Part shown: one piece after another, positions 1-32,000 of the stretch
How positions within the stretch are numbered: position 1 is the stretch's first letter
Layout of the letters: each line of letters starts with the position of its first letter
From: Candidatus Saccharimonadota bacterium
Lineage (GTDB): Bacteria; Patescibacteriota; Gracilibacteria; UBA4473
Reading direction: 5' to 3'
Assembly: GCA_965228485.1 (NCBI GenBank)
Contig: OZ245819.1
Coordinates: forward strand, 930,001 to 962,000
Length of the DNA: 32,000 bases
Notes under the pieces: model-generated
The model's input: the letters and a program-made list of their open reading frames with translations, nothing else
Databases searched by the model: none
Told to the model about the DNA's origin: nothing
Program-made: the position numbers and the translations under genes

Positions 1-467
1 ATTGGATCACTATTTTTTTTGTGTCCGTCATATTTAACTTCCCAAGGAAAATCAATCCAGGTATCGTAATTTAATATATCTCCAACATAGGTAAGTGTAT
101 GATCTGGCCAGCGTGCAAAGGTTGCGGCGGTATCTATGGTGTGGTAGAGTTTTTGGACGTATTTTATCGTTTCGCCCGAATCAAAAATATCATCTATGAG
201 CAAGCATTTTTCAGGATTGATGACATCGTTTGAAAATCCCTCAACCGTGACATGATGAATATTCCCCGCTTTTTGGTCTGTGTAACTTGAAAGATTGATG
301 GTTTCTACGGGAATATTTAGTTTTTTGGCAATAAAGTAAGCAGGAAATAGTCCTCCTCTAGTAATGGCAAGAATAAAGTCGTATTGCTTCCCAGTCGTCT
401 GGATTTGATTGATCAATTTATCATTTGTCTGATAAAAATCCGTCCACGTAATGAGCTTATTTGCCAT
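1..467 (-). CDS. gpt: xanthine-guanine-type phosphoribosyltransferase; the 3' end runs off the window edge
   Basis: Hand translation of the minus strand from the ATG at 467-465 stays open to position 1 (155 codons). It is absent from the ORF track because no stop lies in the window. Sequence: MANKLITWTDF..AITRGGLFPAYFIAKKLN..SSY..CLLIDDIFDSGETI..DTWIDFPWE. It shows the Gpt-like layout: RGGL loop, acidic IDD-x-x-D-S-G-x-T PRPP motif, and C-terminal DTWIxxPW. Confidence 0.7.
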   Translation of the reverse strand, partial: MANKLITWTDFYQTNDKLINQIQTTGKQYDFILAITRGGLFPAYFIAKKLNIPVETINLSSYTDQKAGNIHHVTVEGFSNDVINPEKCLLIDDIFDSGETIKYVQKLYHTIDTAATFARWPDHTLTYVGDILNYDTWIDFPWEVKYDGHKKNSDP

Positions 468-504
468 GGTACTCTTTAATAGTTCTTGAACAGCATAAAA
501 AAAT

Positions 505-532
505 TTGCGAATTTATAAATTTTTTCTATATT
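505..532 (+). promoter_or_regulatory. candidate sigma70-type promoter for tRNA-Asn
   Basis: TTGCGA (505-510), a 16-nt spacer, then TATATT (527-532), about 20 nt upstream of the tRNA 5' end at 553. This is motif match only, in AT-rich DNA. Confidence 0.3.
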
Positions 533-552
533 TGCTTGGCTCTTGCCAACGA

Positions 553-627
553 TCCCGGGTAGCTCAGTGGTAGAGCAGTTGGCTGTTAACCAATTGGTCG
601 TCGGTTCGAATCCGACCCCGGGAGCCA
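553..627 (+). tRNA. tRNA-Asn (anticodon GTT), CCA encoded
   Basis: Cloverleaf read by hand: acceptor TCCCGGG/CCCGGGA, D arm GCTC/GAGC, anticodon stem GTTGG/CCAAT with loop CTGTTAA (GTT), 5-nt variable loop, T arm GTCGG-TTCGAAT-CCGAC, discriminator G plus CCA. Confidence 0.95.
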
Positions 628-2339
628 GATTTAAGATTTATAGAAGAGGTGGCATTGTTGCCACTTTTTTTATTTTTAGCAATGTCTGATTTTATTATAC
701 TAGCAAAGGGTTCTCTCCATACTACCTCAACATGATCATCAAACATTTTCAGGTTCGAACAGAGGGATAAAAGCAGTGATTTTTTTGGTTCGAACTCAGT
801 TTCTTCATTTAAGATTTCTTTTGCATCTCCCAAAACCTGAAGTCTTTGCCAAGCAATCTCAAATTTAGAAGTATGTGATTCTCGTAAGAGTCGAACTTTT
901 TCCTGAGTTGATTCAAGCTCACTTTGACAACTTTCAATAGCAAACGAGATGTCTCTTGGTGATTCGTCACTACTGATCTTCTTTCGAGTAATCTTTCCAA
1001 GTTCTTCATCGAGCTTTGATTCTTTTTCTTTTAATTTTTGCAGTTCTTTTTTGAACTCTTTTTCTTCATCAAGCCAAAGCGTGTAAAGCTGACGAGTCAG
1101 AATTTGAAAAAGCTTTTCGGTTATATGCAATTTGGAAAGTTCGTTGTTAAGCCATGAGATAAAGTTTTCAAGCTTAACCGATTTTCGATTACTTCTGCTG
1201 TGATAAATCCGTTTTATCTCACTACATTTTGTATTTTGATTAACCGCGGTATTACATTTAGAACAAACAGTATTACCATCATAAAATCGATGTTTACACT
1301 TTGAACAAGTGAGTCTCTTTCGGTTATCATAAACAATCGGACTTGGTATTGTTTCACCATTCGCATTCGTAAAAGTATCTGTACCGCTCACAGTAATTCC
1401 TTTGATTAAACTTCCTAGGTCGTAAGATCTTTCTATTTTGGCGTGTACATACCCCATTCTTTGAAGTATTGCCTGCGCCTCCCAAAATTCCTCCTCAGTC
1501 ACCATTGCAGGGTGACTTCCTTCTGTCCAGATCTCCTTTCTTGCTTCGTCATAGCCATTTTTTATTTTTCCTGTGTAATACTGGCTGGAAAACATAGACC
1601 GAATAGTAGAGCTGGTGACATTTCGTACTTCTTTATTCCACAAATGTTTTAAGCCTTGATTGCGAGCATAAGAGTAAATTTGTTCGAGTTTGTATGTTTC
1701 AGAAAGAAGCATGTCCCAGAGTTCACGACATATTGAGTAATTTGGCTCATCTTTTTCAACCCATTTCTCTCCCTTATTTTCTCCTTCGTTTTTGTATCCG
1801 ATAGGGGCTTTCCCGCCAGTTCCTCCTTTTGATCTCTTATTTCTAAGTCCTGATTTTGTATTCTCTGATCTTTGGTCATTATCGAATTTAGCTACTGCTA
1901 AAAATAGGTTTAAAGTGAATTTATCGGCTGGTGTGTTTTTGAAAGACTTATCTAAAGTTCTTATCTCAGAGAGATGTGTGTTTCCATATTTGTCTATGGG
2001 ATCAAGCAGTTGGATAAGTCTTCCGTTGTCAGTTGCATTTCTTGAAAGCCGAGAAAGGTCTGTACAAAATAGAATATCAAATTTTCCTTTTTTTATTTCT
2101 TCGAGCATCATATTGAATTTCTCTCTGCCTGGCTTTTTAGCAGAAGCATCCTCATAAAACCAATCAACATCTTTTTCGCTTTTCCATTTTAATTTTTTCG
2201 TAGGATCTAGTTCTGCACGGTCATCTCTCGCAAAATATTCTTTTGTATCTCGCTCTTGCCTTTGAAGAGAATGTTTCTGATGCTTTTCATCAGAATCTTT
2301 TGAAGACTTTCTTCCGTAAACGACTACTCTAAATGACAT
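564..2339 (-). CDS. large serine recombinase (integrase)
   Basis: Track ORF 564..2363. The likely start is the ATG at 2339 (MSFRVVVYGRKSS..), giving the catalytic-Ser motif YGRKSS..Q. It has a resolvase-type N-terminal domain, a recombinase domain, a Cys4 zinc ribbon (CSKCKHRF..CSKCNT) and a long coiled coil (KEFKKELQKLKEKESKLDEEL). The 3' end is unusual: the frame stays open antisense through the tRNA-Asn terminator and gene. Confidence 0.9.
   Translation of the reverse strand: MSFRVVVYGRKSSKDSDEKHQKHSLQRQERDTKEYFARDDRAELDPTKKLKWKSEKDVDWFYEDASAKKPGREKFNMMLEEIKKGKFDILFCTDLSRLSRNATDNGRLIQLLDPIDKYGNTHLSEIRTLDKSFKNTPADKFTLNLFLAVAKFDNDQRSENTKSGLRNKRSKGGTGGKAPIGYKNEGENKGEKWVEKDEPNYSICRELWDMLLSETYKLEQIYSYARNQGLKHLWNKEVRNVTSSTIRSMFSSQYYTGKIKNGYDEARKEIWTEGSHPAMVTEEEFWEAQAILQRMGYVHAKIERSYDLGSLIKGITVSGTDTFTNANGETIPSPIVYDNRKRLTCSKCKHRFYDGNTVCSKCNTAVNQNTKCSEIKRIYHSRSNRKSVKLENFISWLNNELSKLHITEKLFQILTRQLYTLWLDEEKEFKKELQKLKEKESKLDEELGKITRKKISSDESPRDISFAIESCQSELESTQEKVRLLRESHTSKFEIAWQRLQVLGDAKEILNEETEFEPKKSLLLSLCSNLKMFDDHVEVVWREPFASIIKSDIAKNKKSGNNATSSINLKSGSRGRIRTDDQLVNSQLLYH
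649..671 (+). terminator. intrinsic terminator of the tRNA-Asn transcript
   Basis: Stem GTGGCA (649-654), loop TTGT, stem TGCCAC (659-664), followed by T7 (665-671). Confidence 0.7.
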
Positions 2340-2346
2340 TATTTTT

Positions 2347-2538
2347 CTATAAGCATCCAACAAGGAAGGTGTTTAAATTTCTAGAGCTTTCTTTGAGCTT
2401 TTCATTTGTCAGAGTTATTTCATATTCCTCTCTCAAAACTGCTTCTAAATCATTCAAGAATTCTTCTTCATTTTTGTATGCAGTGATCCCTGAAAGTTTC
2501 TCAGAAAAGTTTGGAGCAGGGGCATGTTTGAATGACAT
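2347..2538 (-). CDS. small acidic hypothetical protein immediately upstream of the recombinase (possible regulator or directionality factor; speculative)
   Basis: Track ORF 2347..2559. The internal ATG at 2538 gives a 63-aa product, MSFKHAPAPNFSEKLSGITAYKNEEEFLNDLEAVLREEYEITLTNEKLKESS... The stop lies 7 nt before the recombinase ATG on the same strand. There is no recognisable domain. Confidence 0.3.
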   Translation of the reverse strand: MSFKHAPAPNFSEKLSGITAYKNEEEFLNDLEAVLREEYEITLTNEKLKESSRNLNTFLVGCL

Positions 2539-2547
2539 CAAACATGC
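2522..2547. repeat. perfect 10-bp inverted repeat spanning the small-ORF start codon
   Basis: GCATGTTTGA (2522-2531), loop ATGACA, TCAAACATGC (2538-2547). The loop and right arm contain the ATG at 2538 (minus strand). Confidence 0.5.
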
Positions 2548-2864
2548 TTTTATACACACAAAGTTCCTATTTATGAAACCGTTTCTTGTTCCTTTTGAAG
2601 TTCCTCAAATTTTATTTGATAAGGGATAAAACAATATTTTATAGATTTAAAATCTTTGGAAAACTTGTTTGTTTCTACGAAAAGGAAAAGTACCTCTTAA
2701 TGTATAAAGAAAATAAAAAACGCCGTTTCTCAATAGAAAAACTTCTATCTTATTTTTTCTTCCATCGGTTATAAAGGTAAATCACTACGATGATCACTAT
2801 TCCATAAAAGATATAGGGATCATTTGCCATTTGTTCTTCGAGTCCTTCCATGTTTTTGGGGTTA

Positions 2865-2943
2865 TAAAATAAAAAAGGGGCGACTTTCGTTGCACCTTAC
2901 TCGACAATCCCTGAGGACAACCGTTAAGACGAGAAATCGCCCC
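2865..2943 (-). terminator. terminator-like structured element downstream of the HTH gene
   Basis: On the minus strand: GGGGCGA (2943-2937), a 53-nt interior, TCGCCCC (2883-2877), then TTTTTTATTTTA. The GC-rich 7-bp closing stem stands out in AT-rich DNA. The large interior makes it atypical for a simple intrinsic terminator. Confidence 0.4.
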
Positions 2944-3043
2944 ATCTTTATGGTTGTCTTAAATCAAACGCAAAAAATACGCTCAAGGGAAAATCGAAAT
3001 CGAGTAAAGTGCCTCTAAACTCTAAGATTTTTATCTCTTAAAA

Positions 3044-3484
3044 TCAAATAGAAATGAGATCAGATTCTATTTTATCGAGCCTTGTGTCGTGAATTCCTAA
3101 ATCCTTAAACGCCTGTATGTCTTCAAGGGTTAAAGTTGTTTCAGTCGTTGCTGGTGGCTTTATCTCTTGTCTCTTTATTGAATATGTTTGCGGTTGTTTT
3201 CTTTCTAAAAATTTTAGAGCAACCTCAAAGCTGTCACTTTTTAGCAAAGCCTTTTTAAGCTTCTTTTTGGCTTCGAATATCAAGAACATTTGAGATTGGT
3301 CTATTTCGTTCGAAAACTCTGTATTTTTAGCCTTCCAGTCGTAAAAGGTAGATTTAGATATTCCTGCATACAAACAAGCTTCCTCGACCGTGAAATCGTC
3401 TTTAAATGCCTCGATAAGTTTTCGGACAAGTTTGTCATCTAGTCCTTTGTATTTTGAAGGTCTGCCTCCTTTGTTTTTTATCAT
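3044..3484 (-). CDS. small HTH DNA-binding protein, resembling phage small-terminase or transposase N-terminal HTH
   Basis: N-terminus MIKNKGGRPSKYKGLDDKLVRKLIEAF..TVEEACLYAGISKSTFYDWKAKNTEF follows the GGRPxKY...HTH...W pattern seen in phage TerS-like and HTH proteins. Its ATG (3484) directly abuts the stop codon (3485-3487) of the upstream GHKL gene. Confidence 0.75.
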   Translation of the reverse strand: MIKNKGGRPSKYKGLDDKLVRKLIEAFKDDFTVEEACLYAGISKSTFYDWKAKNTEFSNEIDQSQMFLIFEAKKKLKKALLKSDSFEVALKFLERKQPQTYSIKRQEIKPPATTETTLTLEDIQAFKDLGIHDTRLDKIESDLISI

Positions 3485-5458
3485 CTAAATTTCACCATTA
3501 AATAAATGTCCATATTTTGACTTAATGAACTCAAGTTTTTCTGGTGATTGATTGAAATTATCTAGGTCTTTTTTCATGAAAGCATGTTTCCATTTCAATC
3601 CTCTAAAAATTGTTTCCCAACTTTTTACTATAACTCGAACATTTCCATCATCAGATTCCCAGAGAAGACCAGGTTCTTTGTTTTTTTGGTTAGCTTTCTT
3701 TTTCACGGTAGCGTCTAATACATCCCCAATTAAAAGAAACTCCCATGTTGTAGTAGATTTATCAAATCGATCATCTTCACTAACTTTCACTGCATAGTTT
3801 TCAATTTGTCCAACTTCTTTATTTGTAATTGTAACAGAAGGTCTTTTTAGTTCTACTACAAGGTGATGGAATGAATCTTGTCTTGTTTGAGGAAATTGTT
3901 TTCCGATACATATATCTGGGCGTTGTTTAGAATTTTCTTCTTCATCAACTACATGAAGATCATCTCTTCCCAGTTCCTTGATGTGTGATTTTAAAACATC
4001 TTTAAATATTTGGTCACTTGTCATAAGACCATTTTCATATTGATCTCCGAAAATCCATAGCTCGTTTTCAATAATTGGGTGTAAGTGCTTTCTTTCTAAT
4101 ACTTTCTTTTTTGTATCATTTGATGAAATCAATGAGTGAATTTCTTCAGCCATTTTGATTCTTTCGGTGATTTTTTTTGATAGCTTTATGATATTTGAAA
4201 GAGAATTTCTTTTTAGTAGTTCAGAAAAGTCATCAATTTCACTTTTTTCGAGAGTAACGACTCCTTCTAATATGTGTATTAATTGATCAGAGCCATTTTC
4301 AACAGCATTTTTTATAAGGTTTAACACCATTGTTTTCGTTTTTCCTTGACCAAATATTTCGGGAGACTTTTCAAGAGTTTTTGCTGCAACTATGTCGAAT
4401 ATTTGCCTCTCCGCCACTTCAAGCTTTGATTCAGGCGGATTTTGATAAGGATAGTCTTCACTCTTTTTGATTTCATCAATTTTTGATTTTGCTTTTTCTT
4501 GTTTCACAGTAAGTATGAAATCACTCATTTTCAGATCTATTGCAGATTCTATTTTTGAAAAAACTGGATTAGTTTTAAAAAGCAAAAAAGCATTGTCTTC
4601 TGAAAATTTATCAAAATAAACTGATTTTATTACGATAGAGTGACCAAAATCTTTAAGGTTTGTTCCCGTGACTCCATCGTCATATAAAGGCATTCCTTTT
4701 GAATTTGCAAATATCCGTTTTTTGATTCCCTTACTCTCCCAGTGATAAAAAATTACCTCAAGTGTTAAATCAATATTAAGGTCTTCATCAATAACAGGAA
4801 TCGATTGTTTTTGCTTTTTAATAATGGCTTTTTTTATATCGATTTCATCTCCATTTAGACTTATTTTTATATTCTCTGAGTTGTAGGTTTCTAGATATAA
4901 TCCTAAGTTGGAAATTAAATCATTTCTCAGTTCTTCGATTGAAAATTTTTTATCAAACCTTTCTTTAAAAAGATTTTCAATTTTTACTACTACCCCAGTG
5001 TGTTCAGTAGAATCAACAGGCTTATCTGAAAGTTTGAACTTTTGTAAAGACCCATTTGAGCTTCCTTGGATTTTGAATACCTTTTTTTTGTTGTCTTTTT
5101 CTTTATAAATACTTCCCCAAGAAACCTCTGTTCCCAAAGAAAAACTAAAGTAACGACCCTGTCCATTTTTCCCATGATAAAACCTGCCGTTCGGTGTTTT
5201 ATCGATAGAGGCTTTTGCCGAAGATCCTAAGAACCCAAAACTATCATTTATTTTATTGTAATCTATTCCATGTCCGTTGTCTGAAACTGTTATTAAAGAA
5301 AGTCCGTCTAGCGAGTTGTTCTCAAATACGATATCAACATTTGTTGCATCTGCATCAAGAGCGTTCCATACTAATTCTAAAATTGCTCTAGATACTGTTT
5401 GGCTAGCAAAATTATTCTCAAGATAATTATTTGCGACTTTTACTTCTAATTCCTTCAT
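3485..5458 (-). CDS. GHKL-superfamily (Bergerat-fold, MORC/HATPase_c_3-like) ATPase fused to a C-terminal PD-(D/E)xK nuclease-like domain (Shedu/DUF4263-like)
   Basis: N box ELVWNALDADATNV, G1 box VSDNGHGI, G2 box GKNGQGRYFSFSLG. The C-terminal region has ENELWIFGDQYE .. RPDICIG .. HHLVVELKRPS .. QIENYA, which fits a D...E-x-K restriction-endonuclease-fold signature. Confidence 0.8.
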   Translation of the reverse strand: MKELEVKVANNYLENNFASQTVSRAILELVWNALDADATNVDIVFENNSLDGLSLITVSDNGHGIDYNKINDSFGFLGSSAKASIDKTPNGRFYHGKNGQGRYFSFSLGTEVSWGSIYKEKDNKKKVFKIQGSSNGSLQKFKLSDKPVDSTEHTGVVVKIENLFKERFDKKFSIEELRNDLISNLGLYLETYNSENIKISLNGDEIDIKKAIIKKQKQSIPVIDEDLNIDLTLEVIFYHWESKGIKKRIFANSKGMPLYDDGVTGTNLKDFGHSIVIKSVYFDKFSEDNAFLLFKTNPVFSKIESAIDLKMSDFILTVKQEKAKSKIDEIKKSEDYPYQNPPESKLEVAERQIFDIVAAKTLEKSPEIFGQGKTKTMVLNLIKNAVENGSDQLIHILEGVVTLEKSEIDDFSELLKRNSLSNIIKLSKKITERIKMAEEIHSLISSNDTKKKVLERKHLHPIIENELWIFGDQYENGLMTSDQIFKDVLKSHIKELGRDDLHVVDEEENSKQRPDICIGKQFPQTRQDSFHHLVVELKRPSVTITNKEVGQIENYAVKVSEDDRFDKSTTTWEFLLIGDVLDATVKKKANQKNKEPGLLWESDDGNVRVIVKSWETIFRGLKWKHAFMKKDLDNFNQSPEKLEFIKSKYGHLFNGEI

Positions 5459-5551
5459 TGATTTTAAAATAATTTATTATTGATGTTTATCTTAATTGTA
5501 CATTTTTCACTTATTCCCTAAAGCGTTCTTCGTTTTTCGCTAGCCTTTCCC

Positions 5552-7555
5552 CTAGAAGTCTAAAAAATCTTTTGTCTCCGTTTTTGCTTGTTTTGGAATT
5601 ACTTCTTCTGCATCTGCTTTTTTTAATTGAGGATCTTCTGGTTCTTCATATCCCATTTCTTCTACAAAAAAATCAAAGAACTTTTCAAATTCATCAATAT
5701 TTAAAAAATCTGAAATTTGTCCTCCCTCTTCAATCATTTTTGAAATCGTTTCCAAAACCCCTTGCTCTTTATCGAAACGAGGTTTCTTCCCTGAGAGATA
5801 AAAATCTTCTAATTCTCCTGTAAGCGTAAAAATATTTTCTCCTTGAAGATCTTCCATATATTTCTCTGCTCGTTTCTTGTCTGCTCCTTCACTAATTTCT
5901 TCGATGTTTTTCCCAAAAGTGATTTGTGATTTAAGAGTGTTAAGAGCATCTATTTTCCCTTGAGATTCCCTCAGTTCGGTAAAGTATGAATTCAGTCCTT
6001 CTTTTATAAAATCGAAGTCAGGCAACACGAAATAAGGAATTTCAAGTTCTCTTAGAACTTCAACATATTTCCAAAAATCAGTTTTTCCACCAATATTCAA
6101 AACCGAAACATTGTTTTCATTCAACCAATTTTCTCCAAGCCTTTTTTGTTCTCCATATCCCTTTGCTACTTCCTCTAGTACATACTTTAAATCTTCGGTC
6201 AGAATTACTGCATCAGCAAAGAATATTTCAGCATTTTCTCTTCGAATTAAAATTTGCTTCCTTTTTGGCGGATCAAAGCTAATATTTTTTGCCTTCGTTC
6301 CTCCTTCATCAATCTTTTGTATTGCAATAACATTGAGTTTTTCTCCAACTGGAACAATAAACTCAGAAGAATGCGTAGTTGCTATTACCTGATTTTTTCC
6401 CCCATCTAAAAAGTGATTTAAACGATCCGAAATAACCCTTCTTCCATGTGGATGAAGGTAAAGTTCAGGTTCTTCAATGGCAAGCAAAGAACCGCTTGTA
6501 TGAGCAACCTCACGAATATAAAAATCAAACAAGCCGATTGTAACTGCACTTTGAATCCCTGCTCCCTTGTCTTTCAATTCACTATTAAATCCATCATCAA
6601 CATAAATTAAGGCATTTTTATAAACATCTTGTTTGGTATCAGGGTTGAACTGAAATGAAATTTTTGTATTTGGAAAAGCGATATTTATTTTCCCATCACA
6701 AACGCTTTCTTGAAGTTCTCCAAAAACACCTTCTGATGCTTTTTTAACTTCTCCAAAAGCTTTTTTTAATTCTGCATTCTCACTATCGATATAGTTTTTT
6801 AAAAGTTTTCCATACCAAGACCAACTACTTATTCTAAGCTGATCTTTGGTATCACGAAAAGCAGGAATGATAGCACTTTGCAGAAAACAGTGTCTTAAAT
6901 TTCCAACATTCAATCCCATCTCCCATTTTTCGCCATCATTTGAGTAAAAAAAGCCTAGTTTCTTCTTAAATTCTTGTCCTTCTTTTTTTACAAAAAAACA
7001 AAAGGCTACTCTTTGAATACTTGCAAATTCTTTATCAAAGGTTTGTCCCTTACAATATCCCTTTTCTCCAATCCATTTTGTACTGAAATTATCTACATTT
7101 TCCTCTAAAACCTGTTCTCCCTTTTCTGTAAAAAACGGATAAATACTACTCAAGTTTTTTTCTAAATCATCAAAATTTATATAATAGTTTGTCTGAACTC
7201 TTGAATGATAAGGAATGTCTTTGTCCTCTTTGACGATCTTTTTGAATGCTTGTTGAGGGGCATCTGCAAAATCTAGTGTTTCTATCTCTCCTGTTTTAAG
7301 GTCGATGCCTCTTTTTAATTCGCACCAAATAAAAAGCTCTTCATCCGTATTTCCATTATAAAAATCATTTTCAGTAATATTTTCTGATTTATTCCAAGTG
7401 GGAGAGGTTTCCCCCAGCACGAGATCTATAGCTTTTACAATATTGCTTTTACCTGAGTTATTTCTCCCAACAATAACATTTTTTCCTTCTTCAAAAGATA
7501 CATCTAGTTTTTTTATTGAACGATAATTTTTTATAAAAACTCGGGAAAGGTGCAT
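5552..7555 (-). CDS. OLD-family nuclease: N-terminal ABC/AAA_15-type ATPase plus C-terminal Toprim domain
   Basis: N-terminus MHLSRVFIKNYRSIKKLDVSF..VIVGRNNSGKSNIVKAI (Walker A). LLAIEEPELYLHPH is Walker B followed by the LHP motif typical of OLD/GajA-like ATPases. ATTHSSEF is also present. Toprim glutamate segment: AVILTEDLKYVLEE. Acidic DxD-like segment: YFVLPDFDF. Confidence 0.85.
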   Translation of the reverse strand: MHLSRVFIKNYRSIKKLDVSFEEGKNVIVGRNNSGKSNIVKAIDLVLGETSPTWNKSENITENDFYNGNTDEELFIWCELKRGIDLKTGEIETLDFADAPQQAFKKIVKEDKDIPYHSRVQTNYYINFDDLEKNLSSIYPFFTEKGEQVLEENVDNFSTKWIGEKGYCKGQTFDKEFASIQRVAFCFFVKKEGQEFKKKLGFFYSNDGEKWEMGLNVGNLRHCFLQSAIIPAFRDTKDQLRISSWSWYGKLLKNYIDSENAELKKAFGEVKKASEGVFGELQESVCDGKINIAFPNTKISFQFNPDTKQDVYKNALIYVDDGFNSELKDKGAGIQSAVTIGLFDFYIREVAHTSGSLLAIEEPELYLHPHGRRVISDRLNHFLDGGKNQVIATTHSSEFIVPVGEKLNVIAIQKIDEGGTKAKNISFDPPKRKQILIRRENAEIFFADAVILTEDLKYVLEEVAKGYGEQKRLGENWLNENNVSVLNIGGKTDFWKYVEVLRELEIPYFVLPDFDFIKEGLNSYFTELRESQGKIDALNTLKSQITFGKNIEEISEGADKKRAEKYMEDLQGENIFTLTGELEDFYLSGKKPRFDKEQGVLETISKMIEEGGQISDFLNIDEFEKFFDFFVEEMGYEEPEDPQLKKADAEEVIPKQAKTETKDFLDF

Positions 7556-7796
7556 TTGGAAGGTTAAAAGTCAATATCATACTATTTTTATTAAAGACAA
7601 TGTCTACCAACCTTCTTCATTTTGATTTATTGGTTATTTCTCAATCAGGTTTCCTTAACAGAAGTCTTTTCATTCTCTTTAATAAGCCTCAGCTCTTCTT
7701 TCCAACTCGTATGATGAGGAAGCTTTAAGAAATGGTGATACCGTTTATAGTCGAAGTTTAGTAGGGTTCGCAGAACCTGAATTTCGTGGGAGCCAT

Positions 7797-7835
7797 AAAA
7801 AGACGGATAGACATTTTGTGTTTAGCCGTCTTTTT
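7797..7835 (-). terminator. terminator hairpin downstream of the methyltransferase gene
   Basis: AAAAAGACGG (7797-7806) pairs with CCGTCTTTTT (7826-7835) around a 19-nt loop. On the minus strand it starts 8 nt after the stop at 7843 and is followed by a T run. Confidence 0.5.
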
Positions 7836-7842
7836 AATTTTC

Positions 7843-9003
7843 TTATCGTTTCACCAAACAAACTTCTCGAGCGACAAAGGTGTCTTCTCGTTCGTAGAAG
7901 AAGGTTGTTTCATCGTTGAATATTTTTTCAGGTTTGAAGCCGTATGATTTGATAGTATCAAAAAGATCTTGGCTAATGGATGTTTTTTGCCCGCGGTGAT
8001 TCCAGGCAGGGAGGCAAAAAGAGCAAGTTTGGATATTTGTGTTATCGATGTTTTTGAAAAACTTTTTCCAGAGGGCTAAAACCTCTCGAGCATTCTTTTG
8101 AATATCGGCTTTTTCTGGTTGGCGTTCAAAGTTTTTTCCTAGGTAGCCTTCCGTAACAATTACGGGATCAGTTTTTAGCATTTCTGGATGATCAAATTGA
8201 GTGGCGTCTTTTGGGAAAAATTCACCGTTTTTTTCTTCGTATCGGAACTTTTCGGCCATTTGAGAAAAGTTTTTTTGAGAACTTTTTACAAACATTTCAT
8301 TCCAGTCAGAACCAATGGTTTTGTGTCCGAGAATAGCGGCCTCAATATTAATCGTTCCACTTCCGCAAAAGGGATCAATAATCGTTTGATCGATATTAGG
8401 GTTGGCGAGATTGATAAGGATTTGAGCCAGTTTTGGAGGCAGCATTCCCATTTTTGGGTCTCGAAAGACTTTGTTTCGATCTCGAAGCGTATAGTTTCTG
8501 AGATTTTGGTTGGCTATAGTTTCAGCAAGGAGAAAAGAGTTTTCATTTTTCCATATGAGAAATTCATGACCTTTTTGAAGTATTCGTCGGTCAAAAATTT
8601 GTCCTGAATTTAGGTTTTTTCCCTGATAGTTTTCGATTCTTATTTTTTCAAAATGGTCTTTAGTTTTTCCGATAAGTTCTGATTGAAAATCTTTTCCTGC
8701 GCCGAAACTTGAAAACCCAACTTTGAATTTTTGTTCTTCTTCAATTCGATCCCAAACCATATTCATGAGCTGAGATTTTGAGGCAAATTCGCCTAGTATT
8801 TTCCCAAACCGGATTGTCCCCCCAAGTCGATCAAGGAATAATTGGTGTTCCTCTCTTGGTATATTTCGGGGATTTTCAAAACGAAGATTTTCACCAATAA
8901 AGAGTGATTTTCTGGGGTCAACAAACACTTCTTCACAAAAATTACGTAGCTCTGCTCGAGAGAGTTCAAAATTACGACCGAGGACGAATAGATATTGGTT
9001 CAC
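7843..9003 (-). CDS. Trm11/UPF0020-like SAM-dependent RNA (probably tRNA guanine-N2) methyltransferase
   Basis: MLPPKLAQILINLA..IIDPFCGSGTINIEAAILG..DAT..VIVTEGYLG parallels the Trm11/RlmL-type layout (substrate loop, motif I DPFCGSGT). The expected (D/N)PPY motif IV is replaced by TEGY. Confidence 0.75.
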   Translation of the reverse strand: MNQYLFVLGRNFELSRAELRNFCEEVFVDPRKSLFIGENLRFENPRNIPREEHQLFLDRLGGTIRFGKILGEFASKSQLMNMVWDRIEEEQKFKVGFSSFGAGKDFQSELIGKTKDHFEKIRIENYQGKNLNSGQIFDRRILQKGHEFLIWKNENSFLLAETIANQNLRNYTLRDRNKVFRDPKMGMLPPKLAQILINLANPNIDQTIIDPFCGSGTINIEAAILGHKTIGSDWNEMFVKSSQKNFSQMAEKFRYEEKNGEFFPKDATQFDHPEMLKTDPVIVTEGYLGKNFERQPEKADIQKNAREVLALWKKFFKNIDNTNIQTCSFCLPAWNHRGQKTSISQDLFDTIKSYGFKPEKIFNDETTFFYEREDTFVAREVCLVKR

Positions 9004-9020
9004 ACCAGTAATGTATTGAA

Positions 9021-9051
9021 AAAATGATATTTACAAAGTGAATATCATTTT
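9021..9051 (-). terminator. AT-rich hairpin downstream of tRNA-Thr (possible terminator)
   Basis: AAAATGATATT (9021-9031), a 9-nt loop, AATATCATTTT (9041-9051). On the minus strand it starts 3 nt after the tRNA CCA and is followed by TTTTTTC. The stem is almost entirely A/T, so it is weak. Confidence 0.35.
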
Positions 9052-9054
9052 TGA

Positions 9055-9130
9055 TGGAGCCGCTACCGGGATTTGAACCCGGTACCTTGCCCTTACCATG
9101 GGCACGCTCTACCAAATGAGCTATAGCGGC
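9055..9130 (-). tRNA. tRNA-Thr (anticodon GGT), CCA encoded
   Basis: The reverse complement reads GCCGCTA-TA-GCTC-ATTTGGTA-GAGC-G-TGCCC-ATGGTAA-GGGCA-AGGTA-CCGGG-TTCAAAT-CCCGG-TAGCGGC-T-CCA, with GGT in the anticodon loop. Confidence 0.95.
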
Positions 9131-9193
9131 GTCTGGAGAGTTTTTACTGAAAAGAGCGTGAAAACGCAAAAAAAAGTATTAGTATTAGTGTAA

Positions 9194-9625
9194 ATGGAAA
9201 AATATTTAATTTACGGAGTAGGGATTTTGGCGGTAATGAGTTATGCGTTTTTAGCGCCTATTATCAAACAGCCGAGTTTGGTGGTTTCGCCTTTTTTGAT
9301 TATGGCGTTTAACTCGATTATCATTTTAGCGTGTTCTCTCCCGCTCTATTATTTTTCTGCAGAAAAGACGGTTTTGTCTGATCTTGAACCAAAAATCTGG
9401 GGGCTTATTTTGGCAAATGGCCTCATTAATGTCTTAGCTTTTTGGCTTTTATTGAAAGCCTTAGGAGGGATGCCCGTTTGGCACTATCAAATGTTGGTTG
9501 TGGCGAGTCCTATTTTTAGTGCTATTGCGGCTTATTTTTTACTCAGGGAGGATATTTCAGTTCGTCTTTTTGTAGGATTGGCAATTGTTTCGGTTGGAAT
9601 TTTTATAGCCGTAAAACCATCATGA
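9194..9625 (+). CDS. small EamA/DMT-superfamily membrane transporter-like protein
   Basis: 143 aa and almost entirely hydrophobic, with about 4-5 predicted TM helices. It is the first gene of a plus-strand operon and overlaps rfbB via ATGA. Confidence 0.6.
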   Translation: MEKYLIYGVGILAVMSYAFLAPIIKQPSLVVSPFLIMAFNSIIILACSLPLYYFSAEKTVLSDLEPKIWGLILANGLINVLAFWLLLKALGGMPVWHYQMLVVASPIFSAIAAYFLLREDISVRLFVGLAIVSVGIFIAVKPS

Positions 9626-10620
9626 AAACAATTTTGATTACTGGTGGAGCGGGATTTATTGGAAGTAATTTTGTGCGGCATATTTTGGCTGAACGGGATT
9701 ATAAAATTATAAATCTTGATAAATTGACCTATGCTGGGAATTTAGAAAATTTAAGAGATGTCGAAGATCATCCGAATTATAAATTTATAAAGGGAGATAT
9801 TGCCGATAAAGGATTTATGAAGTCTGTTTTTGAGGTTGAAAAACCAGAGGCGGTGATTAATTTTGCGGCTGAAACGCATGTAGATCGTTCTATTGAAGAT
9901 TCAGCACCGTTTATGGATACCAACATTATGGGAACTCATAATTTGTTGGAACTATCTCGTGAATTTAGTGTTGAGAAATATCATCAGGTTTCAACTGATG
10001 AAGTTTATGGAGATTTAGGCAATACGGGACATTTACCTTTTGAGGAACGTCCATTTTTTCAAGAAGTTACCCCTATTAATCCAAACTGTCCTTATGCTGC
10101 GGCAAAGGCTTCTGCCGATTTGTTGGTGGCTTCATGGTTTGAAACTTACGGAATGTATACCGTTACAACTCGTTGTAGTAACAATTATGGACCTTATCAG
10201 TTTCCAGAAAAATTAATTCCATTTTTCTTATTTAAGGCGATGAATAATGAGGATTTGCCTTTGTATGGAGATGGACAGAATATTCGGGATTGGCTTTATG
10301 TTTTAGATCATTGTGAAGCTATCTTGCTGGCCTTTGAGAAGAGTCCTGCAGGTGAAATTTGGAATATTGGAGGTCATAATGAAAAGACCAATTTAGAGAT
10401 TGTAGATCTAATACTCAAAAATGTGCCCACCTCCAAATCAGAGATTACTTTTGTTGAAGATCGAAAAGCCCACGATAGAAGGTACGCGATGGATGCTAGT
10501 AAAATAGAACGAGAACTTGGCTGGATGCCTAAACACACGTTTGAGGAAGCTTTACCGAAAACCATTGAATGGTATTTTTCTCATCGAGATTGGGTGGAAA
10601 GTTGTCGTCAAAAAGTTTAA
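9622..10620 (+). CDS. rfbB: dTDP-glucose 4,6-dehydratase
   Basis: ILITGGAGFIGSNF Rossmann motif, catalytic PYAAAKASADLL (YxxxK), and the highly conserved RCSNNYGPYQFPEKLIP block. Confidence 0.9.
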   Translation: MKTILITGGAGFIGSNFVRHILAERDYKIINLDKLTYAGNLENLRDVEDHPNYKFIKGDIADKGFMKSVFEVEKPEAVINFAAETHVDRSIEDSAPFMDTNIMGTHNLLELSREFSVEKYHQVSTDEVYGDLGNTGHLPFEERPFFQEVTPINPNCPYAAAKASADLLVASWFETYGMYTVTTRCSNNYGPYQFPEKLIPFFLFKAMNNEDLPLYGDGQNIRDWLYVLDHCEAILLAFEKSPAGEIWNIGGHNEKTNLEIVDLILKNVPTSKSEITFVEDRKAHDRRYAMDASKIERELGWMPKHTFEEALPKTIEWYFSHRDWVESCRQKV

Positions 10621-10636
10621 TTAAAATTTATTGAAA

Positions 10637-10945
10637 ATGACCCAAATTCAAGACCTTCAAAATTTCGTAAAAGACTTTCAACGTGCTCGAGGCTGGGAGG
10701 TTTTTACACCAGAAAACACCGCTCGAGCCTTGCTCGTCGAAGCGGCGGAATTGCAGGAACTATTTCTCTGGAAAGATGGTGAAGGGTCTTTTGATTTTGT
10801 GAAAAAAAATCACGAAGAAGTTGCTGATGAAGTCGCGGATATTTTTGCGTATTTGCTGACTTTTTGTGATGTTACCGAGATTGACCTCGAGAAAGCATTG
10901 TGTCATAAAATGGCAAAAAATGAACTAAGATTTTCCAAAAAATAA
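10637..10945 (+). CDS. MazG-like nucleotide pyrophosphohydrolase (small all-alpha NTP-PPase)
   Basis: EAAELQELFLWK .. EVADEVADIFAYLL is the EExxE/ExxD metal-binding helix pair of MazG-type enzymes. ATG at 10637; the track also allows a TTG at 10631. Confidence 0.7.
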   Translation: MTQIQDLQNFVKDFQRARGWEVFTPENTARALLVEAAELQELFLWKDGEGSFDFVKKNHEEVADEVADIFAYLLTFCDVTEIDLEKALCHKMAKNELRFSKK

Positions 10946-12297
10946 TGGCCAAAGCAAAGACCCAATATGTTTGTACCGAGTGTGGAGATAGTTTTCCAAC
11001 TTGGCTTGGGAAGTGTCCTACGTGTGGGGCTTTTAATACTTTGAAAGAATTTAGAGAATCTAAGATTTCTACAACTACAGGTCAAAAGTTAGATGAAGGT
11101 ATAGATCTTACTATTTCTGAAAATGCTCAGTCGGAAGTCGTTATTGACGCTCGTATTCAGACTGGGATTGAAGAAATTGACAGAGTTCTTGGTGGGGGTT
11201 TTTTTGCGGGATCAGTAACGCTTTTTGGGGGGCATCCAGGGATTGGAAAATCGACTTTATCTTTGCAAGTTTTTACTCAAATTAAAGGCGCTTTTTATTT
11301 TTCAGGAGAAGAGAGTCGAGCTCAGGTTTTATCTCGGTCAGAACGTCTTGGAGGAAAAGATTCTACACTTAATTTTCGAATTTTTTCTACCAACTCTTTG
11401 GAAGATATCATTACTACAATTCAGGCGCAAAAACCTAAATTTGTGGTGATTGATTCGATTCAGATGGTGGGAACCAGTGATAGTACCTTTGGTTCTACGA
11501 GTCAGATTCGAGAGAATGCAGAAATCCTTATAAAACTAGCAAAATCCGTTGGTACAACGATTTTGATCATTGGTCATGTTACAAAAAATGATGAGTTAGC
11601 TGGACCAAAAGTTTTGGAGCATCTAGTCGATGTTGTGCTCTACCTAGAGGGAGAAAGAAATTCTGAATTGAGGCTACTTAGGGCCCCGAAAAATCGTTTT
11701 GGTTCTACGCTGGAGGTTGGTGTTTTTGAAATGCAAACATCAGGCTTGATCCCCTTGCAAAATCCATCAGAATTTTTTCTTTCAGAAAGAGTTCAGGATA
11801 GTTTTGGATCGGTGATTACGGTTGTGCGTGATGGGGTTCGAAATTTTGTGTTAGAACTCCAAGTTTTGACCCTGAAAACTAACTTTGGACAACCAAGGCG
11901 TACGAGTCATGGGTTGGAGCTATCAAAATTTCACCTACTTTTGGCAGTAGTTTCAAAGTTTACACCTTTTAGTGTCGATAATTTTGATGCTTACTTTAAT
12001 GTCGTGGGAGGTATTAAGGTTGTGGATAGGGCTTCAGACTTGGCAGTTATTGCGGCAGTACTTTCTTCTCGATTGGAAAAAGAAATCCCGGCTGATACTG
12101 TGATTTTAGGTGAGGTAGGATTATCTGGGGAAATTCGTCGAGTAGTACAGATAGAATCACGACTAAAAGATTTATCGAAATTAGGGTTTAAAAGAGTTAT
12201 TTGTCCATCTTTACCTAATGGTATAGATATTCCTGAAGGGATTGAAATTAGTTCCATTAAACAAGTTTCGCAGTTAATAAAACTTTGTTTTGAGTAA
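10945..12297 (+). CDS. radA: DNA repair protein RadA/Sms
   Basis: N-terminal zinc finger CTECGDSF..CPTCGAFNT, Walker A GGHPGIGKST, the KNRFG motif (APKNRFGS), and a Lon-protease-like C-terminal domain. Confidence 0.95.
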   Translation: MAKAKTQYVCTECGDSFPTWLGKCPTCGAFNTLKEFRESKISTTTGQKLDEGIDLTISENAQSEVVIDARIQTGIEEIDRVLGGGFFAGSVTLFGGHPGIGKSTLSLQVFTQIKGAFYFSGEESRAQVLSRSERLGGKDSTLNFRIFSTNSLEDIITTIQAQKPKFVVIDSIQMVGTSDSTFGSTSQIRENAEILIKLAKSVGTTILIIGHVTKNDELAGPKVLEHLVDVVLYLEGERNSELRLLRAPKNRFGSTLEVGVFEMQTSGLIPLQNPSEFFLSERVQDSFGSVITVVRDGVRNFVLELQVLTLKTNFGQPRRTSHGLELSKFHLLLAVVSKFTPFSVDNFDAYFNVVGGIKVVDRASDLAVIAAVLSSRLEKEIPADTVILGEVGLSGEIRRVVQIESRLKDLSKLGFKRVICPSLPNGIDIPEGIEISSIKQVSQLIKLCFE

Positions 12298-13049
12298 TGC
12301 CAAAAAGACTAGAAAAATTCGATACGCACGGTGAGCTAATGGCTCATCGAAAGATGTTTGGTAAATATCAGGAATATGCTCCAGAATTTGTATACGGGGG
12401 AATTGATGGGGCGGTAACAACTTTTGCAGTAGTGGCTGCTTCCGCAGGGGCAGAACTTGGAGCTGGAGTGATCTTAATTCTTGGGATTTCAAATATGCTG
12501 GCAGATGGAATTTCGATGTCGGTAGGGAGTTTTTTGTCGACCAAAACAGAAGTAGGAAGATATAGGACCTTAAAATTGGAAGAATATGCTGAAATTGAAA
12601 AATTTCCGGAAGATGAAGTTCGAGAGATTCGTGAGATTTATGAAGCGAAGGGATTTAAAGGTAGAGATCTTGAAATGATTGTGACTCACATTACTAGTGA
12701 CAAAGATTTATGGGTTAAAGAAATGATGATTGGGGAACATGGATTGAATGAGGAAGAAAGCAAGTCACCAAAGATGAATGCTCTAATGACTTTTGTTTCA
12801 TTTTGTATTTTAGGCTCGGTGCCAATCGCGCCTTATGTTTATAGTTTTGTCACTGGAAATGAATTATCAGATAAGTTTCTTTTAGCTTGTATATTTACAG
12901 GAGTGGCTTTTGCTCTAATCGGATATTTAAAAGGGGTAGTCAATAATACTAGTCGTCTTAAAGCTGTTGTGGAAACGCTTTTTTTAGGAGGGGTGGCTGC
13001 TTTTGTGGCTTATGGAGCTGGTGATTGGTTGGAAAAAATTATAGCTTAA
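12297..13049 (+). CDS. VIT1/CCC1-family iron/manganese transporter
   Basis: YGGIDGAVTTFAVVAASAGA..LILGISNMLADGISMSVGSFLSTKTE is the family signature, followed by a cytosolic acidic helical insert and C-terminal TM helices. The start overlaps the radA stop (TAATG). Confidence 0.8.
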   Translation: MPKRLEKFDTHGELMAHRKMFGKYQEYAPEFVYGGIDGAVTTFAVVAASAGAELGAGVILILGISNMLADGISMSVGSFLSTKTEVGRYRTLKLEEYAEIEKFPEDEVREIREIYEAKGFKGRDLEMIVTHITSDKDLWVKEMMIGEHGLNEEESKSPKMNALMTFVSFCILGSVPIAPYVYSFVTGNELSDKFLLACIFTGVAFALIGYLKGVVNNTSRLKAVVETLFLGGVAAFVAYGAGDWLEKIIA

Positions 13050-13149
13050 AGAATGACAGTGAAATCTTCGGTAAAGAGCGCGACCGCATAAATGACATCC
13101 TTGGGTTTGATTTGCCAAGACTATGGAAGTCCTGATAGTATAAGTTTGA

Positions 13150-13422
13150 ATGAATTTCCTATCAGCCTACGATTTTGACAAGGCACTCCGCAAAAGTGAA
13201 AAGGAAAACTGCACTTTAACCGGAGCGTATGACTTCGAGAGTGCAGTATTCGATTATATTTTTGTTGAAATAAACTTCTCTAACGTCCTCGTGAAAAACG
13301 GCTCCTTTTCGGGAAGTGAGTTTCGAAATTGTCGATTCCACGACGTAAAACTCGAAAGAGTTGATCTAAGTATGGCGCAGTTATTTGACTGCGAAGTAAA
13401 AAGTCTAGAAATATCAATCTGA
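13150..13422 (+). CDS. short pentapeptide-repeat-like protein (possibly truncated)
   Basis: NFSNVLVKNGSFSGSEFRNCRFHDVKLERVDLSMAQLFDCEV shows five-residue periodicity of hydrophobic/F/L positions. It ends in TGATAA, and protein-like open frames follow it. Confidence 0.45.
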   Translation: MNFLSAYDFDKALRKSEKENCTLTGAYDFESAVFDYIFVEINFSNVLVKNGSFSGSEFRNCRFHDVKLERVDLSMAQLFDCEVKSLEISI

Positions 13423-13671
13423 TAATCTGCATTCAAGATTTTCCCATCCATTCTTCTGTTTAGAAACTTCAATCGGATGATTTAGGATCAAGAGTTGGCT
13501 TTAAAATATCTAGACGGCCCAGTATTTGTGAGTAATCGGAGGAAATATCTATAGGTTCTAAAGAGGCCTTTTTAAGACTTTGTCTATCTACAAAAAAATT
13601 TTGTTTTAATGCCTGTTATCTCTATGCCTTGGAAGGAGCTATCCAAAATTGTGATTGGAGAGCTATTTCAG

Positions 13672-13703
13672 AAACAAAAAAGCGTGAATTCAAAGAATTC
13701 ACG
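13672..13703 (-). terminator. intrinsic terminator of the 13733..14110 gene
   Basis: Minus strand: CGTGAATTC-TTT-GAATTCACG (13703-13683), a perfect 9-bp stem, then C-TTTTTT-G-TTT. It lies 30 nt after the stop. Confidence 0.7.
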
Positions 13704-13732
13704 GCTCAATTGCGTAAAGATTTAAGATAGTT

Positions 13733-14110
13733 TTAGATGTGATCTTTTCCTCCAATAAGGAATTCTTTGTAATCTTCTAGATTTTCCCATTTTCCTTTGG
13801 CAGCAAGCTTTGCTTGTTTTGGCCAAGTGCTTGGATCGTGCATTTGGAATTTTGGTCCAGCGTTTTCAAGAATTTTTTTAATATCCTTCGGTTTCATTGT
13901 TCCGAGTGTCTCGTATGATTTAATTCCATTCTTGTTTAGTAGTTGTTCAATTTTTGGCCCAATACCTTCGATTACTCTTAGGTCATCTATTTGCCCAGGG
14001 ATTGATTTAATTTCATTTTTTCGCGGAAAATAAAAATAAATACAGAGTACAAGGAGAATTAGAAAAACACATAGTGCCAAGTAGAAGTCGTAAACAGGAT
14101 TACTAAACAT
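13733..14110 (-). CDS. membrane-anchored helix-hairpin-helix domain protein
   Basis: N-terminal TM helix (LALCVFLILLVLCIYFYF), then DDLRVIEGIGPKIEQLLNKNGIKSYETL (HhH motif), and a C-terminal WPKQAKLAAKGKWENL segment. Confidence 0.65.
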   Translation of the reverse strand: MFSNPVYDFYLALCVFLILLVLCIYFYFPRKNEIKSIPGQIDDLRVIEGIGPKIEQLLNKNGIKSYETLGTMKPKDIKKILENAGPKFQMHDPSTWPKQAKLAAKGKWENLEDYKEFLIGGKDHI

Positions 14111-14115
14111 GGTAG

Positions 14116-14586
14116 TTATTGATTAGCTTTTGAGTTAAAGGCGTCGATGTTTTGATCGATAAAACGCTGTTCCCCTTCGAAGTCTACATTTTCTCCCGTT
14201 AGGTCTTCGGTATTTTTTCCTTCAATACTATCGGTAATTCCTTTTCCTGGAAGTGACCTTTTTTTATCTTTAGAAATCATATTGCTGAACCAAAGCCGAA
14301 TGCTTTTCTTTCCTTCTTCAGTGCTCTCTTTTTCAATGTCTTCTACTGAAGTTTCTTCTTTTTCACTTTTTATCTCTTCCATGTCGATGGCAGGTTCTTT
14401 TACCAGGTCTTTGATTATTCGTTTATCTTCTATTCCCTCAGGTTGCCCTTCCTTTGTTATGGTTACTATTTCTTTTGGCTCTTCTTTTTCACAAGTGTCT
14501 TTGAACTTACATTGATACTGATGAACGGCAACAGCGCCAGCGATAACTGTGGTGGGAACGAGGAGTGCTTTGAGTATTTGACCCAT
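14116..14586 (-). CDS. hypothetical membrane-anchored, highly acidic protein
   Basis: N-terminal hydrophobic helix (ALLVPTTVIAGAVAV) followed by an E/K/D-rich low-complexity region. It is co-oriented with the downstream HhH gene, 5 nt away. Confidence 0.55.
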   Translation of the reverse strand: MGQILKALLVPTTVIAGAVAVHQYQCKFKDTCEKEEPKEIVTITKEGQPEGIEDKRIIKDLVKEPAIDMEEIKSEKEETSVEDIEKESTEEGKKSIRLWFSNMISKDKKRSLPGKGITDSIEGKNTEDLTGENVDFEGEQRFIDQNIDAFNSKANQ

Positions 14587-14662
14587 TTCTAAAAAAATTA
14601 TTCTTTGTAATTTTAATTAACACAAAAAAAATAATATGCAAACTTTTATTTATAAATTACAT

Positions 14663-14695
14663 AAAAAAACACCTCGTAAAGAGAGGTGTTTTTCA
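14663..14695 (-). terminator. intrinsic terminator of valS (bidirectional geometry)
   Basis: CACCTC (14670-14675), loop GTAAAGA, GAGGTG (14683-14688), flanked by A7 on the left and T5 on the right. It lies 18 nt downstream of the valS stop. Confidence 0.75.
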
Positions 14696-14712
14696 GAAAT
14701 ATTTTTTCTATT

Positions 14713-17427
14713 TTAGAGACTGCTTAATTCGGCTTCTAATTTTTCTTTTTCGGCTATCTTGTTTTCTAAATCGTCTTTAGTTTGTACCACTAGATGTTCT
14801 GGTGCTTTTTTGGTATAGGCTTTGTTGCTTAGTCTTCCTTTTAGAGCGGTAATACTTTTGTTCAAAGTTTCAATCTCTTTGGTAAGACGAATTTTTTCCG
14901 CTCCTTCATCAAATGGAATCTCAATGTAAATTTCGATTCCATTAGTAATGGCTGTGGCAGATCTTTCTGGTTTTTGAGCCTTTGAATCAATGGTTAATGC
15001 TGATAGGTTGGCGAGTGTTTTAATGATTTCTTTTGTTGTCTTAATCTGTGTGTTATCGGTTTTTAGGGTTCCTGCAATTTTATCTTTTGGATTTAGTCCT
15101 TTTTCGGCTCTAATTTTTCGAATCTCATTAACGATTGATTGTATGGTTGCAAAAGTTTCTTCAGCCTCACGGTCTTTAAAATCTGGTTTTGGGAATTCTT
15201 CAGACATGATTGATGTATCTTTCCCTTCCAGTTCTTGCCAGAGTTTTTCCGTAACAAATGGGCAGAGAGGATGAGTAAGTTTAAGAATTTCTTTGATTGC
15301 AAAGGTGAGTACGCTTGGGGTTGGTTCAACTTTTGAGGCTTCAAGATACCAGTCACAGAATTCTCCCCAGACAAAGTGATAGATTTTGTCTCCAGCCGCA
15401 GAAATGTCATATTTTTCTAAGTGGTCAGAAACTTCCTTCGATACGTGTGAGAGCCTCGAAAGAATCCACCTATCGGCAAGAGATTCAGGCATAACAGTGT
15501 CCGAAATTTCCTTGCCTTCTGTCTGCATTTGTACGAATCGTGTAGCGTTCCAGAGCTTATTCACGAAGTTTCGATATCCTTTGATTTTGTTTCTCCCAAT
15601 AGGAATTTTTTGTCCTGGAGTCGATCCGATAACCAAAGCCAAACGTACAGGATCAGCTCCGTATTCTGAAATCATCTCAAGTGGATCAATCCCATTACCT
15701 TTAGATTTAGACATTTTTTTGCCGTGCTCATCGGTGACCATCCCATGAAGATACACGGTGTGGAATGGGTATTTTCCAGTAGCGTAACGTCCGAACATAA
15801 TCATTCGAAGTACCCAAAAGGTTAAAATATCCCAACCGGTTTCGAGTACGTCAGTTGGGTAAAATTTTTGGAAATCAGGAGTATTTTCATTCGGCCAGCC
15901 CAAAGTTGAAAACGGCCATAAAGCCGAACTAAACCAGGTATCTAAAGTATCTTCATCCTGGCGCAGATTGAGTGTTTCTTGTTCTGGTGTTAGGAATCCT
16001 GTGGCAACGATATTGTCGTTTTCATCATACCAAACTGGGATTCGGTGTCCCCACCAGATTTGACGTGAAATACACCAGTCTTGGAGATTGTCTGTCCATT
16101 GAAAATAACCTTTTTCAAAACGTTTGGGAATAATATTTACATCCTCATTTTTAACCGCATCAGCGGTTAGCTTGCAAAGCGTTGTTGTTTCTCCGGTGTG
16201 TTTATCGGTAAATTCTTTATTAACCATTACAAACCACTGTGGAGAAATCATGGGTTCTACCACGCATCCAGATCTATAACAGAGTGGTGTTCTGTGGGTG
16301 TAGTCTTTCTCAACTCCCACCAGCAACCCCATGTCTTCCATGCATTTTCCAGATTTTTTCCGGGCTTCTTCTACACTTAGGCCTTCGCAAGGTCCGGCAA
16401 CGGAGGTCATTTTCCCTTCAAAATCAATCTTTTGGATAAAGGTTTCATCCAGACCTTTTCGTTTGGCCAGATCATAATCGTCGGCGGAATGTGAAGATGA
16501 AATGGTCATAGCGCCGGCGCCTTTTTCTGGATCAATTACCTCGTCGGCTATTACATAAAAAGATCTTTTGGCCGCGTAAGTATCGTACTCAAATTTAGTC
16601 CCCTCTAGGTCTTTACCAGTAAAAGTGTCTACCACTTCATACTCCGCCTCCGGATCAAGGAAGTTGAGGGTCTTAAAAAACTTTTCTTTATCGTTCCAGA
16701 GGTTTTCAATCACCATCAAGGTTTCATCCCCAAATTTGATTCGATGATATTTTGATTCTGGATGAACCACTAGGGGACTATCGGCACACTTGGTTTCTGG
16801 ACGCACAGTTCCGATCACAAATTCACCACATCGGATGTAGTAGAAAGGCTCTTTCACTTCTTCCCACTCAAGCTCATCATCTGATAACACTGATTGGGCC
16901 CCTACAGACCAGTTGATGAGTCGGTGTCCTTGCTCAATAAGCCCATCATCATACAACTTTTTAAAGATGTAATTTACCGCATAATTTCGTTTTTCATCAA
17001 AGGTATAGGCCTCCCGCGACCAGTTCAGCCACGATCCCATTTTTTTCATTTGATTGATGATGTTGTCGTGTTTTTCATTTGCAAAAATTCGACAGTCATC
17101 CAGAAATGCTTCACGGTTTGGCCACTCTTCCCTAGATTTTTTTCCGTGATGTTTAATCACCACATTTTCGGTGGCGATAGCGGCATGATCTGTTCCAGGA
17201 AGCCAAAGGACTTCATGCCCTTTCATGGCTTTATATCGAGTCAAAATATCTTCAATGGCAAGCATTGCGGCGTGACCTAAATGGAGATTTCCTGTTACAT
17301 TGGGAGGAGGAAGAGGGATGGTGAAAGGAGGTTTTTCAGAAGAGCTATCAGCTCTCATGTCTCCAGAATCTTCCCATTGTTGATAAATTTTGTCTTCGGA
17401 ATCGTTATGATTATAAGCTTTGTCCAT
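14713..17427 (-). CDS. valS: valine--tRNA ligase
   Basis: 904 aa. Class I HIGH motif (PPPNVTGNLHLGHA), KMSKS motif (KMSKSKGN), editing-domain insert, and the C-terminal coiled coil typical of ValRS. Confidence 0.97.
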   Translation of the reverse strand: MDKAYNHNDSEDKIYQQWEDSGDMRADSSSEKPPFTIPLPPPNVTGNLHLGHAAMLAIEDILTRYKAMKGHEVLWLPGTDHAAIATENVVIKHHGKKSREEWPNREAFLDDCRIFANEKHDNIINQMKKMGSWLNWSREAYTFDEKRNYAVNYIFKKLYDDGLIEQGHRLINWSVGAQSVLSDDELEWEEVKEPFYYIRCGEFVIGTVRPETKCADSPLVVHPESKYHRIKFGDETLMVIENLWNDKEKFFKTLNFLDPEAEYEVVDTFTGKDLEGTKFEYDTYAAKRSFYVIADEVIDPEKGAGAMTISSSHSADDYDLAKRKGLDETFIQKIDFEGKMTSVAGPCEGLSVEEARKKSGKCMEDMGLLVGVEKDYTHRTPLCYRSGCVVEPMISPQWFVMVNKEFTDKHTGETTTLCKLTADAVKNEDVNIIPKRFEKGYFQWTDNLQDWCISRQIWWGHRIPVWYDENDNIVATGFLTPEQETLNLRQDEDTLDTWFSSALWPFSTLGWPNENTPDFQKFYPTDVLETGWDILTFWVLRMIMFGRYATGKYPFHTVYLHGMVTDEHGKKMSKSKGNGIDPLEMISEYGADPVRLALVIGSTPGQKIPIGRNKIKGYRNFVNKLWNATRFVQMQTEGKEISDTVMPESLADRWILSRLSHVSKEVSDHLEKYDISAAGDKIYHFVWGEFCDWYLEASKVEPTPSVLTFAIKEILKLTHPLCPFVTEKLWQELEGKDTSIMSEEFPKPDFKDREAEETFATIQSIVNEIRKIRAEKGLNPKDKIAGTLKTDNTQIKTTKEIIKTLANLSALTIDSKAQKPERSATAITNGIEIYIEIPFDEGAEKIRLTKEIETLNKSITALKGRLSNKAYTKKAPEHLVVQTKDDLENKIAEKEKLEAELSSL

Positions 17428-17455
17428 ATTGTTTAGTGTTTGCGATCGAAATTAT

Positions 17456-17503
17456 AAAAAAACTCGCCCTTTAGGCGAGAGTAAAATGATCGAAGTCTCG
17501 CCT
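17456..17503 (-). promoter_or_regulatory. transcription attenuator: mutually exclusive antiterminator and terminator hairpins in the valS leader
   Basis: Minus strand: A-GGCGAG (17503-17497), 17 nt, CTCGCC-T (17479-17473), then TAAAG loop, GGCGAG (17468-17463), then T7 (17462-17456). The central CTCGCC can pair with either GGCGAG copy. Confidence 0.65.
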
Positions 17504-17508
17504 TCAAT

Positions 17509-17547
17509 TTATAGGTTTACGACAACGACCACGAATGAGTTTTTCAT
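17509..17547 (-). CDS. valS leader peptide MKNSFVVVVVNL (12 codons plus stop)
   Basis: Hand translation: ATG AAA AAC TCA TTC GTG GTC GTT GTC GTA AAC CTA TAA. There are five consecutive Val codons. The stop lies 6 nt upstream of the first GGCGAG segment. The ORF is below the size cutoff of the ORF track. Confidence 0.6.
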   Translation of the reverse strand: MKNSFVVVVVNL

Positions 17548-17555
17548 CGTTGACG

Positions 17556-17584
17556 AATTTAGATGAGGACTGTTTTTTTGTCAA
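17556..17584 (-). promoter_or_regulatory. promoter of the valS leader transcript
   Basis: Minus strand: TTGACA (17584-17579), a 17-nt spacer, TAAATT (17561-17556), then 8 nt to the leader ATG (17547). Confidence 0.55.
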
Positions 17585-17618
17585 TTTTCTTAGAGGTTAA
17601 AAATTCATTAACTCTATA

Positions 17619-17646
17619 TTGATTTTTTTAAAATACATTTTAAAAT
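17619..17646 (+). promoter_or_regulatory. promoter of the 861-aa gene (leaderless geometry)
   Basis: TTGATT (17619-17624), a 16-nt spacer, TAAAAT (17641-17646), then 7 nt to the ATG at 17654. Confidence 0.45.
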
Positions 17647-17653
17647 ATATACA

Positions 17654-20239
17654 ATGAGAGAGATAGATGATAAACTTTCATATGTGCTTTTGGAGGCGAA
17701 TGAGTTGTATCCTTCTGAAGAGTTACAAAGGTGTCGAGAAATTCTTGGTATTGAGGATTTTCCGGAAGCCTTAAAAGAGGCTAAAAGACTGATAGAAGAT
17801 ATAGCTGCTGAGCCTTATCATTTAGGGATTGCTCCTGATGTTTATAGGGAAAAAATTGTTGGTATTGTGAAACAATATGCTCCGAGAGCGATTGGCTTTG
17901 CTTTGGCGGGGATGCCAACTCCCGAGCTTCGGGAAGGAGTAAAAAGAGAGAGTATTGTTTTAGAGACTCTTATCGCTTTTTCTCGTCAGTATTTTAAGGT
18001 TAATGAGAATCGTCTCATTCAAGAGGTGGCTCATCAAGGGGGCATCTCTTTAAGAAAGCTTTCGCAGGATACCGAGTTTATTTCAAATATGGTTAGAGAA
18101 GTGGTTGATAATCCTATTGGGGCTCATATAGACAAAGCTCATACAAATGCCGTTTTGGGAGATTATCCTGAACAACCACAAGAGGTAGACTTAACCGCTG
18201 GACAGGCTTCTGTAGATCCTCTGCATGAAGATGCTCATTTGGTTGATAGGGCTATGTATCATGGAATGGTAAATGTTTTGAATGAGATGAGTGAAGAAGA
18301 ATTATTAAGCCGTCCAGAGCTTATGAGCGCTTTTAGCGGCGCAGACATTGATCCAAAAGATTTTAAACGTTGGATTCGGACAAGGCCAAAAATTCGAAAT
18401 TTTTGGATTAACGCTCTTAATACTTTTATCTTTTTTCATCAGTTTTCTTGGTTCAAATTCAATCTCTCTTTTACGGGTAGTCCAGTATTAAAACCTGTAT
18501 GGATAGCCTTTTTAAAACATCATTATGAGCGATTATCAGGGAATGAGGAAAGCACAAAAACTTTTGGGGAGCTTTTAGCCAGCTTTTGGGAAGCTTGTCC
18601 GCAGGAGTTGAGTAGCCTGATTGATGAAGCTTTTCGAAATGAGAAAGCTAAAAAAGGGCCTTCCGATAGATCGCCTAAACCAGTGAAAAAAGTTGAAAAA
18701 GCTGACAAACCTAAGAAAAAAAGAAAACCTCGTCGTAATACTAGGATCACTCCAGTAGAGCAAGAAGCTGGCATTGTTGATAAAGTAGAAGACGTTGTAG
18801 CGCTTCCAAAACCAGAGGTTGTTGGAGGCGAAGAATCATTATCAAAACGTTTTGCCCTTGGACAATACGGAGTAGAACTTACTAATGTGCCGGAAGAGGC
18901 GGCTTTTCTTTTGATCAATTCTGGAAGAGGGGCTAATTATCAAAGAATACCTTTAGTTAAAGGACAGTCGGTTTATCGCTTTAGGAGTCCAAAGTATAAA
19001 TCAGGGAAATTTTATGAGGTAAAAATTGGATATGCTCGGGCAGATGAAAAACTCGTTCCAGAAAACAGTTTAGTTGTAAAATTTCAGCATCCTGTATCAG
19101 AAGTAGTTCCTCCTGCGACTGAAAAGGATTTAGAAACTTTTGAAGTTCCAGCGGAGTTTGAACCTGGAGTACTGTCTGGTAATTCAGAGACAGAGAGCAG
19201 TCACGAAGAGGGGGGTGTAGTTCAGCCAGCAGAAGAATTGGTTCCAGAGAATACAGAGCCAATAGCTTATTTGAACAATCTAAAATTGCTTTCTCGACGT
19301 TATAATCTTGATGATTTTCAACTTTCTAATAATCGAGGTTTTGTTTGGGATCAATGTATTGGGAGGCCAAGTATGAGTTTATCTGGTGAAAATGAAGGGG
19401 TAAGTTTTGAAATTTCAAAAGTTCCTATGATTGGGATGGTTGGGGTAACTTTGGAATGCGAACATTTCTCTGTAGATGTTATATTTTCAAAAACTAAAGC
19501 TTCGGTGGTATCTCCTAAAATTATGGTGAGACATACAGATAAGAACTTTACAGATAAAAACATTGAAGACTTTGCCCATGGTTGGCTCTATGATTTTTCT
19601 TTTCAATATTCAGATGGATTAAGAGAAACATTAGATCAAAAAGTTGAGGAAGATAAAAAACGAGAAGAGGAAGTCTTTGTACGACAGAAAGCGAAGTATT
19701 TGAATTCAGAAAAAGGGAAAGATGTTCTTCGTAAAAAACAGGAGGTTTTGCGTTCTGGGGGAATTTTAAGGGTGCTAAGAACCGATGATTCCGGCGGGTA
19801 TGTTAAAGAACTTTTACCTTCGTCAGAAATTCATCCGGAGGATGAAATAATTCTTATGGGAGCAACATTATCAGTGGGAAGAGAAAATTTCCCAAGTTTG
19901 TATGAAGCTTTAGAAAGTCCTTATTTTTGTCACTGTATTTACCAACGAATTCGTGCCACAGTTAAACAGGCTCATGGTCTCAATGGCGAAGCCAGAACTC
20001 CATTTGAAGATAAGTACAAGGACGCCGTTTTTTCTATACTCTCTGCTTTTGAGATCGATGAAGAAGATATAGCTTTGGATGAGAGTGATTTTTGGTTTCA
20101 AGTGGAAGATTTACTTACCAAAGGGAATACTCATATAATTGAGAGTTTTATTGATTTACTAAAAGACCAGGGACTACCCGCTGGATTTCAGCATCCTTTT
20201 ACTTTGGATCGGGAAACAATCGAAAAGTTTAAAAGTTAA
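17654..20239 (+). CDS. large hypothetical protein (861 aa), no recognisable domain
   Basis: Long uninterrupted ORF with non-repetitive, protein-like composition. It contains a strongly basic linker (KAKKGPSDRSPKPVKKVEKADKPKKKRKPRRNTR). I could find no catalytic motif. Confidence 0.8.
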   Translation: MREIDDKLSYVLLEANELYPSEELQRCREILGIEDFPEALKEAKRLIEDIAAEPYHLGIAPDVYREKIVGIVKQYAPRAIGFALAGMPTPELREGVKRESIVLETLIAFSRQYFKVNENRLIQEVAHQGGISLRKLSQDTEFISNMVREVVDNPIGAHIDKAHTNAVLGDYPEQPQEVDLTAGQASVDPLHEDAHLVDRAMYHGMVNVLNEMSEEELLSRPELMSAFSGADIDPKDFKRWIRTRPKIRNFWINALNTFIFFHQFSWFKFNLSFTGSPVLKPVWIAFLKHHYERLSGNEESTKTFGELLASFWEACPQELSSLIDEAFRNEKAKKGPSDRSPKPVKKVEKADKPKKKRKPRRNTRITPVEQEAGIVDKVEDVVALPKPEVVGGEESLSKRFALGQYGVELTNVPEEAAFLLINSGRGANYQRIPLVKGQSVYRFRSPKYKSGKFYEVKIGYARADEKLVPENSLVVKFQHPVSEVVPPATEKDLETFEVPAEFEPGVLSGNSETESSHEEGGVVQPAEELVPENTEPIAYLNNLKLLSRRYNLDDFQLSNNRGFVWDQCIGRPSMSLSGENEGVSFEISKVPMIGMVGVTLECEHFSVDVIFSKTKASVVSPKIMVRHTDKNFTDKNIEDFAHGWLYDFSFQYSDGLRETLDQKVEEDKKREEEVFVRQKAKYLNSEKGKDVLRKKQEVLRSGGILRVLRTDDSGGYVKELLPSSEIHPEDEIILMGATLSVGRENFPSLYEALESPYFCHCIYQRIRATVKQAHGLNGEARTPFEDKYKDAVFSILSAFEIDEEDIALDESDFWFQVEDLLTKGNTHIIESFIDLLKDQGLPAGFQHPFTLDRETIEKFKS

Positions 20240-20711
20240 TATAATCTCCAATTTTTCCTGTAAAAGTTCCTGCATTTAACTCTACAACGTAGAGTGCTTG
20301 AGCTCCATCCCCTGGACGAAAAACAGTGCAATGTTCTGTAGTACAGGGCTGAGCTTGTATGTAGTGCATTACTTGTTGGTTTTTAGAAAGCCAGATTATA
20401 TCTAGCGGGATGAGGGTGTTTTTCATCCAGAATCCATAATTTCCTGGTTGGTCAAAGATGAATAGCATTCCTTCGTCTGTTTTGAGTGAAGATTGATTCA
20501 TTAATCCAGTCTCTCTTTCCTGGGGAGAATCGGCAACAGTAAGATTAAAGGTTTGGTTCTGAAAATGAGCTTCAATAACGTCTGGGGTAGAAGTTTTAGA
20601 TTCGGTTTGCGTTTGTACTTCAGTTGGCGTAGATTCAGTAGTGTTTTGACTTTCAGGAAACTCACAAGCAGAAAGCAAAAATACGGTAAGGATAAAGGTC
20701 AGTTTTTTCAT
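20229..20711 (-). CDS. DUF192-family lipoprotein
   Basis: Signal peptide with lipobox (FLLSAC), a T/E/Q-rich linker, then MLFIFDQPGNYGFWMKNTLIPLDIIWL, which matches the DUF192 core pattern. Confidence 0.75.
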   Translation of the reverse strand: MKKLTFILTVFLLSACEFPESQNTTESTPTEVQTQTESKTSTPDVIEAHFQNQTFNLTVADSPQERETGLMNQSSLKTDEGMLFIFDQPGNYGFWMKNTLIPLDIIWLSKNQQVMHYIQAQPCTTEHCTVFRPGDGAQALYVVELNAGTFTGKIGDYINF

Positions 20712-23700
20712 GTCTCAGAACTTAAAACAAATTATTGATAACTTAAATAAATCTCAGCGTCAAGCTGTAGAAGCAGTTTATGGTCCAGTCCTTGTTTTGG
20801 CAGGTCCTGGGACAGGAAAAACTCATATGCTTACAACTCGTATTGCTCATATTTTACAGTCTGGAATTGGAGCAGAAGCTCATAATATTCTCTGTCTGAC
20901 ATTTACCGAAAATGCGGCTGTAGAGATGAGAACGAGGTTGCAAAAGTGGATTGGTCCTCTAGCCTACCAGGTGAAAATATTGACCTTCCATGGTTTTTGT
21001 CAGTGGGTAATTGATGACAATAGTCAGCTCTTTTATGAGCAGATAGGACATCGAGAAATTGCTGATGATCTTCAAAAAGCTTTGATTTATCGTGAAGCGA
21101 TTAAGTCTCGAAAGTGGAAATATTTTTCTAGCATTTGGGACGATTTTGTTCATCAGTATGATTTTTTAAAAGCGGTTAGTGATCTAAAACGTGAAAATAT
21201 TAATCCTGAAAAATTAAGAGAATTAATTCCAGAAGAGAAAAAAAGATTGGAGGCTCATCCTGATAATTTTTATAAAAGAAAATTTAAGAACTTTAACCCA
21301 GGAGATTGGAAGCCTCAAGCTCGGGTAAAAATTGATGATAAGCTTGCTCGAATGTACGAGTTAGCTGATCTCTGGGAGGTTTATGAAGGCTTGATGCAGC
21401 GACGAGGATTTTATGATTTTGATGATTTGATTGCCTGGGTGGTTGAAGCCTTATCTACCAATGAGAGTCTGCGCTTAGATTTGCAAGAGAGATTTCAGTG
21501 GATCATGGTTGATGAATATCAAGATACAAATGATTCACAAAATGCAATACTCTGGGAGTTGGTTGAAGGTGTAGATTTGCCTAATATTTTTGCCGTTGGA
21601 GATGCAGATCAGTCAATTTATCGTTTTCAGGGAGCGAGTGTGGCGAATGTTCAAGACTTCCGTCAGAAATTTGGAGAGAGAAAGGAAATCACGCTTACAG
21701 AGAATTATCGTTCTCACCAGAATATTTTAGATGCCGCTTATCATTCGATAGATCACAATCTAGAAAGGGCCAACAAAGAAATGCGGCTTTCAGCCCAAAA
21801 AAAAGATTTTGCCACGAGTGATCCAGGCACAATCTCTCAGGCAGAACTTGCGAGTCGAGCTTCTGAGATTTCATTTTTGGCTGAAACCATAAAATCTCAC
21901 TTGGCGGCTGGTGTTTTGCCAAAGGAAATTGCTATTCTTGTTCGAAAGAATCGAGAAATAGAAGAGCTGGCTGAAGAATTGCCAAAATTTGGAGTACCGG
22001 TTAGTGCTCAGGTGTCTCAAAATATTTTTGAAAATGAATATGTGAGATATTTGATTTTAATGCTCATGTGTTTTGTAGACGCTGAGGATAGTGAGAGGCT
22101 ATTTGATTTGTTGCACGCTAAGTTTTTGGATATTGATCCTGAGGTTTTGCTTTTGGTTTCTCTTTCAAGAGAAAGGGAAAGATCAATTATTGAAACATTG
22201 TTGCAGAGAGACTTTACAGATAAAAAACTCCAGAATTTTTTAAACTTTTTTATTCAAGCACGTCGTGATTTTCATCATTCTAGAGCGGCTATTATCGCTG
22301 AGAAGTTGTTATATGAATCTGGCTTAGCCAAATTTTTAACTGATAAAAATAAGTTAGATGACTGGCAGTCTGTTAAAAAATTTATTGCTTGGATTCGTGA
22401 ACAGGCTCAGTCAGAGAAATTTCAACAGTCATTTCGTTTTGAGAAAGAGCTTCCAGAAATTCTTAATAGAATCCAACTTCATCAAAATTTAGGTATTAAA
22501 ATTTTTCCCGATCCTTTACCTCAAGATACTCATTCTATCCGAATAATGACGGCCCATAAATCGAAAGGACTTGAGTTTGAAGTGGTTCTGATTCCAGGGT
22601 TGGAAGATAAAAAATGGGGAAATCCTCGAGGAAAAGTAGGTATAGCCTTGCCTCAACTGTCCTCTGAAGAATATGATGAAAATGAAGAAGAAAGACGTCT
22701 GTTTTTTGTAGCTTTAACTCGAGCCAAATCACAACTCTATCTTTCTTACAGTGTTACAGATTTTTCTGGTCGAGATAAGACGCCTTCAATGTTTTGGCAT
22801 GAAATTCCAGAAGAAATTTCCACAAAAACTGAGGCAGAAGAGCTTGAAATTAAGTTGCAGCATTTATTACCGGTTTTCTTTGAGCAGGCAGAAAAGACGC
22901 TTACAAATGGAGAAAAAGCAATTTTACAAGAGCGAGTTAAAAATTTTCGTTGGTCGGTCTCAAGCCTACAATCTTATTTGGATTGTCCACGAAAATTTCT
23001 TTATCAGAACCTTTATAAATTTCCGAGGCGACCAATGCCACAAGCTGCTCTTGGAACGGCATTACATCAAGCTTTAGAAAAAAGTTTTTTACAAATTCAG
23101 AATAAAAAAAGAGTTTTATTGGAATCAGTATTGGAAAATTTCGACTATGCTTTAAGAGGACAAAATATACCACAAGAGGATTTTGAGAATTTCCTAAGTC
23201 ATGGACAAGAGATTTTACAAATTTATTACGAACAAGAGCTAACTAATTTTGAAACGACTCATCCTTTTGGTTACGAGCTCGAATATGACTTTAGTCGCTT
23301 TAATCCGATGATTGATAATATACGAATCACGGGAAAGATGGATAAAATAGTTTTTTTAGATGAAAAGAGATCACGTGTAAAAATTGTAGATTATAAGTCC
23401 GGAAGACCTCGTTCTATAGTTTCTGGAGAGTCTTACTGGAGGCAGTTGGTTTTTTATGATTTACTAACGGGATCCAGTCGTGGTAATGATTGGATTGTTG
23501 AGAGTTGTGAAATTGAATTCTTGACTCCTGATAGTAATGGTAAGCTTGGGAAGAGGTCTTGGGAAGTGTCCCAAGAAGATCGGGAAAAGGTAATTTCAGA
23601 ATTAAAGTGGGTGCATGAAAAAGTGATGAATTTAGAATTTCCTCTAAAAAATCGTGCTGATAGTGATGAGCGTTTATGGGAGGAGATTCAGTACTGGCAA

Positions 23701-23715
23701 AGTTTTGGACAATGA
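20710..23715 (+). CDS. UvrD/PcrA/AddA-like superfamily-1 helicase with a C-terminal RecB-type PD-(D/E)xK nuclease domain
   Basis: LNKSQRQAV, Walker A AGPGTGKTH, DEYQDTN, VGDADQSIYRFQGA, TENYRS, MTAHKSKGLEFEVV, FFVALTRAK. Nuclease domain: LDCPRKFLYQ, GTALHQALE, GKMDKIVF..VKIVDYKSG, QLVFYDLL. Confidence 0.9.
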   Translation: MSQNLKQIIDNLNKSQRQAVEAVYGPVLVLAGPGTGKTHMLTTRIAHILQSGIGAEAHNILCLTFTENAAVEMRTRLQKWIGPLAYQVKILTFHGFCQWVIDDNSQLFYEQIGHREIADDLQKALIYREAIKSRKWKYFSSIWDDFVHQYDFLKAVSDLKRENINPEKLRELIPEEKKRLEAHPDNFYKRKFKNFNPGDWKPQARVKIDDKLARMYELADLWEVYEGLMQRRGFYDFDDLIAWVVEALSTNESLRLDLQERFQWIMVDEYQDTNDSQNAILWELVEGVDLPNIFAVGDADQSIYRFQGASVANVQDFRQKFGERKEITLTENYRSHQNILDAAYHSIDHNLERANKEMRLSAQKKDFATSDPGTISQAELASRASEISFLAETIKSHLAAGVLPKEIAILVRKNREIEELAEELPKFGVPVSAQVSQNIFENEYVRYLILMLMCFVDAEDSERLFDLLHAKFLDIDPEVLLLVSLSRERERSIIETLLQRDFTDKKLQNFLNFFIQARRDFHHSRAAIIAEKLLYESGLAKFLTDKNKLDDWQSVKKFIAWIREQAQSEKFQQSFRFEKELPEILNRIQLHQNLGIKIFPDPLPQDTHSIRIMTAHKSKGLEFEVVLIPGLEDKKWGNPRGKVGIALPQLSSEEYDENEEERRLFFVALTRAKSQLYLSYSVTDFSGRDKTPSMFWHEIPEEISTKTEAEELEIKLQHLLPVFFEQAEKTLTNGEKAILQERVKNFRWSVSSLQSYLDCPRKFLYQNLYKFPRRPMPQAALGTALHQALEKSFLQIQNKKRVLLESVLENFDYALRGQNIPQEDFENFLSHGQEILQIYYEQELTNFETTHPFGYELEYDFSRFNPMIDNIRITGKMDKIVFLDEKRSRVKIVDYKSGRPRSIVSGESYWRQLVFYDLLTGSSRGNDWIVESCEIEFLTPDSNGKLGKRSWEVSQEDREKVISELKWVHEKVMNLEFPLKNRADSDERLWEEIQYWQSFGQ

Positions 23716-24245
23716 TTGATATTTTTTTGATATTTCTGTGTATTTTTTTGATTTTGTGTTGTGTCCTTTGGACTTATGTTCTTATTTTTTTTATCTGGTA
23801 TAAAGTCCCACTTATTTCGACCCCAAAGCCAGTGATCAAAGCTATGATTGAATTGGCTGAAGTTGAAGAAAATCAAGTTATTTGTGAAATTGGATGTGGG
23901 TTTGCTCAGTTATTATTTTTGCTGGTTCAGGGCAAACCTAAAAATACGTACATTGGGATTGATGTTTTGGGGCCAGTTATTTGGTTTAATACTCTGAAGG
24001 CTCGTTTTTTGCAGAGGGATATTTGTTTTAAAAAACAAAATTTTTTTAAAGCTGATCTTTCTGAGAATGATATAATTTTTTGTTACTTATGGGACAGTAT
24101 CATGGAAGATCTATATGTAAAAAAATGGGAAGAATTTAAACCTGGAATGAAACTTATTTCACACGATTTTCCTATAAAAAAATTACGACCAGTAGTCACT
24201 CAAAAAATTGGTCGTTCAACAGTTTATGTTTATCAGAAGAATTAA
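23712..24245 (+). CDS. class I SAM-dependent methyltransferase with an N-terminal TM helix
   Basis: The ATG at 23712 overlaps the helicase stop (ATGA). The sequence starts MIDIFLIFLCIFLILCCVLWTYVLIFFIW (TM), followed by motif I VICEIGCGFAQL. The track ORF starts at 23676, which would overlap the helicase by 40 nt. Confidence 0.65.
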   Translation: MIDIFLIFLCIFLILCCVLWTYVLIFFIWYKVPLISTPKPVIKAMIELAEVEENQVICEIGCGFAQLLFLLVQGKPKNTYIGIDVLGPVIWFNTLKARFLQRDICFKKQNFFKADLSENDIIFCYLWDSIMEDLYVKKWEEFKPGMKLISHDFPIKKLRPVVTQKIGRSTVYVYQKN

Positions 24246-24685
24246 TAATTTTTACAAAATTCTAACACCACTTCAGCGTGTCCTTTGGCTTTAACTTTTC
24301 GCCATTCTTTTTCTATTGTTCCATCAACAATAATAAAGGTAGAACGATCAATCCCCATATAGGTTCGTCCATACATAGATTTTTCAACCCAAGACCCAAG
24401 AGCTTCGATAAGTTTGCACTCTTCATCTGAAAGAAGCGGAAAAGTTAGCGCTTCTTTTGTGCAGAATTTTTCGTGTGACTTTATGGAATCTTTTGAAAGA
24501 CCGAAAATCGAAAAGTCTAATTTTTCAAACTCTGTTTTAAGGGATTGAAAAATTTTTGATTCCAGTGTGCACCCTGAGGTCATGTCTTTGGGATAGAGGT
24601 ACAAGATGATTTTTTTATTTTTAAAATCTTCTTGGGTATAGGTTTTTCCGTTGGAAGCTGGTAGTGAAAAATTGGGTAATTTCAT
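24242..24685 (-). CDS. bcp: thioredoxin-dependent thiol peroxidase (Bcp-type peroxiredoxin)
   Basis: KKIILYLYPKDMTSGCTLE contains the peroxidatic Cys motif (P-x-D-x-T-x-x-C-T). The protein has a thioredoxin fold length of 147 aa. Confidence 0.85.
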   Translation of the reverse strand: MKLPNFSLPASNGKTYTQEDFKNKKIILYLYPKDMTSGCTLESKIFQSLKTEFEKLDFSIFGLSKDSIKSHEKFCTKEALTFPLLSDEECKLIEALGSWVEKSMYGRTYMGIDRSTFIIVDGTIEKEWRKVKAKGHAEVVLEFCKNY

Positions 24686-24689
24686 GACT

Positions 24690-27089
24690 TTATTCTACCT
24701 CTTTTTTGTCTTTTTTAAAGCCTTCTGTTTTCGTGTTTCGGTCAAGAACCTGTTTCATTACGCTTTCTATGTCCTGGGTTTCCAGGTCTAAGAATGCTTT
24801 GAGAAGTGGGGTTTGTTTTTCGTCGATATCAGGAAAACGTAAATCCAACTCAGTTTGTTTATCTTCTAATCCTCTTTCAAGGACAGCGGTACACATGGCA
24901 TGTAATATGTCTTTTTTGTGTATTTCTGGGAAAGCTAATTGCATTTCTCGATGTATTCGACAGAAGGCCCAGGCACGTGTGTTTTCAGTAAAGTTTCGTT
25001 TTCGACAGATGGCTTCTAGTTTACTGAAGATCGTTGCAAAAGTTGCCGTAATTGGAGAATGTTCTCTCGGTTCTATCTTTGGAAGTAGCCCTTCGGTTAT
25101 ATTTGCTAAACTTTGTCTAAAAGTTTCTATTTCTGGAGTCTCTAACCATTCGTCTTGTGCATGAAAGCGCTGGCTTGTTTCTATCCCTTCAACGGTTCCA
25201 AGTTTTTTCTGAATTTTTTCAAGAGTTTTTGTCCCTTTAGCTACTTTTTGTCCATATTGGAAGTTTCTGGAGCCTTCGGAGTTTTCAAAGAATTTTAAAC
25301 ACAGTAGTATGTCTCCGAGTCCTGCAATTCCCCAAAACTCTTCTGGGTTCTCATTTTCTGGGGCATGTTTTTTAACGATTGAATAGGCGGCTTCTAAGGC
25401 CTGAATAATTAATGCTGCCTTTTGTTCAGGCTGTTTTTTTAGTCGTTTCCAAACTTTTCCAAGTTCAAGCACTATTAGGTTTTTTAGAACTCCAGAAATT
25501 TGTATGACATTCGGAGATTCTGATTTGTAGAGTCTAAAATTAGGACCATTCAATAGTTGGTGAACCCTTTCTAGTCGTTCCGGATCACTCCCTGCAATAA
25601 CAGCTGCAGAGGGTTCATCGTTTTTGATTTGGTCGGCCTTATTTGGACCAGAAAGAATAATAATTCTTTTCTGTTCGCTTGGAGTTAATTCGTTCTCATA
25701 AAGATCTATTGCATTTGGCCCTTTAGCCGTAAGTACTATGGTAGAATTCGGGTTTTTTCTTATGTAATTGAGAATGGCTTCTTTGGCCCAACTTGGGGCA
25801 GTGATAATTAATACTTCTGGTCGATCTCTTTTTTCCTGGGATTGGGCCTCTTGTCGAGTAACTCCCAAAACATCAAAAGTTTTGTCGACGGCGTGTCCTT
25901 TTAGTACATGGGTCAGAGCCGCTCCGAATTGTCCTTGAGACCCAATCACTTCTACGGTTGGAAGCCGTAGTTTGCCGACGGTTTCTCCTTCATAGTTGGT
26001 AATATGTCGTGCAAGATTGTGACAGACTCCTAATTGAGCTTGCTCTCCTCTGATAGTTTTTTTTGAGTAGGTTTTTCCAAACCGGATATTAACTCTTCCT
26101 GGAGTTAATATTTTTGCTCCATCGAAGGCCTCTAAGTCATAGGTTCCTACAGGGATAACAGGAGCCATCATATTTATAACTTGTTGGAATTTTAAAACTC
26201 GATCGTCCAGTGCGTCTAAAACCAGCTCTCCAGTTTCTTTGTTTTTTTTGTCAGTAGTTCCAAACGGGCAGTAAATTAAAATGTTACCAACCGATTTTAG
26301 GACTGATTGAATGGCCTTGTTTGAGCGTGTTGTAATTTTTCTTTCTAAGTCTTTTAACTCATCTGGGAGTTGTCCATTTGGAGTTGGTGGAATGGTTTTG
26401 ATTACGTTTCCAATTCTTGCCAGTTCTAATCCTTGTTCAAAAGTTGTTAGTGCTGGTCCTAAGAGAATGTGAAACCTACTGAGAGGAACTCCGTATACTT
26501 TGTGCATAGCCGCCACCAAAAAAGGAATATTTGGCCAACTAGAGTGATTCGTCATGTAGGCAATTGATCCACTCTCTAAAAGAGTTTCAAATTCTTCTCG
26601 ATGTTCTTCGAGTTCATTAACCACCTCTTCCCAGTTCGAGGCTTGTCCTGTTAAATATTCAACAGTGTTAATTCCTCCAATTTCTTGAGGCATGATACCG
26701 TCATTGTGTTCATAAAAAACTTGCAGAGGATCATCCACTCGGAGAATTGGAAGTGGAACATTTTGTTTTTCAATCAGTTGATTCCAATAATGACGATTAT
26801 AAGCGGCAATATCAGCAGACGAGAGTTGAAATTCTTCACTACTGTGTTCGCCCTGCATATTAGAAATTCTATCTGCATTTTGTAATATTACCCCTTCAGT
26901 AAGACAGTAGTGAGGCGTTTTTGAGGCCTGACTCCAGCGATAAATAAGCCCTTGATTTATGCAGGTAGTAGCTCGAGCTGAAAAGCCTTGTCCTAAGGCT
27001 CTAGGAATGGCCGTCATAGCATATGAAGTCTTTGGATATGGACTCCCCTGATCTATTATTAGTCCTTCGCTTAATTCTTCTCGGGTCAT
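24690..27089 (-). CDS. fusion protein: N-terminal glycerolipid acyltransferase-like (PlsB/PlsC-type) domain plus C-terminal NAD(P)-dependent glycerol-3-phosphate dehydrogenase (GpsA-like)
   Basis: N-terminal half: YMTNHSSWPN (HX4D-like block I), IYCPFGTTD (FPEGT-like block III), APVIPVGT (block IV). C-terminal half: VEVIGSQGQFGAAL (Rossmann), IITAPSWA, LKNLIVLELG..KAALIIQAL, GIAGLGDILLC..SRNFQYGQKV, TVEGIET, and a C-terminal VLDRNTKTE. These are the conserved GpsA blocks in the conserved order. Confidence 0.75.
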   Translation of the reverse strand: MTREELSEGLIIDQGSPYPKTSYAMTAIPRALGQGFSARATTCINQGLIYRWSQASKTPHYCLTEGVILQNADRISNMQGEHSSEEFQLSSADIAAYNRHYWNQLIEKQNVPLPILRVDDPLQVFYEHNDGIMPQEIGGINTVEYLTGQASNWEEVVNELEEHREEFETLLESGSIAYMTNHSSWPNIPFLVAAMHKVYGVPLSRFHILLGPALTTFEQGLELARIGNVIKTIPPTPNGQLPDELKDLERKITTRSNKAIQSVLKSVGNILIYCPFGTTDKKNKETGELVLDALDDRVLKFQQVINMMAPVIPVGTYDLEAFDGAKILTPGRVNIRFGKTYSKKTIRGEQAQLGVCHNLARHITNYEGETVGKLRLPTVEVIGSQGQFGAALTHVLKGHAVDKTFDVLGVTRQEAQSQEKRDRPEVLIITAPSWAKEAILNYIRKNPNSTIVLTAKGPNAIDLYENELTPSEQKRIIILSGPNKADQIKNDEPSAAVIAGSDPERLERVHQLLNGPNFRLYKSESPNVIQISGVLKNLIVLELGKVWKRLKKQPEQKAALIIQALEAAYSIVKKHAPENENPEEFWGIAGLGDILLCLKFFENSEGSRNFQYGQKVAKGTKTLEKIQKKLGTVEGIETSQRFHAQDEWLETPEIETFRQSLANITEGLLPKIEPREHSPITATFATIFSKLEAICRKRNFTENTRAWAFCRIHREMQLAFPEIHKKDILHAMCTAVLERGLEDKQTELDLRFPDIDEKQTPLLKAFLDLETQDIESVMKQVLDRNTKTEGFKKDKKEVE

Positions 27090-27090
27090 T

Positions 27091-27125
27091 GTTGACTTTT
27101 TATTTTTTTATTTCAAAAAGTCAAC
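27091..27125. repeat. 11-bp perfect inverted repeat between the DinG-like gene and the acyltransferase-GpsA gene
   Basis: GTTGACTTTTT (27091-27101), a 13-nt A/T loop, AAAAAGTCAAC (27115-27125). It contains the candidate -35/-10 elements for the downstream gene and touches the upstream stop codon. Confidence 0.5.
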
Positions 27126-29305
27126 TAAGAAAAGACGCTTTCGATAACATTTTTTCCCCAAGAGGCGTTGCTTCTGGAGTCTAGTAAATAGATGTTTTTT
27201 AGGCCGTTGAGTGTCTCTGTTTTTTTCGATATTTCACTCTTGGTATGAGTCATAGTCCAGATATCCCAAAAATTTTTACCATTTTGAGCCATTGATTGCT
27301 TTATTTTTTCTAGCAATGGTTGAGGTGGGGCAAATGGGAATTTTTGGATGATTAGGTTTTCAAATTGGAATGATTTTAACTTTGGATCAGACATTTTTTG
27401 AAAACAAAAAATTATTCGTTTTGTTTTGTTTTGCTCTAATAGTTCTAATATTTTTCCATTTCCACCTTTAACCTTCTCTCCAATAATAAATACCGATTCA
27501 TCATTAATAAGTTGAGTGAGAGATTCATATACATTTCTAAGCGCTTCTAAACTTGAAAAATTTATCGCCAGATTTCCAGAGGTGTTCTGAAAAATTTCTT
27601 CAATGAATTTTGTAGTAAAGTCATTAAAATCAGGAGATTTAGTAGAAACTAGTGTTTCTGGAATAATAAGGTTTGGGACGTCAATAGAGCTTTCTAGTGG
27701 AGCCTTTTCTAGCGGGGGGGCTGCCAAGAAAGTATGAAAGAATAAATCGCTTTCAGGTCCTTCAGTTCTTCGGGTTAAAAGCTTTTTCTTAGACTGTAAT
27801 TTTGATTTTAAGTTTCTCCAGTCTTCTGGATGCCAGTATCCAAATGTTAGACTTCCTGATTCAGGATAATAGATAAGCCATCGAACGGACTGATCTGGTG
27901 GGTTTTCTAGTATCTCTTTCCAGAAAGCCCAATCATCTTGATTCATAAATTCGTCAAGTTCTTTAATTAAGCTAGAGAGATTTTCTCTTTCTTCTAAAAG
28001 AATTTTTTGAGGAAATGGCCCAATTTCATGTCCGAGTTTTACTTCTATGAAGTCTCGGCAAAAACGGCTGGTAATAAACTGTGTTTTTTTAGCAATTTCT
28101 TCATCAAAGTGATTAAGATAAGGTAGTAGACTGAAGGTTTTTGCAGGAGTGAAAAGCAAGCTCTCTCCGATGTGTTCACCTTCGTCTAAAATGGCGTATC
28201 GCTTGGAAAATATATCTTCATCAATAAAGCGAAAGTAGGCAGCAGGAGAGGCTATGAGAGTTTTATGTTTTTCTTTTTCTTTAAGTATGTCTTGAAAAAT
28301 TTTCCCCGTTTCTTCCGCAGCGATTTCTTTCCATAAATCTCTTTCTTTGAAAAATAGATCAAAATAAAATACTCCTCGATATCCAATGAATTTTCTATAC
28401 ATACATTTTAAGAAAAAAGTGGTTTCTTGGTCATTCAGAATATTTCTTTGTGAAGCAAAGGTTGATAGTTTTTCTGGATCAAGAATTACTTCTGGGGTTG
28501 GGAATTTTTCTTGGTCTTCATAGAAGTCAATTCGAGGCGTTACAATAACGCTTTTCTCAGGATTTATACTCGCTATTTGTGTTAGTGTTTGGCTAGATTT
28601 TTTCTGAAACTTTATATTCCATTCACAGCTATTTTCGTAAAAATTTTCAGGTAGCTCAATATTTTGGTCTGAGCTTGTTTTTGTGGGTTTAGTTTCTTCT
28701 TTTATGGAAAGTTTTTGCCCCTTGCTTTTGAGGAATAATTTTTTGGCAAACCAGTTAGTTTTTGTTTCTAAAAATAGAGATATATCTTTAAGGAAATCTT
28801 CTGGAAGAACTTGAATTCTTTCTAGCATCATTACAAAGAAATCTTTTGACGCCTCTACGTCGCTCATAGCTCGGTGAGCATTCGTGTGGTTGAATCCGTA
28901 TTTTTCGGTGAGTACTTCTAAAGCATAGCTGGCTTCTAAAGGAAGAAGTATGCGTGCTAGTTCGTGAGTGTCTATTCGAGGGTTTGTTTTGACATTGATA
29001 CCGTTCTCGATGAGAAAATTAATATCAAAGTCAATGTTGTGACCAATGATAATGGCCTCTCCAATAAGAGTTTCAATTTCCTCTTTTTTTTCCTTAAAAT
29101 CGAGTCCGTGATTATTAATCTCTTCAGGGGTTATCCCTGTAAGGTGGATAACAAAGTCATTTAAAGGTGACTTATCGGGGATGAATACTTGGTCAAATCG
29201 TGTAATTTCTTCATTGTTTTCGCAAACAATAAATGAGCATTCTATAATGGAGTCTTTTTTGGGATCAAATCCTGTCGTCTCTAAATCTAAAAAACATTGT
29301 CTCAT
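27125..29305 (-). CDS. DnaQ-type 3'-5' exonuclease fused to a DinG-like helicase-related region
   Basis: DEDDh motifs: FLDLETTGFD (Exo I), IIGHNIDFDINFL (Exo II), HRAMSDVEA (Exo III). Downstream there is a DEAH-like AILDEGEHI block, but I can find no Walker A GxxxxGK(S/T). Start taken at the ATG at 29305; the track uses the GTG at 29308. Confidence 0.7.
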   Translation of the reverse strand: MRQCFLDLETTGFDPKKDSIIECSFIVCENNEEITRFDQVFIPDKSPLNDFVIHLTGITPEEINNHGLDFKEKKEEIETLIGEAIIIGHNIDFDINFLIENGINVKTNPRIDTHELARILLPLEASYALEVLTEKYGFNHTNAHRAMSDVEASKDFFVMMLERIQVLPEDFLKDISLFLETKTNWFAKKLFLKSKGQKLSIKEETKPTKTSSDQNIELPENFYENSCEWNIKFQKKSSQTLTQIASINPEKSVIVTPRIDFYEDQEKFPTPEVILDPEKLSTFASQRNILNDQETTFFLKCMYRKFIGYRGVFYFDLFFKERDLWKEIAAEETGKIFQDILKEKEKHKTLIASPAAYFRFIDEDIFSKRYAILDEGEHIGESLLFTPAKTFSLLPYLNHFDEEIAKKTQFITSRFCRDFIEVKLGHEIGPFPQKILLEERENLSSLIKELDEFMNQDDWAFWKEILENPPDQSVRWLIYYPESGSLTFGYWHPEDWRNLKSKLQSKKKLLTRRTEGPESDLFFHTFLAAPPLEKAPLESSIDVPNLIIPETLVSTKSPDFNDFTTKFIEEIFQNTSGNLAINFSSLEALRNVYESLTQLINDESVFIIGEKVKGGNGKILELLEQNKTKRIIFCFQKMSDPKLKSFQFENLIIQKFPFAPPQPLLEKIKQSMAQNGKNFWDIWTMTHTKSEISKKTETLNGLKNIYLLDSRSNASWGKNVIESVFS

Positions 29306-29376
29306 CACCTTCTATTGTAGGGATTAATTGATTATTATGAATTGAAAATTTGTTAAAAAGAATCATAATCTTTTTG

Positions 29377-29697
29377 ATGAAACAATCAGAGCGAAGTCGG
29401 CGTTTAGGGGGAGTTCTAGAAACCAAAATTCCATTGCTAATTCAACAGTTTTTTACTCCTGATCAAATTGGCTTTGTCACTGTTAGTGCGATTGAGGTTT
29501 CGGGAGATCTAAAAGTTGTAGATGTTTTTGTTCGTTCTATTAACGGTCCAGATAATTTTTATAAAAAACTTAATAGAGCTACAAAGCGTTTCTCACACGC
29601 CTTGTCTCAGGACTTAGAGGTGAGACAGTCTCTTATTATTCGCTTCAAGGAAGACCAATCGGTTAAAGCGGTGGAGCAAGCTAATAGAAATCTTTAG
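29377..29697 (+). CDS. rbfA: ribosome-binding factor A
   Basis: MKQSERSRRLGGVLETKIPLLIQQ..VTVSAIEVSGDLKVVDVFV matches the RbfA N-terminus and KH-like core. ATG 29377 is preferred over the track's TTG at 29350 because a TTGAAA-16-CATAAT promoter lies 7 nt upstream of it. Confidence 0.75.
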   Translation: MKQSERSRRLGGVLETKIPLLIQQFFTPDQIGFVTVSAIEVSGDLKVVDVFVRSINGPDNFYKKLNRATKRFSHALSQDLEVRQSLIIRFKEDQSVKAVEQANRNL

Positions 29698-29700
29698 ATA

Positions 29701-30300
29701 ATGGTGAAAATTTTGATTGCGACTGGAAATGAAGGAAAGAAAAAAGAAATGATGAAGTTTTTTAGTGGGCTTGAGAATTTTGAGTTTTTGGACCTTAAAA
29801 ACTTTCCCGAAGTTGAAGAGCCTGAAGAAGATGGAGATACTTTCGAGGCAAATGCTCTTATCAAGGCTCAGTATTATGCCCAAAAATTTAATATGCCAAC
29901 ATTAGCAGAAGATTCGGGTTTTATTTTGTCAGCGTTTCCCGAAAAATTTGGCTTAAGAACTCGTCGAGAATTTGATGCTAAGGATGATATAGATTGGCTC
30001 ACTCAGTTTATGGATATGATGGATGGAATAGAAGATCGAAAAGCGACGTTTTATTCTGCGATGGCGATTGTTGACCCTTCTAGTCAAAAAGAAGAGACCA
30101 TTCTTCGAAATGTTACAGGAGAAATTGTAGATTTTCCTCAAGCTCCAATTGAAAAAGGTATCCCCGTTTCGGCAGTTTTTATTCCAGAGGGAGAAAATCT
30201 CGTATTTTCTGCGATGACAAAACAACAAAAGATGAAAGTTAGTCATCGTGGGCGCACAGCCAAAAAGGCAAAAGAAGTTTTAGAGAGACTCTTTAGTTAA
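29701..30300 (+). CDS. rdgB: non-canonical purine NTP pyrophosphatase (RdgB/HAM1 family)
   Basis: N-terminal ILIATGNEGKKKE (ATGNxGKxxE signature), TFEANALIKA, EDSGF, and SHRGRA-like (SHRGRT) C-terminal motif. Confidence 0.85.
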   Translation: MVKILIATGNEGKKKEMMKFFSGLENFEFLDLKNFPEVEEPEEDGDTFEANALIKAQYYAQKFNMPTLAEDSGFILSAFPEKFGLRTRREFDAKDDIDWLTQFMDMMDGIEDRKATFYSAMAIVDPSSQKEETILRNVTGEIVDFPQAPIEKGIPVSAVFIPEGENLVFSAMTKQQKMKVSHRGRTAKKAKEVLERLFS

Positions 30301-31124
30301 GATCTCCAGAAATCTTTCCTCCTCATAATATAGTGATACTTTCGGAATAGATTGGCTTGTTTTACATTTGGCATACTTAACAGTGGGCTCCACTTTTTTA
30401 TCTGTTGTGTTCGAATATTTCTTTTTTCTATTTTTACGAGTGCTTTTGCGAGTAATACTCCCCCAACAACCGAACTTTTTTCATTAATACAGTTCATGCT
30501 GTCATTAGCTCTGATGAAAAATTTTCTTTGAGTAATTATCTCTCCTTCATCAAAATTCTGAGTCATAAAATGAACGGTTGCCCCTGCATATTTTTTTCGA
30601 TTGAGCAATGCCCAAAATCCGGAGAATGTGCCTCTGTGGTCTTTGAACAGTGCTGGATGGAAATTTATAGCGCCATTAATAGGCATGGATAAAACTTCCG
30701 TATCTACTTTTTCTAACAATAGGCAGGACACAATAGTATCAATATCGAGGTCTTTTATAATTTTTTTTGATGAGCTGTTATTAATGCTATCTACTGCAAA
30801 GTAGGGGATATTATGTTGTTCACAGAGTTCGCTCACTTCAAATATTTTTCTTTGGCTTCGGGGATAGAGATATCGGACAATTTTGAGATTTAGTTTCTGC
30901 CAGGTGTTTATAGCAATAGTTTTTATAGCAAAAATAATTCCAGAAGTCTGAATAAATTTTATAAGCTTTTTCCAGGTATTTATTCTCAAAATATTTACAT
31001 GATTTGTAGAAAGAACTCCTACAATTTCAATATTGTTTTTGATGATTTTTTTGTGGTTCAAGAGTTTTTCCAAGGCAATGTTTGTCGCCAGGCTATATTC
31101 GGTTGTGAGTATGCAAACTCTCAT
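30297..31124 (-). CDS. formyltransferase-family protein (Fmt/PurN-like N-terminal domain only)
   Basis: INFHPALFKDHRG (equivalent to the HPSLLPxxRG motif) and ATVHFMTQNFDEGEII (catalytic His...Asp segment). It carries an unusual basic, hydrophobic insert near the N-terminus. Confidence 0.7.
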   Translation of the reverse strand: MRVCILTTEYSLATNIALEKLLNHKKIIKNNIEIVGVLSTNHVNILRINTWKKLIKFIQTSGIIFAIKTIAINTWQKLNLKIVRYLYPRSQRKIFEVSELCEQHNIPYFAVDSINNSSSKKIIKDLDIDTIVSCLLLEKVDTEVLSMPINGAINFHPALFKDHRGTFSGFWALLNRKKYAGATVHFMTQNFDEGEIITQRKFFIRANDSMNCINEKSSVVGGVLLAKALVKIEKRNIRTQQIKKWSPLLSMPNVKQANLFRKYHYIMRRKDFWRS

Positions 31125-31132
31125 GATTTTCG

Positions 31133-31160
31133 TTGAAATGGTATGAAAATTTGCTAGTGT
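31133..31160 (+). promoter_or_regulatory. pyrH promoter (leaderless geometry)
   Basis: TTGAAA (31133-31138), a 16-nt spacer, TAGTGT (31155-31160), then 7 nt to the ATG at 31168. Confidence 0.4.
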
Positions 31161-31167
31161 CGTAAAG

Positions 31168-31884
31168 ATGAATTTACCTTATAAACGAATTTTGTTGAAA
31201 CTTTCTGGGGAAGCGCTTTTAGGAAAAAAAGAGTTTGGAGTTGATTATCAGGTGCTTCATCAAATATGTGAAGAGATCCAAACAATCAGAGATTTAGGTA
31301 TTGAAATTGTGGTGGTTATTGGTGCTGGGAATATTTGGAGAGGAAGTGAAAATGCGGATTCAGGAATTGATCGAGTACCTTCGGACTACATTGGAATGAT
31401 GGGAACATTGATGAACTCGGTGGCTCTTCAAGCAAATTTAGAAAAAATGGGAATTTACACTCGAGTGGCCTCGGCTCTTGATATTCCATCGGTAGCAGAA
31501 CCTTATATTCGAAGACGCGTCATGAGACATTTAGAAAAGGGGCGTGTCGTTATTTGTGGAGCGGGTACTGGGAATCCTTATTTTACGACAGATTCTGCTG
31601 CAGCGCTTAGAAGCTTGGAGTTGGAGTGTGATGTCTTGATTAAAGCAACAAACGTTGATGGAGTTTATGATGATGATCCACGGAAAAATCCAGATGCAAA
31701 AAGATATTCAGAAGTAAGCTTTGAAGAGGTTCTAGAAAAAAATCTTAGAGTTATGGATGCTACGGCCATTGCTCAGTGTCGAGACAATCAAATGCCGATT
31801 ATTGTTTGTAAGCTTATGGAACCCGGAAATATTGCTCGGGTTATTAAAGGGGAAGACGTTGGAACTCGAATTAAAGTTTCTTAG
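31168..31884 (+). CDS. pyrH: UMP kinase
   Basis: YKRILLKLSGEAL, VVVIGAGNIWRG, DYIGMMGTLMNSVALQ, ICGAGTGNPYFTTDSAAALR, ATNVDGVYDDDP. Confidence 0.95.
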   Translation: MNLPYKRILLKLSGEALLGKKEFGVDYQVLHQICEEIQTIRDLGIEIVVVIGAGNIWRGSENADSGIDRVPSDYIGMMGTLMNSVALQANLEKMGIYTRVASALDIPSVAEPYIRRRVMRHLEKGRVVICGAGTGNPYFTTDSAAALRSLELECDVLIKATNVDGVYDDDPRKNPDAKRYSEVSFEEVLEKNLRVMDATAIAQCRDNQMPIIVCKLMEPGNIARVIKGEDVGTRIKVS

Positions 31885-32000
31885 TCAAATATCACGTAAT
31901 CGAATGCTCCAATTGAAGTCTTTTCAGCAACATCGATTGATATTTGTTGTGAGAAATCTTCTTGATTTACATCCGAAGTTACGGTGTAAAAACTTCTTGG
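31881..32000 (-). CDS. 3' end of an unidentified gene entering from the right edge
   Basis: The minus-strand frame is open from 32000 to the TAA at 31883-31881 (..SDVNQEDFSQQISIDVAEKTSIGAFDYVIFD*). Only 39 codons are visible, so there is no functional call. Confidence 0.25.
   Translation of the reverse strand, partial: PRSFYTVTSDVNQEDFSQQISIDVAEKTSIGAFDYVIFD

What the first reader, a model, noticed from the sequence alone, without database searches (positions are those of the whole stretch)
3044..7555. Candidate undescribed defence operon: OLD-family ATPase/Toprim nuclease + GHKL-ATPase/PD-(D/E)xK nuclease + HTH protein
Seen in sequence: three co-oriented minus-strand genes with a 93-nt gap and then a 0-nt gap. 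Gene 1 (5552-7555) has the OLD-family signature: Walker A GRNNSGKSN, LLAIEEPELYLHPH, ATTHS, Toprim VILTEDLKYVLEE, and acidic VLPDFDF. Gene 2 (3485-5458) has a complete Bergerat ATP-binding fold (ELVWNALDADA, DNGHGI, GKNGQGRYFSF) plus a C-terminal D...ExK nuclease signature (RPDICIG, VVELKRP). Gene 3 is a small HTH protein. Established knowledge: OLD-family nucleases act in phage defence either alone (P2 Old) or paired with a UvrD-like helicase (Gabija GajA/GajB). They also occur with retron reverse transcriptases and in the split ATPase/Toprim form (PARIS AriA/AriB). Prokaryotic MORC-like GHKL ATPases have been linked by genome context to restriction-type conflict systems. Inference: an OLD nuclease partnered with a GHKL-nuclease fusion is not a pairing I know from any named system. 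The cassette sits on a recombinase-bearing island next to a tRNA, which is the classic location of defence cargo. Two ATP-driven nuclease modules suggest a sensor/effector or mutually licensing arrangement.
Basis: partly seen in the sequence, partly recalled or inferred. Interest (0 to 1): 0.8.

Follow-up and report, generated by a model that had tools for sequence, protein, structure and literature searches.

The report
Two known defence genes, merely adjacent
A small mobile island next to a tRNA gene carries two separate, already-described single-gene anti-phage nucleases side by side (a Class 1 OLD nuclease and a GHKL-ATPase/restriction-fold nuclease of the paraMORC3 / GHKL-Shedu type); the pairing is not conserved elsewhere, so this is an ordinary defence island and not a new two-protein system.

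Summary
The three minus-strand ORFs, the 93-nt and 0-nt gaps and every quoted motif are present.

The interpretation as an undescribed OLD + GHKL-nuclease operon does not hold.
- **Gene 2** has the paraMORC3 architecture of Iyer et al. 2008: GHKL, S5-type transducer and an E-D-ExK restriction-fold nuclease. That paper noted it occurs standalone. The same architecture was later classed as type I-D Shedu, and VcSduA was shown experimentally to defend as a single gene.
- **Gene 1** is a fused ATPase-Toprim OLD with no helicase or RT partner. By context that makes it Class 1, and its closest solved relative is TsOLD.
- **Synteny fails both ways.** Only 6 of 83 GHKL-anchored loci have any OLD-like neighbour, and the five characterised are complete Gabija or other ATPase systems. 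Of 26 informative OLD-subfamily loci, 1 has a GHKL-nuclease neighbour (a barely alignable one), 6 have type I RM genes and none has GajB. None of the nearest OLD or GHKL relatives repeats the pair.
- **Gene 3** is a terminase-small-subunit-like HTH. No homologue of it was found in the 80 GHKL loci from genomes, so it probably belongs to the serine-recombinase element.

Verdict: two independent known defence genes stacked on an integrative island. Interest is low.

The parts
5552..7555 (-). Class 1-type OLD family nuclease (667 aa): N-terminal ABC ATPase (about residues 1-400, nt 6356-7555) fused to a C-terminal Toprim nuclease (about residues 445-583, nt 5807-6223)
   Evidence: Pfam AAA_15 1.5e-43 and OLD-like_TOPRIM 4.9e-10. 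PADLOC Old 1e-46. Best solved relative is 6P74, TsOLD Class 1, at 1.3e-16. Walker A, Walker B, H-loop, E454, D513/D515 and E583 are conserved in 42 homologues. No GajB, RT or split AriB partner.
3485..5458 (-). GHKL-ATPase + S5-type transducer + C-terminal PD-(D/E)xK nuclease (657 aa), with the paraMORC3 / GHKL-type (type I-D) Shedu-like architecture. GHKL about nt 5054-5395; nuclease core about nt 3599-4096
   Evidence: HATPase_c_3 1.6e-17. Invariant N32, D60xGxG64, G96/99/101 and E455-D515-E536xK538. The full-length model (pLDDT 80) matches MutL LN40, MORC2 and Hsp90 over 320-460 columns. For the C-terminal model the top PDB hit is the B. cereus Shedu nuclease 8TI9 (prob 0.92), followed by FokI, MspJI, EndoMS and McrC. 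Full-length match to phage family phrog_6203, 1.5e-62.
3044..3484 (-). Terminase-small-subunit-like / excisionase-like HTH protein (146 aa). It abuts the GHKL stop codon and probably belongs to the mobile element, not to a defence system
   Evidence: phrog_4102 terminase small subunit 2.1e-18, with further TerS PHROGs. Weak HTH_Tnp_1_2, HTH_17 and 'excise' hits. No homologue in any of 80 GHKL-anchored loci.
5459..5551 (-). 93-nt OLD-GHKL intergenic spacer
   Evidence: No terminator-like site and no significant RNA structure, z = +0.43. A weak -35/-10-like match lies at 5489-5461. Unrelated in sequence to the similarly sized gap in L092.
564..2363 (-). Large serine recombinase (599 aa), the presumed integrase of the island. 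Its 3' end overlaps tRNA-Asn
   Evidence: Resolvase 1e-20 and Recombinase 1e-9. phrog_95 integrase 1e-42.
553..627 (+). tRNA-Asn(GTT), at the left edge of the island
   Evidence: ARAGORN. Rfam tRNA 74.5 bits.
7796..7836 (-). Intrinsic-terminator-like hairpin plus U-run after the upstream RNA-methyltransferase-like gene (7843-9003). It insulates that gene from the OLD gene and places the island's right edge between about 7556 and 7795
   Evidence: RNA fold -14.6 kcal/mol, z = -3.6, followed by UUUUUA. The methyltransferase is closest to tRNA/rRNA guanine-N2 methyltransferases.

Best explanation
A roughly 7-kb low-G+C integrative element sits at tRNA-Asn. It carries a large serine recombinase and a TerS-like HTH gene, and its cargo is two independent single-gene anti-phage systems that happen to be stacked head-to-tail.

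**(1) Class 1-type OLD nuclease.** By analogy with characterised Class 1 OLDs, an ABC-ATPase dimer senses an infection cue and controls a two-metal Toprim nuclease. That nuclease nicks or degrades DNA, or cleaves tRNA.

**(2) GHKL-ATPase/PD-(D/E)xK nuclease of the paraMORC3 / GHKL-type Shedu architecture.** By analogy with VcSduA and other GHKL enzymes, an ATP-driven GHKL + transducer dimer clamp gates the C-terminal restriction-fold nuclease, which cuts invading DNA.

The two genes may be co-transcribed, but neither needs the other. The HTH gene serves the mobile element, for packaging or excision, and not defence.

**Shown here:** domain architectures, catalytic-residue conservation, lack of conserved synteny, and the island context.
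**Inferred:** the biochemical activities, the triggers, and functional independence in this host.
For: **Architecture and catalytic motifs:**

[quoted passage not shown] Gu et al. list GHKL N-terminal domains among type 1D Shedu. VcSduA alone protects E. coli and V. cholerae, and its E27A and K557A mutants are dead.

**Single-gene Class 1 OLD defence** is reported for P2, V. cholerae and E. coli YbjD (abstracts).

**Synteny from the GHKL side.**
- The genome scan found 531 relatives (an upper-limited count) across many phyla.
- An OLD-HMM hit lies within 10 kb in only 6 of 83 loci. Of the five characterised: Gabija GajA+GajB in L046 and L081, AAA_15+HNH in L026, OLD+HNH in L071, an AAA_21 ATPase in L032. 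The sixth, L036, is about 6 kb away on the opposite strand and was not characterised.
- Type I RM is the commonest neighbour, in 8 loci.
- The closest relatives P0002-P0006 sit beside Gabija, SLFN_AlbA_2, type I RM or nothing recognisable.

**Synteny from the OLD side.**
- Of 26 informative subfamily loci, type I RM genes flank 6, DUF2130 flanks 2, a GHKL-nuclease flanks 1 and GajB flanks 0.
- The nearest homologues (57-63% identity) have DUF2130, HsdS/HsdR, a helicase or a GmrSD-type neighbour.
- In the one analogous pair (L092) the OLDs are 43% identical, the GHKL-nucleases are barely alignable and the spacers are unrelated.

**HTH gene:** TerS-like, with no homologue in the 80 GHKL loci from genomes.
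Against: - The genes are co-oriented with only 93 nt and no terminator between them, so co-expression, and hence cooperation, is possible.
- OLD-family or related ABC-ATPase systems lie directly beside GHKL-nucleases in several unrelated loci (window, L092, L046, L081, L026). I could not test rigorously whether this exceeds the defence-island background.
- Pfam DUF4263, the signature of Shedu, does not hit this family even at E<=10. The VcSduA sequence could not be obtained for direct comparison. The link to the experimentally tested protein therefore rests on shared architecture and motifs, a weak fold match and weak SduA HMM hits in 6 of 42 members.
- PADLOC scores Old and GajA models almost equally for gene 1.
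Confidence: 0.82

Rival explanations
1. One reading: OLD and the GHKL-nuclease form one obligate two-component system, in a sensor/effector or mutually licensing arrangement, possibly with the HTH protein as regulator.
For: Co-orientation, a 93-nt gap and no terminator. A second OLD-then-GHKL-nuclease pair with the same order and a similar gap occurs in L092. Gabija sits immediately beside GHKL-nucleases in L046 (22-nt gap) and L081.
Against: The pair is absent from all nearest relatives of either gene. It occurs in 1 of 26 OLD-subfamily loci. The OLD-like neighbours of other GHKL genes are complete, different systems. Divergence of the two components between the window and L092 is discordant. 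Both architectures are experimentally sufficient on their own in other organisms. No homologue of the HTH was found in the 80 GHKL loci from genomes.
Confidence: 0.07
2. The GHKL-nuclease is the restriction component of an RM-like module (HgiDII/BbrUII-type GHKL restriction enzyme), with its cognate methyltransferase being the co-oriented gene at 7843-9003.
For: The N-terminal 190 residues match NCBIfam BbrUII/HgiDII restriction enzyme (5.6e-17) and PADLOC REase_II models. A methyltransferase-fold gene lies upstream on the same strand.
Against: The match is 61.5 bits against a 550-bit cut-off and covers the GHKL part only. The methyltransferase is closest to tRNA/rRNA guanine-N2 methyltransferases (TIGR01177, Trm14, Trm-G10). 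It has host-like G+C and is followed by a strong terminator hairpin. The family is mostly standalone, with no conserved methylase.
Confidence: 0.04
3. The cassette is cargo of a phage satellite or prophage remnant, and the TerS-like protein together with the nucleases serves inter-element competition (packaging hijack plus helper interference) more than host defence as such.
For: A TerS-like gene (phrog_4102, 2e-18) abuts the GHKL gene. The recombinase matches phage integrases (phrog_95, 1e-42). Both nucleases match full-length PHROG families, phrog_6203 at 1.5e-62 and phrog_4747 at 5.6e-48. P2 Old is itself prophage-borne.
Against: The window holds no capsid, replication, TerL or other satellite hallmark gene. 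This reading changes who benefits, not what the two nucleases are, so it overlaps the best explanation.
Confidence: 0.07

Closest known systems
paraMORC3 family (Iyer, Abhiman & Aravind 2008, PMC2292703)
   Same: N-terminal GHKL ATPase with intact motifs, an S5-type transducer, and a C-terminal restriction-endonuclease-fold domain with E-D-ExK. Sporadic distribution rich in Bacteroidota and Proteobacteria. Standalone, with no conserved neighbours.
   Different: None found at the level of architecture. Membership is judged by architecture and motifs only, because no paraMORC3 reference sequence was available for direct comparison.
VcSduA / type I-D (GHKL N-terminal domain) Shedu (PMC12137116; bioRxiv 10.1101/2023.08.10.552793)
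   Same: The same GHKL + middle domain + C-terminal PD-(D/E)xK layout and a similar length. The catalytic Glu of GHKL motif I (E28 here, E27 in VcSduA) and the ExK lysine (K538 here, K557 in VcSduA) are both present. The top fold match of the C-terminal domain is the B. cereus Shedu nuclease 8TI9.
   Different: Pfam DUF4263 is not detected in this family. SduA HMMs hit only 6 of 42 members, at about 1e-3. VcSduA itself was not among the 1,272 relatives of a Vibrio member of this family, so it is probably a different clade. No experiment exists for this clade.
Class 1 OLD nucleases (P2 Old, Thermus scotoductus OLD 6P74, V. cholerae OLD, E. coli YbjD)
   Same: A fused ABC ATPase + Toprim protein. 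No obligate partner gene. The best solved match is TsOLD. Catalytic residues are intact.
   Different: About 140 residues longer than TsOLD. This subfamily is habitually embedded among other defence genes, including inside type I RM operons. The 2023 review describes Class 1 as not proximal to defence genes. The nearest clade has Glu-Asp in place of the Glu-Gly of the other aligned members, with a one-residue deletion.
Gabija (Class 2 OLD GajA + UvrD-like GajB)
   Same: The OLD-family ATPase-Toprim architecture. PADLOC GajA models score almost as well as Old.
   Different: No adjacent UvrD-like helicase in the window or in any of the 26 informative subfamily loci. The only UvrD-type gene in the window is AddA-like and 13 kb away. 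No GajA chain among PDB sequence hits.
HgiDII/BbrUII-type GHKL restriction enzymes
   Same: The GHKL N-terminal region is detectably similar.
   Different: Only the N-terminus matches, far below the family cut-off. There is no cognate DNA methyltransferase.

Membership tests
OLD family nucleases | N-terminal ABC-type ATPase with Walker A, Walker B/D-loop and H-loop | tested here: met
   AAA_15 1.5e-43, residues 1-400. GRNNSGKS, LLAIEEPELYLHPH and TTHS are conserved in 42 homologues.
OLD family nucleases | C-terminal Toprim domain with conserved acidic metal ligands | tested here: met
   OLD-like_TOPRIM 4.9e-10. E454, D513, D515 and E583 are invariant.
Class 1 OLD | Single gene with no obligate conserved partner (a contextual definition) | tested here: met
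   Neighbours of 26 informative subfamily loci vary. Class definition from PMC10568477.
Class 1 OLD | Sequence affinity to a characterised Class 1 protein rather than to Class 2 | tested here: inconclusive
   The best PDB hit is TsOLD 6P74 at 1.3e-16, with no GajA or BpOLD hit. However, PADLOC Old (157.8 bits) and GajA (148.1 bits) score nearly equally.
Class 2 OLD / Gabija | [quoted passage not shown] | tested here: not met
   None adjacent. 0 of 26 subfamily loci have one. The AddA-like helicase at 20710-23715 is unrelated in context.
Class 3 OLD / retron | Adjacent reverse transcriptase and retron ncRNA | tested here: not met
   No RT domain in neighbouring ORFs. Rfam finds only two tRNAs in the window. 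The retron Eco8 effector model scores 54 bits against a 250-bit cut-off.
Class 4 OLD / PARIS | ATPase (AriA) and Toprim (AriB) on separate polypeptides | tested here: not met
   Both domains lie in one 667-aa ORF.
paraMORC3 | GHKL ATPase with intact ATP-binding motifs | tested here: met
   HATPase_c_3 in 42 of 42 members. Invariant N32, D60, G64, G96, G99 and G101.
paraMORC3 | S5-fold transducer domain after the GHKL domain | tested here: met
   The model aligns to MutL LN40 (GHKL + transducer) over 314-334 columns at TMt about 0.5, and to MORC2-4. No Pfam S5 hit for the window protein itself.
paraMORC3 | C-terminal restriction-endonuclease-fold domain with E-D-ExK | tested here: met
   Invariant E455, D515, E536 and K538. 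Fold hits to the Shedu nuclease, FokI, MspJI, EndoMS and McrC. HSDR_N_2 sub-threshold in 14 of 17 members.
paraMORC3 | Standalone, without conserved gene neighbours | tested here: met
   No neighbour family occurs in more than 8 of 80 loci. Matches the statement in PMC2292703.
Shedu (SduA) | DUF4263 (PF14082) nuclease domain | tested here: inconclusive
   The Pfam model does not hit at E<=10. PADLOC SduA models hit 6 of 42 members at about 1e-3. The top Foldseek PDB hit is 8TI9, the Shedu nuclease, at E 9.6e-3, prob 0.92, TM 0.39/0.45.
VcSduA-type (type I-D) Shedu | Detectable sequence homology to VcSduA (A1552VC_00276) | not testable with these tools
   The sequence table is truncated in the held supplement. 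No V. cholerae member, and none with the E27/K557 numbering, among the retrieved proteins.
VcSduA-type (type I-D) Shedu | Single gene sufficient for phage defence, dependent on both the GHKL Glu and the ExK Lys | not testable with these tools
   This needs an experiment. The equivalent residues E28 and K538 are present and conserved.
HgiDII/BbrUII type II restriction enzymes | Full-length match above the NCBIfam cut-off, plus a cognate DNA methyltransferase | tested here: not met
   61.5 bits against a 550-bit cut-off, residues 26-215 only. The neighbouring methyltransferase is of RNA-MTase type and is terminator-insulated.
Phage terminase small subunit (gene 3) | TerS profile match and an adjacent terminase large subunit | tested here: inconclusive
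   phrog_4102 2.1e-18 over residues 2-103. No TerL or other packaging gene in the window.
Large serine recombinase | Resolvase catalytic domain plus Recombinase domain | tested here: met
   PF00239 1e-20 and PF07508 1e-9.

The most novel reading that the evidence does not exclude
The repeated immediate juxtaposition of OLD-family or related ABC-ATPase systems with GHKL/PD-(D/E)xK nucleases may reflect real functional synergy and not mere island packing. The instances are Class 1-type OLD in this window and in L092, Gabija in L046 and L081, and a Septu-like pair in L026. For example, nicks or ends made by the Toprim nuclease could provide the DNA substrate or trigger for the GHKL-gated nuclease. 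That would make this a facultative two-layer module not yet described.
Probability: 0.07. Interest if true: 0.55.

Novelty: new member of a known kind. Interest (0 to 1): 0.15.

Why it matters
Little would change. The locus adds a divergent member to each of two known single-gene defence families and gives another example of defence genes riding on a small serine-recombinase island at a tRNA.

Two practical points follow.
- The 2023 PADLOC models and Pfam DUF4263 do not recognise this large GHKL-nuclease family: 531 or more species-level genomes and 1,272 relatives of one member. Automated defence annotation is therefore likely to miss it, which is why it looked undescribed.
- This OLD subfamily contradicts the textbook statement that Class 1 OLDs sit apart from other defence genes, since it is often nested inside type I RM operons.

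Tried and rejected
1. **Conserved OLD-GHKL synteny.** Tested from both genes and rejected.
2. **Common descent of the window pair and the L092 pair.** Rejected: the OLDs are 43% identical, the GHKL proteins are barely alignable and the spacers are unrelated.
3. **Direct comparison with VcSduA.** The sequence table is truncated in the held supplement. The last homology search, seeded with a Vibrio family member, returned no V. cholerae protein, and no retrieved protein has the E27/K557 numbering.
4. **Sequence-profile link of the C-terminal domain to solved Shedu structures.** No PDB hit at E<=10, and Pfam DUF4263 is absent. Only the fold search gave a weak Shedu top hit.
6. **att direct repeats or a displaced tRNA-Asn fragment at the island's right end.** None found, so the right boundary is only bracketed at about 7556-7795.
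7. **RM hypothesis with the upstream methyltransferase.** Rejected.
8. **Promoter and terminator scans.** Uninformative on operon status: promoter-like matches are fewer than in shuffles, and no terminator lies in the gap.
9. **Organism identity.** Not obtained. The exact proteins occur on a single unnamed 1.295-Mb NCBI/ENA contig.
Full report
**1. Observation**

The three co-oriented minus-strand ORFs exist exactly as reported: 5552-7555 (667 aa), 3485-5458 (657 aa) and 3044-3484 (146 aa). They are separated by 93 nt and 0 nt, and every quoted motif is present in the translations.

Gene 1 matches AAA_15 (1.5e-43) and OLD-like_TOPRIM (4.9e-10) in Pfam. In PADLOC it matches Old (1e-46), GajA (9e-44) and AriA (3e-42). 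Gene 2 matches HATPase_c_3 (1.6e-17, residues 22-135) and scores sub-threshold against the PD-(D/E)xK model HSDR_N_2. Gene 3 has weak HTH hits in Pfam and NCBIfam.

A large serine recombinase (564-2363) and tRNA-Asn (553-627) flank the cassette. G+C drops to 0.30-0.34 across 2-8 kb, against 0.37-0.39 outside.

**2. What gene 2 is**

A database search returned about 57 full-length homologues at 25-41% identity. In an alignment of 42 of them, two sets of residues are invariant: the GHKL motifs (N32, D60xGxG64, G96/G99/G101) and an E455...D515...E536-x-K538 nuclease signature.

An AlphaFold model (pLDDT 80) aligns over 320-460 columns with MutL LN40, MORC2-4 and Hsp90/TRAP1. That covers GHKL plus an S5-type transducer. 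The C-terminal domain modelled alone (pLDDT 75.5) has as its top PDB match the Bacillus cereus Shedu nuclease domain, 8TI9 (E 9.6e-3, prob 0.92). FokI, MspJI, EndoMS and McrC follow.

At the sequence level the Shedu link is weak:
- Pfam DUF4263 never hits, even at E<=10 on isolated C-terminal domains.
- PADLOC SduA models hit 6 of 42 members at about 1e-3.
- A C-terminal profile finds no PDB chain.

This architecture is not new. Iyer, Abhiman and Aravind (2008) defined paraMORC3 as GHKL + S5 + a C-terminal RE-fold domain with E-D-ExK. [quoted passage not shown] Gu et al. listed GHKL (HATPase_c_3) N-terminal domains among type 1D Shedu proteins. Adams et al. (Nat Microbiol 2025) showed that VcSduA, a GHKL + PD-(D/E)xK protein they equate with paraMORC3 and type I-D Shedu, protects E. 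coli and V. cholerae on its own. They also showed that it requires both the GHKL glutamate and the ExK lysine, and that it occurs in about 1.2% of genomes.

I could not obtain the VcSduA sequence. Membership in the VcSduA clade therefore rests on architecture and motifs, not on a direct alignment. It is probably a sister clade.

**3. What gene 1 is**

The OLD protein belongs to a well-conserved subfamily at 45-63% identity, spanning bacteria and archaea. All ATPase and Toprim catalytic residues are conserved. Its best solved relative is the Class 1 Thermus scotoductus OLD, 6P74 (1.3e-16), and no Class 2 chain passes threshold.

OLD classes are defined by context (PMC10568477):
- There is no adjacent UvrD-like helicase. 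The only UvrD-type gene in the window is an AddA-like helicase-nuclease 13 kb away.
- There is no reverse transcriptase or retron RNA.
- ATPase and Toprim are fused.

Gene 1 is therefore Class 1 by definition. Single-gene defence by Class 1 OLDs has been reported for P2, V. cholerae and E. coli YbjD (abstracts).

**4. The synteny test, which decides the interpretation**

Clustering the neighbours revealed no dominant partner. The commonest neighbour was type I RM HsdM, in 8 loci.

An HMM of the OLD subfamily hit a neighbour in only 6 of 83 GHKL-anchored loci. Of the five I characterised:
- L046 and L081 carry complete Gabija pairs (GajA + GajB).
- L026 carries an AAA_15 + HNH Septu-like pair.
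- L071 carries OLD + HNH.
- L032 carries an AAA_21 ATPase.

The sixth, in L036, lies about 6 kb away on the opposite strand and was not characterised. The five closest relatives of the window protein sit next to Gabija, an unidentified fragment that is not OLD, an SLFN_AlbA_2 protein, a type I RM system, or nothing recognisable. The HTH protein has no homologue in any of the 80 loci.

*From the OLD side.* A metagenome scan gave 79 loci. Among the 26 informative subfamily loci:

| Flanking genes | Loci |
|---|---|
| Type I RM genes | 6 |
| DUF2130 | 2 |
| GHKL-nuclease | 1 |
| GajB | 0 |

Several of the type I RM cases have OLD inserted between hsdS and hsdR. The nearest homologues (57-63% identity) lie next to DUF2130/GmrSD, inside HsdM-HsdS-OLD-HsdR, next to an AAA_11/12 helicase, or after an AAA_15 + methylase + GmrSD_N-HNH trio.

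The single analogous pair is L092, where an OLD is followed at 93 nt by a 661-aa GHKL + Morc6_S5 + D..ExK protein. Its OLD is 43% identical to the window's. Its GHKL-nuclease aligns only over short stretches (30% over 93 residues and 23% over 105), and its spacer is unrelated. That is the signature of independent juxtaposition, not of an inherited operon.

**5. Gene 3 and the island**

The 146-aa protein matches terminase-small-subunit families, the best being phrog_4102 at 2.1e-18. It also has weak excisionase and transposase-HTH similarity. Together with the phage-type serine integrase (phrog_95, 1e-42), this points to a small integrative element, either a satellite-like element or a prophage remnant, carrying defence cargo. 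No other phage genes are present.

No long att repeats or displaced tRNA fragment mark the right end, as expected for a serine integrase. The upstream methyltransferase-like gene (7843-9003) is closest to tRNA/rRNA guanine-N2 methyltransferases and is followed by a strong terminator hairpin (z = -3.6). It is therefore a host gene, not an RM partner, and the island's right edge lies between about 7556 and 7795.

There is no terminator in the OLD-GHKL spacer, and the promoter-like matches are no more frequent than in shuffled sequence. Co-transcription is possible but uninformative.

**6. Mechanism (committed view)**

Two independent single-gene systems. The OLD protein couples an ABC-ATPase sensor to a two-metal Toprim nuclease. 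This is inferred from the family: DNA nicking or exonuclease activity, or tRNA cleavage, in characterised Class 1 members. The GHKL-nuclease is an ATP-driven dimeric clamp of GHKL + transducer that gates a PD-(D/E)xK nuclease against invading DNA. This is inferred from VcSduA genetics and GHKL enzymology. Architecture, residue conservation and context are shown here. The activities, the triggers and functional independence in this host are inferred. Confidence is about 0.8.

**7. Novelty and score**

Both genes are divergent new members of known kinds, and the pairing is not a system. The residual novel reading is facultative synergy between OLD-type systems and GHKL-nucleases, which are found side by side in a handful of unrelated loci. 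It is not excluded but has low probability, about 0.07. Interest is 0.15.

Noticed in passing
window 564-627: The serine recombinase ORF (minus strand) runs 64 nt into the tRNA-Asn gene on the opposite strand, so its last ~21 codons are antisense tRNA sequence. This suggests the att site lies inside the integrase 3' end and the tRNA.
   Followed up: partly
L096 4426-10833; L164 721-8632; L165 2127-10038; also L100, L101: Close homologues of the window's OLD are inserted between hsdS and hsdR of type I RM operons with 6-13 nt gaps. That is at odds with the review statement that Class 1 OLDs are not proximal to other defence genes. Type I RM genes flank 6 of the 26 informative loci.
   Followed up: partly
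L084 9988-11256; L163 2095-3360; L170 8490-8554: A DUF2130 protein (~420 aa) directly follows two of the three closest OLD homologues (63% identity), and one also lies near a GHKL-nuclease locus. It may be a real partner, or co-travelling cargo, in that clade. It is absent from the window.
   Followed up: no
window ~6190-6200 (OLD residues 453-457): The window OLD and its eight closest aligned relatives have Thr/Val-Glu-Asp and a one-residue deletion after the Toprim catalytic Glu. The other 33 members have Glu-Gly. It is conserved within the clade, so it is not decay, and its functional meaning is unknown.
   Followed up: partly
L092 4429-8414: A second OLD-then-GHKL-nuclease pair with the same order and a similar gap (93 nt). 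Its GHKL protein (HATPase_c_3 + Morc6_S5 + D..EMK) belongs to a very distant clade.
   Followed up: yes
L046 9992-15125; L081 4073-9983: Complete Gabija pairs (GajA + GajB) sit immediately beside GHKL-nuclease genes, with a 22-nt gap in L046 and a 143-nt gap in L081, in both possible orders.
   Followed up: partly
window 2364-3043: A 680-nt stretch between the recombinase and the TerS-like gene has no convincing ORF, only overlapping ORFs of at most 98 aa on both strands. It may be a regulatory or att region of the element.
   Followed up: no
window 17654-23715: An 861-aa protein with no Pfam hit is followed by a UvrD + PDDEXK_1 helicase-nuclease. This looks like an AddB/AddA-type pair with a highly divergent AddB.
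   Followed up: no
window 3485-5458 and 5552-7555: Both nucleases match PHROG families of unknown function over their full length (phrog_6203 at 1.5e-62; phrog_4747 at 5.6e-48), so both families are also carried by phages or prophages.
   Followed up: no
window 7796-7836: A strong terminator-like hairpin (-14.6 kcal/mol, z = -3.6, U-run) follows the RNA-methyltransferase-like gene. The consensus terminator scan missed it because of internal mismatches.
   Followed up: yes

Follow-up and report, generated by a model that had tools for sequence, protein, structure and literature searches.

The valS locus and its upstream region

The window (the whole stretch of DNA that was analysed, 32,000 nt in length) contains on its minus strand an ORF that matches PF00133 (tRNA-synt_1), PF08264 (Anticodon_1) and PF10458 (Val_tRNA-synt_C) and is thus assigned as valS, the gene for valyl-tRNA synthetase (ValRS). 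It is preceded by a promoter, a short leader ORF rich in Val codons and a set of RNA segments with alternative pairing potential (Table 1). The leader ORF reads ATG AAA AAC TCA TTC GTG GTC GTT GTC GTA AAC CTA TAA, and its stop codon is followed by 6 nt, GGCGAG, 17 nt, CTCGCC(T), a short loop, GGCGAG and T7. All elements listed in the initial annotation of this DNA were found on the minus strand exactly as described there, and its statements that the neighbouring gene is divergent (ORF 17654-20239 on the plus strand) and that the target gene is valS (three Pfam matches, Val_tRNA-synt_C among them) hold as well.

Table 1. Features of the valS region of the window and their positions
Feature	Position	Strand	Description and basis
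-35 hexamer TTGACA	17579-17584	-	direct sequence reading and consensus scan
-10 hexamer TAAATT	17556-17561	-	17-nt spacer to -35; leader ATG follows after 8 nt
Leader ORF MKNSFVVVVVNL + TAA	17509-17547	-	12 codons and stop; without Shine-Dalgarno (SD) motif
Five consecutive Val codons GTG GTC GTT GTC GTA	17518-17532	-	proposed regulatory codons
P1 hairpin AUUGAAG-GCGAGA-CUUCGAU	17489-17508	-	begins directly after the stop codon; segment 2 core in loop; minimum free energy (MFE) folds
Segment 2 AGGCGAGA	17496-17503	-	antiterminator 5' arm, 5 nt past the stop codon; folding and covariation
Segment 3 UCUCGCCU	17473-17480	-	antiterminator 3' arm and terminator 5' arm
Terminator hairpin CUCGCCU-AAA-GGGCGAG	17463-17479	-	segments 3 and 4; folding and consensus scan
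Terminator U7 tract	17456-17462	-	direct sequence reading and consensus scan
valS, 904 aa	14713-17427	-	ATG at 17427, 28 nt past the U-tract; putatively regulated gene
Terminator-like hairpin and T-run	14664-14694	-	just 3' of the valS stop codon; consensus scan
Upstream neighbour of the valS leader	17654-20239	+	divergent; no Pfam match

The leader promoter is the joint-best match (10/12) in the 7-kb region covered by the consensus scan, which also listed the hairpin at 17479-17463 with its T-run as a terminator-like site. Apparently valS is monocistronic, because a further terminator-like hairpin with a T-run lies directly past its stop codon. The run of Val codons is the only (GTN) run of at least four to be found on the two strands of the 32 kb; from shuffled sequences, runs of at least five are expected 0.04 times.

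The position of the -10 box implies that the transcript would be leaderless or nearly so. The initial annotation had treated this as a special feature. Elsewhere in the window, SD-like motifs are nearly absent 5' of genes, and for several first genes (starts at 13150, 17654, 31168 and others) a -10-like TAnnnT ends 7-8 nt before the ATG; the promoter of the divergent neighbour, for example, reads TTGATT-16-TAAAAT-7-ATG. Sigma-70 promoters usually start transcription about 7 nt past the -10 box. Leaderless mRNAs therefore seem to be usual in this organism, and a leaderless leader ORF seems to be the form expected here rather than an exception.

The G+C content of the window is 36.7%. Among species-representative genomes, the closest ValRS sequences come from metagenome-assembled genomes labelled Candidatus Altimarinota, Gracilibacteria and Peribacteria; in this set, identity to the window ValRS is 86% for contig L001, 71% for L004, 68% for L005, 66% for L006 and 63% for L002. 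These relatives place the host among Gracilibacteria-related members of the Candidate Phyla Radiation (CPR), and not among the Gram-positive bacteria that the initial annotation mentions. An exact-sequence look-up of the window ValRS returned no record. An alternative genetic code was considered as the cause of truncated valS genes in short contigs and was rejected. Of the six first stops, half are TAG or TAA; the other three are TGA, and translation through the TGA continues to the contig end in only one of these. Elsewhere in the window (3485-7555, minus strand), an OLD-family-like AAA_15/TOPRIM ATPase (5552-7555) adjoins a HATPase_c_3 protein (3485-5458), and a DNA-methylase-like gene (7843-9003) is found near this pair; together they may constitute a defence island.

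Conservation of the leader among valS relatives

Upstream regions of valS were collected from related genomes, from a metagenome scan and from the contigs of eight close N-terminal protein matches. The same design was found 5' of valS in five independent relatives, all of which belong to one Gracilibacteria-related clade: L001 (TTGACA-17-TACATT-10-ATG; leader MRQPFVVVVNV*), L004, which equals L100 (TTGACA-17-TACTTT-7-ATG; leader MKLSVVVVVNPT), L005 (TTGACA-16-TACTTT-7-ATG; leader MKHLMVVVELYF), L101 (TTGACT-16-TAAATT-8-ATG; leader MKFLSFVNVVKVV) and L104 (TTGACA-16-TACACT-8-ATG; leader MKNNSFVVGEVVVVVR). Counting the window, TTGAC(A/T) occupies the matching -35 position in 6/6 sequences, the distance from the -10 box to the leader ATG is 7-10 nt in all six, and every leader peptide contains between three and seven Val residues. 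The leader stop codon is TAA throughout, with segment 2 starting 4-6 nt later, and a hairpin with a U-tract is present in all six, followed by valS 15-60 nt further on. The gene upstream is divergent in the window, L001, L004 and L005 and co-directional in L101 and L104. Because the upstream neighbours thus differ between loci, the element belongs to valS and travels with it.

A generic scan for promoter, short ORF and terminator (TTGnnn-16..18-TAnnnT, 5-11 nt, ATG, short ORF, terminator), covering the window and 33 CPR loci, returned the six valS leaders and one spurious match. This seventh match (L004:316) was rejected, since the opposite strand carries a large ORF that spans it. Conservation of the kind that the initial annotation's reading calls for was found in relatives: leader ORF, Val codons, terminator and exclusive antiterminator are kept, and both helices carry compensatory changes.

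The ValRS clade in question has about 12 members with 69-96% identity over the first 190 aa, and the attenuator occurs on three separate branches of it. Over the same 190 residues, ValRS proteins are 71-81% identical between attenuator-bearing lineages, and the close pairs are window/L001 (92%) and L004/L005 (96%). The element is absent or unrecognisable 5' of valS in L002, L102, L103, L106 and L107, whose ValRS proteins are 69-78% identical to those of attenuator-bearing contigs over the first 190 aa. The distribution within the ValRS clade is patchy. Two of these contigs, whose ValRS proteins are 75% (L106) and 72% (L107) identical to that of the window over the first 190 aa, have no Val ORF and retain hairpin-like sequences just 5' of valS: TTCGCT..AGTGAG-T6 in L106 (150-268) and CCTCGACGACGG-T8 in L107 (1400-1500), the latter resembling segments 3 and 4 of L104 minus the loop. 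Such remnants may represent decayed attenuators.

More distant valS loci lack the element. The metagenome scan with the ValRS N-terminus returned only distant valS genes (at most 42% identity, two short fragments excepted) and no Val leader among them, while a set of 5.8 billion proteins yielded only eight close N-terminal relatives; protein matches at 50-54% identity were ValRS of the Parcubacteria type. In 91 other valS upstream regions we found one short ORF with at least three consecutive Val codons, which was unconvincing. This candidate, MLNQSNVVVEIA* at L084:1327-1365 (the same in L085), has 12 codons and lies about 170 nt 5' of another CPR valS (42% identity); it was rejected, as its fold has a z-score of -1.2 and no convincing terminator/antiterminator was seen.

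Two side observations concern the ValRS proteins and the sequence just upstream of their genes. An insert with one or two histidine-phosphatase-like domains (RHG motif) is present in the ValRS of L004 (3001-6303), L005 (3001-6330), L006 (3001-6822) and L104 (2861-3254); PF00300 was called on the L104 fragment and on the distant matches P0106 and P0114, and the ValRS proteins of the window and L001 are without the insert. Additionally, the last T of the U7 tract and the following ATAAT form a perfect TATAAT at 17456-17451 (minus strand) of the window, which is also seen in L001 (2975-2980), and L004 and L005 carry TAAACT and TACAAT, respectively, each 9 nt 5' of the valS ATG. These TATAAT-like boxes may provide a second, attenuator-independent promoter giving basal valS transcription, or they may be a by-product of a T-run followed by A.

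Val codons in the leader peptides

Val accounts for 30 of the 70 non-initiator residues of the leaders, compared with 5.7% in the proteins of the window. Third codon positions vary between homologous leaders while Val is kept, indicating that the codons, rather than an RNA motif, are under selection. The commonest Val codon in the leaders is GTC (12/30, 40%), which is the rarest Val codon both in the genes of the window (8%) and in the six cognate valS genes (9%); for leaders versus cognate valS, the enrichment has a Fisher p of 4e-5 when the relatedness of the leaders is ignored. Use of rare codons is known from some classical leaders. Comparison of the homologues revealed no conserved sequence with which the Val-codon stretch could pair. 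In the MFE fold of the window, the Val run pairs with sequence past the terminator; this pairing was discarded, because the partner sequence is missing from the homologues.

Alternative folds of the leader RNA

The RNAs following the leader stop codon were folded one by one, both at full length and, for the pairing of segments 2 and 3 (2:3), after cutting just before segment 4. At full length the MFE structure is the terminator in five of the six sequences (-11.8 to -16.4 kcal/mol). The exception is L104, which has a bulged, weak terminator and adopts the antiterminator as MFE structure even at full length. When the RNA is cut before segment 4, the 2:3 antiterminator forms in all six (-10.2 to -12.5 kcal/mol), with a value of -11.9 kcal/mol for the window. 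When the part upstream of segment 3 was shuffled 1000 times per sequence, 0-4 shuffles equalled this fold; as to the antiterminator pairing of the window, none of 1000 shuffles of the intervening sequence equalled it.

To imitate a terminating ribosome, 10 nt directly past the stop codon were masked, a length close to what ribosomes are known from toeprints and footprints to cover there. Under the mask, the 2:3 helix was gone or reduced to -4.4 kcal/mol or weaker in 6/6 sequences, and the full RNA adopted the terminator in each of them (-8.1 to -11.8 kcal/mol; -10.5 kcal/mol in the window).

The terminator and antiterminator proposed in the initial annotation, which had named the folding of both as a check, are thus borne out, with 2:3 pairing in all six cut RNAs and the terminator as the full-length MFE in 5/6. 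It had missed a further hairpin, P1, which encloses segment 2. Among the relatives, L004 and L005 share P1, a hairpin analogous to it occurs in L101, and neither L001 nor L104 has one. The 5' arm of P1 does not lie over the Val codons: because P1 is located past the stop codon, it would stay closed when a ribosome stalls on the Val run, and the four-segment logic of trp is therefore not an exact map. In some relatives, P1 brings the RNA closer to a four-segment design. It could serve as a pause signal before segment 3, or as an anti-antiterminator that sequesters segment 2 after release of the ribosome.

Covariation of the two helices

When the six sequences were aligned by MAFFT without guidance, segment 3 was misplaced, and RNAalifold returned no base pairs. 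Since no structure was obtained in this way, we used per-sequence folding together with a hand-anchored alignment (A3). A3 contains no gaps; its three blocks, 11 nt each, were placed by the shared core CGAG/CUCG/CGAG and joined by constant linkers, and the bulged C of L104 was taken out. On A3, 85% of the cells are paired in the terminator (3:4), where five pairs changed on both sides and the observed value was reached by 8/500 shuffles. For the antiterminator (2:3), 83% of the cells are paired, four pairs changed on both sides and the corresponding figure for the covariation score is 4/500. Sliding the registers left only 31-50% pairing. The clearest events extend across all three segments: C->U in segment 3 (L001 and L101; one position over in L104) is accompanied by G->A in segments 2 and 4, and L101 has the same A-to-G change in both partner segments opposite a U. 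Because the alignment was anchored by hand, its linkers replaced and a bulged base removed, its statistics lean towards structure, and the covariation values from these six sequences should be taken as indicative only.

Proposed mechanism and alternative explanations

What has been computed is the set of elements with their conservation and spacing, the covarying pair of helices that exclude each other, and the response of the folds to masking. Several features of classical attenuators are seen here: an ORF with cognate codons, an intrinsic terminator, an antiterminator that shares its 5' arm, the stop-codon geometry and a cognate gene downstream. As to a 1:2-type hairpin, segment 2 is sequestered past the stop codon in the window, L004, L005 and L101, and L001 and L104 are without such a hairpin. 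We consider it likely, on the basis of these computations on six sequences, that the element is a ribosome-mediated leader-peptide transcription attenuator that matches valS transcription to the supply of charged tRNA-Val. The same reading, put forward in the initial annotation, is thereby supported by conservation, covariation and the masked folds.

A sigma-70-type promoter would start the RNA at, or 1-2 nt from, the AUG of the 12-codon ORF. With Val-tRNA plentiful, the ribosome would run to the UAA and cover AUUGAAGGCG, the next approximately 10 nt, which include most of segment 2; the 3:4 hairpin and U7 would then form and an RNA of about 90 nt would be released before valS. With Val-tRNA scarce, the ribosome would wait on codons 6-10, at least 9 nt before the stop, so that its front edge would reach the stop codon at most. 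Segment 2 would remain free and would pair with segment 3 before segment 4 exists, and with the 2:3 helix in place no terminator would form and RNA polymerase would read into valS. Here the transcription start, the translation of the leader, the stalling and the kinetic competition are steps that we infer.

Other explanations have to be weighed against an attenuator of this kind. Promoter, tiny ORF and terminator might be a short unit of their own, specifying a small RNA or a micro-peptide, with valS expressed constitutively from a downstream promoter and insulated by the terminator. We regard this as improbable. It draws on the perfect TATAAT at the end of the U-tract in the window and L001, on the TAAACT and TACAAT boxes 9 nt before the valS ATG in L004 and L005, and on the seemingly common leaderless starts 7-8 nt past -10 boxes in this genome; these -10-like boxes, however, come without a -35 element, and a T-run followed by A readily yields TAnnnT. 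A separate short unit would also leave unexplained why the antiterminator covaries, why the gap between stop codon and segment 2 is fixed at 4-6 nt, why Val is retained amid other change and why the element constantly adjoins valS. A weak second promoter and attenuation could coexist.

The default behaviour of the RNA bears on a different possibility. As the antiterminator would form first by default, any delay of the ribosome or failed leaderless initiation would give read-through, and the attenuator might be coupled to translation in general, sensing translation capacity or ribosome availability, with Val codons that are incidental (owing, for example, to sequence or structure constraints). 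We give this explanation very little credence, for the six homologues retain Val while its synonymous codons vary, the gene concerned is valS, the rare Val codon GTC is enriched and the Val-codon stretch is without a conserved pairing partner. A purely accidental arrangement, in which a promoter-like site, a short ORF and a hairpin happen to lie together in intergenic DNA rich in AT, has hardly any probability left. Promoter-like and terminator-like sites in the region are indeed not clearly above expectation (13 observed versus 15.0 in shuffled sequence and 9 versus 5.6, respectively), but the covarying arrangement is kept in six lineages, with ValRS 71-81% identical between lineages, the shuffle tests gave 0-4/1000 and no other (GTN)5 run occurs in the window. 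Given the comparative data, the chance explanation appears effectively refuted. With its unique Val run and a design that is repeated in five other contigs, the leader architecture is not due to chance.

Leader codons and operon content

One further relative, L006, touches on the scope of leader-peptide attenuation in this group. Downstream of its valS lie a 97-aa ORF and, immediately after it, the gene for an IleRS-like class-I synthetase (ATG at 7120; PF00133), whose best database matches are named isoleucine-tRNA ligase; this arrangement looks like a valS-orf-ileS operon (L006:6828-9078). A diverged leader at L006:2847-3000 keeps the CGAGA/UCUCGCC/GGGCGA+U8 segments, and its ORF, which is without ATG and without a good -10 box, reads (TTG) V-A-I-V-Y-I-S-TAA with alternating Val and Ile codons. 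As a single case, it is suggestive of a dual Val/Ile leader. A search for ileS with the L006 IleRS revealed no Ile-rich leader in three upstream regions, none of which comes from the L006 clade. The Gracilibacteria-related CPR clade probably imports amino acids. That minimal leaderless leader-peptide attenuation is ancestral and general for the aminoacyl-tRNA synthetase genes of this clade, with leader codons tracking operon content, seems unlikely, if conceivable; if true, no cis-regulatory system that senses amino acids would have been described for CPR before it.

Relation to known systems

Gene regulation in CPR/Patescibacteria is, to our knowledge, almost entirely unexplored; members of this group are uncultured, have reduced genomes and probably obtain amino acids from partners. 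If our interpretation of the valS leader is true, these bacteria monitor tRNA-Val charging directly and adjust synthetase levels, and valS joins the few synthetase genes known or predicted to be controlled by a leader peptide (pheST and, as predictions, leuS and trpS). The mechanism itself is classical, and the understanding of attenuation is unchanged by the valS case. The element described here is a well-supported new case of it, on a gene (valS) and in a lineage (CPR) for which we found no earlier report, and it has a compact, leaderless form. Within the library covered, full-text literature searches turned up neither a valS leader-peptide attenuator nor any attenuator in Patescibacteria. 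At about 90 nt, leaderless and with essentially three segments, the predicted attenuator should be easy to test or engineer.

Rfam searches at gathering thresholds yielded no match in the window and no leader or T-box family in the 20 related loci searched; in a permissive scan, the best leader match was Trp_leader, whose 13.7 bits (E=6) fall short of the threshold of 41. The usual solution for valS in Firmicutes and some other phyla is the T-box, a structured RNA of about 200 nt that binds uncharged tRNA directly. It shares with the window leader the gene, the signal (tRNA-Val charging) and the output (terminator versus antiterminator); the window leader, however, has no T-box match (RF00230), even at E<=10 in 17300-17750. 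In a distant valS locus (36% identity), L088:1231-1426 gave a full-length match to RF00230 with 50.3 bits, below the gathering threshold of 93 (E=2.8e-10). With this T-box-like leader, albeit a sub-threshold match, both T-box and leader peptide are seen to occur on valS.

Val/Ile/Leu-rich leaders are known from the enterobacterial ilvGMEDA and ilvBN operons, which serve branched-chain amino-acid biosynthesis and are under multivalent control. As in those systems, runs of Val codons in the window leader would sense charged tRNA-Val and control an intrinsic terminator. The window leader, in contrast, is essentially Val-only and precedes a synthetase gene. Closest in logic is E. coli pheST, with which it shares a leader peptide for the cognate amino acid and alternative terminator and antiterminator structures on an aminoacyl-tRNA synthetase gene. 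It differs in amino acid and gene (Val and valS), in lineage (CPR), in being apparently leaderless and without an SD motif, and in its shorter RNA; in addition, the P1 hairpin of the window lies after the stop codon and does not overlap the regulatory codons, and the element has no sequence relationship to the pheST leader and no Rfam match.

The initial annotation knew pheST as the only aminoacyl-tRNA synthetase example, which turns out to be too narrow. Seliverstov et al. (2005, PMC1262725) cite pheST as a classical gamma-proteobacterial example and predict classical attenuators for leuS and trpS in Streptomyces; valS does not occur in that paper (0 occurrences). The Streptomyces cases have in common with the window leader that they are predicted leader-peptide attenuators on aminoacyl-tRNA synthetase genes outside proteobacteria, and they differ from it in the synthetase and in the phylum. 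For the Cys leader peptides of Mycobacterium, the same authors found no obvious terminators (PMC1262725), and a preprint (bioRxiv 10.1101/834739) reports leaderless polycysteine short ORFs in mycobacteria as Cys-responsive attenuators. As reported there, the mycobacterial ORFs resemble the window leader in being leaderless and short, in having one abundant amino acid, in forming the first cistron and in attenuating the genes downstream. They belong to Actinobacteria and to Cys-related operons. The window leader possesses an evident canonical pair of terminator and antiterminator.
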